In this document: one piece after another, positions 1 through 64,000 of the stretch | How the letters are laid out: each line of letters starts with the position of its first letter | How positions within the stretch are numbered: position 1 is the stretch's first letter | Source of the DNA: Cyanobacteriota bacterium | Lineage (GTDB): Bacteria > Cyanobacteriota > Cyanobacteriia > Cyanobacteriales > Nostocaceae | Assembly (NCBI GenBank): GCA_046045965.1 | Contig: JBJOKS010000014.1 | Coordinates: 32,001-96,000, forward strand | DNA: 64,000 nucleotides | Reading direction: 5' to 3' | Made by a program: the position numbers and the translations under genes | The notes under the pieces: model-generated | What the model was told of the DNA's origin: nothing | The model's input: the letters and a program-made list of their open reading frames with translations, nothing else | The model's database searches: none

Positions 1-300
1 CGCAATGTAATCTTGCACTAAAAACAGGCGTTGGTCCTGGGAAAATTTTTCGCGAAACCTGGGTATTTGTGGATGCTCAATTTGATATAAAGTCGCAGCT
101 TCGCGCTCAAACAACTCTTGCGCCTTTTTTCCGCCGTAAACTCCCGTTTCTGTGAGCATTAATTCTTTAATGGCGCAAAGTTCGTTAAAGCGTCTTTGGT
201 CTTCTGCGAGATAGGTTCTACCAAAACCCCCCTGTCCCAGCACGTGAATGATGTGATAACGATTTTGCAGAACAGTACCAACTGTAATGGGTGGTTGCAT
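1..300 (-). CDS. Ser/Thr protein kinase, N-terminal part (runs off the window)
   Basis: Manual minus-strand translation MQPPITVGTVLQNRYHIIHVLGQGGFGRTYLAEDQRRFNELCAIKE shows the kinase Gly-rich loop and catalytic Lys; alternative ATG at 306. Confidence 0.85.
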   Translation of the reverse strand, partial: MQPPITVGTVLQNRYHIIHVLGQGGFGRTYLAEDQRRFNELCAIKELMLTETGVYGGKKAQELFEREAATLYQIEHPQIPRFREKFSQDQRLFLVQDYIA

Positions 301-917
301 GATCATATTGAATAAGTGTAATAGCAACTGAGCTAGAAATTAACTAAAGCATAAACGTGGTCATTGGTAATTGGTAATTGGTGATAGCTAATTGCTAAAA
401 ACCTGTTCCCAGTCCCTTTCAGTCTCTACCTGCTGAACTGATAGGTGAATGTTCAACCACCTGCTAGTTTATCAATTTGGCGCTAGTATCATAAAATAAG
501 CAACTGTATCCTCAAAGCTTAATCATCAGCTGACTCCGTAAATGCGAAAATCAGCGGCAATTTTCCAGTTTAAAGGCGAATACTGCCTAATAATTAAATT
601 AATTGTGACTTTATGTGTGAATAAATTGATCTCAGTTATAAAAGAAACGGGTAGAATAGGTAATCTACCATACCAAATGCTCAATTATTTGGGCGGTTCA
701 CCCTAACCTCCAAAAATGGAACTCTGAAACTATTTTCCAGAATAGATGTCAGTAAGATCCTCATTGGTTTTTTCCCAGAAGAACAAGAAAATTAGTGAAT
801 GTAAATATATGGAGAAATATTGCGAATTTGTATAGAAGTTTCAATAAAACTTACAGATGTTTTATTTAGTCTATCTCTGTCCGTTAAATCTGCTAAATCT
901 CTGATGATAATATCGCC

Positions 918-1934
918 ATGAATGCACATCGAGGATCTGCTGTGCTAAGTTCTGCAACTTTAACAGTTCCACCAGTCACAACAGCAGTGACTGAAAATCA
1001 TCGTCTGCGACTGTTTTCCGGTTCTGCAAATTTACAATTATCCCAAGAAGTCGCTCGTTACCTGGGGATGGACTTGGGTCCAATGATTCGCAAAAGATTT
1101 GCGGATGGAGAACTGTATGTTCAAATCCAAGAATCGATCCGTGGTTGTGATGTTTATTTAATCCAACCAACCTGTCAACCCGTTAACGACCACTTAATGG
1201 AATTACTGATTATGATTGATGCTTGTCGTCGCGCTTCCGCACGACAGATCACAGCAGTAATTCCCTATTATGGTTATGCTCGTGCCGATCGCAAAACCGC
1301 CGGTAGAGAGTCTATTACCGCCAAACTGGTTGCTAACTTGATTACTCAAGCCGGTGCTAGTCGCATTCTCGCAATGGACTTGCACGCAGCACAGATACAG
1401 GGGTATTTTGATATACCTTTTGATCATGTTTACGGTTCTCCAGTCATACTGGATTATTTGCAGACTAAAGCACTACAGGATATTGTAGTTGTTTCCCCTG
1501 ATGTTGGTGGTGTCGCACGAGCCAGAGCATTTGCGAAAAAACTCAATGATGCACCATTGGCAATTATAGACAAACGCCGTCAAGCTCACAATGTGGCTGA
1601 GGTTTTGAATGTCATCGGCGATGTGAAGGGGAAAACGGCAGTTTTAGTTGATGACATGATTGATACAGGCGGAACAATTACCGAAGGTGCGAAATTACTA
1701 CGTGAAGAGGGAGCAAGTCAGGTATATGCCTGTGCTACTCATGCGGTATTTTCACCACCTGCGATTGAACGCTTATCAAGTGGCTTGTTTGAGGAGGTGA
1801 TAGTTACTAACACTATTCCTATTCCTGAAAGCGATCACTTTCCCCAGTTAGTAACGCTTTCTGTTGCTAATTTACTCGGTGAAGCGATTTGGCGGATTCA
1901 CGAAGATACTTCACTCAGTAGTTTATTCCGTTAG
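918..1934 (+). CDS. prs: Ribose-phosphate pyrophosphokinase
   Basis: PYYGYARADRK, DLHAAQIQGYF and LVDDMIDTGGT motifs. Confidence 0.97.
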   Translation: MNAHRGSAVLSSATLTVPPVTTAVTENHRLRLFSGSANLQLSQEVARYLGMDLGPMIRKRFADGELYVQIQESIRGCDVYLIQPTCQPVNDHLMELLIMIDACRRASARQITAVIPYYGYARADRKTAGRESITAKLVANLITQAGASRILAMDLHAAQIQGYFDIPFDHVYGSPVILDYLQTKALQDIVVVSPDVGGVARARAFAKKLNDAPLAIIDKRRQAHNVAEVLNVIGDVKGKTAVLVDDMIDTGGTITEGAKLLREEGASQVYACATHAVFSPPAIERLSSGLFEEVIVTNTIPIPESDHFPQLVTLSVANLLGEAIWRIHEDTSLSSLFR

Positions 1935-2081
1935 TCTGCAAAAAACATCATCCAAAAAGATGATTTATGAAAATATGAATTATGAGGGATGAAATTTTTC
2001 ATCCTTCATCCTTCATTTTTTGTTTTAGGTAATTGGTAATTGGTAATTGGAAACTTCTTACTGTCACCTATCACCTGTCAC

Positions 2082-2645
2082 CTACTTTGCTAAAGTTTCT
2101 AATTCTGTCACTACTCGTTCTAGTTCTTCGACTAAGGGTGTAAGTTGATTTTTTTGGAAAGCATCTGCTAACGCGCGATAATACCAAATAGTTCCTTCTT
2201 TACCACCTTGAAACCTTTCCCAAACTGCTTCACCAATTATGCGATAATCTTTGAGAATGGATCTAGCATTATGCAGTTTATCAGATGCGGAAACTAGCAG
2301 CACTGAAGGGGAAGCGGTGGAAATATGGGCAATATACGCTTCTTTCCGTTGTTTCCACGGGGGTTTAGGTGTGGTGTCTGCGTCTGTACATCCATCTACT
2401 ATGACGGTGACGTTATCCCCAAACCGACGACGAATTTCTTCTCTGGTGGCTGCTCCTCCTTGATCTTCTATGGCATCATGTAATAAAGCTGCGATCGCTT
2501 CGTCTTCGTTTGCTCCATATTCTAAGGCTATGCTGGCTACTCCTAATAAATGGCTAATATAGGGAATACCTGAAGCTTTGCGTTTTTGGGTTGCGTGGAG
2601 TTGGTGCGCGTAGGTTAAGGCTTGGGTAAATCTTTCTGATAGCAT
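2082..2645 (-). CDS. HD-domain hydrolase, RelA/SpoT hydrolase-like (small alarmone hydrolase/Mesh1-like)
   Basis: H..Q.RK..G.PYI.H, AALLHDAIED and SDKLHN motifs; no synthetase domain. Confidence 0.85.
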   Translation of the reverse strand: MLSERFTQALTYAHQLHATQKRKASGIPYISHLLGVASIALEYGANEDEAIAALLHDAIEDQGGAATREEIRRRFGDNVTVIVDGCTDADTTPKPPWKQRKEAYIAHISTASPSVLLVSASDKLHNARSILKDYRIIGEAVWERFQGGKEGTIWYYRALADAFQKNQLTPLVEELERVVTELETLAK

Positions 2646-2747
2646 TTTTTAAATGGGTATTTTCGGTTTGGTGTTGAGGTTTAGAAGGATTGAACCACGA
2701 AGACACGAAGAACACGAAGGAAGAAGAAGATAATCTCTCAGTTGAAA

Positions 2748-4046
2748 TCAGGGCGCTATTATTTCTAATATAAAGTCTTCTAAGTTTGATAATTCAACTC
2801 CCAAATTATCCAACACTCTTATTGCTACGCCTTCACCCTCTGCCAGTAAAGCTAACAACAGATGCTCAGTATCAATTTGCTTATTCATCATTCGGACAGA
2901 TTCTTCCCGTGATAGCTCTAAAACTCTGATTGTACGTGGAGTAAATACTGCTTTTCCGCGAGAACCTGAACCTCTACCAACAATCTTTTCAACCTCAAAA
3001 CGCGCATTTTCCAATGTTACACCATTGTTCTTTAGTGCAGACGCAGCTAATCCAGTATTTTCACTAATCAAACCCAAAAGGATACTCTGTGATCCAATAA
3101 AATAATGATCTAATAAACGGGTTTCTTGATATGCCAAATTGATTACTTCTAAAGCTTTGTCTGTGAATTTTGAGAACAGTTCTAATGATGAATTCTTGAA
3201 TTGTAATTGATTTTCTATCTTAACCAAAGATGAAATTATTTCTTCTGGTATTTTAAGAAGATACAACCACTCCTGCACAGACTGGGGACGATTTTCTGAT
3301 TGCAGTTCTAGTCCTTTGATAATTGCTTTATTGACTCTATCACTAATATCTGAATTGAGTTTATTTGGTGGTGCTAGTGGTTCACCCATCATTCTAGATA
3401 TAGCACTTTCTGGTTCTTTTCCTGTCAAAACCTTGTATAGTGTTGCTGCTAGTGCATAAATATCAGTAAAAGCACCACGTTTAGCACGCGGATTATATTG
3501 CTCAAGAGGTGCATAAAAAGCTGTTTTATATTCTGTATGTGTTTGTGTTAAGTTAGGTGTAAAGTCACGCGCGATGCCAAAATCAATTAAAACTGCTTCA
3601 GATTTATTATTTCTTACCAAAATATTTTTCGGTGTTACATCTCGATGCAATAAACCATTTTCGTGAACCACTGTTAACGCAGCACCAATTTGTTGAATAT
3701 AATCTAAAGCTTGAGATTCTGATAAAACACCCAAATTACCTAACTCTTCACCCTCTATATATTCCATTACCATTCCCCAAATATCACCATCTTTGATACA
3801 TTCATAAATTTTGACGATGTGAGGATGATAACTACATTTAGCTAGTTTTATTGCTTCATTGATAAAATCTTGCAGACATTTATCAAAATCATCATTGTCT
3901 ATATCTGTATCTTTAAGGGTTTTGATCACAACTGAATTACCCTTTTTGTCTTTAGCAAGATAAGTGATTCCAAAACCACCATGTCCCAACTTCTTTTCTA
4001 TGGTATATTTACCATCTTGCAGTTGCTGTCCTGATACCCAAGCCAT
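2748..4046 (-). CDS. Ser/Thr kinase fused to a C-terminal Clp N-terminal (Clp repeat) domain
   Basis: GHGGFG, HRDVTPKN, DFG motifs; C-terminus FSKFTDKA...FTPRT...DTEHLLLALL resembles the ClpC N-domain. Confidence 0.88.
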   Translation of the reverse strand: MAWVSGQQLQDGKYTIEKKLGHGGFGITYLAKDKKGNSVVIKTLKDTDIDNDDFDKCLQDFINEAIKLAKCSYHPHIVKIYECIKDGDIWGMVMEYIEGEELGNLGVLSESQALDYIQQIGAALTVVHENGLLHRDVTPKNILVRNNKSEAVLIDFGIARDFTPNLTQTHTEYKTAFYAPLEQYNPRAKRGAFTDIYALAATLYKVLTGKEPESAISRMMGEPLAPPNKLNSDISDRVNKAIIKGLELQSENRPQSVQEWLYLLKIPEEIISSLVKIENQLQFKNSSLELFSKFTDKALEVINLAYQETRLLDHYFIGSQSILLGLISENTGLAASALKNNGVTLENARFEVEKIVGRGSGSRGKAVFTPRTIRVLELSREESVRMMNKQIDTEHLLLALLAEGEGVAIRVLDNLGVELSNLEDFILEIIAP

Positions 4047-4143
4047 AACCTGTGAAATTATAGAGTTATCAGTTTATTTTGGCACAAAATCTACAGTAAT
4101 TGGCAATCTCATGCTTGGCTAAAAATCTCAGTATGATTACATA

Positions 4144-4521
4144 CTAACAATCTAGAATTTCTTTAAGAATGCTCTTTAAATCTGCGTCAGCAGGACGTTT
4201 TGCAAATTGTTCGTGGCTATATATCCACACCAGCTTAATGACAAAATCATTTGTATTGACTAAATACATTAATCTGATTTGTCCAGATGCTCCTTTGGAT
4301 ACTTTAAACTCGATTTTGTGAAATGACCATCCTTCAGGTAATTCAATCTTTCCAGGTAAAGGTTCATTGCGAGAATTTATAGGATATTGATCATCAATTA
4401 AGTCTTCTAAAACTTGTGCAACACATTCCACAAAATCAGACCTATAAGCTTTTGCAAGTTTTTTGAAAGAACGCTGAAAATTATCAGATTTTTCAATCGA
4501 GAAGGGAGTTAAGCCAGTCAC
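4144..4521 (-). CDS. Putative RelE/ParE-like toxin
   Basis: 125 aa, FQRSFKKL N-terminus, G.IRLMY and WIYSH motifs; overlaps the upstream antitoxin gene. Confidence 0.65.
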   Translation of the reverse strand: MTGLTPFSIEKSDNFQRSFKKLAKAYRSDFVECVAQVLEDLIDDQYPINSRNEPLPGKIELPEGWSFHKIEFKVSKGASGQIRLMYLVNTNDFVIKLVWIYSHEQFAKRPADADLKSILKEILDC

Positions 4522-5086
4522 GCACTTCTCCTTTATGAATACGAGTTGATGATTCCGAATTACAAGCGTCCTTTAAAACTTGTCGCATGACAATTTGATA
4601 GCCTGGATGATCACGTTCTATCTGCTCTAATTTCTCATGTCCTAATGCTTTTAAATCTTTCAATAAAATTACTGTAGTTGAAGCAGCTTCAGGAAGTAAC
4701 CCTTTGCGTGCTTTCTTCCAAGGAAATTCTAAGTGAGTCATACCACTTAAATGATAAGCATGATAACCACCAAAATATTCCCATACTTCTTCTAGAAGTT
4801 GTTTCTTATCTTCAGATATTTCTAATAGTGATTCTTGACTAGGAATAGGTAATTGTTTAGCTTCAAATTCGCTATAAAATCTATAAGCAGGTGGACATAC
4901 AGGACCATAACGCCATGCCTGTATTTCTTCTGCAAATAATGGCTGATCATACATAGCTAAATGCAAACTCTGAGCATAGTATAAAAGCTTTTGAGCTTTC
5001 ATGTTTGTCATTTCTGCTTCTATGCCATCTGCGTAAGCTTTCATAATGAAGTAGCGAGCTACAGTTAGACAATCAATCATAATCAA
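4493..5086 (-). CDS. Panacea (DUF4065/SocA-like) antitoxin
   Basis: TNMKAQKLLYYAQ, IQAWRYGPV and LSGMTH.E.PW motifs. Confidence 0.88.
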   Translation of the reverse strand: MIMIDCLTVARYFIMKAYADGIEAEMTNMKAQKLLYYAQSLHLAMYDQPLFAEEIQAWRYGPVCPPAYRFYSEFEAKQLPIPSQESLLEISEDKKQLLEEVWEYFGGYHAYHLSGMTHLEFPWKKARKGLLPEAASTTVILLKDLKALGHEKLEQIERDHPGYQIVMRQVLKDACNSESSTRIHKGEVRDWLNSLLD

Positions 5087-5368
5087 ACTCGCAAATCAAA
5101 ATAAACTGACTATCTGAAGAATTTTTAACAACAGCATACACATCATTATAGTTCAAAACTAAAAATTTAGTACATTTTTACTATAAATTTATAAGAACCA
5201 ACCCAAAAAATCTTTTTGCAATTATTGACAAATTAACAATATTTGTGACAATTGCGCTAGAATTATTAAAGGTTCGTTACAGAATTGGCAAATCATCCCC
5301 AAATCTGTTACAACAGCCAAACATTTAGCTTCTAAATCTAAAAACACTAAAGTTCACCTAAACTCTCT

Positions 5369-7159
5369 ATGACGCTCCCAATTCGTAACGTCGCCATTAT
5401 CGCTCACGTTGACCACGGCAAAACCACCTTGGTTGATGCTCTTCTCAAACAGTCCGGCATTTTCCGCGAAGGCGAAGACGTTCCGGATTGTGTCATGGAC
5501 TCCAACGCTTTGGAGAGGGAACGAGGAATTACTATTCTTTCCAAAAATACAGCGGTTCGCTACAAAGAAACCCTGATTAATATTGTTGATACTCCTGGAC
5601 ACGCTGACTTCGGTGGAGAAGTAGAACGGGTACTGGGCATGGTGGACGGTTGTCTACTGATTGTTGATGCCAATGAAGGACCAATGCCCCAAACCCGCTT
5701 TGTGCTGAAAAAAGCTTTGGAAAAAGGTCTGCGTCCTATTGTTGTTGTTAACAAAATTGACCGTGGCCAAGCTGACCCCCACGTTGCTGTAGATAAGGTT
5801 TTGGATCTGTTCTTGGAATTGGGTGCAGATGAAGATCAGTGTGATTTTCCCTATCTGTTTGCTTCCGGTATGGGTGGTTACGCCAAGGAAAGCTTGGAAG
5901 CAGAAGCTGTAGATATGCAGCCTTTGTTTGAGGCTATCCTCCGTCATGTTCCCGCACCTGTAGGCGATCCTAACAAACCTCTGCAATTACAAGTTACTAC
6001 CCTAGATTATTCTGAATATCTAGGACGGATTGTAATTGGTAGAATCCATAACGGTACTATTCGCGCTGGACAACAAGCTGCTTTAGTAGTGGAAGATGGC
6101 AGCATTGTCAAGGGTAAAATTACCAAATTGATGGGTTTTGAAGGCTTGAAGCGAGTGGAAATGACAGAAGCCACCGCTGGTTATATTGTTGCTGTGGCTG
6201 GTTTTGCAGATGCGTATATTGGTGAAACCATTACAGATCCTAATGAACCTCAAGCTTTACCACTCATTAAGGTAGATGAACCAACCTTGCAAATGACCTT
6301 CTGGGTGAATGATTCACCTTTTGCGGGTCAGGAAGGTAAGTTGGTAACTTCTCGCCAAGTGCGCGATCGCTTGTTCCGTGAATTAGAAACCAACGTAGCT
6401 TTGCGGGTTGAAGAAACCGACTCTCCTGATAAATTCCTGGTTTCCGGTCGGGGTGAATTACACCTGGGTATCTTAATTGAAACCATGCGTCGTGAAGGTT
6501 TTGAGTTCCAAGTATCTCAGCCTCAAGTAATTTACCGGACGATTAACGGTCAACCTTGCGAACCTTACGAACTTCTGGTTTTAGACGTTCCCGGTGACTC
6601 CGTTGGTAGCTGTATTGAACGTCTGGGACAGCGTAAAGGGGAAATGCAAGATATGCAACCTGGTGCTGGCGATCGCACACAATTAGAGTTTGTGATTCCT
6701 GCCCGTGGTTTGATTGGTTTCCGGGGTGAATTCATGCGGATGACCCGTGGTGAAGGCATCATGAACCACAGTTTCCTAGAATACCGTCAACTTTCTGGCA
6801 ACATTGAAGCCCGCAACAAAGGCGTTTTAATCTCCTTTGAAGAAGGTGTTTCAACTTTCTACGCCATGAAAAACGCTGAAGATAGAGGCGCATTCTTCAT
6901 CACTCCTGGAACCAAGGTTTATAGAGGCATGATTGTCGGTGAACACAACCGTCCTCAAGACTTGGAATTGAATATCTGTAAAACCAAGCAGCTAACTAAC
7001 CACCGTGCTGCTGGTGGTGATGAACTCGTACAGTTGCAAGCACCTATAGATATGAGCTTGGAACGTGCGTTGGAATATATCGGTCCAGATGAGTTGGTGG
7101 AAGTTACACCACAATCAATTCGTCTCCGCAAAATGGCGAAGAAGTTAGCTAAACGCTAA
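5369..7159 (+). CDS. typA: Translational GTPase TypA/BipA
   Basis: [22 protein letters not shown] and C-terminal [14 protein letters not shown]. Confidence 0.97.
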
Positions 7160-7164
7160 TCTGT

Positions 7165-7192
7165 AGGGGTGGGTAAACCCCACTCTTTTTTT
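7165..7192 (+). terminator. Rho-independent terminator of typA
   Basis: GGGTGGG/CCCACTC stem followed by a T run just after the stop codon. Confidence 0.6.
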
Positions 7193-7532
7193 ATCGAACC
7201 GCAGAGACGCAGAGGACGCAGAGAAAGAACATCAATAATTTTTTATCTGCGTTTATCCGCGTTCATCTGCGTTCTATTCTCAATTCCTGAAAAAAAAGTT
7301 TTGTGTCAATAAACTCCCCTCTATTCTCAATATTATTGATATTAATTTCTATTAATTTAACGATTTTTGGTTGTTTGAGCGATCACTCTTGACAGTGTTT
7401 TGAGTTTCTGGTAAATTTGGTTAAAATCCCAAGGGATTGATATAAGACTTTTCTCACGCAAAGGCGCAAAGAGAAGAAAAAGAGATTTATACTAATTTTA
7501 TAGAATATTTAAAGTTTGATATTTTTCCAGGA

Positions 7533-8180
7533 GTGGAAATGATGTTGTTGGAATTAAAGCGCATTCATGTACCACCAGGACAAAGAGTTTTATTAGAAAA
7601 TGTCACTTGGACAGAATTGGAAGCAATTTTAGAGGAGTTGGGAGAACATCGCGCTGCTAGAATTGCTTATGATCAGGGAATGTTAGAAATTATGACTCCT
7701 TTACCAGAACATGAATTTGATAAGGAAATTATTAGTGATTTAATTAAAGCATTATTAGAAGAATTGGATATTGAATTTCTCAGTCTTGGTTCTACGACTT
7801 TCAAAAATCAATTTATGGAAAAGGGTATAGAACCTGATCAATGTTTTTATATTAAGAATGAGGGTTTAGTTAGGGGTAAGAAAAGGTTAGATTTAACTAT
7901 TGATCCTCCTCCAGATTTAGCTTTGGAAATTGATATTACTTCCCGCACTCATCCACATATTTATCAATCTTTAAAAGTTCCTGAGTTGTGGAGGTTTGAA
8001 AATGGGAAGTTGCAAATTAATGTTTTAGTAGACGGTAGTTATGTGGTGTCTCAGTCAAGTTTGAATTTTCCTGGTTTACCTTTAATTGATGTAATTCCTC
8101 CATATTTGGAAAGTAGTGGAATTAATGGGAGGAATGCAACTATTAAGAGGTTTAGGAGTTGGGTGAGAGAGCAGTTATAA
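7533..8180 (+). CDS. Uma2 (DUF820) family putative endonuclease
   Basis: EPDQCFYI, PPPDLALEIDIT and VPELWRF motifs. Confidence 0.92.
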   Translation: MEMMLLELKRIHVPPGQRVLLENVTWTELEAILEELGEHRAARIAYDQGMLEIMTPLPEHEFDKEIISDLIKALLEELDIEFLSLGSTTFKNQFMEKGIEPDQCFYIKNEGLVRGKKRLDLTIDPPPDLALEIDITSRTHPHIYQSLKVPELWRFENGKLQINVLVDGSYVVSQSSLNFPGLPLIDVIPPYLESSGINGRNATIKRFRSWVREQL

Positions 8181-8264
8181 TTTCAGTAATAATTATTTTA
8201 TTGAACATTAAAAAGGTCTAGTTATTAAATTCAGGGATTTACACATCAAAATTGTATCATCATC

Positions 8265-8446
8265 TTCGACGCACCTCGGCAAATCCCCAAAACCCTATAT
8301 GTTTCGTTGAGATGCGTCGAATGCTTACCAGATAAGGGTTTGAGTTATGTACTTGACGTTATTTTTAGCTATGTTTATAATGTTTTTTAGAGATGCGTCG
8401 AATTGGTGGCTGAAACCCTTACTGGGTAACGCCCCATAGACGAACT
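8265..8446 (+). promoter_or_regulatory. CRISPR leader with sigma70-type promoter
   Basis: TTGACG (8353-8358), 17 nt, TATAAT (8376-8381); inverted repeat TTCGACGCACCTC/GAGATGCGTCGAA and a second GAGATGCGTCGAAT copy at 8390. Confidence 0.75.
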
Positions 8447-8622
8447 CTTTACCGATCGCTTTAGATTGGAATTAATGGAAACCCGGGGCCTTTGAAGATC
8501 ACGACACCCGAGGGGGTTATGGTGCTTTACCGATCGCTTTAGATTGGAATTAATGGAAACCAATCTTCAAATCTTAGGAAACTAAATATCTAGCGATCGC
8601 CTAAAATGAAAACTAATAAAAC
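8447..8622 (+). CRISPR. Orphan CRISPR mini-array: two perfect 36-nt repeats plus one degenerate terminal repeat
   Basis: CTTTACCGATCGCTTTAGATTGGAATTAATGGAAAC at 8447-8482 and 8525-8560 with a 42-nt spacer; degenerate copy at 8588-8622; GAAAC 3' end; no cas genes in the window. Confidence 0.85.
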
Positions 8623-8625
8623 TCA

Positions 8626-8687
8626 GATCCCCGACTTCTAACATCAGTTCATCATCTATGAACCAGATCAAAAAAGAAGTCGGGGAT
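8626..8687. repeat. Dispersed palindromic repeat
   Basis: ATCCCCGACTTCT...AGAAGTCGGGGAT; related copies near 40118 and 53500. Confidence 0.6.
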
Positions 8688-8762
8688 TTTGTATAAAAGT
8701 AGTTTTTAAAAACTTTTGCTTTGATAAATTGCCTAAATTCAAATTAATTAAAAGTCTAAAAC

Positions 8763-9212
8763 TTATACACTTAAAAAATAATCATCATCTAACAACTGAC
8801 CCAAAGAATAAGGACATTTTTCCGGTAAAATAGATAAATCAGTCTTACTCTCCACAAAATCAACCGCACTGTGATAAATATTCTCTAAATCATCCTCCAA
8901 CTTATTCCTTAAATTTGTAGTTAGATGATTATTTAAATCATAGCGAAAAGTTTTAACTTCCCCTATCCAATGACGATGGTTGCTTTCATATTCTACCTGC
9001 CAAAATTGCAATAATAATAAATGAATAATAATTTGTCTCAAAAGACTTTTCACCCTTGCTAAATCTCTTTTACCCAAGTTTATTAATTCCTCAATTAAAT
9101 TTTCTACATCTAGTTGATGAAACTGTTTTTGTTTTAATAACTCTATCGTTTCTTCTAACCATAAACTTTCATCGCTTTCATAGAGTAGCTTTAAATTAGT
9201 AACAATTGTCAT
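8763..9212 (-). CDS. DUF29 family protein
   Basis: LYESD..LWLEET, LDVENLIEEL and PEKCPYSL motifs. Confidence 0.9.
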   Translation of the reverse strand: MTIVTNLKLLYESDESLWLEETIELLKQKQFHQLDVENLIEELINLGKRDLARVKSLLRQIIIHLLLLQFWQVEYESNHRHWIGEVKTFRYDLNNHLTTNLRNKLEDDLENIYHSAVDFVESKTDLSILPEKCPYSLGQLLDDDYFLSV

Positions 9213-9292
9213 AATTCCACCCTTACCTCTAACATAATTATACCTCTTAATCTCTCTCTGCCCCTCTGCGCCTCTGCGTGAGATAAAAAAAT

Positions 9293-10087
9293 CTAACTAT
9301 CAACAATTTCCAAATCTGCAACAATCCCAAAATGGTCCGAAGGATAAAGATAACGATTATTCGCTGCTGGTTGATTCAGAATAACTCGACAGTCTCGCAC
9401 CTGTAAACGCTGATTAATAAAAATATAATCTAAAGTCCCCTTCCAAAGTTTCCAACTCCTATTAAAAATCAAAGTTCTCCAAAATTGCCTAATTCGTTTT
9501 TTCCAACTAATTTGATCTAACATCGTCGGACAAGTATATTCTGGCTCAGTTCCATGATATACTTCATAAGCTGATTGATATTTTTCCTTAACTAATGCAA
9601 TTCCTGAACTATCAGGAGTACCATTAAAATCTCCCACAGATATAACAGGTATTTGATCATCAAACTCCGATAACCAATCTAACATCATTTGTATTTGTTT
9701 ATTACGTTTTTTATGAGAACCGGGATACCAATAATAATGACCGTTACAAATTACGATTGATTGATTATCATCTAACTTAATTTTTGCATATTGAGCAATT
9801 CTACCCTGATGTTCTAAATTCAAAGCTGCGGTTTTTTCAATCGGATAACGACTGAGAATAGCTAAACCAAAAGGTAAATCACTATTATTTACATCTTGAG
9901 GAATAGCTTTATAAATATAAGGGATATTTAATTGTTCTGCAATCCAAACAGCAGTATCTTCTGATAAACTCACTTCTTGTAATGCAATGATATCAGGATT
10001 TTCCGCTCTTAGTCCATCTACTAATAATTGTCTGCGTTGTGTCCAATAATTGAGTTTAAAGAGAATATTAATTGTGATGATTTTCAT
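9293..10087 (-). CDS. Endonuclease/exonuclease/phosphatase family protein
   Basis: DIIALQEV, GDFN, LDYIF and SDH motifs. Confidence 0.9.
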   Translation of the reverse strand: MKIITINILFKLNYWTQRRQLLVDGLRAENPDIIALQEVSLSEDTAVWIAEQLNIPYIYKAIPQDVNNSDLPFGLAILSRYPIEKTAALNLEHQGRIAQYAKIKLDDNQSIVICNGHYYWYPGSHKKRNKQIQMMLDWLSEFDDQIPVISVGDFNGTPDSSGIALVKEKYQSAYEVYHGTEPEYTCPTMLDQISWKKRIRQFWRTLIFNRSWKLWKGTLDYIFINQRLQVRDCRVILNQPAANNRYLYPSDHFGIVADLEIVDS

Positions 10088-10448
10088 GATTTTATTAATA
10101 AATTTTTTGGGAGCATCCCCAATGTGTAAGTTTATTTTTTTTGAAATCTGGCAATTTCTCCAAGGCTTGCATTACTGGCTGACCAACTGCATAAATTAAT
10201 CTTCCACCTCCGTCCTATATCTTAATAATATACAGCAATTCTAGTTCTCACAAATTTCCAATTTAACTCCGAAATACTGTACATTTCAACTCTTATTGAG
10301 TTAAAAAAGAAACTATTGACCCCTAGCTTACATCCTGCACTATTCTCAATTAGCCTACTAACTCACCTGGGAATCAATTCCCTTTCTTCCGCTTCTTACT
10401 GTCACCAGTCCCCAGTCCCCAATCACCAATCACCAATCACCTGACACA

Positions 10449-11609
10449 ATGAAAATCACCAAAAACATCACCAATTGGCTAGAAACTCACGCTTCATCTC
10501 CTACCTATGGCGGATGGGTATTAACAGGCGTTGCTCTTTGTTATTTAGGCGCTGCTATCAATACGATGGCGGGATGGTTATATGTAATTAGTGGCGTATG
10601 TCTAGCTTTATTAGGTGTATCAATATTCTTAGCACCGCGATCGCTCAAAAATCTCGTTGTTAAACGCTCCCCGATTCCACCAGTCAGCGTTGGAGACGAA
10701 CTCAGCATAGAAATAGAAATCTATAATCCCACCCCAAAACCTGTAACCTTATTGCAAGTAGCCGATATCCTGCCCTTCATTTTAGGCAAACCAATCAAAA
10801 ATCCCATTGATACCATTGAAGCAAAAAATAGTTACCGTTGGCAATACTACCACCCCACCCAACGCCGGGGATTATACAGATGGGAAAAAGTAGAATTAGC
10901 TACAGGAGCGCCTTGGGGTTTATTTTGGTGTCGTCGTCAACGAGAAAGTAAAGCGATCGCCATAGTTTATCCCACAGTCTTACCCCTTACCAATTGTCCA
11001 TTGGTGGATGAAATTGGCCAAGACGACAGTCAAAGAAATGATCCCCGTGGTAAACCCTTACAATTAGCCACAACAGGATTAGTGCGATCGCTCCGTCCTT
11101 ACCGCATCGGTGATCCTACTCGTCTCATCCATTGGCGTACAAGCGCCCGTTACGGAGAATTACGAGTACGGGAATTAGAAATTATCACAGGTGGACAAGA
11201 AGTGATCATTGCCCTTGATAGTGCAGCCAAATGGGAAGAAGAGCAATTTGAGCAAGCTGTCACTGCTGCTGCATCCTTGTATTTTTACGCACAAAAACAA
11301 CAACTACAAGTACAACTTTGGACAGCAGCCACAGGTTTAGTCAAAGGAGATATTACCGTCCTGGAAACATTAGCCGCAACCAACCCTCTGGAAGAAGTGA
11401 ATACACTACCAGAGAACTACCCCTTAATTTGGCTAACCCAAAACCCCTTAACCCTATCTGACCTACCTCTGGGCAGTCGTTGGGTTTTATGGGAAAATGT
11501 AAACTCATCCTTAGAACAAATCGTAATCAATCGAGATTACCCTGGTATCATCCTCCAAAGCGAACAAGAACTGCAACTGCAACTGCAAAAACCATTAACT
11601 TCATTCTAG
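10449..11609 (+). CDS. DUF58 domain membrane protein
   Basis: N-terminal hydrophobic helices and LRPYRIGDPTRLIHWRTSAR. Confidence 0.9.
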   Translation: MKITKNITNWLETHASSPTYGGWVLTGVALCYLGAAINTMAGWLYVISGVCLALLGVSIFLAPRSLKNLVVKRSPIPPVSVGDELSIEIEIYNPTPKPVTLLQVADILPFILGKPIKNPIDTIEAKNSYRWQYYHPTQRRGLYRWEKVELATGAPWGLFWCRRQRESKAIAIVYPTVLPLTNCPLVDEIGQDDSQRNDPRGKPLQLATTGLVRSLRPYRIGDPTRLIHWRTSARYGELRVRELEIITGGQEVIIALDSAAKWEEEQFEQAVTAAASLYFYAQKQQLQVQLWTAATGLVKGDITVLETLAATNPLEEVNTLPENYPLIWLTQNPLTLSDLPLGSRWVLWENVNSSLEQIVINRDYPGIILQSEQELQLQLQKPLTSF

Positions 11610-11727
11610 GGAACAGAAATCAAAAATCAAAAACCAAAAACTCCTAACTCCTGCCTCCTGACTCCTGCCTCCTGACTCCTGCCTCCTGACTCCTTGCTGT
11701 TGTACAATGCAAAGAAATATTTAAATT

Positions 11728-12108
11728 ATGAACGCCGATCCCATGATCAAATCAGAAGTTAACACAATATCCAGCGATAAAAGCCTAGAGGCAATGCGGC
11801 ATTTTTCCGAACAATACGCCAAACGGACTGGAACATACTTCTGTTCTGAACCTTCCGTGACAGCAGTTGTCATCGAAGGTCTAGCCAAACATAAAGACGA
11901 CCTTGGAGCGCCTTTGTGTCCCTGCCGTCACTATGAAGATAAAGAAGCAGAAGTCAGCGCAGCCTATTGGAACTGTCCCTGCGTACCCATGCGAGAACGC
12001 AAAGAATGTCACTGTATGCTGTTTCTCACCAGTGACAACGAGTTTGCCGGCGAAAAACAAGAAATCTCCATCGAAACCATCAAAGAAGTGCGGGATAGCA
12101 TGGGATGA
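11728..12108 (+). CDS. ftrC: Ferredoxin-thioredoxin reductase catalytic subunit
   Basis: LCPCRHY, WNCPCVPM and ECHCMLF motifs. Confidence 0.95.
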   Translation: MNADPMIKSEVNTISSDKSLEAMRHFSEQYAKRTGTYFCSEPSVTAVVIEGLAKHKDDLGAPLCPCRHYEDKEAEVSAAYWNCPCVPMRERKECHCMLFLTSDNEFAGEKQEISIETIKEVRDSMG

Positions 12109-12503
12109 GTGAAAACCTACCCCTAGAGTTTTGGCAAGGAGTAGAACAGTTCAATTCTGGACAGTTCTACGCTTGTCATGATACCCTAGAAGCTCTGTGG
12201 ATTGAAGCAACAGAACCAGAAAAAAGTTTGTATCAAGGCATTCTGCAAATTGCTGTAGCCTTATATCATCTGGGTAATGGCAACCTCAGAGGAGCAATGA
12301 TATTATTGGGAGAAGGCAGTAATCGTCTGCGTCGTTACCCAGACAATGATTGTGGTATCAACGTAGAACAATTACTACTTGAGAGTGTGGAATTTTTAAA
12401 GGCACTCCAACAAACAGAACCAGAAAAAATTGCCAATGGTGATTTGGGTAAAATAGCAGCCTTGCCTTTACCCATGATTTCAATTATGAAAGAACAGAAG
12501 TAA
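12105..12503 (+). CDS. DUF309 family protein
   Basis: FYACHDTLEALW and YQGILQIAVALYH. Confidence 0.9.
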   Translation: MSENLPLEFWQGVEQFNSGQFYACHDTLEALWIEATEPEKSLYQGILQIAVALYHLGNGNLRGAMILLGEGSNRLRRYPDNDCGINVEQLLLESVEFLKALQQTEPEKIANGDLGKIAALPLPMISIMKEQK

Positions 12504-12604
12504 AGAAACCTTCAGGTGCAGGAAACCGTCAAGCCTCCAAGGTGGTTAAGACCTCAACAGATGATAAAACTTAGACACAAATAGGCTTTTAACTCTGTCA
12601 CCCT

Positions 12605-12680
12605 ATGGCTAACGCCACGCTCCGCGAACGGGTTCGTCAGTTGCTCATGGGGAAACCCCCAAGACCGCGCTGACTCACCT
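12605..12680. repeat. Nested small dispersed repeats (SDR-like)
   Basis: Two-hairpin element at 12605-12629 next to a GGGGAAACCCC hairpin element. Confidence 0.6.
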
Positions 12681-12720
12681 GTCACCTGCTATCACCTGAA
12701 AACTTCTATCACCAATTGCT

Positions 12721-13218
12721 ATGATACCTCCCTATACATTGCAAAAATCACAAATGCGCCGTCTAGGATTAGCTCTAATGCTCCCTGTAGCCCTCTTGGG
12801 TACAGTTTCACTTTCTAACCAACTTCCCGCCGCTACAGCCCAATCTTCTGGGGGAAATCGCCCACTGACTATTCGTTCTGATGTGCAGGAATATGATGCT
12901 AAAAGTCAAGTAATTACTGCCCGTGGTAATGTGCAGATGTTGTATCCTGCTCGTCAGTTACAAGCAACCGCAGCCCAAGCACAATACTTTAGCAAAGAAC
13001 GCAGGATTGATTTCAGCGGCAACGTCTATATTTTACAACAAGGTAATAACAGTATCAGGGCTGAGAAAGTCACTTATTTGATTGACGAAGGGCGATTTAT
13101 AGCCTTACCCCAGTCTAATCGTCAAGTAGAATCTATTTACATGATTGATGACGGTGATGTGAGTGGACAAACGGCCAGACCAGCTCCCAAAACACCCGCC
13201 CTCAAGCGTTCTAATTAG
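12721..13218 (+). CDS. lptA: LptA/OstA family LPS transport protein
   Basis: Signal peptide, TARGNV and FSGNVYI repeats; upstream of lptB. Confidence 0.8.
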   Translation: MIPPYTLQKSQMRRLGLALMLPVALLGTVSLSNQLPAATAQSSGGNRPLTIRSDVQEYDAKSQVITARGNVQMLYPARQLQATAAQAQYFSKERRIDFSGNVYILQQGNNSIRAEKVTYLIDEGRFIALPQSNRQVESIYMIDDGDVSGQTARPAPKTPALKRSN

Positions 13219-13244
13219 CATCCATTACCACAAAAACGCGAATA

Positions 13245-13973
13245 GTGAAAATTGTTTTAGAAAATATTCACAAATCTTACGGCAAGCGAGTAATTGTCAA
13301 TCGCGTTAACCTTTCTGTAGCTCAAGGAGAAATTGTCGGTTTACTCGGACCCAATGGTGCTGGTAAAACCACAACATTTTATATTGCCACAGGCTTAGAA
13401 AAACCCAACCAGGGTAAAGTGTGGTTGGATAATTTAGATATTACAGGAATGCCAATGCACAAAAGAGCTAGATTAGGTATTGGCTATCTAGCTCAGGAAG
13501 CAAGTGTGTTTCGTCAACTCTCCGTGATAGATAATATTCTTTTAGTCCTGGAACAAACTCATGTACCACGCAGAGAGTGGTCAAGAAGACTGAATGACTT
13601 ACTAGGTGAGTTTCGCTTAGAAAAAGTTGCCAATAGTAAAGGTATTCAGCTTTCTGGAGGTGAAAGACGACGGACAGAGTTAGCCAGGGCTTTGGCCGCA
13701 GGAAGAGAAGGACCAAAATTTTTATTTTTGGATGAACCCTTTGCGGGAGTTGATCCCATCGCAGTTTCGGAAATTCAGCAAATTGTAGCACAATTGCGCG
13801 ATCGCGGCATGGGCATTTTAATCACAGATCACAACGTCCGCGAAACCCTAGCTATTACTGATCGTGCTTACATCATGCGCGAAGGACAAATTCTCGCTTT
13901 TGGTAATGCCGATGAACTTTATAATAACCCACTGGTACGGCAATATTATTTAGGTGATAGCTTTTCCGCTTAA
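13245..13973 (+). CDS. lptB: LPS export ABC transporter ATP-binding protein
   Basis: GPNGAGKT, LSGGERRR, DEPFAGVDP and ITDHNVRETL. Confidence 0.95.
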   Translation: MKIVLENIHKSYGKRVIVNRVNLSVAQGEIVGLLGPNGAGKTTTFYIATGLEKPNQGKVWLDNLDITGMPMHKRARLGIGYLAQEASVFRQLSVIDNILLVLEQTHVPRREWSRRLNDLLGEFRLEKVANSKGIQLSGGERRRTELARALAAGREGPKFLFLDEPFAGVDPIAVSEIQQIVAQLRDRGMGILITDHNVRETLAITDRAYIMREGQILAFGNADELYNNPLVRQYYLGDSFSA

Positions 13974-14030
13974 AAAATGGCAATAGGCAAAAGTGTTTTA
14001 ATTTTTAATTTCTAATTTTTAATTTGTACT

Positions 14031-15206
14031 ATGGTATCTAAGCAGATTAAATCTTTCTACACTTTCGGTTCACTTATGCCTTTTTCCATCATGGATCGCT
14101 ATTTGGCTATGCAGTTACTCCCGCTTTTTTTATTCGGGGTGGGGGCTTTTACTTCTGTAGTCTTAGCAATTGATAGCTTATTTGAATTATTGCGAAAAGT
14201 GGTAGAATCTGGACTACCAATTAACATTGCTCTCAAAGTTTTTGTCTTAAAATTGCCTTATGTAATGGTTTATTCCTTCCCCATGTCCACCTTACTAGCT
14301 ACCTTAATGACTTACAGCAAGTTATCTAGTGAAAGTGAACTAATTGCTTTACGTGGTTGCGGTGTAAGTGTTTATCGCCTGGTATTCACTGCTGTATTAT
14401 TAAGTAGTTTAGTCACAGGAATGACCTATATTTTTAATGAACAAATTGCCCCAGCCGCAAATTATGAAGCCACTCGTACCTTAGAACAAGCACTGAAATC
14501 GGATCAACCATCATTTAAACAACAAAATATCTACTATCCTGAATATCGGGAAGTTAAAGCAGCAGATGGTAGCACAAATAAATTACTTTCTCGTTTGTTT
14601 TATGCTGATCAATTTGATGGCAGACAAATGAAAGGATTAACAATTATTGACCGTTCTAGAGAAGGACTAAATCAAATTTTAGTCTCAGAATCTGCCCAGT
14701 GGAATCCTTCCCAACAAGTTTGGGATTTTTATAATGGTACAATATACTTAGTTGCTCCTGACCGTTCCTATCGGAACATTTTGCGCTTTGAACATCAACA
14801 ATTGCAACTACCACGCACGCCTTTAAATTTAGCAGAAAATAGCCGAGATTATGGGGAAATGAATATTTCCCAAGCTTTACAACAATTAGAAGTAGAACGA
14901 TTGGCTGGAAATCCTCAAAAAATTAAAAAGTTAGAAGTACGAATTCAACAAAAAATTGCCTTTCCTTTTGTTTGTATTATTTTTGGTTTAGTTGGTTCGG
15001 CGATGGGAACCATACCTCAACGTACTGGAAAAGGTACGAGTTTTGGGATTAGTGTCATAGTTATTTTCAGTTATTACTTATTATTATCAGTTTCAGGGGC
15101 TTTAGCACAGGCTGATATTATTTCTCCCGTAGTAGGTGCTTGGTTGCCTAATTTGTTTGGTTTGGGAACAGGTATATTTCTTTTGATGCGAGTTGCCCAA
15201 AGGTAA
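14031..15206 (+). CDS. LptF/LptG family permease
   Basis: MDRYL, SELIALRGCGVS and AWLPN motifs; multiple TM helices. Confidence 0.9.
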   Translation: MVSKQIKSFYTFGSLMPFSIMDRYLAMQLLPLFLFGVGAFTSVVLAIDSLFELLRKVVESGLPINIALKVFVLKLPYVMVYSFPMSTLLATLMTYSKLSSESELIALRGCGVSVYRLVFTAVLLSSLVTGMTYIFNEQIAPAANYEATRTLEQALKSDQPSFKQQNIYYPEYREVKAADGSTNKLLSRLFYADQFDGRQMKGLTIIDRSREGLNQILVSESAQWNPSQQVWDFYNGTIYLVAPDRSYRNILRFEHQQLQLPRTPLNLAENSRDYGEMNISQALQQLEVERLAGNPQKIKKLEVRIQQKIAFPFVCIIFGLVGSAMGTIPQRTGKGTSFGISVIVIFSYYLLLSVSGALAQADIISPVVGAWLPNLFGLGTGIFLLMRVAQR

Positions 15207-15481
15207 ATAAATCTTCATATCTATAGGAGTCATATTTGATTCTTGAAAAATACTCCGTACACTTTCCCTGTTACCTTGTAAAACTTTAAGTGAACATACT
15301 TAATACATAGAGTTTTTATTAATTTACTTCAGTGAAAGTATTGGTAAACATAAAGTTTTCAATAATTTTACTGTATGAGTCATAACTAATCATATTTGAA
15401 AGTTTAGGATGAGATCACGATTACCTAGATTCAACATAGGATTCGGTTTTCCCCATTTCTACCTATTCAATTTACCAAGTT

Positions 15482-16531
15482 ATGCCAGAACGCAACTATC
15501 CCCCTGCTTATTTACGCTATCTCAAACCCAGGTTCTCAAATTTCTTGCGGCCTAGTTTTTGGGGAACAGGAATTTTTTTAGTGCTTGTAGGACTCGTGAT
15601 TTGGCAATCTTGGTTCAATCCTGAGTTTTTGGCTCAAAGTGAAAATAAAGAAACTGCTCAAGAAGTAGTCACTCCCAAAACTACTGAGGAAACTACTGAG
15701 GAAACAACAATTTCTGATGAAGATAAAGCGATCGCTGCTGATCTTGATAATATACCGAGTTTGTTAGGTGATTTTGCACAAGCAACTATATCTGTACCCA
15801 TAAGAACATTGCAAACCAACACTCAGGCAAATAATAGCGAAACGTTTTTAGAAGATATAATTAATAAACGAAATACTGCTATTAATCAAGCTAAATCAAA
15901 TCCTGAATTGGGGATAGTTAATCAACTTCCTGGGGTAAATGCAAAAAATCCCTTTGTGGTGCAAGCTAAAAACATATTGCAGCCAAATATGGGTAATAAA
16001 GGAAATCAGCTAGGTATTAATAATATTAATACTTTAGCTACATCTTCCGAAACAACAAATCCACAAACTGCTGCTAATTTAGGGATAGGATTAAATAATC
16101 AAAACCATCAAAATACTGTTGTTATCAGTCCTTTAGAAGTCGCTATTCAAAAATCAAGTTCTACAACTCAAATCAATTCTTTAGGTAGCAATGGAGGAGT
16201 AAGACCTATTTCTGCTCCTCACAGTTTACCTTCTAATTCAGGTATAGGTTATATTCAACCAACTGTAACAAATGTGCAGCCAACTTATTATAGTAATTTT
16301 CATGGCATTCAGACCACACCAAATGTAGGAATACCAACTAATAGAGTTTATGGTGTACCTAATAATCCTTATTCTGTTCAGCCTCCAATTCAAGGTGTTG
16401 TTAACTCAAATACTCCCATAGAATATAGAAATTATGGTAATTATACTGTACAACAGCCTGGTCAATTACCGCAATCTAATTTATCTAATCCTGGACAGGT
16501 ACAACAGGGAAACAATGGGTTTGGGAGGTAG
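15482..16531 (+). CDS. Hypothetical membrane-anchored N/Q/P-rich protein
   Basis: 349-aa ORF with one N-terminal TM segment and a low-complexity tail. Confidence 0.7.
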   Translation: MPERNYPPAYLRYLKPRFSNFLRPSFWGTGIFLVLVGLVIWQSWFNPEFLAQSENKETAQEVVTPKTTEETTEETTISDEDKAIAADLDNIPSLLGDFAQATISVPIRTLQTNTQANNSETFLEDIINKRNTAINQAKSNPELGIVNQLPGVNAKNPFVVQAKNILQPNMGNKGNQLGINNINTLATSSETTNPQTAANLGIGLNNQNHQNTVVISPLEVAIQKSSSTTQINSLGSNGGVRPISAPHSLPSNSGIGYIQPTVTNVQPTYYSNFHGIQTTPNVGIPTNRVYGVPNNPYSVQPPIQGVVNSNTPIEYRNYGNYTVQQPGQLPQSNLSNPGQVQQGNNGFGR

Positions 16532-16772
16532 TTTTTTAGGACTTATGCACGATGTTATAGAAAAGGGAAAAGGGAACAGGGAACAGGGAACAGATAAGAA
16601 ACAAAAGTTTCTGAGTTTAAAGCTCAGTCAAAAAAAAGATGTTTTTAAAAGATGCATAGCACGAAAAAAACAGTGTCATTATTTCAATCTCATGTTTTTA
16701 AACATGAGTTTTTTCTGTTAAGAGTTGCCCGTTAAGAGTTCCCTCTGAATAAAACCATCTTTTTTAATGCCT

Positions 16773-16796
16773 AAAAAAAGGTGGGAAATTCCCACC
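16773..16796 (-). terminator. Rho-independent terminator of mfd
   Basis: GGTGGGA/TCCCACC stem with a 7-A run on the plus strand. Confidence 0.65.
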
Positions 16797-16807
16797 CTAC
16801 TACTAAA

Positions 16808-19800
16808 TCAAACTAAAGCTGCTTCAGGAATAGCACCTTGCATTTTCCCGAAAGTATCAATTAAAGTTTGCAATTGTTGTTCCGCTTTAAACACTCCCAA
16901 ACCTCTTGCTGTTACCTTTCCCGGAGAATAAACAAAACGAGAACGCATAGTTTCAGTTAAATTTTCTGCTAACAAATTCCAAGCGGGTTCTTCCATTGGT
17001 GTTTCTAAAACAATATGCTGTTTATTCTCTGGTTTAATACGACTAAAGCCGAGATTTTTCGCTAATTGTTTTAATTCCATGACTCGCAAAAGTTGATTTG
17101 CAGGAACGGGAATAGTACCATATCTATCAGTCCATTCGGCAGCAATTTGTTTTAATTCATATTTTGATTTTGCAGTTGCGACAGCACGATAAGCACTCAT
17201 CTTTTGGTCAATATCGGTAATGTATGTAGAAGGAATAAACGCGGTGAGATTCAAGTCTACTTGAGTATCATCAACCTTGGGTATTTCTTGACCTCTAATT
17301 TCGCGAATTGCTTCTTCTAACATTTCCATGTACAAATCAAATCCTATCGCATCCATTTGACCAGATTGTTCTGCACCAAGCAAGTTACCCACACCACGAA
17401 TTTCCATATCTCGCATTGCTAATTGATAACCAGAACCGAGTTGGGTAAATTCTTGAATTGCTCTTAATCTTTGTCTAGCTGCATCCGATAATTCCCGCTG
17501 TTTAGGGTAAAATAACCAAGCATGAGCTTGGATTCCTGCACGTCCTACCCGTCCCCGTAATTGATATAATTGAGATAAACCAAAACGGTGAGCATCTTCA
17601 ATTAAAATTGTGTTAACTCGCGGAATATCTAAACCAGATTCAATAATTGTTGTACAAACTAAGATATCTGCGTCATGATTTCCGAAAGTCAGCATAGTTG
17701 ATTCTAACTCACTTTCATCCATTTGACCGTGGGCGATCGCAAATCTTCCCCCTGGTATCATTTCCCGTAAATTTGCAGTGGTTTCTTCAATTCCTTCAAC
17801 TCGTGGAACTACATAAAAAACCTGTCCACCCCGATCTAATTCTTGCCGAATTGCACTTCTGACAATTTCTGAGTTTAAAGGTGCAAGATGGGTTTGAATT
17901 GGTCTTCTGGTTGGAGGTGGTGTGGTAATTAAACTCATTTCCCGAATTCCCGATAAAGACATATACAAAGTTCTGGGAATGGGAGTTGCTGACAAAGTTA
18001 ACACATCAACTTGAGTTTTTAAGCTTTTAATTTTTTCCTTTTGGTTGACACCAAATCTTTGTTCTTCGTCAATTACCAAAAGTCCTAAATCTCGAAATTG
18101 TACACCTTTACCTAATAATTGATGTGTTCCCACAACTATATCTAATTCTCCAGTTGCTAAACGTTTTTGAATGTTGCGTTTTTCTTCCGCACTGCGAAAA
18201 CGGTTGAGTAAACCTACATTCACAGGATAAGGTGCAAAACGTTCTTTAATTGTGTGATAATGTTGTTGAGTTAAAATCGTCGTTGGTGCTAAAAGTGCCA
18301 CTTGTTTACCTGCGGTGACAGCTTTAAAAATAGCGCGAATTGCCACTTCCGTTTTTCCAAAACCCACATCACCACAAACTAACCGATCCATCGGTCTTTC
18401 ACTTTCCATATCCCGCTTGACATCTTGCACCGCTTTTAGCTGATCTGTGGTAGGTTGATAAGGGAAAGAATCTTCCATTTCTTCCTGCCAAGGCATATCC
18501 TGGGGATAGGAAAAACCCTGTTGTTGAGAACGTGCAGCATACAACTTTAACAAGTCTACCGCTAATTTTTTAATTGCTTTACGGACTTTATTCTTAGTAT
18601 TATCCCACGCTTTACCCGTCATTTTATGCAGTGCTGGAGCTTGATCTCCACTAGTTCTAAACCGAGACAAAGAACCAACTTGATCTGCTGCAACTCTCAG
18701 CACACCATCAGCATATTGAATCACTAAATAATCACGGGTTTCGTTGTTAATTGTCAAACTTTCTAATTTGACAAATTTACCAATTCCATGACTACGATGA
18801 ACAACAAAATCCCCTGGTCGTAATTTATTGGGATCAACTTGTTTAGAAGTAGCTTTGCGACGTTTGCGGATATAGCCAAAATTAGCTAAAGAATGTTGTC
18901 CGTAAAATTCGCGGTCGGTGACAATTACAAGACGGAAAGAAGGTAAAATGAAACCTTCTAATTCTGCTAAACCGGAATATTTGAGCGCAACTGGTGTATG
19001 ATTAATTTGCAGTTTATCAATAGCTTGATAATCACGAGGATTTGGGATAAACTGAGCAGGACAATCGTGTTCTTGTAAGAGAGAAACAGAACGGGAAGGT
19101 TGGGCAGAAATTAGCCAAACTGCAAATTTACGTTCTCTTTCTTGTCTAATTGTTTCCGCTAACTTAGCAAATTGATGAGGTGTAACAGGTAAAGGTCTAC
19201 TAGCTAAATTGGTACCGCTATTTTCTTCAGCTAATTCCGATAAATATAACTTCTTAAAATTCCCAACTTCAGCTAAACATTCATCAAAATTTCTGTGAAT
19301 TTTTGGTAATGAAACTGATAACTGATCACTGATAACTGACCACTGTTCATCAGCATTTTCCACCCAGCGATCGCTATGAGCATGACATTGTTCTACCTCA
19401 TCAATAGCAATGAGGGAATTTGCTGGTAAATAATCTAAAATTGAAGCAGGTTTTGTAAAAGCTAAACCGAGAAAACGTCTACTACCTTCTAATCCTGAAT
19501 TTTCTATTTCTTCTGAATTTAACTCTAATTGGGAACTCAACCGCAAAAATTCAGAATTGTCTTTTAATGCTGATAAAACAATAGGTGCAAAACTAGTAGG
19601 AGTCAGGGATATTTGATTAACTTTATCTAAAGCAGAACGCTGAGTAGCGGGGTCAAATTCCCGAATTTGTTCGATGTCATCCCCAAACCATTCCAAGCGC
19701 ACTGGTAACTCAGAAGAAACGGGAAACACATCCACAATATCCCCTCTTCTACTCCATTGTCCTTCAGTTTCCACCAGGGGAACTCGTTCATATCCCAGAG

Positions 19801-20287
19801 TTGTAATTTTTTCGCTGAACTCATCTAAATCGTATTCCATCCCCTTTTTTAAAGAAAGACAAAAAGATTTAAAGACCTCTGGGGGTGGTAAATGTGGTTG
19901 TAGCGCCCCTACAGTAGCAATAATGGCTGTATTTTTCTCAGGTGAAGGACCATTGACCAAATCCGCCAAAACCTGCATTTGACCCCAATTTAACTCAGTT
20001 TCAGGGTCAAAAGGTTCGTAAGGAGAAGCTTCCGAAGTAGGGTAAAAATGTACAGTATTCCATCCCATCGCTTCCATTTGGGCATAAACCCGGCCAGCTT
20101 CTTCCAGAGTGGCACAGATCACGCATAAATCCCTACCCTCATTGTTGGCCAAAGCTGAAGCTACCAAACCCTTGGGTAAGCGGGAAATGCCATTTAACCG
20201 CAATTCTTGGTGTTTGTTGAGTTTGGTATTGAGTTCTGCGGTGAGTGGCGATCGCGCCAAGGCACGTACAATAGAAGAAAAAGCCAT
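16808..20287 (-). CDS. mfd: Transcription-repair coupling factor
   Basis: [26 protein letters not shown] and the TRG motif. Confidence 0.97.
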
Positions 20288-20357
20288 AATTGTTACTAGA
20301 GTAAGAAGTCCGCAAAAGTGGGAAAATTTAGATTGTAGTTATATATCAACTATTTTA

Positions 20358-20470
<113 letters not shown>

Positions 20471-20475
20471 ATAAA

Positions 20476-21786
20476 ATGTCATCTATCACTATTGAAATTT
20501 TAATCATTTTGGCGCTAATCTTTGCCAACGGTGTATTTTCCATGTCCGAGATGGCCATAGTTTCCGCACGAAAAGTCAGATTACAGCAGTTAGCGAACCA
20601 AGGCAACCTCAACGCCCAAGCTGCATTACAACTGGCAGAGTCTCCCAATCATTTTTTGTCTCTTGTCCAAGTAGGGATTACACTGATCAATATTCTCAAT
20701 GGTGTTTTCGGTGGTGCTACCATTGCCCAAAGGCTAGAGAAGTATGTTCAGCTGGTTCCATTTTTGGCAGACTATAGCCAACCTATCGCTTTTGGTGTGG
20801 TTGTTTTAGTCATCACCTATTTGTCACTGATTATTGGTGAACTCGTACCCAAGCGGTTAGCATTAAACAAACCAGAACGAATTGCTGCATCTGTGGCTAT
20901 TCCTATGCGGGCTTTAGCTACTTTAGCTTCCCCAGTGGTACATCTTTTAAGTTTATCCACAGAAACAGTTTTGCGAATTTTGGGAATTACTCCTTCCGAT
21001 GAACCCCAAGTTACAGAAGAAGAAATTAAAATTTTAATCGAACAAGGAACAGAAGCGGGAACTTTTGAGGAAGCCGAACAGGACATGGTAGAAAGGGTTT
21101 TCCGGTTAGGCGATCGCCCTGTGAGTTCCTTAATGACACCCCGCCCTGATATTGTTTGGTTAGACTTGGAAGACTCCCCAGAAGAAAACCGCCAGAAAAT
21201 GTCCGCAAGTTCCTATTCTCGCTATCCCGTGTGTCAAGAGGGACTTGATCATGTTTTGGGTGTCATTCCTGTGACTGATTTATTAGCCAGGAGTTTACGC
21301 AATGAACCTTTTGATTTAACAATAGGATTACGTCAACCGATATTTGTCCCTGAAAGCACCAGAGGTTTAAAAGTTTTAGAGTTATTTAAACAAACTATCA
21401 CTCACATGGCGTTAGTAGTTGATGAATATGGAGTCATTCAAGGATTAGTCACGCTCAATGATATTATGGGTGAAATTGTTGGTGATGTTCCCGCACAACC
21501 AGGACAGGAAGAACCCCAAGCAGTGCAAAGAGAAGATGGTTCTTGGTTAGTAGATGGGATGTTACCCGTGGAAGAGTTTTTTGAACTTTTTGGTTTAGAA
21601 GAAATTGATGTTGAAGAAATAGGAAGTTTTCAAACTTTGGGTGGTTTAGTGATTACTCATTTAGGACGTATTCCTTCAGCAGCAGATCATTTTGAATGGG
21701 AAGGTATGAGAATTGAAGTCATGGATATGGATGGAAATAGAGTTGATAAAGTTTTGGTTGTACCCAAGGTAATTACTGGACTTTAG
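20476..21786 (+). CDS. Hemolysin/CNNM family protein (DUF21-CBS-CorC)
   Basis: FSMSEMAIVS, GELVPK, YSRYPV and VVDEYG motifs. Confidence 0.92.
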   Translation: MSSITIEILIILALIFANGVFSMSEMAIVSARKVRLQQLANQGNLNAQAALQLAESPNHFLSLVQVGITLINILNGVFGGATIAQRLEKYVQLVPFLADYSQPIAFGVVVLVITYLSLIIGELVPKRLALNKPERIAASVAIPMRALATLASPVVHLLSLSTETVLRILGITPSDEPQVTEEEIKILIEQGTEAGTFEEAEQDMVERVFRLGDRPVSSLMTPRPDIVWLDLEDSPEENRQKMSASSYSRYPVCQEGLDHVLGVIPVTDLLARSLRNEPFDLTIGLRQPIFVPESTRGLKVLELFKQTITHMALVVDEYGVIQGLVTLNDIMGEIVGDVPAQPGQEEPQAVQREDGSWLVDGMLPVEEFFELFGLEEIDVEEIGSFQTLGGLVITHLGRIPSAADHFEWEGMRIEVMDMDGNRVDKVLVVPKVITGL

Positions 21787-22070
21787 ACTAAAAGCACAAA
21801 ATGACTCAGGGAAGCTGAGTTGAAAAAAAAGCAAAGTAAAAAATTCAAAAATGAGAAATTAAGCAGGTTTTGGCTGGGCTTTACGTGAAGGTGAAGTACG
21901 CTTTTTAACGATGGGATAGCGAATTATACGACGAAAATGCTTTTTTGTCCATAGACGAATCCTCACCCTACCCAGTTTGCTATCTTCTTGTTCAATAGTT
22001 TGTTCTTTTTTTGCTGTCTCTCGATTTACTGACTATTTACCGATCGCTCTTCTTTTAGTCTAAAGTCTAG
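21776..22070 (-). mobile_element. Internally deleted IS remnant/MITE (295 bp)
   Basis: 19-bp terminal inverted repeats (18/19 match) CTGGACTTTAGACTAAAAG / CTTTTAGTCTAAAGTCTAG; TTA on both flanks; transposase-like peptide fragment on the minus strand. Confidence 0.8.
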
Positions 22071-22169
22071 TTAGAAATAATAGGTAAAATTGTAATGTAG
22101 CACCAAACCCTTGATAGTGGTGCGTTACATGACGCACCCTAAAAAATTCAGTTGCAAAGGTTTTATCTG

Positions 22170-22826
22170 TTATTCCAAAGCTTGTTTAGCTTCCTTTGCA
22201 ACTGCTTCTACTTCATCATTAACCAAAGTTGTCAAAACAGCTTTAGCTTCCGCAGTACCTAAATTACCTAAAGCTTGAGCTACTCTATAACGAATTTGCC
22301 AATCTGGGTTAGTTGCATAAGGTGTTAAAAGGGGAACAGCATCTGGGTTTCCCAACTCTCCCAGGGAGCTAATAGCCGCAGTTTGCACTAAACCATTATC
22401 GGAAGCAAGTGCTTGTTTGAGTAATTCAAAACCCCGTGGATCTCCCAATGCTCCCAAAGTGGCAATAATACTGAATTGTACCAACCATTCCGGGGTTTTA
22501 TGGTAAAGTTGCTCTAAATCTGCAAAAGCTGCGTGTAATTTCAGCGCACCTAAACAGTCTGCTGCTGCTGCTTGCACATCCGCTTCCGGATCATTGAGTA
22601 GTTCCCGTAATATCTGCAAGGATAAATCTAAATTCTGATCCCCCAGGGTGTCCATTTGACTGACAGCAGAATAACGGACACGGGAATTTTGATCACCAAT
22701 AGCGATTTGTACTAATTCTAAAGCGGTTTTGGGTTCTAGTTCGCGAATTTGATTAACTGCACGTAGGCGATCGCCCAAATTTTCCGAACTCAGTAACTCT
22801 TTCACAGATTCAGCAGATATACTCAT
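22170..22826 (-). CDS. nblB: HEAT-repeat phycobilisome degradation protein NblB
   Basis: PBS-lyase HEAT repeats; LGDRLRAVNQ, RVRYSAVSQ and EWLVQFSIIA. Confidence 0.75.
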   Translation of the reverse strand: MSISAESVKELLSSENLGDRLRAVNQIRELEPKTALELVQIAIGDQNSRVRYSAVSQMDTLGDQNLDLSLQILRELLNDPEADVQAAAADCLGALKLHAAFADLEQLYHKTPEWLVQFSIIATLGALGDPRGFELLKQALASDNGLVQTAAISSLGELGNPDAVPLLTPYATNPDWQIRYRVAQALGNLGTAEAKAVLTTLVNDEVEAVAKEAKQALE

Positions 22827-22859
22827 TTAATTATCCTATGTTATTATTAGCTTTCAATT

Positions 22860-22890
22860 TGTAGGGGTTTAGCACTGCTAAACCCCTACA
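22860..22890. repeat. REP-like palindrome
   Basis: TGTAGGGGTTTAGCA-C-TGCTAAACCCCTACA; copies at 29097-29126, 32131-32156 and 46143-46167. Confidence 0.8.
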
Positions 22891-22971
22891 GTTATTCTCT
22901 CGTTCCCATACTCTGTATAGGAATGAATTTTGGCAGTCTGAGACCAGGAACGAGGTACTGTAACTTGTCAT

Positions 22972-23430
22972 CTACTCTGCGGCCATAGCGCGAACAATAT
23001 CACCACGAGTCAGAATACCAATGACTTTTCCTGTACCATCAAGCACAGGTAAACGATGCACTTTATGTTCTTGGATGATTTTTGCAGCTTCTTTGAGAGG
23101 TTTATCAGGAGTAATGGTCAGAGGGTTTTTACTCATCACTTCCCCTACAGTTTGTCCTAAAGCTTTATGTAAATCCCGTTCATAAGCACCAGGATTTTGT
23201 AAATAAATCACACTATCCAAAAACATGATGTATGCAGGAGGAGTGACACCGGTTTCTTGCCACATCAGGTCTGTTTCGGATATGATACCCACTAATTTAC
23301 CTGTATCATCAATTACGGGTAAACCGCTAATACGTTTTTCTGCTAAGATTTGGATAGCTTCTTTTAAGGGAGTTTCAGGATGAACCATAATCGGATCATG
23401 GCTCATCACGTCTGCAACGGTTTTAAGCAT
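22972..23430 (-). CDS. CBS domain pair protein
   Basis: ISGLPVID..GKLVGIISETD and HRLPVLD..GKVIGILTRGD. Confidence 0.92.
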   Translation of the reverse strand: MLKTVADVMSHDPIMVHPETPLKEAIQILAEKRISGLPVIDDTGKLVGIISETDLMWQETGVTPPAYIMFLDSVIYLQNPGAYERDLHKALGQTVGEVMSKNPLTITPDKPLKEAAKIIQEHKVHRLPVLDGTGKVIGILTRGDIVRAMAAE

Positions 23431-23639
23431 TTTTTTTACTTACACCTTTTATAAAAGTCTTTTTTATTATTGTAGGTAATTGGGGGGTAATAAATAAATA
23501 TTTTTAATAGATTGTTACTTTTAATCTGGAAAATAAATTTATTTTGTAGGTTGGGTTGAGGTAAGGAAACCCAAAGCTATTAAATCAAAAGATTTACTGA
23601 TGTAAGTTTTTTGTTCAGCAAATCTACATTTTAATAAAA

Positions 23640-26600
23640 TTAATCTTGCAAATCTCTAACAAGTTTCATTAATTTGTTATATCTCTCTACATTACCTTGA
23701 TTTAAAGATATTTCTGCTGCTTTTGTAAAATCAGCAATAGCAGCTTCGTCATTATAAAATCCCCTGTAAATCAAACCGCGATTACCATAGGCGGAATCTA
23801 GTAAAGGGTCTAGATTAATTGCATTAGTATAATTTTCAATAGCTGCATCGTATTCTTCTAAATTATGCAAGTAGACACCACGATTATAATAAGCATACGC
23901 TAGTTTTTCATTATACTCTTTTGCTAATTCAGATTTTAATTCAATTGCTTCTTTATAATCTTCTATTGCACCTTGATAATCGTTAAGTTTGTTACGCAAA
24001 AAAGCTCTTAAACCATAACCTTCTGCAAAATCATCATTGATATATTTCAGTAACATAGTTAATTTATCTATGCCTTTTTGAATATCTCCTCCATCTCTGA
24101 CATCATCTAATACGTTGTTGTATACTTGTTTCTCCAAATCAGATTGTGCTGTAAAGTAATCTAACAAAATTGTAGAAGAATCATCATGAGAGCTTGGTAA
24201 AATTTGATAGGCTTTCCACAAAGTTCGATAAGCATCATAATAAAATTCAAGTCTAGATAAAGCTTCTCCTTTCTTCCACCAAGCTTGGTAAAAATTAGGA
24301 TCTATTTCTATAACCTCATCAAAAATCTGTACTGCTTCTTCATACTTTCCATAATACAAGAGTTCTGAACATTCACTAAATAACTGTTGTGCTTTTTGCC
24401 ATGCGCCCAATACCAAATCTGAATCATCAGATATTTCACCATTTTCACGAAAGCGCAGAAAATGTATACAACCAGATTTTTCTCCAGCTAAAATTGTTAA
24501 TCCATCTGGAGAAATTGCACAGGATGTTAATTCAGTATTACCATTGAAACTAGCAACTACTTCTCCAGTTTGTAAATCCCAAACTTTGAGAGATTGATCC
24601 TCTGATACTGAAACTGCATATTTACTATTAGGTGAAATAGCTACATCATTAATATAATTTGTATGTTCAGTAAAAGTTTGTATTAATTTTACACCATTAT
24701 TTATATTCCAAACTTTGAGGGTTGTACTATCTAAACGCGAGACTATTTTTGTAGCATCAGGAGTAATAGGAACAGGATTAAAAAATGCTTGGTTTCCACT
24801 TAAAGTTAGTAGTTCTTGAGATGAACCTAAATTCCAAACTTTAATTCCATAATCTCCACTTGATACAACATTTTGATCATCAGGTGTTATGCTAATTGCT
24901 CTAATTCTCTCATATTCCTTATCTCCACTCATGATTAGTAACTCTGTTCCTGTTTGCAAATCCCAAACTTTAATAGTGTTATCTCTGGAAGCAGAAATAA
25001 TTTTCTTGCCATCAGGAGTTATAATTACATCTACAACCCAATCATCATGTCCATTAATTGTCAGTAAGTTCTGACCTGAATTTAAATCCCAAACTTTAAT
25101 TGTTTTATCCTCTGAAGCTGAAACGGCTTTTTTACCGTCAGGAGTAACAGCTAAAGCTAATACATCCTTATCATGTCTCTCTAAACTGAATAACTCTTGA
25201 CCACTGTGTAAATCAAAAACTTTAAGGGTGTTATATTTTGCAGCTGCAATAACCCGTTGACTATCAGGTGTAATTTTAAACATTTGTAATGCTGAACGCC
25301 AAGAAATTTCTACATCATTAAATGTGAATAATTCCCTACATTTATGTAAATCCCAAATTTTTAATTTAAAATGTTCTGCTGAAATAGCTTTTTTACCATC
25401 AGGACTTACTGCTATTGCGTGTACTGTACTTTGATGCCCAGGTAAAATAGGTACTGGTTTATGCTTTTGTAAATTCCAAATTTTGATTGTATTGTCTCGT
25501 GATGCTGAAATTAGATATTTACTATCAGCAGTGACAACTAAATCATTAATATCACCAGAATGACCAATCAATGTTTCTAATGATGGATGAGAACCCCAAT
25601 TACCCCAAATGTTAATAGTATTTTCATCTGAACCTGAAATTATCTTTTCTCCATCAGGAGTTACAGCAATAGCAAGCTCATCAAATGATGCTAAAGCTAG
25701 TGTACCGAAAGAATCTACAGATTGACCAGTTTGTAAATTAAAAATTTTTATATCATCACCTGAAACTAAGATAATTTCTTTGCTATCCGCGCTTATTGTT
25801 ATATCATTTATTTTGTCTTTGTAGGGCTTGATATGAATTAATTCTATGCCATTTAATAAATCCCAAACTCTCACAGTTCTATCATCTGAACCTGAGACAA
25901 TCTTGCAACCATCAGGGGTTATTGCTATAGCATTAATTTGTTCAGTATGTCCGGTCAGAGTCAGCAATTCTTCACCTGTTTCTAAATTCCAAATTTTAAT
26001 AGTCTTATCCCACGAAGCAGAAATAATTTTACTACCATCAGGAGTCACTATTACCGAGGAAACACAATCAGAATGTCCCGTTAAAGTCAGTAATTCTGTA
26101 CCTTTTTTTAAGTCCCAAACTTTAATATTATTATCCTGTGAACCAGAAACTATTTGTTTATTATTAGGAGTTACCGCTACAGACCATACTCTATCTGAAT
26201 GTCCATGTAATGTTCTAATTTCCTGTCCGGTTTGAAAGTCCCAAATTTTAATATTTTTATCCCAAGAACCAGACACTATTTGTATCCCTGCATCAGTATA
26301 AGCTAAAGCTACAGCCATTACTTCTTCAGTGTGTCCTATCAGGGTTCTTAACATTGCTCCCCCTGGTGCGGTTAAGCTGGGGGTTAGGGGATATAATTTG
26401 AGTTCTGGTTGTTGTTTTGCTTGGGTTAATAATTTTCTAATTTCTGGTGTGTCAAAATGTGGTAAACGTCCTAAAAATTGAGCCGCTAGTTGTCTAGTAT
26501 CTACTGCTAAAGCATCTGCGGATAGTCGTAGTGCATCTTGAATTAAAGTGAGACTTTCTTGTGTTTCTTCTGAAAATTCAAGTTGAGATTGTAAGGCTAA

Positions 26601-26792
26601 TTCATAATCAGCAATAAGTGATTCTACTCCTGATTCAGATACTTTGAAATCTAGAAACTCGAAATTTGTTAATAATTTTTGTAATCTTTCTCCTGCTGAT
26701 GATTTTGCTAGATAAGTTGGGATTTCTAAAAAATCTCTGCGCTTATCAATAGGCATATTTGCCAATCGTGTTTTGAAGTTACTCATCTCCAA
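23640..26792 (-). CDS. APAF-1-helical-domain-like + WD40 repeats + TPR protein (sensor half of a split STAND protein)
   Basis: N-terminal LLTNFEFL..K...LIADY...LIQDALRLS; many GH...WD/WN repeats; C-terminal AYYNRG TPRs; overlaps the upstream ATPase gene by 14 nt. Confidence 0.88.
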   Translation of the reverse strand: MEMSNFKTRLANMPIDKRRDFLEIPTYLAKSSAGERLQKLLTNFEFLDFKVSESGVESLIADYELALQSQLEFSEETQESLTLIQDALRLSADALAVDTRQLAAQFLGRLPHFDTPEIRKLLTQAKQQPELKLYPLTPSLTAPGGAMLRTLIGHTEEVMAVALAYTDAGIQIVSGSWDKNIKIWDFQTGQEIRTLHGHSDRVWSVAVTPNNKQIVSGSQDNNIKVWDLKKGTELLTLTGHSDCVSSVIVTPDGSKIISASWDKTIKIWNLETGEELLTLTGHTEQINAIAITPDGCKIVSGSDDRTVRVWDLLNGIELIHIKPYKDKINDITISADSKEIILVSGDDIKIFNLQTGQSVDSFGTLALASFDELAIAVTPDGEKIISGSDENTINIWGNWGSHPSLETLIGHSGDINDLVVTADSKYLISASRDNTIKIWNLQKHKPVPILPGHQSTVHAIAVSPDGKKAISAEHFKLKIWDLHKCRELFTFNDVEISWRSALQMFKITPDSQRVIAAAKYNTLKVFDLHSGQELFSLERHDKDVLALAVTPDGKKAVSASEDKTIKVWDLNSGQNLLTINGHDDWVVDVIITPDGKKIISASRDNTIKVWDLQTGTELLIMSGDKEYERIRAISITPDDQNVVSSGDYGIKVWNLGSSQELLTLSGNQAFFNPVPITPDATKIVSRLDSTTLKVWNINNGVKLIQTFTEHTNYINDVAISPNSKYAVSVSEDQSLKVWDLQTGEVVASFNGNTELTSCAISPDGLTILAGEKSGCIHFLRFRENGEISDDSDLVLGAWQKAQQLFSECSELLYYGKYEEAVQIFDEVIEIDPNFYQAWWKKGEALSRLEFYYDAYRTLWKAYQILPSSHDDSSTILLDYFTAQSDLEKQVYNNVLDDVRDGGDIQKGIDKLTMLLKYINDDFAEGYGLRAFLRNKLNDYQGAIEDYKEAIELKSELAKEYNEKLAYAYYNRGVYLHNLEEYDAAIENYTNAINLDPLLDSAYGNRGLIYRGFYNDEAAIADFTKAAEISLNQGNVERYNKLMKLVRDLQD

Positions 26793-28185
26793 ACATTGCC
26801 TCCCATAAATAATCTGCTTTTTGTTTGTTAATTACCTGTAATGAAACTCCTGCTTGTTTAACAATTTCTTGGTCATGCAGAAATTCGGAGAAACTACGAT
26901 GATAAATGCTATAACAAGTTCTATCTTCAATCAGACGTTTATGTAAAAATTGTAGCCATTTTTCTAAAATCTCCTGTACTGTTAATGGTGTTTCGTGAAT
27001 ATATTCAGATATTAATTCACAGGAAATAGGCTGACGGGTTTCTGCTAAATGATAAACTACATACAGTTTAATCATAGGTCTGGGTTCGTCATTCATTCCC
27101 ATGCGTACCCAATGAAATTTATAGTATTCTTGTAAACCTGTGGGTAAACCTTCAAGGTTTAAATCTTGATATTCATTTTCTTCAATATCTCTCATTACAT
27201 GAAATAAATACATGAAATTGTTTTGACTACGATTAGCAATTTCATCAATAAATTTCTCTTGTGTAACTGATTGAGATTTAATCCATTGACGTAAGGTTTC
27301 ACTATTGTTAACTCGATTGCGAACGTATGTACAAATATCCTCTCTACTTTCAGCTTGATATTCTTCGAGTAAGTTTAATATTTGTTTTGGAGAATCTGTC
27401 ATTAATCGTACATTGGCATCACGTCTAACTGTGGTAATAAAGTAAATACCTTGGGGTAAATAACGCGGTAAATACAAAATATTGGCAGTTTTATTTTGTT
27501 TAGATTGATCAACTTCATCTAAAGCATCAACAGCGATAACTACAGGGTTGCCATTGCTTTTTTTAGCTACTTCTTCTAATAATTTGCTTAGAAAAATTCC
27601 ATTATTTTTGGCTTCATCAGATAAAGAATAGGGGAGTTGATACCGTTGAATGATTTGTTGACAAATGCTTTCGAGAAATTGCTGAGGATCATTTTGTCCT
27701 TCTTGTTCAATGTTGAAATGATATATACATTCTGTATCTTGGACATATTTAGCTAAGATGGCACTTTTTCCCATTCCAGGGTCAGCAGTGATGGTGAAAT
27801 AACCATTGGGTTTACTGTTAATAAATTCAGATATGGCACTAAATACATATTCACGTCCTACAAACCCTTCCAACTTACTAGCAATTATCGCTGGTAATGG
27901 TTGAAATGGTATTTCTTTTGGTTGTTCATTTTCTGATTCTTGATTTTTCTTTCTTGCTACTGGAGTTTTATCAACTATATCTTCCCAATTTTCTATTCCT
28001 ACAGCTTTACAGAGAGCAACAAATGTTTCTTGTTCAACTCTCTCACCATGCTGAAAGCGGACTAATGTTGAATCTGAACAATTGGCATATCTGTACCATT
28101 TTATCTCTTTAGTCGTCCAGCCTTTTTTTCTTCTAGCTAAATCAACCATTTCTATTCCTTGTTGAGAAAGTCCGATTGTTGGCAT
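26779..28185 (-). CDS. HTH-like + NACHT/AAA STAND ATPase
   Basis: FVGRE, Walker A ADPGMGKS, Walker B IAVDALDE, LPTGL..YY, IYHRSF; ATG 28185 preferred over 28221 because of an upstream GGTGGAG. Confidence 0.85.
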   Translation of the reverse strand: MPTIGLSQQGIEMVDLARRKKGWTTKEIKWYRYANCSDSTLVRFQHGERVEQETFVALCKAVGIENWEDIVDKTPVARKKNQESENEQPKEIPFQPLPAIIASKLEGFVGREYVFSAISEFINSKPNGYFTITADPGMGKSAILAKYVQDTECIYHFNIEQEGQNDPQQFLESICQQIIQRYQLPYSLSDEAKNNGIFLSKLLEEVAKKSNGNPVVIAVDALDEVDQSKQNKTANILYLPRYLPQGIYFITTVRRDANVRLMTDSPKQILNLLEEYQAESREDICTYVRNRVNNSETLRQWIKSQSVTQEKFIDEIANRSQNNFMYLFHVMRDIEENEYQDLNLEGLPTGLQEYYKFHWVRMGMNDEPRPMIKLYVVYHLAETRQPISCELISEYIHETPLTVQEILEKWLQFLHKRLIEDRTCYSIYHRSFSEFLHDQEIVKQAGVSLQVINKQKADYLWEAMFGDE

Positions 28186-28403
28186 ATTTATACTCCACCT
28201 AGTGTTTTTAATTAGCGTCAATTTGGGATCAGTTTGGGATCAGTGATCCAAAACTGGGATTATTTACCCTTAATTCCTGTGTAATTCTAAAAATTGTCGA
28301 AAGCGAACGTTGGCCAACCCGCTGGAAACTCCATTCCGGGGATTTTGCAGAATCCCCAAAATCAGACCGATTGAAATACAGAGAGTTATCGGGACTTATA
28401 CGT

Positions 28404-28970
28404 ATGCCAGTAGTTAAGCCAATTGTAGCAAAGAATGAGTTGCACGCGGTACAACAGGAGGCGATCGCCAACTATATCCAGTACGCACAGTCACCACTAG
28501 AATTAGAGTTTGGGGAAAAATTGCAGACTAGAGATTTTAGGGCGATCATCTATTATTTCATATATCTCAAACACTGGACACAAGAAAGAACTGTGGGTGC
28601 GCTGACTGGGTACATGATGTTTTTATTTTTAATTTCTGTTTATCATCCCCAGTATCGTATTATTCCCATAATTGACGTAGATGAATTGTGGCATACACAC
28701 ATCTTTTTGAATACAAACAATTATGATCAAGATTGCCAAAAATTATTTGGCTATTATTTAGATCATGCCGCACATATTTCGTTAGAGGAAACAGAAGAAT
28801 ATGATTCTCAAGCGGCTTTTGCTAACACTTTGATTCTGCTAGAAAAACATTTTGGTAGTGCAGCTTTAGTAAAATTAGCTAATACTAACTCTCTACAAGC
28901 AGCCACTTCTGGTCCCGTCACAGCTATTTTCCCATCCAGTAGTTGTGGTCCGATGGTATTTAGAAATTAG
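28404..28970 (+). CDS. Glycine-rich-domain (GRDP/DUF1399-like) protein
   Basis: VDELWHTHI...Y..DC..LFGYYLDH motif; ATG 28404 preferred over TTG 28371. Confidence 0.7.
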   Translation: MPVVKPIVAKNELHAVQQEAIANYIQYAQSPLELEFGEKLQTRDFRAIIYYFIYLKHWTQERTVGALTGYMMFLFLISVYHPQYRIIPIIDVDELWHTHIFLNTNNYDQDCQKLFGYYLDHAAHISLEETEEYDSQAAFANTLILLEKHFGSAALVKLANTNSLQAATSGPVTAIFPSSSCGPMVFRN

Positions 28971-29220
28971 ATATTTTCTGATATACCTAATACACAGCAT
29001 TTCTTGTTGAGGTACACATCTAGCTGTCAAGATGCCCGCACCACAAGAGTTTTATTATTCAAGTTTGTACTTCATTTGCCCGAAATCTGCTGTAATTGTA
29101 GGAGTTTAGCATTGCTAAACCCCTACGACTGTATTAATAATTAGAGATATTGTGTTTGTGCTATTATTGAACCAAAACTAATATTATTTAAATTTGATTT
29201 AAATTTGATTTAAATTAAAT

Positions 29221-31659
29221 TTATCGTTCTAACGATTGGATAAATAATTCCATATTCTCTTTATCCACCAACATTCCCAATTTATCAAAATCCTGATAAG
29301 CTAACTCTGCAAATTTTTTAGCATCAACAAAATCATAATTAGCTTTCTTTAAATTAGCCATAGAAGCCTTACAATGAGCAATTAAAGATTTATCAAGATT
29401 CTCATCGGACATAGACAAGCATTCTGTTAATAATTTTTCAGCAGCATCTAAATTTTTATTTGCCTTAATGTACAAGTCAGCCACCCATTTCTGATTAAAA
29501 TAAATTGCACGTTTGGAATTAATATTTTCAGCTAAATTGGCGGCTTTTTGAAAACATTTCTCAGCTTTATCTAAATCATGCTGATCACCTCTTTCATAAT
29601 AAATTCTGCCTTCATAATGCCAAATCTTTAACCCTTGACGATCAATATTTTCTGGATTTATATCAACAGATTTATTCAACAGTTCCTTACTTAGCTTCAG
29701 CCATAAAGCAGCTTTGTTGTATTTCTTTTGTTTCCAATAAAAATAAACAATATTAATAGCTAGTTCAATCTCCTGTATATCGTGATATTGCCGAAGTTTC
29801 CAAGCTTTTCTAAAGTATTTTTTTGCTTTTATAAAATTCTCCATTAAAGTGAGAGTCCATGCTTGATCATGGAATAATTCAAATAAATGTGATGAGTAAT
29901 CAGGATTTTGTTCAGATGCTTCTATCAGCCAATCTGTCCATTCTAAACGGTTAAATAGAGAATTAGCACCAGATCCTTGATGATAAGCTGAAGGACGAAT
30001 ATTCCGCCAAAAAGTCAAAGATTCGAGAAATTTTTCATGCTCTTGACACCATGCAATTGCTGTTTGTAAATTATCATATTCAGCAACGAAGTAATCCATA
30101 TACTCATATTCATACCAATCTTTGTGATCCTTTTTTCTGTATCCTTGAGAAAATTCTAAATACCAATTAATCCATCTTTCTCTTGCTTGCTGCTCAAAAA
30201 CAGGATTATTTGTTAATTCAGTAGATACATAATTACGAATTAGAGGTAAAGGAATTTCGTAACGATTTTCATCATACTTAATTAACAAGCGATCTTCTAA
30301 TAATTGCAAATCCTTGTTTATTTTATCATCATCTGTTACGGTAAGTGCAACATAAGCGATCGCATCTCGCAAAGCAGGTTTAGGAAACATCACCAAAGCC
30401 ATTAATAAATCATAAGCAGAAGCAGATTCTTCCTTTAATGATTTTAATAAAAATTCCTCTTTATTTGGCAATTTACTTAAACAATTATCATGCTGCAACT
30501 GATTCAGAGCATCAATAATTAACCCCGGTATCCCACCAATAATATCTTTTATTTGTTGATATTGGTTTGGTGTAAGATTAACACTTAATTCTTGAGCTTT
30601 TTCTGTGATAAAAATTCTCGTGTCTTCTGCTGAGAGAATTTCCAGATGTAAAGGATGACCTAGCTTAGTTCTTCGACGTGATGTAATTAAGATTTTCACA
30701 TTAGAAGGCATTTGTTCAATTAGTGACTTAATATCTTGTTTATCTGCCTCAGTTTCCACATTATCTATAATTAACAGAGTATTGATGTTTTTAAATTTAG
30801 CAATAATCTTTTTTAAGAGTTGCTCTTGATTGGACTCATTAATAATTTTTTTCTTAATTTCCAAAGTAAGTGCAATGTCTTTATAAACATTCTCTAAATT
30901 AGATTCTCGACTCTCACAATGTTGCTGTTGTTTAATAGAAGTAAAAATAAAAGCATCAAACATTGGTAAATCCAAGCTGTGATTACTCTTTCTAGCTTGT
31001 AAAAAACGCAAAGCAGCTTCTTTTACTAGAGTAGTTTTACCAAAACCAGGCAAGGCAGTTATACTAATTATAGGTATATAAGGATTATCAATTAAGTTTA
31101 ATAATTTTGTAACTTCTGTTTCCCTAGCAATAAAATTATTATAATTTTTGACTAAATTACTGTAAATAATATCTTTTCTGCTTTCTGCTAATTCTTGCCA
31201 ATTTGTTAAACCTAAAACATGACAATAAGCTATAAAAGCAAGTTGATTAATGAATAAACCACGTACAAAGCTATTCCAAGTTCTATATGATATTCCCGTA
31301 AAATATATTTTCCTGTCTTCTATTAAATCTTCTATAGTTTTATAGAAAGAAATTTTGCGTTTCTGTTGATTTTGAAAAAGTTTAATCTTTATCAGATTAA
31401 AAAGTCTGGCTCTTTCTGAATTAATCTTGGTTCTATCATCCTTACTTACGTTAACTAGAGGCACAAAATAATATTCAAGTTCGTTATACCATCTTTGATC
31501 ATTTTCTCCCCAATTATTTTCCCTTGCATGTTGTGCCATTAAAAACTTGGAAGCTTCACGGAAAGGTGCATTTTCCATTGTATATTCTCTGTCTTGTCTA
31601 GCCGCTTCAACCTCTTTCCGTTTCCCTTCAAGTACCCTGAAAGTTTCCACTACAAGCAT
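29221..31659 (-). CDS. HTH-like + NB-ARC STAND ATPase + TPR protein
   Basis: FIARE, Walker A LPGFGKT, Walker B LLIIDNVE, ILITSR, GGIPG and helical repeats; ATG 31659 preferred over GTG 31689. Confidence 0.85.
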   Translation of the reverse strand: MLVVETFRVLEGKRKEVEAARQDREYTMENAPFREASKFLMAQHARENNWGENDQRWYNELEYYFVPLVNVSKDDRTKINSERARLFNLIKIKLFQNQQKRKISFYKTIEDLIEDRKIYFTGISYRTWNSFVRGLFINQLAFIAYCHVLGLTNWQELAESRKDIIYSNLVKNYNNFIARETEVTKLLNLIDNPYIPIISITALPGFGKTTLVKEAALRFLQARKSNHSLDLPMFDAFIFTSIKQQQHCESRESNLENVYKDIALTLEIKKKIINESNQEQLLKKIIAKFKNINTLLIIDNVETEADKQDIKSLIEQMPSNVKILITSRRRTKLGHPLHLEILSAEDTRIFITEKAQELSVNLTPNQYQQIKDIIGGIPGLIIDALNQLQHDNCLSKLPNKEEFLLKSLKEESASAYDLLMALVMFPKPALRDAIAYVALTVTDDDKINKDLQLLEDRLLIKYDENRYEIPLPLIRNYVSTELTNNPVFEQQARERWINWYLEFSQGYRKKDHKDWYEYEYMDYFVAEYDNLQTAIAWCQEHEKFLESLTFWRNIRPSAYHQGSGANSLFNRLEWTDWLIEASEQNPDYSSHLFELFHDQAWTLTLMENFIKAKKYFRKAWKLRQYHDIQEIELAINIVYFYWKQKKYNKAALWLKLSKELLNKSVDINPENIDRQGLKIWHYEGRIYYERGDQHDLDKAEKCFQKAANLAENINSKRAIYFNQKWVADLYIKANKNLDAAEKLLTECLSMSDENLDKSLIAHCKASMANLKKANYDFVDAKKFAELAYQDFDKLGMLVDKENMELFIQSLER

Positions 31660-31680
31660 ATATAAACCCTGTTCCCTGAC

Positions 31681-31715
31681 CAAGATCACTTAGTATTCCA
31701 TTTTAACTGATCTTG
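31681..31715. promoter_or_regulatory. Putative operator, copy 1
   Basis: CAAGATCA-N19-TGATCTTG, a perfect 8-bp inverted repeat between divergent genes. Confidence 0.7.
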
Positions 31716-31781
31716 TTGGCTGCCAAGTCAATTGTGAAAATAAAAACAAGGTGTCTACATATATGTCAGGAGTTTACATTT

Positions 31782-32084
31782 ATGGCTCGTGTGGATTGGA
31801 ATGGTCCGGTTTATCACTCTAAAAACGGGCGTTACTACTGCTATGGTACTGATAGGGATGGTAATAAGCATATTTTAGATGGGGATAGTCAGCGAGATTT
31901 GCAAGTAAATTATCTTGGTGAACTATCACCAGGTGGACTTCATGATCATCACTACACAAAAAACGGTAGGTGGTACACCCAGACACGAGTTGATACTGGA
32001 CATCTATTTAATGATGGTGGAGTTGCGAGCGATGCAGGTGGATATTTAGATCATCTGTTTGATGAGCTAAAAAGGTTAGGCTAA
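31782..32084 (+). CDS. Small hypothetical protein with an internal repeat
   Basis: AGGAG upstream of ATG 31782; 100 aa; YHSKNGRYY / HYTKNGRWY. Confidence 0.7.
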   Translation: MARVDWNGPVYHSKNGRYYCYGTDRDGNKHILDGDSQRDLQVNYLGELSPGGLHDHHYTKNGRWYTQTRVDTGHLFNDGGVASDAGGYLDHLFDELKRLG

Positions 32085-32193
32085 CTCTCAACTGATTATA
32101 TACCGAGGATGTATCTATAAAACTAACCTAGTAGGGGTTTAGCATTGCTAAACCCTCTAATCTTGAACAAAAATTATTTTACAGGTCAAGGAA

Positions 32194-32733
32194 ATGCACA
32201 TAGCAACCTCCCAGCGAAAATACATCTTTTTCTGTCTCTTCTGCATTAGTTCCTCACTCGTTATTAGTGGGTGTGCTAATACATCAATTGCCAAGCCTAT
32301 TTCCGAAAGTGATCCTCTATTAACACAGAGGTCTTTAGCTCTTGTATTAACGATTATATTGGGATTTATACAACTTGGAATTTTATTGATTAAAAACCCC
32401 CAAGCTCCACAAGTTGGAGAGGCTTGGTTTCAGCAAAATATACCCTCAGTCATTGCAATTCCATTAATATGGTCAAAACTGGGTGAATGGGGTTATATGA
32501 TTTCCAATTGGTTATTCAACCTATGGAATCCTTTGGTGTTGATATTGGGATTTTTTAATGGTGTACTTGGAAATGTAGGACTAGCTCTATCTTGGATTGT
32601 ATTATTTGGGTTTGTTTTCCCTTCACCAGATTTATTCGCTTGGGCAGTTTTACCAACATTAGCAGGTTTAATTGTCAACTTATTTTTACTAGCTTTTGCA
32701 AAAACTGGTAATAATGCAGGAGGTAATTCATAA
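32194..32733 (+). CDS. Hypothetical membrane protein, possible lipoprotein
   Basis: LVISGC lipobox-like signal followed by several hydrophobic segments. Confidence 0.65.
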   Translation: MHIATSQRKYIFFCLFCISSSLVISGCANTSIAKPISESDPLLTQRSLALVLTIILGFIQLGILLIKNPQAPQVGEAWFQQNIPSVIAIPLIWSKLGEWGYMISNWLFNLWNPLVLILGFFNGVLGNVGLALSWIVLFGFVFPSPDLFAWAVLPTLAGLIVNLFLLAFAKTGNNAGGNS

Positions 32734-32870
32734 ATACCTTGCATAGCAGAAATATAGTCAGGTTGGGTTAAGCAACAGCACAACCCAACTACAACTACAA
32801 CTTTGATTATTTTAGGGTTACTTGCTATAAGAAATAGCAATTATTCAATAGAGCAGTTTTTATAATTTGT

Positions 32871-32905
32871 CAAGATCACCAGTAACTAGCGCATAGGTGA
32901 TCGGA
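32871..32905. promoter_or_regulatory. Putative operator, copy 2
   Basis: CAAGATCA-N19-TGATCGGA, 66 nt upstream of ORF 32972. Confidence 0.65.
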
Positions 32906-32971
32906 TTTTCTATATACAGAATTTGTGCAACGTGCCAAAATTATTACAACAATGAACCTTGAAAACAAAAT

Positions 32972-34051
32972 ATGACTTTGAACTTTGATAAAAAGCGTGA
33001 AGAAGGTTTCACAGAAGTATTGTTAGCACCTGTTAAAGCAATAATAGGTGATCCTAAAGAACTCTACGGTGAATATTACGTTACCGACGAGATCAAACAG
33101 TCTGCTAAAATTACAAATTCTGCAATTGTAATTAGTAACAATATTGACGGAATCAGTCTAATACCACTGCTGCAATTTTCTTTTTCTGATTGGGGCGATT
33201 ACAGTCTACCAGCAGCTATTTTTCTAGCTGCACTGATTACATATTTTGCCAATATCACTGGAACTGCTACAGCTAAACGCAAACCAGGTAATATTATTTG
33301 GTCAATGTCTGCTACTGCTGGTTTTCTAGCAATGAACGCACTCATGACTATGACTACACCAGTTGCTCCTGAACTCACTTTAAATCAACACGGACTAGCA
33401 GAAATGCGAGCTAAAGAATTAATTGAAATTAAGGAACAAGAAGTCAAGGAGAAGATTAAACCCAGTGCTGAAGGATTAGTAAAATTAAACCAAGTTGAAA
33501 CCGAATGTAAACGTTTAGAAAATGAACTAAAAAAATACCCCAGAGGCAGTGTACAGCGTAATGATTTTTATATTAATGCCTATGGAGAATACAGCAAAGT
33601 TCGTAGTAATTATAACTGGAGTGCTGTTCCAGAAGGTAAAAGACCTGTATGTGCAAATGCCAAAATTTTAAATCAAGAAATTCGGGAATCAGCTATACAA
33701 GCACAAGAAATTTGGGCGCGTCAAAAGCAAAAAATTCTTCTTTCTGCTAGTTATGTAGTTGGTATTCGCAATACCTTACCTGAGCTTTATGAACAGGAGT
33801 TTAACGAAAAAGGAGAAGTAAATTCAGGAATAGTAAAAGCACGTTTAGCGATTGAAAGTACATATACTAAATTAGGACAAGGAGAGTGGACAAACTTAGG
33901 ATTTAGTATTTTTTGTTTTGCTTTATCTATCCTTACTTCCATCTTTTCTTGTGCTATGGCAATATCCCACTCTATGAGAAAAGATGTACAGATGAGTTTT
34001 GATGAATCTTTACCTATTGCTCTGGAAGAGTTTTGTCAAAACGACTACTAA
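32972..34051 (+). CDS. Hypothetical membrane protein with a coiled-coil-rich loop
   Basis: 359 aa; hydrophobic segments near both ends flank a charged helical region with two Cys. Confidence 0.7.
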   Translation: MTLNFDKKREEGFTEVLLAPVKAIIGDPKELYGEYYVTDEIKQSAKITNSAIVISNNIDGISLIPLLQFSFSDWGDYSLPAAIFLAALITYFANITGTATAKRKPGNIIWSMSATAGFLAMNALMTMTTPVAPELTLNQHGLAEMRAKELIEIKEQEVKEKIKPSAEGLVKLNQVETECKRLENELKKYPRGSVQRNDFYINAYGEYSKVRSNYNWSAVPEGKRPVCANAKILNQEIRESAIQAQEIWARQKQKILLSASYVVGIRNTLPELYEQEFNEKGEVNSGIVKARLAIESTYTKLGQGEWTNLGFSIFCFALSILTSIFSCAMAISHSMRKDVQMSFDESLPIALEEFCQNDY

Positions 34052-34169
34052 AATTACTCGGCTAATATTTAGCATTTATCGGGGAATCACGCCTGTAGAT
34101 AAAATCACATAGGCTGATTTTTTAACACTTAATTCAATTTTTTCTTTTTTTAGTTCAAGGGTAATCTAT

Positions 34170-34868
34170 ATGCGTGAAATGAATCCACAACGCCGGAATA
34201 ATGTTGCTAATTTATACCCCGTTAATTATAAAGGTTATATTAGGATAGACGTTCTCAAGCTTTATTTGCAAACTGGTGAATGTAATGATCCTCGACTCAA
34301 GGGAATATTACTCCGACTACATCAAGGGGAAACTTTACTTTCACCAAAAAAAGCAGAAGATTTGCTGAAAAAATTGTCTACAAGTTTAAAGTTGATTAAT
34401 ATAGTAACATCAGAATTACTAGGAGAATCTATCCCGCAAGTAGAAGCACTAGGACAACTACAATGTGAAAATGAAAGCTTTTGCTTGGAGGTTGAGACAA
34501 AAATTAGAGAAAATTTGCAAGAATTAGATTTCTTTCTTAATCAATTGTTGGAAATTAACAAAAAGTATGGATATTTAGCTTATGATACTCAACCAAAAAA
34601 ACATCCTCAGAATTTAGAAACATTTCAAGAGAACTTAGATGAATCTAAAGAATTAGTGAAAACAATTTCTTATATTCAGCGTTATCTCAATTATCAATTT
34701 AATACAACTCAATCATTATTTGACCGCACTGCTTACCCTTTAGCCTATTTTCTAAGGATTCGCAAATATTTGGAGATATTACCAGGAGAATGTCGGAGTT
34801 TAGCAGCTATAACTCGTCAAGCTATAGCAAACCGTGTTCCAGGAACTGAATCTGATAATTTAACTTGA
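34170..34868 (+). CDS. Hypothetical helical protein
   Basis: 232-aa ORF overlapping the next gene by 4 nt. Confidence 0.6.
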   Translation: MREMNPQRRNNVANLYPVNYKGYIRIDVLKLYLQTGECNDPRLKGILLRLHQGETLLSPKKAEDLLKKLSTSLKLINIVTSELLGESIPQVEALGQLQCENESFCLEVETKIRENLQELDFFLNQLLEINKKYGYLAYDTQPKKHPQNLETFQENLDESKELVKTISYIQRYLNYQFNTTQSLFDRTAYPLAYFLRIRKYLEILPGECRSLAAITRQAIANRVPGTESDNLT

Positions 34869-35530
34869 AGGAATTTAACTATATGTTTAGAGGGTTAAGA
34901 AAACAATTAAATCGCCCTAGTAGAAAAAATTTTGCAGTAAATACAAGTTTACACACATCAATCACAACTCTTACAGATGACCAATTTAAACAGCAGTTCA
35001 ACAATGGTAAGAGAAACTTTTCCGGTTGTGATTTTCGTCAGGTTAGAAATCATACTTTAAGAGAAGTTTCACTTCATGAAGCTAATTTGAATCAGGCTAT
35101 TTTTAGTGGAATGCAACTGAATAAAATTAATTTTGAAAATGCTAGTCTTTATCAAGCAAAATTTGTAGGTGCTAACCTAGCAGGAGCGAATTTAATTAGA
35201 GCAAATTTGAGTGAAGCTGACTTATCTAATGCTAACTTGGCAGATGCTTATCTAATTAATGCCAATTTATCAGAAGGTTGTTTGTATAAAGCGCAACTTC
35301 ATTGTGCTAACTTAATGGGTGCAAATTTGAGTTATGCTAACTTAAATTCTTGTAGTTTAACCTGGGCAGATTTGAGTGCAACTACTCTATGTTGGGCTGA
35401 TTTACGCAACACTAATTTAAGTGATGCTGACCTTTATGGTGCAGATTTACAACACGCTGATTATGGTTTTACAACTATTATCAAATCACGGATTCAAGGT
35501 TTAATCACTCTCAATAAGAAAACCAGATGA
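34865..35530 (+). CDS. Pentapeptide repeat protein
   Basis: G.RNFSG start and A(N/D)LxxA repeats. Confidence 0.88.
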   Translation: MKEFNYMFRGLRKQLNRPSRKNFAVNTSLHTSITTLTDDQFKQQFNNGKRNFSGCDFRQVRNHTLREVSLHEANLNQAIFSGMQLNKINFENASLYQAKFVGANLAGANLIRANLSEADLSNANLADAYLINANLSEGCLYKAQLHCANLMGANLSYANLNSCSLTWADLSATTLCWADLRNTNLSDADLYGADLQHADYGFTTIIKSRIQGLITLNKKTR

Positions 35531-35609
35531 CAAAATAATCTAGCAATTCTCAAACCTTGGAGAAGTAGAGATGTTGTATACAATATCTCTGCTCCATCAA
35601 CAGATATTT

Positions 35610-36953
35610 TTATTTTATAAACAACCGTCTTCTTTCCTGAATCAACACTTTAAATAATGCCACTATTCCATAAATACCTAAATTCCTAATCAATCTCAAC
35701 CACTCAAATAAATTAGCTGATTTCTTCCTATGTATTCTCACTAAATGCACACCAGCATCCGCAGCAGTATTTATGTATTTTTTCATTTTAGCTATTTTTA
35801 ACAATTTTAAAAATTCATGAATCGCATTATCCCAATCTCCTAAATATTCATAAATTCTCGCTCTATTTGCTAATACATTAGCTAACTTCTTTTCATTAAA
35901 ATCTATTTGGAGAAAAAGCTTTTCCGCTTTATCTAAATAAGTATATGCTGCTGAAAAATCAGGATTTTTGCATTTCATAGCAACAGCACCAGCTAACAAA
36001 TAAATAGTCCCTTCTGATTCAGGATATGCAGCTTGAGTAAATCCACTGGTTGTTTCTTTGGTTTCTGTAAATTTAGTAATTGCTGTTTCTAATAACCTGC
36101 GGGATTCATCAAAATTACCTTTTTTATATTCCAACCAACCCAAACCATAAAAAATCAAAGATAAAAAATATAAATTACCCGTACTTTCAGAAACTTCTTT
36201 ACCTTCAATAAAAGTTAATTCTGCTTTAGCTAAATCATTGACGTTCAAATAAGCAACACCTAAACTATACAAAACCCTACCTAAATCAAAAATATTACCA
36301 AGCTTCCGTAAAATATCAGCAGCTTCTAAATAACTAGATATAGCTTTTTTACTTTGATCAAATCTATCATAGCAACTCCCTAAATTCAGCAAAGTATTTG
36401 CTTGCTGATAAAGATTATTTTGTTGTTGAAATAAATCTAATGCTTGTTGTAAATGCCATTCTGCTTCTTGAGATTTTTGTGAACGTTGTAGAGTAATACC
36501 TGCACCTAAATGGTTAAAAGCTAAAAATTCCTGATTATCAAATACACGACTAGCTAAAATTCCTTGTTCATGATATTTCAACGATTCTGTAAATTGACCT
36601 TTTTCTTCTAAATAACGTCCTAAAGCACAAAATAACCATGAACCATCTTTATCCACACCTTTAGCAATTTCTTGTTGTACCCAATTTCCCCAATCTCGAT
36701 AATCTTGACTAACTTCACAATAGTAAAATAAGGCTTGACAAAATTTACGCTGGTTAATATTATTAACATCATCAATCATATTATCAAACACAGCACGAAA
36801 ATCTTGAATAACTTGGTTGATATCAATATTTGCTGAACTGTGATTACCAAACAGAAGTTGATTATATTGATAAGCTTGAGTTACCCAGTGATCTGATAAT
36901 TCATCGTCAGACGACTTGAAAAAAGCACGCACATCAAAAAGATTATTACTCAT
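35610..36953 (-). CDS. TPR protein (sensor half of a split STAND protein)
   Basis: Repeated A.TL.NLG.CY and GRVLYSLGVAY TPRs; 8-nt overlap with the upstream NB-ARC gene. Confidence 0.85.
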   Translation of the reverse strand: MSNNLFDVRAFFKSSDDELSDHWVTQAYQYNQLLFGNHSSANIDINQVIQDFRAVFDNMIDDVNNINQRKFCQALFYYCEVSQDYRDWGNWVQQEIAKGVDKDGSWLFCALGRYLEEKGQFTESLKYHEQGILASRVFDNQEFLAFNHLGAGITLQRSQKSQEAEWHLQQALDLFQQQNNLYQQANTLLNLGSCYDRFDQSKKAISSYLEAADILRKLGNIFDLGRVLYSLGVAYLNVNDLAKAELTFIEGKEVSESTGNLYFLSLIFYGLGWLEYKKGNFDESRRLLETAITKFTETKETTSGFTQAAYPESEGTIYLLAGAVAMKCKNPDFSAAYTYLDKAEKLFLQIDFNEKKLANVLANRARIYEYLGDWDNAIHEFLKLLKIAKMKKYINTAADAGVHLVRIHRKKSANLFEWLRLIRNLGIYGIVALFKVLIQERRRLFIK

Positions 36954-38292
36954 ATTGTTCCCTCAAAGTTTCTCCAAAATAACGAGCGGTAAAAGAGTGT
37001 AAAGAAACTTGTTTATTAGAACCAATAGGAGTAATTTCAATCAACGAAAGCTGATATAACTTTCTAATTGATTCATCAACAACTTGACTAGATAAACCTC
37101 CTAAGCCATATAATATACGAATAGGTACTGGTCTAGACCTCGTAGCTAAATACAGCAGCAACTTTTGAGTATTAATTGCATTTTCTTGTTGTAATTCTTG
37201 CCAGTTATCTTCAAACAAATAATTATATAATTGTTGTTCTTCTGATAAATTTTGCAACCGTTGAATAATTCTATCTATATCTAATTTACCAGCTTGACTG
37301 ACCACTAATTTCATCGCTAGTGGCATACCATCAGTAATTTTAACCAGTTCATCAATTTCTCCTGGCGTGGCTTTGAGAATCGGATTTTGACTAGGTAGTA
37401 AATATTTTTCTTCAGAAATGACTTGAATAAATTCTCTTGATACCTTTTGATTTAATTTAGATAATGCCAATTCTGTAACATCAGCATCTATTCTTCGACG
37501 ACTGGTGATAATTAAAGAACTTTTTCCTAAAATACTTTGTAATTCTGCTGCTAAGACTCTAGGACTTTCGGCATCTTCTAAACCATCAATAACTATTAAC
37601 CAAGGATGTGAATTAAGAATTCTAGTAATTTCTATTCTGAGTAAATCTGGTTGTAACAAGATATGATTTGGTAATTGTAGCTCTTTACCTATTTCTTGTA
37701 AAGCATCCTCAAATGATAAACGATAAGCCCGATGAGATGCTAATTCTCCTAAACCTTCTGATTGATATTGATATATTTTTGCCCTTACCCAAGCAATTTT
37801 TGTAAATATTTTTTTATGATAAGCTTGAGATACTAACTGATGACAAAAAGCAGTTTTTCCTAATCCTCCAATACCCGTAATACTAAATATTGTAGATTGG
37901 TTTTTTGATTCTAATACCTGAAGAATCTCTTGTAAATCATCACTACGTCCAATAAATTGTTGATATTTTTTCTCTAGTTGCCAAGTTAATAAATTTGATG
38001 TGTGTTCTGTGTCTTCATCATCATTTTCTACTTCTAACATTGCTAAGGGATCAGTATCAACAATATCCTCCCAATTTTCAATCCCTACAGCTTTACAGAT
38101 ACCAATAAAAGCATCTCTATTTACTGCTTTCCCTCTTCGGAAACGCCCTAATGTTGGTTCAGAAACATTAATACCAGCAATATCACTAGCAATATCACAC
38201 CATGAAAGTGATCTTGCTGTCCAGCCCTTCTTTTTTCTCTCTATTTCAACTTTTTCTAAACCTTCTTGAGATGCTTTGAGAGTAACTGCCAT
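36946..38292 (-). CDS. HTH-like + NB-ARC STAND ATPase
   Basis: FIGR, Walker A GIGGLGKT, Walker B LIVIDGLE, IITSR, GMPLA and SLH. Confidence 0.88.
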   Translation of the reverse strand: MAVTLKASQEGLEKVEIERKKKGWTARSLSWCDIASDIAGINVSEPTLGRFRRGKAVNRDAFIGICKAVGIENWEDIVDTDPLAMLEVENDDEDTEHTSNLLTWQLEKKYQQFIGRSDDLQEILQVLESKNQSTIFSITGIGGLGKTAFCHQLVSQAYHKKIFTKIAWVRAKIYQYQSEGLGELASHRAYRLSFEDALQEIGKELQLPNHILLQPDLLRIEITRILNSHPWLIVIDGLEDAESPRVLAAELQSILGKSSLIITSRRRIDADVTELALSKLNQKVSREFIQVISEEKYLLPSQNPILKATPGEIDELVKITDGMPLAMKLVVSQAGKLDIDRIIQRLQNLSEEQQLYNYLFEDNWQELQQENAINTQKLLLYLATRSRPVPIRILYGLGGLSSQVVDESIRKLYQLSLIEITPIGSNKQVSLHSFTARYFGETLREQYE

Positions 38293-38349
38293 ATTGATCC
38301 TAGTATTTTTATGTAATTTCAGAAATGGATACTACTTCTCATTCTTTGT

Positions 38350-38384
38350 CAAGATCACAAACAATCCTATTTTAGCTGATCGTG
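38350..38384. promoter_or_regulatory. Putative operator, copy 3
   Basis: CAAGATCA-N19-TGATCGTG between the divergent NB-ARC and PEP-CTERM genes. Confidence 0.7.
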
Positions 38385-38572
38385 CTAAATGACACAAAAT
38401 AAGTTAAAAAAAATTTATACCGCCAACTAGCTACTACGAATAAACGGTTAAGTCCAACTTTAATGACTTCATTTTCCCCTGTTTACCAGGGGAATACTAA
38501 CAGAAATTAATACTTGTCAAACTAGCCACAAAATCATCCTAGTCACAATTATTAAATACAGGAGTTTTCAAC

Positions 38573-39529
38573 ATGAAAAAGTCAACATTTTTAACTTACG
38601 GTTCTAGCCTAGTAATAGCTACAAGTTTAGCATTCACGAGTGGACAAATAGCGGCAGCAGGACAGAATATCAATGGTTGGAATAAGTCAATAGACTCCAA
38701 CAATGATAGTTTGTCTAGAACTCCTGGAACTGACATATTTGAAATGTATGTGATGGGAACAAAAGAAGATGAACAATTTTTCTATGTAGCAATTAATGGC
38801 AACTTACCTGTCACAGGTTTAGATACTGGAAATCAAGTATGCAATACAAGCACTGGGCAATGTTTTAATGTTAGTAACCAAAACATTGGTTATGGTGATT
38901 TATTCCTAGATTTTTCTGGTCAAAATAACTTTCTCAATGCTAGTAATTCTCGTAGTTTAATAGGTGTGAGATTTGCTCCTAATAACGATTCTAAAGTTTC
39001 TGGTACAGGTATTTTTGATTATGTAAAAGCTACAGATGTGGAAAGAGAAAACGCTGGTTATTGGAACTTCGGAACTCACAATCAAATTGTTACTCAACAA
39101 GGTGGTACTGCATCATTAGGAGATTTAGCTTGGGATGATCCTTATTATGCACCATATAATGGTTCTTTTACCTCAAATCCTATCCCTAATGTAATTGAAT
39201 CAGGTAATAAAATAGGTGATATTACCATGTTAAATAGTGCAGAATTAGCTGCTGCCGGATTTGATTTAAGTTCTTTATCTCAAATAGGTTCAGAAACTTT
39301 TGGTTTCAAGTTTTCCAAATCTCTGTTACCTATTGGTAAATATCTTGCTACTTTGATTTTGGAATGTAATAATGATGCGATCGCACTCCGAGGAGAAACA
39401 ACTAAAATAACTGTACAACCTCCACAAGAAGTACCTGAACCTTCTACTATTTTTGGAATCATGACAACAGCGTTAATTTTTGCAGCAACCAAATTTGGTA
39501 AACTCCGTAAATTTGAATTGAGTAAATAG
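38573..39529 (+). CDS. PEP-CTERM exosortase-sorted surface protein
   Basis: Signal peptide; C-terminal VPEPST, hydrophobic helix and basic tail; AGGAG upstream. Confidence 0.88.
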   Translation: MKKSTFLTYGSSLVIATSLAFTSGQIAAAGQNINGWNKSIDSNNDSLSRTPGTDIFEMYVMGTKEDEQFFYVAINGNLPVTGLDTGNQVCNTSTGQCFNVSNQNIGYGDLFLDFSGQNNFLNASNSRSLIGVRFAPNNDSKVSGTGIFDYVKATDVERENAGYWNFGTHNQIVTQQGGTASLGDLAWDDPYYAPYNGSFTSNPIPNVIESGNKIGDITMLNSAELAAAGFDLSSLSQIGSETFGFKFSKSLLPIGKYLATLILECNNDAIALRGETTKITVQPPQEVPEPSTIFGIMTTALIFAATKFGKLRKFELSK

Positions 39530-39586
39530 CAAAATTCAACGATATCAAACTCCTGATTTATTTAGTAAGTCAGGAATTTAATTTTT

Positions 39587-39997
39587 TTATCCCCCTTTCT
39601 TCAAAGCTGCAATAATTTCTACATTCGCTTCTGGAAAATCAAAATTATCCAACTCATCAACACTGACCCAACGAATTTCTGCACATTCTATAGCTTGAGG
39701 AATTCCTGTCAAGTGATGACAATGATATACATTTAAAGTTACTCGTAAATGGGGATAAGTATGATCAATAGTAATCAAATGTTTCCCTACTGTAATTTTA
39801 ATTCCTAACTCTTCTAAAATTTCCCTTTCTATACATTCTTCTATAGTTTCCCCTGATTCAATTTTACCCCCAGGAAACTCCCATAAATTAGCCATTGTAC
39901 CTTTGGGAAGACGACGATCAATTAAAATCTGTTTTTCTTCATTCCAAATAACAGCAACACCAATGATTTTATGTGGGACAGTAGATATTTCATTCAT
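39587..39997 (-). CDS. mutT: 8-oxo-dGTP diphosphatase (Nudix)
   Basis: WEFPGGKIESGET..ECIEREILEELG and FPEAN. Confidence 0.9.
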   Translation of the reverse strand: MNEISTVPHKIIGVAVIWNEEKQILIDRRLPKGTMANLWEFPGGKIESGETIEECIEREILEELGIKITVGKHLITIDHTYPHLRVTLNVYHCHHLTGIPQAIECAEIRWVSVDELDNFDFPEANVEIIAALKKGG

Positions 39998-40152
39998 GAC
40001 TATAACTATGACAATTAAATTAAAATCCGGTTCGTAGTTAGGACTTTAGTCCTGTAAATTCTGACATATAGCGATAAATCGCTTACTACAAACCAAATTC
40101 TTAGTTTACAGTAATAGACCCTCGACTTCTCAAAGAAATCGAAGGTCTGATG

Positions 40153-40311
40153 CAATACTTGTCGGTTAAGCTCAAAAAATAGAATTACGTAGGTTGGGTT
40201 GTTCGCGTTAGCGTTGCGAAGCAATGGAACAAAACCCAACATTTATAAGCATTTGTTGGGTTGCGCTTTCTTCAGACCCAACCTACAAAAATCCTTAACC
40301 GAACAGTATTG
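40153..40311. mobile_element. Nezha-like MITE with 10-bp target-site duplication
   Basis: Ends CAATACTTGTCGGTTAAG / CTTAACCGAACAGTATTG; AGGTCTGATG duplicated at 40143-40152 and 40312-40321. Confidence 0.9.
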
Positions 40312-40433
40312 AGGTCTGATGGATTATTGGAAAATATTAACATTTATTCAATAAAAACACCAATTAGTCAAATTCTGCTGATTAAATGATAGATTTCGCA
40401 GAGCATTTATTTAACTGGCGTTAATTCATTTAT

Positions 40434-40781
40434 TTACTCAGCAATATCACTGCTGTTTGCTTCTGTTCCTTGCAAAGCTAGATCAAAGTCCATTCTCTGT
40501 TCTGCATTCCGTAAAAAATAACCACTAATCATTGCAGAAGCTAAAAGCCGACCTAGATTTTCGCGGTTGGTGGTAATAGTAATACCAAAGTGTTCTGAAG
40601 GCAGATTTCCCAAAAGTCCCACAATATTCCGTTCCATCACTTGAAAAACTTCCGCAGAAGTAGGTTTAGATAACTGAGTAACAGTTTCTGGACTTAAAGA
40701 TTTAACGTATTCCCATAATAGGTTGCTATTTTCAGATTCACCGTTAAAAAATTCTGATACTCGATTTGGTTGGTTACTCAC
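40434..40781 (-). CDS. DUF760 family protein
   Basis: GLLGNLPSEHF and LGRLLASAMISGYFLRNAEQR. Confidence 0.9.
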   Translation of the reverse strand: MSNQPNRVSEFFNGESENSNLLWEYVKSLSPETVTQLSKPTSAEVFQVMERNIVGLLGNLPSEHFGITITTNRENLGRLLASAMISGYFLRNAEQRMDFDLALQGTEANSSDIAE

Positions 40782-41047
40782 TTTTGATCTCCTTTGCTAC
40801 AACTACTGTCTATGGTAATTGTGACTACAATGATAAATAACCTGTTTTCTATTTAATGACGACGAAAATTTAACTTTGTGTCTATGTCACTCAATGTAAC
40901 AGGTTATTTCCGTCGAGGGAGTCGGTTTAACCGTACCAAAAGCAGCGTAGTTTTGCGAATGGGTAATTGGTAATGGGTAATGGGTAATTGGTAATTGGTA
41001 TAATTTCTCTCCATATCCCCAGTTCCCAGTCCCCAGTAAATAGTCCC

Positions 41048-42046
41048 CTAACTTGCCAAATACTCATTAATACTGTGTTTGGATTTGCGAAGTTTTGTTA
41101 AGGCTTCCCGTTCAATTTGTCGGACTCGTTCCCGACTAATATTGAGGATTTCACCTATTCTCGCTAGAGTCAAGGACTGCCCATCTAATAAACCAAACCG
41201 CAGCTTAATGACTTCCTTCTGTTGTGGGGTGAGTTCTGACATCAGACGTTCTATGTCGTAAGATAGAGAAGATTGCATCACAAAATCTTCTGGTGATGCC
41301 CCTGTATCTTCCAACATTTCTCCTAGTTCGGTGTCATAATTATCTCCTAACCGTAAATCAAGAGATAAAGGCAGACGGGCTTTTTCTAAACACTCCCGCA
41401 CCTGTTTGGGTGTTAATTGCAATTCTTCAGCCAGTTCAGCAACTGTGGGCGCACGTCCCAGTTTTTGTGAAAGTTGTCTTTGTGCTTTCTTAATTTTGTT
41501 TAGTTTTTCAGTAATATGAATAGGCAGTCGAATTGTGCGTGCTTTTTCGGCAATGGCGCGGGTAATAGCTTGGCGTATCCACCAATAAGCATAGGTAGAA
41601 AATCTATAACCTTTGGTGGGGTCAAATTTTTCCACACCCCGTTGCATCCCAATACTACCTTCTTGGATTAAGTCGAGTAAATCGACATTGCGCTTAATGT
41701 ACTTTTTGGCAACAGATACCACTAAACGTAGATTGGCTTCTACCATTTTACGTTTAGCGATTTCACCTTCAGCGATCGCCTGATTTAATTCTTTTAGTTC
41801 TAGCTGTGCCGCATTTGCCCACTCTTCTAAGCTGGGTTGACGATCTAACTGTTCAGTCAGATTATCTCTGAGCTCATACAACGCAGTACATCTTTGTACC
41901 TGTTTCCCATAACGAATTTCTTCTTCGTGGGTGAGGAGTGGCACACGGCCAATTTCACGCAGATAGGTCCGCACGAGGTCTGTGGGTGTCTGAGCCGTTT
42001 TCATGGCGCTACTCTTTGGTGATGATGGGTTTGCTGGTAGTGTCAT
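41048..42046 (-). CDS. sigD: Group 2 RNA polymerase sigma factor (SigD-like)
   Basis: [36 protein letters not shown] and SRERVRQIE; paralogue assignment from memory. Confidence 0.8.
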
Positions 42047-42615
42047 TAGCTGATAAATGCCTTAAGAGGTTGCTATCCAGGTATCCTGGGAAACTACGCT
42101 AGGGTTTGGGATTTACACGCCCGATCAACTCGGCTGCTTATATTTGATCAATATTTTAGATTAGGCTTCTTAACTGCTGGAAGTTACAGTTATTTCCCAG
42201 TAATCACAAGTATCTATAGTCAGATTTTTGGTAATACATTGAACATTTGCAGTTTTATGAGATTGTTAAAAATTGTAACATTTATGAGAAAAGTTTGACT
42301 ACCGAGAAACCCGAAATTTCCTGACTAATTCAGGTGTCCTCATGCCGTAATTGTACTTAAAATATGATGAATTATGCCCCTAGAGCAAATTCTCTAGGGA
42401 AAAAACTGCTTCCTCATATTTGTTAAAATATCTCAATGTTAACTATAATGATTTGCCTATAATAATTGCTTAATGTTTCAGGGGACAGGGAACAGGGAAC
42501 AGGTGACAGTAAGAAGGCAGGAAAGAGGCAAAAGGCAAGAGTTTATTCTTACCCATTACCCATTACCCATTACCCATTACCCATTACCCATTACCCATTA
42601 CCCATTACCCATTAC

Positions 42616-45600
42616 CTAACTCGCTGGACAGTATTCTTGAATGACTTTCACATCCAAGGTTGTGTTTTGCAGGGAACGAATTGCAGCGACAGTGGCTTTA
42701 GCACCAGCGATGGTAGTGATGATAGGAATTTTGTAAGCTAAGGCTGTACGACGGATTAACCGCCCATCAGTATGGGCTTCTTCCCCAGAAGGTGTATTGA
42801 TGATAATTTGGATTTGTTGATTTTTGATGGCATCAAGAACATGAGGACGGCCTTCATGGAGTTTAAGTATTGACTCAATCTTTAAGCCTTGTTCCTGAAG
42901 GAATTGGCGTGTACCTTGGGTAGCGATGATGTTGAAACCCAGGTTGATAAATTCTTTCACCACATCTACGGCCAGGGATTTATCGCGATCGCTCATGGAA
43001 ACAAATACAGTACCCTGGAGAGGTAGCTTTTCTCCTGCACCCATTTCTGCTTTCGCAAAAGCACGACCAAAATCGCTATCAATTCCCATCACTTCCCCTG
43101 TTGAGCGCATTTCTGGTCCCAAGATCGTATCTGTACCAGGGAATTTACCAAAGGGTAAAACTGCTTCCTTCACCGCAATATGAGAGGGAATGACTTCTTG
43201 TGTAAAGTTCAACTCCTCTAAGGTTTTACCCGACATAATTAAGGATGCTAATTTTGCCAGTTGTACACCTGTAGCTTTAGAAACAAAAGGCACAGTGCGA
43301 GATGCTCTGGGGTTAGCTTCCAAAATGTAGACTTGGGGAGAATAACCATTTGCACCGACTACCGCAAATTGAATATTCATCAAACCCACAACAGACAGAG
43401 CTTGTGCTAGTTGGACTGTCCAAGTTCTAATTTGGTTGAGAACGGCTGGAGATAGGGAAATAGAAGGTAAGGAACAGGCCGAATCTCCTGAGTGAATACC
43501 CGCTTGTTCTATGTGTTCCATAATGCCACCAATCACGACTCTGCCAGTATGGTCAGCGATCGCATCCACATCAACTTCAATGGCATTTTCTAAGAACTTA
43601 TCAATTAAAATCGGGTGTTCCGGTTCTACCTGCACTGCAAAAGTCATGTAGCGTTCTAACTCAGCATCAGAATAGACGATTTCCATCGCTCTTCCCCCCA
43701 AAACATAGCTAGGACGCACCACCACAGGATAACCAATGCGTTTAGCAACAATTAAAGCATCTTCATAACTTCTGGCGATACCATTAGGCGGTTGAGCAAT
43801 ATTTAATTTGTTGAGAATCTTTTCAAATCGCTCCCGGTTTTCTGCCATGTCGATAGAATCGGGGGATGTACCCCAAATTTGGGTGATTGGGGACTGGGGA
43901 CTGGGGACTGGGGACTGGGATAATTGCTGTAGGTAGTGTTGTAATGGTACGGCTAATTTTAGGGGTGTTTGTCCACCGAACTGGACGATGATACCAACGG
44001 GGTTTTCGGTGTCGATGATATTGAGAACGTCTTCTTTGGTTAACGGTTCAAAATACAAGCGATCGCTGGTATCATAATCTGTAGAAACTGTTTCAGGATT
44101 AGAGTTAACCATGATTGTTTCATATCCTGCACCATGTAAAGCATAAGCAGCATGACAACAACAATAATCAAACTCAATTCCTTGACCAATGCGGTTTGGA
44201 CCTCCACCCAAAATCATCACCTTGGGTTTGGTGGTGGCTAAAACTTCCGTTTCTGCTTCGTAGGTGGAATAGTAATAAGGAGTCAGAGCTTCAAACTCAG
44301 CCGCGCAGGTATCCACAGTTTTGTAAACTGGAATCACGCCTAAATTTTTGCGGTATGCTCGGACTTCATCTTCGTTGGTTTTAGTAGCGTAGGCAATTTG
44401 GCGATCGCTAAACCCATCCCTTTTCACAGCATACATTTGCTCTTTTGTCAACTGTTTTAAGGGCGTGCGTTTCAGGAATTTCTCCACTTCTAGCAGTTGT
44501 TGTAATTTATCTAAAAACCACGGGTCAATAGCCGTTAGTTCATAGATTTCTTCATTACTCATTCCTAGTTGCATCGCATGACGCACTGCAAAGATACGTT
44601 CTGGGTTTGGTGTCCGCAATTGAGCGCGAATTTGTTCACCACTCGGTAATTTTTCGGCTTTGTCACAACCCCAACCAGCGCGACCGGTTTCTAGAGAACG
44701 CAAAGCTTTTTGGAAAGATTCGTTAAATGTCCTGCCAATGGCCATTGCTTCCCCAACAGACTTCATTTGGGTAGTGAGTACAGGTTCAGAACCAGGGAAT
44801 TTTTCAAACGCAAACCGGGGAATTTTTGTCACCACATAGTCAATAGTCGGTTCAAAGGAAGCGGGGGTTTTCTTGGTGATATCGTTTTGCAGTTCATTCA
44901 AGGTGTAACCCACAGCTAACTTAGCCGCTATTTTGGCAATAGGAAAACCTGTAGCTTTAGAAGAAAGGGCGGAACTGCGGGATACACGGGGGTTCATTTC
45001 AATGACGACTACATCCCCGTTGACGGGATTTACGGCAAACTGAATATTAGAACCGCCAGTTTCTACACCAATTTCGCGGATAATTTTAATCGCCATATCC
45101 CGCAACCGTTGATATTCTTTATCGGTGAGGGTTTGGGCGGGGGCGACGGTGATAGAATCGCCTGTGTGAATACCCATTGGGTCGAGGTTTTCGATGGAAC
45201 AGATAATAACAACGTTATCTGCTAAGTCACGCATGACTTCTAGTTCATATTCTTTCCAACCTAACAAAGATTGGTCAATGAGAATCTGCGACACGGGACT
45301 GGCATCAATCCCTACTTGTGCCATTTCTTCAAATTCTTCTTTGTTATAGGCTATACCGCCTCCTGTACCACCCATTGTAAAGGCTGGACGGATAATTAAG
45401 GGATATGTACCAATTCGCTGTGCGATCGCTTTCGACTCTTCTAAAGTTGAAGCTGTACCACTAGGACAAACTTTCACCCCAATTTTATCCATCGCTTCGT
45501 TAAACAGTTTCCGGTCTTCCGCTTTTTCAATCGCTGGTAATTTAGCACCAATTAACTCAACGTTATATTTATCCAAAACACCATTTTTCGCCAAAGCTAC

Positions 45601-45897
45601 AGCGAGGTTGAGGGCGGTTTGTCCTCCCATTGTTGGTAATAGGGCATCTGGTCGCTCTTTAGCGATGACTTTTTCTACTATTTCTGGTGTCAGCGGTTCG
45701 ATATAGGTGCGGTCTGCTGTTTCTGGATCGGTCATGATCGTGGCTGGGTTAGAATTGACCAACACCACTTCATAGCCTTCTTCTCGTAAGGCTTTACAGG
45801 CTTGAGTTCCAGAATAATCAAATTCACAGGCTTGGCCAATTACAATTGGACCTGAACCTAACAGAAGAATTTTTCGGATATCTTGGCGACGAGGCAT
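42616..45897 (-). CDS. carB: Carbamoyl-phosphate synthase large subunit
   Basis: [17 protein letters not shown], duplicated ATP-grasp halves and MGS domain. Confidence 0.98.
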
Positions 45898-46173
45898 AGT
45901 TTTTACCTTGAAGTATAAGAATACAAATCTTGACTATTTTAAGGGTCTTTAACCCTAGTCCTTATATTTATTATTAAGTTTTCTTGGTTCCTATGGCTGG
46001 TTAGGGTGTATAAGGTTTTTCCTGCTGTAGAGTGCGTTGGATTTTCTCCAGGACTGAGGTTACGCAAAGGAAGCAGAGAACACTGAAAAGCAAGAGTTTC
46101 AGAGAATTTTTACATATCCTCTAATCTCTACCAATCGCTATATAGGGTTAGCATTGCTCAACCCCTACACACC

Positions 46174-46309
46174 CAATACTTTTCGGTTAAGCCCAAAAAA
46201 TATAATGATGTAGGTTGGGTTGACGATAGGAAACCCAACATTTACAAGGGTTTGTTGGGTTTCACTTTGTTCAACCCAACCTACGAAAACTCTTAACTGA
46301 ACAGTATTG
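46174..46309. mobile_element. Nezha-like MITE with 10-bp target-site duplication
   Basis: Ends CAATACTTTTCGGTTAAG / CTTAACTGAACAGTATTG; CCTACACACC duplicated at 46164-46173 and 46310-46319. Confidence 0.9.
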
Positions 46310-46779
46310 CCTACACACCGCTGCTGTATAAGTTGGTAATTTAGTAAGTTGACAAATTTTCCTGATTGATTTTTACTCAAACGAAAGTTTATTTAATTCT
46401 CATCAGATTATATCCCCAAGCTTTGGGAAAATATTTATATTTATATTTATATCTATTTCTATTTAATGATTTTTTTAAATAAAATTAATTGTCAACAAGA
46501 AGTTGTTAGCGGTGTATTCATATCTCTATCAAAAGATAAAATCAGATATTTCTTGGTTGTATTGAAATTAATTTTCAATTTTTAATTTTTAATGATAAAT
46601 ACTTTTATTAGATAAATATTCCCAATATTTAGATCAAAGTAAATGCTTTCCATTGCGTGATATTAAAAATGGCAGACAGGCATAAATTTACCTATCTGCC
46701 AAATTTTTATCCTGTTTTCTAATCTACAGTGCTAAATTTTGCATCAGTCTAAATGCAGAAATTTAAGATGAGGTTAAAT

Positions 46780-47334
46780 TTAGTTTGCAGCAGGTTGAAC
46801 AAAACCCAAGGTTAAACTATCCTTAGCTAAGAAGTGAGCTAAATGGTAAGCTCTTTCTTCTGTCTTTAACAGGATTTTTTCGTAGAGATATCTTGTACCT
46901 CTGTCTCCCAAACTCTCAGCCTGAGAGGCTTGACGGCGAATCACACCAATAATTGCTTGTTCTGCCACTAGGTCATTTTCTACCATCTTCCGGGAAGAAA
47001 ATGTACCATCTACTTCTGGTTCAAAGCAGCATAATTCGGCTAATTTGCTAAATGAAGCAGCAGGAACACCACCCAAGCCATTTAAACGTTCACCGATTTC
47101 ATGGATGTGATCTTGAACTTCTTCGTAACTTTCTTTAAAAAATTCATGCAGTGAATAAAATTCTGCACCTTCAACTACAAAATGGTGTTTTTGGTACTGC
47201 AAGTACAGAGCTTGGAAACTAGCTAATACAACATTGAATCCTTCTACTACTGGCGTGGTAACACTGCGATCCAGTAATACAGGATTGTCATATACTTGAC
47301 CAAAGTTTTGTAATAGAGTTTGAGTATCAGACAT
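46780..47334 (-). CDS. dps: Dps family ferritin-like protein
   Basis: [18 protein letters not shown] and HEIGERL. Confidence 0.92.
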
Positions 47335-47579
47335 TGTTCTCCTCGCTTTTTAGCAGTTAGATTTTTTAACCGCTGAATCTTTTATATCTTAACATTAAAA
47401 AAAATTAATGCCAGTCTATTAAATATGACAGAATTTCTGATTTTTAAAGGCTATAAGTATTCGTTTTTCTTCTATGTCTAGTTAATTTATTTCTATTTGT
47501 CTCATCTCGTTCTTGACTTAAGTAACAAAATATGATTAGGCACTGAAAAAAGTTTCCTGCAAATTTTTTGCAAATTTAA

Positions 47580-47594
47580 TGACAATAATTTGCA
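47580..47594. promoter_or_regulatory. Putative Fur box
   Basis: TGACAAT-A-ATTTGCA matches the 7-1-7 consensus TGATAAT-N-ATTATCA at 11/14; lies between dps and Fe-S-related genes. Confidence 0.45.
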
Positions 47595-47655
47595 CTTACG
47601 CTATTCTTATTTATGAGGGTCAACTCCGACAAACTCCCAAACACAGGGAGTAACT

Positions 47656-47946
47656 TTGTCGTGGTTACTGCAAGTTTGTTGCACTTTAAGGGTAATTCGC
47701 TTGAAATCTTTTAGTTCAGAAGCAGAAATAAAGCACATTGTAGAAGTGAACTGGTCAGACCGTTGGCAAGTTTATCAGCGTTTAAATGAATTAAATATTC
47801 CTTGTCGTTGTGAAACAAACCAACCATTGCAAGTAGAAATTGCCAACCCACAGGTAGCTGTACAGCTTTGGAGTGTGGTGAGACAATTTAAAGCTTCTCG
47901 TCAAGATTTAATTTTTACTCTTGAAAATTCTTGGCAGATGCGCTAA
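47656..47946 (+). CDS. Asr1405/Asl0597 family protein (start uncertain)
   Basis: DRWQVYQRL.EL.IPC.C and QLWSV motifs. Confidence 0.75.
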   Translation: MSWLLQVCCTLRVIRLKSFSSEAEIKHIVEVNWSDRWQVYQRLNELNIPCRCETNQPLQVEIANPQVAVQLWSVVRQFKASRQDLIFTLENSWQMR

Positions 47947-47998
47947 CAATTTGTTTAATGCCTTAATAAATTGTGTTGTTTAAAAATAGGTCAAAAAA

Positions 47999-48607
47999 AT
48001 GAGTGTATTCTACAGTAATGAAGTGACGGAATTTTGCCTTGAGGGTAGATTTTTAGATTTTGTGATTAAAGACGGTTATAAGTTAAAAGGCTTTTTATTA
48101 GCGACTTCTGAGGGTGAATGCTATGTAAAACTAGCCAAACATTTACGAGTAGCTTTTGATTTGCGTCTACCACGTGGAACTTGGTTGCAAGTTGTCGGCA
48201 CTAAAAAGTATGATTCTAAACATGATCAAGTAATGCTAAAAGCTGAACGGGTAATGGCTGCAAGTTCTCAGCGGGAAATAGTTTCACCATCACCATCTTT
48301 AAATAAACCTCAAGCTAAACCAGCGAAGACGCAAACTATATTAATGTGTCAAAAATCTGATTGTATGAAGCGTGGTGGTAAGGCTTTGTGTCAGGCTTTA
48401 GAATCTGAGTTGAGCGATCGCGGTTTACAGGATACAGTTAATATTAAAGGTACTGGTTGCATGAAAAATTGTAAAGCTGGACCTAATTTAGTTATGCCAG
48501 ATAAAACTCGTTATACAAAGGTTAAACCTGAACAAATTTCTATTTTGGTAGATAAGCATTTTGGAAAGGATGTGGAAATAGAAAAACGGCAATTTATAGA
48601 AGTTTAG
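47999..48607 (+). CDS. Thioredoxin-like (2Fe-2S) ferredoxin domain protein
   Basis: CQKSDC...GCMKNCKAGPN. Confidence 0.85.
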   Translation: MSVFYSNEVTEFCLEGRFLDFVIKDGYKLKGFLLATSEGECYVKLAKHLRVAFDLRLPRGTWLQVVGTKKYDSKHDQVMLKAERVMAASSQREIVSPSPSLNKPQAKPAKTQTILMCQKSDCMKRGGKALCQALESELSDRGLQDTVNIKGTGCMKNCKAGPNLVMPDKTRYTKVKPEQISILVDKHFGKDVEIEKRQFIEV

Positions 48608-48609
48608 CG

Positions 48610-49000
48610 TTGTCAGAATCAGGATATCCAGGATTTAAGGATTTACAGGATTTAATTATTTGTCAGAATCAGGATTTACAGGATTTGAGGATTTTCAGGA
48701 TGTTTGATTTTCTTTCATTGATGATGATTTTTGGCATTTAATTATTTATCTGAAAGAAGAAAAATTTTTTCAAAAATCCTGTCAATTTTAGATTTTTTTA
48801 AGAAAAGCAAGAAAATACAATTAAATAAAAAATGATATCATCAGATTATCAAATCAGAAAATAATAGTATTCAAATAACATCCTGAAAATCCTCAAATCC
48901 CGGACATCCTGATTCAGACAAATAATCTGACAAATAAAAATATTAACTTCCCATCTACATCCCTGTAAATCCTCAACTCCTAAAAATCTAATTCTGACAA
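48610..49000. repeat. Composite inverted repeat between convergent genes
   Basis: Two TTGTCAGAATCAGGAT...AGGATTT units at 48610-48705 face two reverse-complement units at ~48878-49000. Confidence 0.7.
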
Positions 49001-49001
49001 C

Positions 49002-50372
49002 TTACTCCCCTTTCAATTTCAAAGCTTCAGTCGTTGACATCCCCTCACTCTGAAGACCAAAATATGATAAAGCTGCACCAGCTTCCGCACGAGTCACCGC
49101 TTTTTTAGGTTGAAAAAGTGTCGTATATCCAAAAACTCTTCTAATATTTGATTGTTCTGCATTTTGAAAATCAGCTAAAATTGCTCTTAATGCTTTGGGG
49201 TCAATTTTTTCTGTATCTTGAAAACCCCAAGTTTGTTTGACAGCTTCTAAATTAGCCGCAGGTAAAGCTTGACGAGTATCTAAAGGAACTTTCCACATTA
49301 ACAGATTTTCCCTTGTTAAAGGTGCATCAGGACGAAATAAAACTGCTGTTGCATCTCCAGATAAACTACTAGGAATTAATCCCGCTTCTGCTAATCCTTG
49401 AATTGCTGGAAAATCAGGATCATTAGGTAAAACATCTCTAAAAGCTGGTTGTGTATTTGTTGAAGCCAAGCGAATTTTTTTAGCTGTATTATTAGCATAC
49501 ATGACATTATTCGCAGCAACTAACCAGCGAGCATATTCTCTACGAGTAACGATTTTATCAGGTTCAAATTGTTGATTATTTGTTGCGGGAGAATTACTCT
49601 TAATTGGCTTTGATTCTATTGATAAAACCCCCAATTTACCTAAATCTTCAATCTGTTTCCGCCATTCTGGTGGTACTTTATTCAAATCACTAAATTCTTG
49701 AGATTCTGATATTTCAACTCCACTATTCTGCTGATTGACGACATTAACACTGGGTGAAACTGGTCCAACAAATTGGTCATTTCCTGGGGGGGAAACTGTG
49801 CCAGAATTTGTATTTAAGTTAGGTTTAGTTGCGGCAATACTATTAGGTGTATATTCAATTGTTAATTCTGTGGCTGTTTGCGGTTGATCTGGTGTCGGGT
49901 TAGTAACTGATTTTGGTTTAATTTCTACTTTCAACAACAAATCATTTCTCTTAACTTCAAAAGTTCCTTCTGTATCATCTTTTGGTTGTTGTAAAACTTG
50001 CCAATTCTGATTTTTAAATTCGCTACTGTAAAAACTGGCAATCATATTGCTGGGGTCAGAACTTTGCCAACGAGTTAAAATTTTATTTTCTGTTGTATTT
50101 TCTGAATTGTTAACTGGTTGAACTTCTGCTAATTTGGCATTGGGATATATAGGAATTTCTTTAGGAAACTCAGCAGGTAACTGAACTGTAGGTGCAGTTG
50201 ATATTTCTGGCTTCTTGGTTGCACCAAAAACCGTAGGGTTGCTTTGCAGTCTGGGATCTGCCGCTAAAGACTGTTCTAGATTTTTAGCGGCTGGTCCGTT
50301 AGTACAGGCTGTTAAGGTAGAGAGCAAAACAGCCATACTGAGAAAGATAGTTGGACGTTTATAAAACACCAC
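49002..50372 (-). CDS. S-layer homology domain lipoprotein
   Basis: LTAC lipobox; FSDL, FEPD..VTRREYA and FRPDAPLTRE SLH motifs. Confidence 0.88.
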   Translation of the reverse strand: MVFYKRPTIFLSMAVLLSTLTACTNGPAAKNLEQSLAADPRLQSNPTVFGATKKPEISTAPTVQLPAEFPKEIPIYPNAKLAEVQPVNNSENTTENKILTRWQSSDPSNMIASFYSSEFKNQNWQVLQQPKDDTEGTFEVKRNDLLLKVEIKPKSVTNPTPDQPQTATELTIEYTPNSIAATKPNLNTNSGTVSPPGNDQFVGPVSPSVNVVNQQNSGVEISESQEFSDLNKVPPEWRKQIEDLGKLGVLSIESKPIKSNSPATNNQQFEPDKIVTRREYARWLVAANNVMYANNTAKKIRLASTNTQPAFRDVLPNDPDFPAIQGLAEAGLIPSSLSGDATAVLFRPDAPLTRENLLMWKVPLDTRQALPAANLEAVKQTWGFQDTEKIDPKALRAILADFQNAEQSNIRRVFGYTTLFQPKKAVTRAEAGAALSYFGLQSEGMSTTEALKLKGE

Positions 50373-50481
50373 AGGAAATTACAAATCTATTTATTATCAA
50401 CTTCTACACTAGCATTTGGGTTAACAGTTATGAGTTGTCATTAGGTTATTAATCGTCCCCTACCCTCTTCCCAGTCCCCAA

Positions 50482-51149
50482 TTACCTCTTGGAAAAGTTA
50501 TCATCAATCATCTTCAGTGCTAAACTAGGAGTAAAATCTCCTTTAACCTCACCCACAGAGGCAAAAGGATAACGCTCAATAATACTGGGTTGCAATTGAT
50601 TCTCTATAGTATTCCACTGACGACGGTAAGCTGAATCAGGTAACACTCGAAACATTCCCGTGTTACGCAGTTGCCAAAACTGAGCGTAGATTTGTTTTTC
50701 TTGGGAATTAATGTCGTAAGCAATGGGGAGAACTTCAATAATTCCTGGTCAGAAGCATACAAAGAGCAGTAAATTTGTAATTGAGAATCAGTTAACTGCA
50801 CAGGTAAAGCATACTGTTGGGATAATTCTCCTTTTGCGGTACACAAAGTTTTAGGGCTTGGGTACTGACGTTTGAGAAAAATTGCTACAGAATGGTTATG
50901 AACAGTTAATTACCCCCTAACGAATCTCATTTTGTTGGGGTCTAGGCTGCTCAATATTTGCTCAAGTCGAGCAATTCCATAAATCTGCTGCTGTACTAGC
51001 CCCATGCCTTTTGGATAAAATATATTGTCTTCTCCAGACTCAGGACTTTAACTCAGGTCTGGTGGCGACTGATATTCTATAGCTAAGGCACAGTTGGGAG
51101 CAAAACCTAGTGTTAAAGGAAGCAAAAGTCCCAAAAAGATTTTTCTCAT
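50482..51149 (-). pseudogene. Disrupted gene for a secreted protein
   Basis: MRKIFLGLLLPLTLGFAPNCALA signal peptide; in-frame TAA at 51050 and 50912; apparent frameshift near 50750. Confidence 0.65.
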
Positions 51150-51267
51150 GTCAAAAACGCCGATCTGAATAGGTGTATGAAAAATCTAAAATAGATATTA
51201 AATTGGAAGAAAACAACGACCATCGACAACCGTCAGTTTATTTGACTTTCTGTAAAGCGTCGCCAGG

Positions 51268-52482
51268 TTGTTACCAGTGCTGAAACAAGATTACATGCAA
51301 GTTTCCCAGGATCAGCCTATCTATTCTGAGGCTCCACTCCAGCTGTTGCTGTTTGTCGATGGACGGCCAAAGTCCCGGCAACAGGTACAGCGAATACGCT
51401 CTTACTTAAGAGAATTAGAAGCAGAGTATAGTTTTGAACTGCAAATTATTGATGTCGGGCAACAACCGTATTTAGCGGAACATTTTAAATTGGTAGCAAC
51501 GCCCGCTTTAATCAAAATTCATCCAGAACCTCAACAGACTCTGGCTGGAAGTAACATCATAGCCCAATTGCAAAACTGGTGGCCTCGTTGGCAAACTGCT
51601 GTAGACTTATTTTTAAAGTTACAGGAAGACTTGCAAGATCGTAGAGATGAAAATGTTCGGGTAACATCACCCACATCTACAATACATTCTGTCGCTGTTT
51701 CTGCGGAGTTGATTAAGCTTTCAGATGAAATTTTTCACTTGAAGCAGGAAAAAGAGAAACTTCAAGAACAGTTGCAATTTAAAGACCGGGTGATGTCAAT
51801 GCTGGCGCACGACCTCCGTAATCCTTTAACTGCTGCTGCAATAGCTATAGAAACGCTTCAGAATAACTATAATGCAGAGAAGGGAGAGTTTCAACGTCTG
51901 AAACCAGGAATGGCGGAACATTTATTAAAACAAGCCCGTAGTCAAACACGAATAATTGATCGGATGGTTGCTGACCTGTTGCAAGTAGGAAGAGGTAATG
52001 ATAAACAGTTCAACATCATACCGCAAAAGTTGGAATTAGGGAAACTAACCTATGAAATATTGGAAGAATTACGCGATCGCTATACTAATAAATCTCAGAA
52101 AGTAGAAACAGATATCCCCAATGACTTACCCTGTGTATATGCAGATCCAGAGCGCATTCGCCAAGTTTTGGTAAATCTGTTGGATAACGCCATTAAATAT
52201 ACGCCAGAGGGAGGCATGATTAGTTTAGCGGGACTGCACCGCACAACCCAAAAAGTGCAGTTTAGTATTGGTGATACTGGTCCTGGTATTCCCCAGGAAA
52301 ACCGCGATCGCATCTTTGAAAATCATTTCCGTCTCCAACGGGATGAAGGAACAGATGGTTATGGAATTGGTCTGGCTTTATGCCAACGCATTATTCTAGC
52401 GCATTATGGTCAAATTTGGGTAGATTCCAACCCTCATGGTGGCGCATGGTTCCATTTTACTTTACCAGTTTATCCATCTTAA
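51268..52482 (+). CDS. sasA: Circadian output histidine kinase SasA
   Basis: N-terminal KaiB-like domain ([14 protein letters not shown]), AHDLRNPL and HATPase motifs. Confidence 0.92.
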
Positions 52483-52487
52483 TTATT

Positions 52488-52520
<33 letters not shown>

Positions 52521-52573
52521 TTTTTATTTCGCAATTACCAATTACCAATTACCAATTACCAATTACCTAAAAA

Positions 52574-52834
52574 ATGCCACATTCATTAATGTATGAACAG
52601 GACAACTTTGTTGTTCTCGAAACAAACCAAGAAGAACAGTTTCTCACAGCAGCAGAGTTATTAGAAAAGTTGAAAAATACTTTACAGCAACTTGCTTTTG
52701 ATGACTTACCACCTGATGTCCAGAAATTTCAGTCAGTCACAGAACAAGCACAATATTTAATTGATACCAGTTGTGAGTTAGATGTTGGACGAGGAAAGTA
52801 TTTACAGTGGTATGCAGTGCGATTAGAAAAGTGA
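52574..52834 (+). CDS. Chlororespiratory reduction 7 (CRR7) family protein
   Basis: FVVLE...EEQFLT and YLQWYAVRLEK. Confidence 0.85.
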   Translation: MPHSLMYEQDNFVVLETNQEEQFLTAAELLEKLKNTLQQLAFDDLPPDVQKFQSVTEQAQYLIDTSCELDVGRGKYLQWYAVRLEK

Positions 52835-52912
52835 TTGGGGATTGGGGATTGGGGATTGGGAAAAATATTACCCATTACCCATTACCCATTACCCATTACC
52901 CATTACCAAAAA

Positions 52913-53461
52913 CTACTGTGGGGTAGTAATTAACTCCAGTTCAATTTTATTTTCACCAGGTTGGGTAATTTTCACCTCAACATTAGGGGCAAAGTATTTA
53001 GTCATTTTCTCCTGTTTTTGTTGCCAAATATCGAGAGGAATAAGAGGCGAATCAAATTCTAAAATTAAAGAATAAGCACCGTTAATCTCTGTTTCTCTCA
53101 AACCAGTCACTATTGGACGTTCTTCATCGCTAGGACTCAGACCCAAGTAAGTCAGCGCCCGATCTAAGTGACCCTCTTGTCCGTAGCAGAAGCGGGTGAT
53201 GTCCTTGCGGATTTTATTTTGAGTTACAGTAGCTTGCTGTTTCCTGAGTGCCAATACTGATTCTGTGGTAGTTTGACTAAAGGGTATAGGTTTGAGTTCA
53301 TTAGCTTTGAGTGCTAGACCTCCTAGCAATAGAGGAAAGCCATAAAAAAAGCCGACCAAGTTGAGAGTCGCGTTATCCGCAGCATAGGCCACGAAGCCGA
53401 CAATGGTTAATATACTACCCAGGGTTAAACCGAGTGTTCCCAAAGAAATGATGCCCAGCAT
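52913..53461 (-). CDS. DUF2854 family protein
   Basis: FFYGFPLLLGGLALK.ELKP and IRKDITRFCYGQE.HL. Confidence 0.85.
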   Translation of the reverse strand: MLGIISLGTLGLTLGSILTIVGFVAYAADNATLNLVGFFYGFPLLLGGLALKANELKPIPFSQTTTESVLALRKQQATVTQNKIRKDITRFCYGQEGHLDRALTYLGLSPSDEERPIVTGLRETEINGAYSLILEFDSPLIPLDIWQQKQEKMTKYFAPNVEVKITQPGENKIELELITTPQ

Positions 53462-53603
53462 GATTTAAGGTATTTATTATTTCTTAACATCTTACCCATA
53501 TCCCCGACTTCTTTGAGAAGTTAAGTCTATCTATTCTGATTGATCAGCTTCAGTCCATTTTGCGTTAAGTTTATTTAAGAACAGGAAATATAGAAATAAA
53601 ACA

Positions 53604-53786
53604 ATGGATCTGCAAACAATCAAAGAAAGAATTGCCTCAGTCCAAAGTAAACGTGAATACCTACTGAGTCTACTGGAACAACCCAATTTAGGCACTTTGA
53701 GAGTTGACGTAAATCAAGCTTTGGAAGAATTAGATGATTTAATTGATGAGTTTAGACGCACCATACCAGAAGCAGAAGCTAATTAA
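53604..53786 (+). CDS. Small hypothetical protein
   Basis: 60 aa, amphipathic helical; LGTLRVDVNQALEELDDLI. Confidence 0.7.
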   Translation: MDLQTIKERIASVQSKREYLLSLLEQPNLGTLRVDVNQALEELDDLIDEFRRTIPEAEAN

Positions 53787-53875
53787 GCGAGAATAAAGAA
53801 TAAATTAATAATAAAATATACGTCGGCAACTGTATTTTTACGCAAAAGCCGACGCTTTTTGTTAAATGTAGAATT

Positions 53876-54304
53876 TCAGCCTACAGTTGAATTGTTAGCA
53901 GCACGCTGGCCTAGCTGTCTTACTAAAGCGATGAGTTCAGTGGTCGGTGCATCTTTTTTGCAAACGTCATCAAAGGTAGACATTGCCTTGGTTTGCTGTA
54001 AATGTGCATCATCTACTGAGGAATAAGCCAGAATTTGAGTATTTGGAGATATGGATTTAATATAACCGGAAGCGCGCCAACCATCCATAACTGGCATATG
54101 TAAATCTAGCACAATTACGTCAGGGTGGGAACATTTGACCATTTCTATAGCTTCTTGACCATTACTAGCTAAACCTACAACTTGCATATTCTCTTGGCAA
54201 GAAAAAGCTAATTGTAGGCTTAAACGAGTTAGTTCGTGATCATCAACCAATAGAACGCGCAAGCAAGAAGACTCAAAGGACAACATTACCATTCCCGGAA
54301 ACAC
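53876..54304 (-). CDS. Single-domain response regulator
   Basis: LLVDDH and DVIVLDLHMPVMDG. Confidence 0.88.
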   Translation of the reverse strand: MFPGMVMLSFESSCLRVLLVDDHELTRLSLQLAFSCQENMQVVGLASNGQEAIEMVKCSHPDVIVLDLHMPVMDGWRASGYIKSISPNTQILAYSSVDDAHLQQTKAMSTFDDVCKKDAPTTELIALVRQLGQRAANNSTVG

Positions 54305-54531
54305 AAAATTATATACAAGAGTTTCTATAGTGTATGGGAGTGAGTGCCAATCTTGACTCTATCTTACGGTTGAATAAATGGCGTTTTTAGATGAAGTAAT
54401 CATGAAGTAATGGGCAAAAATGTCAGAATTCAGAATTCAGAATTCAGGAGTCAGGAGTCAGAATTAATTTTTCACACCCTGTTCCCTGTTCCCTATTCCC
54501 TGTTCCCTGTTCCCTGTTCCCTATTCCCTGT

Positions 54532-56697
54532 TTATGTAATGCTTGTAGAACGCAATGCCATAGACATAAGAATTTTTTGAGAATTACCTTCAGGACAATC
54601 ATCACCGGGTCGTCTTTGGATATAACTACCATTCGGTTGTAAATCCCAAGCTTGACGATTATCTGCCAACATAATTCCCAGAACTTCTTGCAAATCTTTA
54701 GCAATATCAGGGTCTCTAATGGGAGTAATAACTTCAACTCGACGATCTAAATTACGACGCATCCAGTCAGCACTACCAATATATATTTCTTCTTGACTAT
54801 TGTTGTAGAAGTAAAAAATGCGGGAGTGTTCTAAAAAGCGGCCGATAATGCTAATTACGCGAATATTTTCACTGATGTCTTTAAGTCCAGGACGCAAGCA
54901 ACATATACCCCGGACAATGAGATCAATCTGCACACCAGCGCGAGAAGCTGCATATAAAGTGGCGATAATTTCGGGATCAACAAGGGCGTTCATTTTGGCA
55001 ACTATGCGACCAGAAAATCCATTTTGGATATTTTCAATTTCGCGGTTAATCAGTTCGATAAAGCGATCGCGCATATTCACAGGTGCAACTAATATTTCTC
55101 GATAAGTTTTTTGGCGAGAATATCCGGTCAAAAAGTTAAACACATCTGTTAAATCTGCACCTAATTCTTCCCGACAACTCAACAACCCTAAATCTGTATA
55201 TAGTCGTGCTGTTTTCGGGTTATAGTTTCCAGTTCCAATATGCACATAACGACGCATTCGGTCTTTTTCGCGCCGTACTACCATGACAATTTTGCTATGG
55301 GTTTTTAGACCGACTAAACCATAAACAACATGGACACCAACTCTTTCTAAACGTCTAGCCCAGTAAATATTATTTTCCTCATCAAACCGCGCCTTTAATT
55401 CCACTAAGACAGAAACTTGTTTGCCATTTTCTGCCGCAGCAATTAAAGCATTAACTATGGGTGAATCTCCAGAAGTTCGGTAAAGAGTCATTTTAATAGC
55501 TAATACATTGGGGTCCCAGGCTGCATAGGTAATAAAACGTTCTACAGTACCGGAAAATGATTGATAGGGATGATGTAAAAGTAAATCTTTTTCCCGAATT
55601 ACCGAAAAAATATCTTTTCCTTCTTCTACTTCTAAGACATCTGGATCTACACAGGGTTCTTTAAGGCGTTGTAAGCGGGAAGGGACTACAGACTGACGTG
55701 GTGGTTCTTTGAGTTCTGGTAATGGTAAAGCCATAAAATACATCAAGTCTCGCAGTCCCAATAAACCATCTACTTGGTAAACATCATTGTCGGTTAATTC
55801 TAAATCTTGTAATAATCTTGAACGCAAAATTTCTGGTGTTTGGGAGCGAATTTCTAACCGGACTGGAGTCCCACCCATGCGACGTTTCCGCAGTTCTTGT
55901 TCAATAGCTAATAATAAATCATCGGCTTCGTCTTCTTCTAGTTCTAAGTCAGCATCACGGGTAATGCGGAAGGGGTGATATTCCTGAATATTCATCCCTG
56001 GAAAGAGGTGTTCTAAATTATGAGCGATCGCCTGTTCCAAAGGTACACCGATCCAGTGAACCGCTTTTCCGTTGTTTTGAATTCCTAACTCTGATGGTAA
56101 AGGAATAAATCGCGGTAACACACTGGGAACTTTAACTCTGGCAAAAAATTCTTCTTCTGTTTCTGGGTTTTTTACCACCACAGCTAAATTTAAACTGAGA
56201 TTAGAAATGTAGGGAAAAGGATGACTAGGATCAACTGCTAAAGGAGTCAACACCGGAAAAATTTGTTCTTTAAAATAGTTATCTAAATAACTCCGCTGTT
56301 TATCATTCATTTCTATGTATTTAATGATATGAATACCATGATTAGCTAACAGCGGTTGGAGAACTTGTTCAAATTGTTCGTTATGTTTTGTTACCAACGG
56401 ACTCAAGTGCAACCGAATATCATCTAGTTGTTGTTGCGGTGTGCGACCATCAGGAGTTAAGAGGTTAACCTTTGCTTCTACCTGTTGCTTTAAGGCTGCA
56501 ACTCGCACCATAAAGAACTCATCTAAGTTAGAACTAAAAATAGCTAAAAATTTCAGGCGTTCTAGTAGTGGGGTGCGGTGATCACAAGCCTCATGTAATA
56601 CTCTACTATTAAACTCTAACCAGCTTAACTCGCGGTTGATATAGTATTGTGGATCACTTAAATTAATGCTGGGGTTGGTCTTTTTGGGTTTTGGCAT
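54532..56697 (-). CDS. ppk1: Polyphosphate kinase 1
   Basis: NRELSWLEFN, HHPYQSF, ELKARFDE and GRFLEHSR. Confidence 0.97.
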   Translation of the reverse strand: MPKPKKTNPSINLSDPQYYINRELSWLEFNSRVLHEACDHRTPLLERLKFLAIFSSNLDEFFMVRVAALKQQVEAKVNLLTPDGRTPQQQLDDIRLHLSPLVTKHNEQFEQVLQPLLANHGIHIIKYIEMNDKQRSYLDNYFKEQIFPVLTPLAVDPSHPFPYISNLSLNLAVVVKNPETEEEFFARVKVPSVLPRFIPLPSELGIQNNGKAVHWIGVPLEQAIAHNLEHLFPGMNIQEYHPFRITRDADLELEEDEADDLLLAIEQELRKRRMGGTPVRLEIRSQTPEILRSRLLQDLELTDNDVYQVDGLLGLRDLMYFMALPLPELKEPPRQSVVPSRLQRLKEPCVDPDVLEVEEGKDIFSVIREKDLLLHHPYQSFSGTVERFITYAAWDPNVLAIKMTLYRTSGDSPIVNALIAAAENGKQVSVLVELKARFDEENNIYWARRLERVGVHVVYGLVGLKTHSKIVMVVRREKDRMRRYVHIGTGNYNPKTARLYTDLGLLSCREELGADLTDVFNFLTGYSRQKTYREILVAPVNMRDRFIELINREIENIQNGFSGRIVAKMNALVDPEIIATLYAASRAGVQIDLIVRGICCLRPGLKDISENIRVISIIGRFLEHSRIFYFYNNSQEEIYIGSADWMRRNLDRRVEVITPIRDPDIAKDLQEVLGIMLADNRQAWDLQPNGSYIQRRPGDDCPEGNSQKILMSMALRSTSIT

Positions 56698-56886
56698 AAT
56701 TATTTACAGGCTATAGTTGGTAGTTAATAGTTGGTAGTTAATTAATCTAATTAATATATTAAGTTTTAGTTAAGAGATATTTAAGAACAGGAAATTTAGC
56801 CATTGTCAGTTGGATGAAAACAGACTTTTAAGCTTTATTTTCCCTATTCCCTATTCCCTGTTCCCTGTTCCCTGTTCCCTGGTGTC

Positions 56887-58251
56887 ATGTTTCAAGCTAC
56901 TCGTCGCCGTCTTGCTCTTTGGTACACTGCTGTTACTGCTATCTTACTACTCTTGTTTGCAACTGGAGTGTATTTATACGTCCGCAGCACTCTAGTTGAA
57001 AGGATTGATGATACTTTAAATCATGTGGTGGAAGTGGTAGAGCGTTCTTTAGTCATTGAACCTGTAAATTTCCAACCTGATAAACTCCGCGTCAATGTCG
57101 AAGCGAGTTTTCGCAATAATGCAGATGCAGCGGAAGATGACCACATTGACCTAGAATGGTTTAGCTCCACTGGTGAATTACGGTGGTCAACTTTTTCTGA
57201 ACCTTTAGATATTCCTATTCATGGTAATACGGGTGAAACTGTACGCTTGGTGGGGATGGGGGGATGGGGAGACTCAGAACTGCTATTGCGACAAGTTACC
57301 CATCGGGTAGAAATGGGAAGACAGGTTTTAGGTTATCTACGGGTGAGTCATCCTTGGTTTGAAGTCACTAAACCCAGTCGTCAGTTAATTTTTGATTTGG
57401 GTTTGGGTACTGGGTTAATGGTGCTGTCAGTAGCTGCTAGTGGTTGGTTTCTGTCTGGTAAAGCTATGGAACCGGTGGGAGAGTCTTATCAACGTCTCAA
57501 GCAATTTACAGCTGATGCTTCCCATGAACTCAGAAGTCCGATAGCTTTGATTCAAACTAATGTACAAGTGGCGCTGGCTGATTTAGACTTAGAAACCAGT
57601 AGTATTTCTCATTATCGTCAACAATTAAAATTAGTAGAACGACTTACTCAACGTTTGGGTAGGTTGGTGAATGATCTATTGTTTTTAGCACGACAGGATA
57701 GTGGTATTAGCAAGGTTGTATTTTCAGCTTGTCCTGTGGATGCTTTGTTGATGGAAGTGGTGGAAGAACAACAACTTTTAGCTACAGAAAAGCAAATTAA
57801 CCTAACTCTTAATTTAGTTGATCCTCCCTTGGAACTTGATCCAGAATTGCAGGAAAATTGGTTTACTTTGATGGGAAATTGGGATCAATTGGTGCGGTTA
57901 TGTACAAATTTGATTGGTAATGCTTTGCAATATACCCCAACTCAGGGAAATGTACAGGTGGAATTAGCGAGAATTTCACCTATGCGGTATGGTGTTGCTT
58001 GTTTACAAATTAAAATTATTGATACGGGAGTTGGTATTCCTGGTGAGTCTTTACCAAAACTGTTTGATAGATTTTATCGTGTAGATCCAGCGCGTTCTCA
58101 TCAAAGTCGGGAAAGTACAACTGGTTCAGGTTTGGGTTTAGCGATCGCTCAAGCTATTGTGGAACATCATCAAGGACAAATTCAAGTCGAAAGTGTTGTT
58201 GGTAAAGGTACTACTTTCATCGTCATTTTACCCATCTCTCTTGAGTATTAA
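56887..58251 (+). CDS. Membrane sensor histidine kinase (ManS/Hik27-like)
   Basis: Two TM helices, FTADASHELRSP and GSGLGLAI; ManS similarity from memory only. Confidence 0.85.
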   Translation: MFQATRRRLALWYTAVTAILLLLFATGVYLYVRSTLVERIDDTLNHVVEVVERSLVIEPVNFQPDKLRVNVEASFRNNADAAEDDHIDLEWFSSTGELRWSTFSEPLDIPIHGNTGETVRLVGMGGWGDSELLLRQVTHRVEMGRQVLGYLRVSHPWFEVTKPSRQLIFDLGLGTGLMVLSVAASGWFLSGKAMEPVGESYQRLKQFTADASHELRSPIALIQTNVQVALADLDLETSSISHYRQQLKLVERLTQRLGRLVNDLLFLARQDSGISKVVFSACPVDALLMEVVEEQQLLATEKQINLTLNLVDPPLELDPELQENWFTLMGNWDQLVRLCTNLIGNALQYTPTQGNVQVELARISPMRYGVACLQIKIIDTGVGIPGESLPKLFDRFYRVDPARSHQSRESTTGSGLGLAIAQAIVEHHQGQIQVESVVGKGTTFIVILPISLEY

Positions 58252-58332
58252 ATTGCAGATTAAATATTCATTCAACATTTGTTTCTTGCGGTAGATGGAG
58301 ACAAATATATTTACTTATTAGCGTAGATATTA

Positions 58333-58495
58333 GAGGATGTTTTAAAAGTCCCTGATGGTGGATCAAATATTTATAGATCCCCCTAAATCCCCCTTCAAAA
58401 GGGGGACTTTGAAAGAATTTAGCCCCCCTTTATAAGGGGGTTGGGGGGATCATCCAGTGTTTCACATCACAAACCAATACTTTTGAAACAACCTC
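58333..58495. mobile_element. MITE-like element
   Basis: Ends GAGGATGTTTTAAAAGT / ACTTTTGAAACAACCTC flanked by TTA on both sides; internal CCCCC...GGGGG hairpins. Confidence 0.75.
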
Positions 58496-58533
58496 TTATA
58501 GTTCAACAGAAGAGATAAAAAAATTAGGAACAG

Positions 58534-59400
58534 ATGCCAATTACTATCAGACAAGATATTACCTACACTTTACTCAAAAAGATTAATGAAACTGGTCAGG
58601 GAATGCACGAAGTTCATTTTAATCAAACTGACTTTCCTGAACATAGAATTACAATAGCTGAATTTTTAGGACATTTAGATTATTTGCATCAAAAACATTA
58701 TATCAATGCTGAATTTACAGGTAATGCTTACGCAACTCAAGAAGATGTTCCTGATTTAATTCATCCCCAAGAATTTGATTTACGAATTCCTAATACTCTT
58801 GGCGCACCGGATGGACCTTTACCGCATTTGATTACTTTTAAAAAAGCGGAAATGACGGAAAAAGGAAAGAAGTTATTAGATAAATTAGAAGTTAATCCCC
58901 CAACAGTATCAGAGGAAAAACCAGCAGTAGCTATTGCTGACAAAGATTTACCTTTTTTAGAAAAAGTCATGGCTAAAAGTGGCTTACCAGATATTTTTGA
59001 TGCACGAGATTTAACGGAAGTTGTTTTTCGGGTCATGCGGGATTTAATGACAACAGAAGCTGCTGATAGAGTTGAAGCAGAACTGCATGAACCAGCAGAA
59101 ATAACAACAGATAAATCTCTACAATTAGAAATTGCTGATTTATGGCATGATACTAATCCAATTGTGGCATTTATCAGCCGGGTGCGTCCACCTTGGCAAG
59201 GTCCAGGCATTTTTAAAATTGATAGCGATCGCTTTTTATTTCGAGTTGCAAATGAAGGGGGAATGCCGCCAAATGTAGATGCAGAAACAGTAATTAAGTC
59301 TGTATTTTCCGCCACAAAAGATGAATTATCAGCCGAACGAATTCAAGAAGTTTCCACTTGGTTGCCTGATAAAATTCGCCAACTTTGGGAACAAGCTTAA
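58534..59400 (+). CDS. DUF2267 domain protein with N-terminal extension
   Basis: FLEKVM...DARDLTEVVFRVMRD and VFSATKDELS.ER..E...WLP. Confidence 0.8.
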   Translation: MPITIRQDITYTLLKKINETGQGMHEVHFNQTDFPEHRITIAEFLGHLDYLHQKHYINAEFTGNAYATQEDVPDLIHPQEFDLRIPNTLGAPDGPLPHLITFKKAEMTEKGKKLLDKLEVNPPTVSEEKPAVAIADKDLPFLEKVMAKSGLPDIFDARDLTEVVFRVMRDLMTTEAADRVEAELHEPAEITTDKSLQLEIADLWHDTNPIVAFISRVRPPWQGPGIFKIDSDRFLFRVANEGGMPPNVDAETVIKSVFSATKDELSAERIQEVSTWLPDKIRQLWEQA

Positions 59401-59479
59401 GAAGGTGACAGAAGTTATTTAGTTTCGACTTTTGACTTTTTAAGTGTCACCTATTCCCACAATTACAGGAGCAAAAATA

Positions 59480-60232
59480 ATGAATCTTCAAAAATATGCC
59501 CAATTCATTGGGACTGTTGGTAGTGGGTTACTGATTAGTTTATCAGCCATCCCCCAAGCAGTAATAGCACAACAAACGACTTCTAAAGTTAACCCTTGTC
59601 CCGGCATTTTTTACGAAGAACCACATAACAGTCGGGTATTAGTTCCCCCCGGATGTCCTCCTAATGCTTTAACTCTCATGCTCATGCAACTAGGATTAAT
59701 ACCATTTACTATTATTCCATTACCAGGTCAAAGCGGTTTAGGTGTTGGTGGTGAAGCACCTTCCGCACTTAATCCCAATCCTACAATATTTAATGAACCG
59801 CCTTATAATCGTTCTCAACTAGGGTTTCGTCCAGGTGGTCAGATACCAACATTACCAACTCGTCCCCCTTCTAGTGGGGTGATACAACCACCAGCACCAG
59901 AACAAAGACAAGACCCCAGTACCAAAATTGCTCTAGCAGATGGCAAAGCAAATATCAGGTTAATAAATAATACAGGGGCAAATATCACTTATGAAGTAAT
60001 TGGGGATACAGCCTCACGCACATTAGAAGATAAATCAGATATCACTCTACGCGGTTTAAGCACACCAGTAACGGTGACATTTCAACGGGAAGACGGTGGA
60101 CTTTTGATGGTGACACCTCAACCTGGTAGAGAAAGAGGAAGTGTAGAAGTGACATTAAAAGCAACAACTGATGTCAACCAAGATAGAAGTGCAATGAGAA
60201 TTCAATCAAATGGATCAGTTTTTTTGAATTAG
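59480..60232 (+). CDS. Secreted proline-rich hypothetical protein
   Basis: AGGAG before ATG 59480; signal peptide; NPCPGIFYEEPHN repeat-like motifs. Confidence 0.7.
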   Translation: MNLQKYAQFIGTVGSGLLISLSAIPQAVIAQQTTSKVNPCPGIFYEEPHNSRVLVPPGCPPNALTLMLMQLGLIPFTIIPLPGQSGLGVGGEAPSALNPNPTIFNEPPYNRSQLGFRPGGQIPTLPTRPPSSGVIQPPAPEQRQDPSTKIALADGKANIRLINNTGANITYEVIGDTASRTLEDKSDITLRGLSTPVTVTFQREDGGLLMVTPQPGRERGSVEVTLKATTDVNQDRSAMRIQSNGSVFLN

Positions 60233-60285
60233 TCGTTAGTCATTAGGAATAGAGAATGTTTTTCTTTCTCCTGACTCCTGAATTC

Positions 60286-61368
60286 TTACCTTCCTTTCAA
60301 TTCGTTGAGACTGTTGAGTATTTTTGCTTCTTGTTTGATGTCATCTAATTTTCGCGCTAGTGAAAGTGCTTGTTCATAAGAATTACGTGCTTGAGGATAA
60401 TTTTCGAGTTTTTCATAAAGTTCACCGGAGGATACTAAAGATTTTAGTTCTTCACTGGGATTATTTAATGATTTAGCGATCGCCAATCGTTTTTCTATCA
60501 ATTCCAAAGCCCGATCATAACGACTAACAGCACTATGAGCAGTGACTAAACCATCAATTGCTCGTAATTGGTTAGGGCGATTTAAATTAATGTTTGCTAA
60601 ACGCATTGCTGCCCCATAATTGCCTATGGTATTTGGATAATCTCCAGCAAAAAGATAAGCATCACCTAAATTATTCAGGGTGTTGATTTCACCAATCACA
60701 TCACCTGTTTTGCGGCGAAAAAATAAGGCTGTTTCCCCTAATTGAATGGCTTGATTATAATCACCCAATCTGGTATATACCAGACTTAAATTACTGAGTG
60801 AAAGTCCTTGTCCTTCAATGTTTTCAAGATTCCGAGCCATTACTAGAGCATCTTGAATAGTTTGTCCTGCGGCTTTTGGTTCGCCTTTTTGTAGCAACAG
60901 AGTACCAAGATTATTAAGGGCAAAAATCTGATTTTGAAAATCCTGATTATCACGAGCTATTCCTAACCGACGACGTATAGCATCTTCGGCATCTTTGATA
61001 TTACCTAATTGCAGATAAGCACCAGCCAGTAAATCATAAGTGAAACCCTGTGATTTCATATCACCAAGAGAGTGATAAATCTTGAGTGCTTCTAATCCAG
61101 ACTCAATGGTTTTATCAACAGAACCCGAAGCATATTGTTGTTTACCTAGATACAATAATCTATCAGCTTCGTCTCTGGTTTGTCTGGTATTTAATTGTTT
61201 GCCGATAGGATGATTTAAAGGACTATGAATTTGTTTGGTAATGTCAATAGCATTAGCCGCACCAGGTATGAAAAAATAAGTAAATAATAGACTATAAACA
61301 ATCCCCTGTTGCCATTTACTAACTTGCTGTAAAATAGTACAATTCGATAAAAAAGACAGATGTTTCAT
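60286..61368 (-). CDS. TPR protein, probably exported
   Basis: LNNLG repeats and a hydrophobic N-terminal segment. Confidence 0.85.
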   Translation of the reverse strand: MKHLSFLSNCTILQQVSKWQQGIVYSLLFTYFFIPGAANAIDITKQIHSPLNHPIGKQLNTRQTRDEADRLLYLGKQQYASGSVDKTIESGLEALKIYHSLGDMKSQGFTYDLLAGAYLQLGNIKDAEDAIRRRLGIARDNQDFQNQIFALNNLGTLLLQKGEPKAAGQTIQDALVMARNLENIEGQGLSLSNLSLVYTRLGDYNQAIQLGETALFFRRKTGDVIGEINTLNNLGDAYLFAGDYPNTIGNYGAAMRLANINLNRPNQLRAIDGLVTAHSAVSRYDRALELIEKRLAIAKSLNNPSEELKSLVSSGELYEKLENYPQARNSYEQALSLARKLDDIKQEAKILNSLNELKGR

Positions 61369-61470
61369 AACACTTTACCGTGAAATTTTGGCTCTAAATC
61401 AAAGGTGTAAGCAAGAGAGTTAATTTTTAGGTACAAAATAGATAATTTCACGTTGATACTTAAGTTAAAC

Positions 61471-62094
61471 TTAAACAGTATCTTCACCTAAGTAAATAGC
61501 GCGAATATCATCTGGTAATTTGTCTTCTAGCATACGATAACCTTCTTGGATAAAATTCGCTACTTCGTCAGGGGAAATTTTTTCGCCTTCAGCTTGCAGA
61601 TAAGCAGCAATGCGAGTTTCGCTCCAGTGGAAAGTTTGCGCCATTAAGACAATTAAGCGTAATATTGGCGGTAATTGGTCTAAAGCCTGTTCTATATAAA
61701 ACCATAACGGTGGAGAAGTATCTTTAAGTGAATAATGAATAGCCTCCGTTGGCGGTAGTTTAATTTCATTAATGCAGAAAGCAGTCATGTTGATTAACCA
61801 ATTTTGCAAGGTTAACACTTCTTCGCCAGTTTCTGGGTTAGTTAAATAAAGTCCACCGAGTTCATAGTATATATGTTTCCAGGTAAGCGCAAAAAGATAA
61901 TCTGCCTGGACAGGCGATCGCGCTGAATGTTGAATTAAGGTGTAAACTATAGGGCTATAACGGCAAAAAATGGCAGTAAAATATTTGCCATGATCGGGAT
62001 AGCGCCTAAACAGATTTAGTAGTTCTTGGTCACTGTGATGAAACAGCGACTTTACCAGAGGATGGTTAGCTTCAGGAAAAGAAGGTATTTGCAC
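61471..62094 (-). CDS. Sigma70/ECF-like domain protein
   Basis: SDQELL..F, FCRY, ALDQLPP..R.IVLM region-4-like segment. Confidence 0.65.
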   Translation of the reverse strand: MQIPSFPEANHPLVKSLFHHSDQELLNLFRRYPDHGKYFTAIFCRYSPIVYTLIQHSARSPVQADYLFALTWKHIYYELGGLYLTNPETGEEVLTLQNWLINMTAFCINEIKLPPTEAIHYSLKDTSPPLWFYIEQALDQLPPILRLIVLMAQTFHWSETRIAAYLQAEGEKISPDEVANFIQEGYRMLEDKLPDDIRAIYLGEDTV

Positions 62095-62362
62095 AAGCGT
62101 TTTAGTAGATGGTTGTTAAAATATACAGAGTATTGGCTGGTAAACAGTAATTGGTAATTGGTAATTGGTCATTGGTCATTGGTCATTGGTCATTAGTCAT
62201 TAGTTATTCTCCCCCTGCTTCCCCTGCTTCCCCTGCTTTATTCCTAGTTCCCTGTTCCCTGTTTCCTAACCCAGAGTATGAGATAAACTAAAAAAGAGGA
62301 CTTAATATTAGTCTTTATCGACAATACTAAAAGCGGCTCCCTTATACAATCTTTGTTTATTC

Positions 62363-62959
62363 ATGGTTATAGCAGCTAATTTGATACCTTTCCTGCTTAG
62401 TCCTGTTACTCTAGGCTCTTTCTTGCCCTCTCTGCCTTTGGATAGCCTTTTCTCTACCCAAGGCATTATGATTATGCTGTTGGCGGCTTATGCTGGCGCT
62501 ATGTGGATGTTTTTGACCAGCGCCCCCAAGGTCTATACTGTGATGGTGTCGGACTTGGAAATTGCCCGACAATTGTATGAAGGTTTGCTAGATTTGCCCG
62601 CAGCAGAAGTACCTTTGCACTATTATTACAACTACGAACAAACTATTGGTGCAACAGGGATAGACCCGCTTTATATGTCCTCTAGTCCCAGTTGGTCAAA
62701 TAAAGCGATGAGTGGTGGCAACGATGGACTATGGTATCAATTAAAGAAAAATACTCAACTGCACATCATTACTGGTGCGAGTATTGGTACTAAAAATCAA
62801 CAGCGTCATGTTTGTTTTGACCATGACTGTTTAGAGTTGATTTTAATGCGGGTGGAAACAAGAGGTTTAAAATTCAAAATTCGCAATCAAAAGCCTTTGA
62901 ATTTTTTGGTGAAAGACTACGAAGGACGCGTGATTGAATTGGCTGAAGTTAACGGTTAG
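62363..62959 (+). CDS. Glyoxalase/VOC-like domain membrane protein
   Basis: VSDLEIARQLYEGLL, RHVCF and DYEGRVIEL. Confidence 0.8.
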   Translation: MVIAANLIPFLLSPVTLGSFLPSLPLDSLFSTQGIMIMLLAAYAGAMWMFLTSAPKVYTVMVSDLEIARQLYEGLLDLPAAEVPLHYYYNYEQTIGATGIDPLYMSSSPSWSNKAMSGGNDGLWYQLKKNTQLHIITGASIGTKNQQRHVCFDHDCLELILMRVETRGLKFKIRNQKPLNFLVKDYEGRVIELAEVNG

Positions 62960-63208
62960 TTATTAGTCATTAGTTATTAGTTATTAGTCATTAGTCATTC
63001 TAATCTCGTTCCCAGTCTCTGACTGAGAATGTCTATCAGGAGGTTCTACCTCCCATCCAAATAGTCAGTTTTAGGGTGTGTTGGGGTTTTTCCTGATGCA
63101 CCCTAATTTTTTATTTAATGAACCACGTTCGCGAAGCGTCCCGAAGGGATAGACACGAAGGAAGCGAAGGAAGAAGAGAAGAAGAGAAGAAGAGAAGAAG
63201 AGAGATTT

Positions 63209-64000
63209 TTAGTTTGGTGGCCAAGGTCCTATTATTTCTATTCCCTGTTTCTCTTTTTCTGCTAGTTCTTTATTTAAGTTGAGCAGTTTTTCTAATATGT
63301 CATCTTCTGGTTGAATTTTATAAGCTTCCATTACCAGTTTATCTAATTGTTTATGTAGTTGATAAAGTTGGCTGCTCGGTTCATTAAAGAATTTATTATA
63401 TAATGTGGTGATTCCCCATTGTTTGGACTCCATTTGTTGAGTACGATATTGATGTAGTTGTTCGGCTTTGGTGCGAATTTTTTCTACTATTTTAATATCT
63501 GCTGTTTGCGGAAATGGGAAGGTTTCAAAACAGGTGTTGTGAGTGTAAGCTATGCTTAATCCTAATGTTGATTTTTGAGATTGTATCCATTCATGATGTA
63601 CATTAGATGAGAGAATACCAAAGATATAATCATCATCTGATCCAACTACAACTGATTTATCACCTGGTAGCCAATTTAAAGGTGCGGGAATAAATATAGC
63701 CCATTTAGAAACTCTAGGAACTGTAAAGTAAAATGATAGTGATGAAATAGCTTTTCTCATTGCTGGTCTTTTTTCCCCATATTTCCACCAATTCAATTTG
63801 GTAACATCTCTACGGTTATTATCTCTTTGTGGTTTAACAGTTTGTTTAATATGTTCAAAAGGTAATTTATATTCACTAGCATCCTCAATACTCATATCAT
63901 TAAAATCAATAATCCATCTTTCAGGTTTACCATGAGGATTTTTCGCTAAATTTGCCCCCATTGAAAATAATTTTAAAACCCCTTTATTTTTAGTATCTTT
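63209..64000 (-). CDS. MmeI-like (type IIL/IIG) restriction-modification enzyme, C-terminal part
   Basis: RWIIDF, WW.Y...RPAMR, FGILSS..H..W, YT...CFETFPFP and LHKQLDKLVMEAY; frame open to the window end. Confidence 0.85.
   Translation of the reverse strand, partial: KDTKNKGVLKLFSMGANLAKNPHGKPERWIIDFNDMSIEDASEYKLPFEHIKQTVKPQRDNNRRDVTKLNWWKYGEKRPAMRKAISSLSFYFTVPRVSKWAIFIPAPLNWLPGDKSVVVGSDDDYIFGILSSNVHHEWIQSQKSTLGLSIAYTHNTCFETFPFPQTADIKIVEKIRTKAEQLHQYRTQQMESKQWGITTLYNKFFNEPSSQLYQLHKQLDKLVMEAYKIQPEDDILEKLLNLNKELAEKEKQGIEIIGPWPPN

Follow-up and report, generated by a model that had tools for sequence, protein, structure and literature searches.

GutR is a protein of ~830 aa with an N-terminal HTH followed by NTPase and TPR; it is encoded divergently from its target and recognises a 29-bp imperfect inverted repeat. 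MalT carries its DNA-binding domain, of LuxR type, at the C-terminus. In the available text of PMC10936776, GutR, the glucitol operon activator of Bacillus subtilis, is described as a STAND protein whose activating function is switched by inducer together with ATP, and Streptomyces AfsR (SARP-NOD-TPR) is described with two 11-bp direct repeats that overlap a poor −35 element, together with a suboptimal −10. For Escherichia coli MalT, the available part of PMC4381067 describes inducer-driven multimerisation that allows cooperative binding to several boxes. STAND proteins with TPR or WD40 sensors (Avs, bNACHT and EAD-linked conflict systems) are enriched in multicellular cyanobacteria, according to the portions available of PMC7159879 and PMC8195603.

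Three spaced palindromes in an HTH-STAND island

The window, the whole stretch of 64,000 nucleotides from a Nostocaceae genome analysed here, contains three copies of a spaced palindrome, GATCA-N19-TGATC. Its cores lie where the original prediction had placed them, at 31684-31712 (site 1), 32874-32902 (site 2) and 38353-38381 (site 3). The sites and the genes around them are as follows.

26779..28185, minus strand: protein B, 468 aa, HTH-NACHT-like; then a WD40-TPR gene (23640-26792)
28227..28249, no strand assigned: half-site array belonging to B, with two GATCA copies at an 11-bp interval followed by TGATCC; the cassette is of a related but distinct type
28371..28970, plus strand: GRDP-like gene (PF07173), divergent from B
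29221..31659, minus strand: protein C, 812 aa, with a long-insert HTH of Cro/XRE-like type followed by NB-ARC and TPR; the likely cognate regulator
31678..31715, minus strand: site 1, cassette GATCA-N19-TGATC-TTGGTC, between C and the divergent 100-aa ORF
31782..32084, plus strand: 100-aa ORF, no family; predicted target of site 1
32194..32733, plus strand: 179-aa hydrophobic ORF, no family; possibly co-transcribed with the 100-aa ORF
32868..32905, minus strand: site 2, cassette GATCA-N19-TGATC-TTGACA, upstream of the 359-aa gene; an orphan, with no regulator on the TTGACA side
32972..34051, plus strand: 359-aa protein matching C3a124 (PDLC01074, E 1.1e-61); predicted target of site 2
34170..35530, plus strand: two genes following the 359-aa gene, a 232-aa ORF and one with pentapeptide repeats
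35610..36953, minus strand: TPR protein whose gene overlaps the stop of A and which likely serves A as a separate sensor; the pairing is repeated in L051
36946..38292, minus strand: protein A, 448 aa, HTH-NB-ARC without sensor domain; its HTH clade differs from C's
38347..38384, minus strand: site 3, cassette GATCA-N19-TGATC-TTGACA, in the gap that separates HTH-NB-ARC gene A from the PEP-CTERM gene
38573..39529, plus strand: XDD3-family PEP-CTERM surface protein (NF041930, 184 bits, cut-off 80); predicted target of site 3

C3a124 is described in the available text of PMC6546367 as a type III-B CRISPR accessory family whose function is not assigned. The GRDP-like family also supplies the divergent partner in loci L051, L120 and L268.

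The extended pattern AAGATCA-N19-TGATC gave four strand-matches in the window, corresponding to the three sites, where shuffled sequences give an expectation of 0.01, and sites 1-3 are its only occurrences in the whole 5.3-Mb genome. Observed word counts predict 0.76 per genome and 0.002 per 16-kb island, for a pattern picked after the sites had been seen. By comparison, the bare core GATCA-N19-TGATC matched eight times in the genome and other spacer lengths gave 1-20 matches; the bare core lies within this range, so the signal resides in the clustering and the extended arm. In 60 relatives the extended pattern yielded 15 strand-matches versus 20 for a reversed control, a background level that argues against the site of a global regulator. 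With three sites in this genome and no excess in the relatives, we rejected both a global cyanobacterial regulator and a dispersed (HIP1-like) repeat, objections that had been raised alongside the original prediction. An 11-mer scan of 401 genomes used a word too short to inform. A structured RNA element was also rejected, since Rfam returned no match at gathering score in 14 loci, the site-3 region (L020) among them. The sites are asymmetric, the minus-strand arm reading TGATC-TTGACA at sites 2 and 3 versus TGATC-TTGGTC at site 1, and each has two half-sites versus up to four in the canonical cassette described below.

The HTH-STAND proteins and their upstream arrays

The genome encodes three members of the HTH-STAND family, all in the island. 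Residues 1-85 of protein A have the Atlas clusters HTH cro/C1 (0.90) and HTH_3 (0.86) as nearest neighbours and are modelled as a helical, confident domain (pLDDT 78-94), a predicted fold in which A carries a fused Cro/XRE-like DNA-binding HTH. Fold searches with residues 99-448 of the A model matched Apaf-1, NRC and MalT (MalT 8bob: Z 16.3, rmsd 4.3, 295 aligned). Pfam missed the HTH of protein C, which contains a long insert; the N-terminus of C aligns with the HTH of A (hhalign probability of 99.9 for the alignment as a whole), and the Cro/XRE-like fold predicted for it rests on that alignment. For the start of C, the ATG at 31659 is preferred over an upstream GTG, which sits inside site 1. 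Pfam NB-ARC scored above cut-off in both C and A, and both have a P-loop and a Walker B motif, read from the sequence in C and from sequence and alignment in A, as in STAND NTPases (NBD-HD-WHD). The C-terminal repeat sensor is a TPR region within C, an adjacent TPR gene for A and the WD40-TPR gene for B; a PDB sequence search with the C alignment retrieved only designed TPR proteins.

Cro/XRE-like HTH-STAND proteins occur in 132/301 genomes of the order, and 165 non-redundant homologues revealed oriented half-site arrays upstream whose type tracks the HTH clade: GCTCA/TGAGC in one clade and GATCA…TGATC-TTGACA in the other. GGCTCA/TGAGCC was found in 46/87 proximal upstream regions versus 6/85 distal ones, inward-oriented and with direct repeats at 11-12 bp. 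Because the distal regions consist largely of coding sequence, we added upstream regions of this genome as a further control, in which TTGACA has a background of 72/4075. Within the 165-locus set, the L clade has GCTCA-type half-sites in 51/84 loci and TTGACA in 3/84; in the W clade, which includes C, both GATCA-type half-sites and TTGACA are found in 38/78. A regular expression for the cassette matched 18/78 W loci, C included, versus 1/84 L loci (A itself); across this genome it matched 2/4075 upstream regions, which belong to C and A. In 73/162 family loci, about half, no clear array is seen. A metagenome scan gave 24 loci, with a family HTH in three. The arrays upstream of homologous HTH-NB-ARC genes, where the original prediction had suggested looking, are clade-specific and fixed in position. 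The family is widespread in cyanobacteria, NLR-like and apparently unstudied; the literature searched, largely open-access main texts, gave no description of this HTH family or its operator.

C belongs to a long-insert subclade. A protein search brought up nine loci of this C type; six (L243, L266, L306, L308, L309, L310) have GATC[AG] exactly 24 nt before TTGACA, L242 has it at 22 nt and two are without a cassette. The tail of site 1 begins 24 nt before the ATG of C, in a clade with a range of 20-35 nt, mostly 24-29. L242 has its own cassette and a downstream orphan copy resembling site 2; in 7/8 wider long-insert neighbourhoods with a regulator gene, a second cassette was absent. Matrices trained only on other genomes placed sites 2 and 3 as the top two genome-wide (site 2 at rank 1 in one scan and 2 in the other, site 3 at 2 and then 1), while site 1, with its degenerate tail, fell outside the top 25 in one scan and outside the top 15 in the other. 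A motif-first search returned 18 matches in 10/260 other genomes versus three for the reversed control. Seven of these lie directly before a family HTH, five of the seven in genomes that had shaped the pattern and only L244 and L246 being new; five are orphans that stand, together with additional half-sites, ahead of other genes, and six of the 18 are background-like. The cassette recurs in fixed geometry, between regulator and divergent gene, and co-occurs with the HTH clade.

On this comparative evidence we consider it probable that sites 1-3 are copies of the clade-specific HTH-STAND cassette, likely binding sites of C, and form a small island regulon. The clade-specific cassettes at fixed positions before homologous genes lend strong support to the original prediction of an operator for HTH-STAND proteins of the island; the evidence points mainly to C. 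Site 1 is best read as C's own divergent control region and sites 2 and 3 as likely trans targets.

Sites 2 and 3 might instead be relic cassettes, left unbound or unselected when modules were shuffled and their W-clade regulators lost. Regulators and targets are indeed shuffled among loci, the island is absent in three congeners, one of which retains 430 bp from the TPR gene, and only two half-sites are left per site. However, sites 2 and 3 share a perfect 11-bp arm at exact spacing despite divergent spacers, and orphan cassettes elsewhere are conserved between genomes, orthologous pairs keeping the core arms while the spacers change. We regard decay of this kind as distinctly improbable. The same shuffling could suggest that the inverted repeats are recombination sites exchanging regulator and target modules, as site-specific recombinases use inverted arms; but no recombinase family was found among the 12 island proteins scanned, the spacers are not shared, the site type tracks the HTH clade and no rearranged junctions appeared at the sites in four runs (contigs only). 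We give this possibility almost no credence.

Recognition, promoter geometry and a model of control

A different assignment would have each site read by the adjacent regulator, or all three sites read by overlapping specificities, with A at site 3, C at site 1 and site 2 shared. The HTHs of A and B are sisters (tree support 86), and half-sites of GATC type lie close to both, which would allow A to bind site 3. In L268 an A-like gene is preceded by an array similar to B's, and its TGATCC half-sites favour overlapping specificity; an A orthologue in L050, and P0003, carry at the helix position the Gly that accompanies GATC. On the other hand, the TTGACA tail and the 24-nt geometry are properties of C's clade, and the arrays before B and the L268 gene are shaped otherwise, with TGATCC twice at 11 bp and without TTGACA. 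We therefore hold C as the probable regulator of all three sites and such divided or shared reading as unlikely.

Across the family, Gly at this recognition-helix position accompanies GATC-type arrays in 33 cases versus none of GCTC type, and other residues 10 versus 47. On the tree, in a test of 89 labelled rows (L217 was dropped as mis-parsed), helix and operator changed together in one independent pair on well-supported branches and five on all branches, which is not significant, and the position is Arg in C, Pro in A and Ser in B. We rejected a residue-level recognition code on these grounds and claim only a clade-level link. Methylation-sensitive binding, of the kind known from Dam-sensitive operators of the Pap/agn43 type, had also been proposed. 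Sites 1-3 are probably methylated, as the genome encodes two full-length Dam-family methylases. However, the matching half-site retains GATC in just 19/42 loci (TGATC 14, CGATC 5), against TGACC in 7, TGAGC in 4 and other sequences in 12; GATC is exchangeable in the family, which leaves methylation sensing unsupported.

TTGACA is the consensus −35 hexamer, and the shared sequence could be mainly a sigma-70 promoter signature that needs no regulator. Consistent with this idea, W loci keep TTGACA better than the adjacent pentamer. By contrast, TAnnnT follows TTGACA at 17 nt in 5/42 loci only, and in five long-insert loci an ATG lies just 10-17 nt past TTGACA, so that the −10 would fall inside the gene. 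The inverted GATCA arm and the clade-specific base change would also go unexplained. We accordingly disfavour TTGACA as the regulator's −35 and see only a very small chance that a promoter signature accounts for the sites. The spacers themselves offer another candidate element:

31700..31705, minus strand: TAAAAT in the site-1 spacer, predicted −10 box of C
38369..38374, minus strand: TAAAAT in the site-3 spacer, predicted −10 box of A and the TPR gene, in the same register as at site 1

The spacers had been called unrelated, which holds for site 2; sites 1 and 3 share ATTTTA in the same register. Site 2 has neither TAAAAT in its spacer nor a regulator gene on its minus side. In the family, −10-like hexamers abut the regulator-side half-sites, and on the divergent side a −10 peak occurs at offsets 25-29, which site 1 fits (GAAAAT at 28) and sites 2 and 3 miss (nearest candidates at 30 and 23). 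A leader hairpin, seen in 11/165 divergent genes versus 4 distal, was rejected as a family feature. In two RNA runs, contigs of low depth covered C, A, the 100-aa ORF or the PEP-CTERM gene; because contigs show neither strand nor start and DNA carry-over was uncontrolled, we do not count them as evidence.

Collectively, these data suggest that HTH-STAND proteins likely bind the cassette, activate neighbouring genes, many of them surface or secreted, and damp their own expression. Resting C would be an ADP-bound monomer. An inducer at its TPR sensor would open the NB-ARC domain, C would multimerise as MalT does, and several HTH domains could then engage TGATC half-sites on both arms. Since one arm faces the plus-strand gene at about the −35 position, binding would activate the weak promoters of the 100-aa ORF, the C3a124-like operon and the PEP-CTERM gene. 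Since the minus-strand genes have their predicted −10 within the palindrome, binding would also repress C at site 1 and the A and TPR pair at site 3; site 2, lacking such a −10, would be a pure trans target. Sites 1-3 would then make up a small island regulon through which C also controls a second STAND regulator. The suggestion that the long spacer would suit a large oligomer fits the MalT analogy and the 11-12-bp half-site repeats of the family. By analogy, the best reading is activation of the MalT/GutR/AfsR kind, plus autorepression.

Implications and relation to known STAND systems

To our knowledge, the numerous NB-ARC/NACHT proteins of filamentous cyanobacteria that bear TPR or WD40 repeats are usually seen as immune or cell-death receptors, and we know of no established output for them. 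More broadly, and tentatively, NLR-like one-component transcription factors may form a large and mobile family in cyanobacteria whose operator code can be read (Gly versus Ala or others for GATC versus GCTC), in which opposed arrays provide divergent activation and autorepression and orphan cassettes define regulons of surface, secreted and defence-linked genes. If so, one island receptor controls a second receptor and a CRISPR-accessory-family gene, and bacterial NLR sensing would have a transcriptional, non-suicidal output with regulons predictable from sequence. A defined operator gives the HTH family a direct readout: a cassette-based reporter would allow screening for inducers (phage, grazer, metabolite or envelope stress), and the cassette predicts regulons across the family-bearing genomes (132/301 sampled). 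With this family, the small set of bacterial STAND transcription factors characterised so far would gain a third architecture for DNA binding.

The anti-phage STAND proteins and bacterial NLRs have in common with this family a STAND module with a TPR or WD40 sensor, and differ in that an N-terminal HTH with a conserved operator stands here in place of an enzymatic effector. PADLOC returned no match for A or C, no Avs model and only STAND_TPR for B; with an HTH rather than a toxic effector at the N-terminus, we rejected an Avs-type anti-phage role. GutR, compared by description only, has a 29-bp site, like the 29-bp core here, and a C homologue (P0050) carries the automatic JGI label 'LuxR family glucitol operon transcriptional activator'. 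However, the cyanobacterial HTH is Cro/XRE-like with clade-specific inserts, and the targets are not sugar catabolism genes, with no glucitol gene among the 12 island proteins scanned. MalT resembles the family in the STAND NOD fold of the A model and in multi-box binding, which the half-site arrays match; here a Cro/XRE-like HTH sits at the N-terminus, and TPR, WD40 or a separate gene provides the sensor. AfsR likewise joins an N-terminal DNA-binding domain to NOD and TPR, and its repeats recall the 11-12-bp direct repeats found ~25-29 nt before a weak −10-like hexamer in this family. It differs in its SARP (ODB-BTA) domain, in place of the Cro/XRE HTH, and in having direct repeats only, whereas in the cyanobacterial family two opposed arrays serve a divergent pair.

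The palindromes and their island

We found three copies of AAGATCA-N19-TGATC in the window, as the original prediction had described:

Site 1, 31678..31715
Site 2, 32868..32905
Site 3, 38347..38384

The pattern gave 4 strand-matches in the window, which are the 3 sites, compared to 0.01 expected. The genome-wide scan that the prediction called for returned no further match in 5.29 Mb; observed word counts give an expectation of 0.76 genome-wide and 0.002 per 16 kb, though the pattern had been derived from the sites themselves. With its N19 spacer, the 5-bp core alone is at background (8 genome matches; other spacers give 1-20), and in 60 relatives the exact pattern had 15 strand-matches compared to 20 for a reversed control. 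Since the genome holds no further match and counts in the relatives are at control level, the palindrome is local, which rules out the site of a global regulator or a dispersed repeat. A separate 31-bp palindromic repeat has three intergenic copies (22859-22889, 29096-29126 and 32129-32159); related copies are dispersed in congeners, indicating a REP-like element of the ordinary kind, with no relation to sites 1-3.

The block holding the sites has lower GC (0.31-0.38), is flanked by a CBS gene and a NUDIX gene, and is absent from three congeners. In one of these, the gap of about 1 kb that separates the CBS and NUDIX genes contains 430 bp of the TPR gene (L296/L304; G001:C34:278080-280245), suggesting that this congener once had the island and has since deleted it. 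The island encodes three STAND proteins:

A, 36946..38292, minus strand: 448 aa, NB-ARC; TPR gene next
B, 26779..28185, minus strand: 468 aa, NACHT-like; WD40-TPR next
C, 29221..31659, minus strand: 812 aa, NB-ARC-TPR

Their N-terminal domains are homologous, and the genome has only these three of that kind. The domain of A resembles Cro/C1 HTH clusters and is predicted to form a compact helical structure; C has this same domain, extended by a long insert. In fold comparison, the NTPase part of A matches NRC2, MalT and Apaf-1.

A family-wide candidate operator

The family HTH is present in 132 of 301 genomes of the order. We took the regions upstream of the best 30 + 80 HTH matches and two named loci, leaving out 41 weaker matches and about 40 others. 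Of 87 non-redundant proximal regions, 46 contained GGCTCA/TGAGCC, compared to 6 of 85 distal ones. GCTCA was most frequent between −160 and −80, TGAGC between −80 and −20, and half-sites formed direct repeats at 11, 12 and 24 bp. One homologue, distinguished by an insert and a TWxRF helix, carried GATCA…TGATC-TTGACA in place of these half-sites. A second search with this HTH (30 + 60 loci fetched), run also with the HTH of C, yielded the consensus CTGATCTAAAATTGATCTTGACA in 42 of 82 loci, its TTGACA mostly beginning 24-29 nt ahead of the start codon. In the pooled 165 loci the HTHs form two clades: L, with GCTCA-type sites in 51/84 and TTGACA in 3/84, and W, with 38/78 for both GATCA-type sites and TTGACA. 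Among 4075 upstream regions of the genome, 17 have at least two GCTC-type sites, 66 at least two GATC-type sites and 72 TTGACA. About half of the family loci (73/162) lack a clear array, and a number of them resemble tandem or mobile insertions. Judged from sequence, the cassette is real and a family-specific predicted operator, and its owners are predicted cyanobacterial STAND transcription regulators.

One helix residue follows half-site type: Gly pairs with GATC 33:0, and other residues 10:47. This is suggestive of a residue-level recognition code, in a pairing that is not phylogenetically independent; C has Arg at this position. Some L-clade promoters (L065, L078, L033 and L041) carry at least 7-9 tandem, microsatellite-like GGCTCA half-sites with an 8-12-bp period in the upstream 170 nt, whose copy number could tune expression.

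Protein C as the putative reader

C falls in a long-insert subclade of the W clade. In 6 of 9 long-insert loci (L243, L266, L306, L308, L309, L310), GATC[AG] lies exactly 24 nt before TTGACA, the geometry of the window sites. The others from the protein search have a distance of 22 (L242) or lack the arrangement (L311, L312); L244 and L246, found by motif, likewise have N19, and short-insert W loci prefer N20 (8/14). The tail of site 1 begins 24 nt upstream of the ATG of C, and a cassette regex on 4075 ORF upstream regions matched only those of C and A. Sites 2 and 3 were the best two in the genome for both matrices trained without the window (26.5 and 25.7, next 23.7; 24.0 and 21.0, next 18.4); site 1, with the tail TTGGTC, was not among the top matches of either genome-wide scan. 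A and B are sisters in the L clade with GATC-type half-sites, so cross-binding is possible. Neither the half-site array of B nor that of the A-like gene in L268 has the shape of the cassette.

L268 also encodes a C-like NB-ARC-TPR protein (2402-4945) that lacks a cassette and has another N-terminal domain, showing exchange of the DNA-binding module on the same STAND body. In four genomes (L314, L315, L316, L319) the divergent neighbour of the long-insert regulator is always the same 154-172-aa gene, followed in three of them by an AAA-type gene of ~810-835 aa; this conserved module would be the best test case for the subclade.

Directly next to the regulator-side half-sites lies a −10-like [TC]A[ATG]AAT (at offset −6 in 26/78 loci and +5 in 30/78). 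As TAAAAT, it occurs in 20/42 loci and, in a common register, in the spacers of sites 1 and 3; site 2 lacks it. On the target side, the distance between the outer half-site and a NANNNT hexamer has its peak at 25-29 nt (24/101 and 26/101 at offsets 27 and 28; elsewhere mostly 3-11, at most 15). Site 1 fits this spacing (GAAAAT at 28); sites 2 and 3 have no exact fit. TTGACA could be read as the regulator's −35, which is unlikely because TAnnnT follows 17 nt on in just 5/42 loci and the ATG lies 10-17 nt past TTGACA in five long-insert loci. Both arms of L243 extend to TTG(A/G)CA, suggesting that the tail belongs to the predicted footprint of the protein.

In 11/165 loci (window 28304-28325; L021, L024, L029, L030, L051, L053, L167, L168, L188, L212), the divergent gene has a short palindrome, GTTGGCCAAC or GTTAGCGCTAAC, in its predicted 5' leader, in most cases at 116-132 nt, counted from the far end of a 330-nt upstream region. 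It is possibly a 5'-stabilising hairpin; 14 loci scanned gave no Rfam match.

Predicted targets and comparison with known regulators

The predicted targets in the window are:

32972-34051: C3a124-family protein, 359 aa (match E 1e-61)
100-aa orphan ORF
XDD3 PEP-CTERM protein

C3a124 is, in the available text of PMC6546367, a type III-B CRISPR accessory family with no assigned function; its member here is part of a STAND island. Scanning by motif first returned 18 matches in 10 of 260 other genomes, compared to 3 control matches. Seven sit before a family HTH, five of these in genomes that had contributed to the pattern; another five are orphan cassettes that carry additional half-sites, and six look like background. 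The genes that follow the orphan cassettes encode, by likeness to scanned proteins, two DUF4347-like proteins, two others that are probably extracellular, and one paralogue of a TPM-domain target. Where orphan cassettes form orthologous pairs, the core arms are conserved and the spacers diverge. Besides its own cassette, L242 carries another before the next gene, parallel to site 2; no second cassette occurs in the remaining seven wider neighbourhoods around a long-insert regulator.

By a crude ORF rule, a divergent ORF was called in 75/87 operator loci compared to 47/75 operator-less ones. Sixty scanned ORFs included DUF4347 (4), CHAP, RTX repeats, TPM, trypsin, lactonase-like propellers and ComFB (2 each), lipase, peroxidase, GST and GRDP; Pfam gave no match for 29 of them. 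GRDP-like genes recur by these regulators (window 28371-28970; L051, L120, L242, L268, L314), and several of their products end in short tails containing C-x-P. Near a C-type gene, two small ORFs with repeated CNPPLCNG-like motifs (L317:13369-13872) resemble peptide precursors. In two unrelated loci (L243:2262-2429, a weak Anti-TRAP match, and L268:185-346), the divergent side of a C-like STAND gene holds a 53-55-aa CxxC...CxxC zinc-finger ORF.

The prediction had also proposed methylation-sensitive binding. Dam-family methylases are encoded in the genome, but GATC is kept at the half-site in just 19/42 loci and is thus exchangeable, leaving the proposal unsupported.

The cyanobacterial STANDs discussed in PMC7159879, PMC8195603, PMC11119718 and bioRxiv 10.64898/2026.01.04.697583 do not, in the text available, include the HTH family or operator of sites 1-3, and the open-access literature searched held no description of the operator. 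This is apparently a group of STAND regulators not described so far. According to the text available, inducer multimerises MalT for cooperative binding to several boxes (PMC4381067), and AfsR recognises 11-bp repeats overlapping a poor −35 (PMC10936776). The sequence comparisons establish the cassette, its geometry and its tie to the HTH clade; by analogy with MalT and AfsR, we infer that C would multimerise upon an inducer and occupy both palindrome arms, activating the plus-strand genes and repressing the minus-strand regulator genes. The C-type system would resemble GutR, MalT and AfsR in its working mode.
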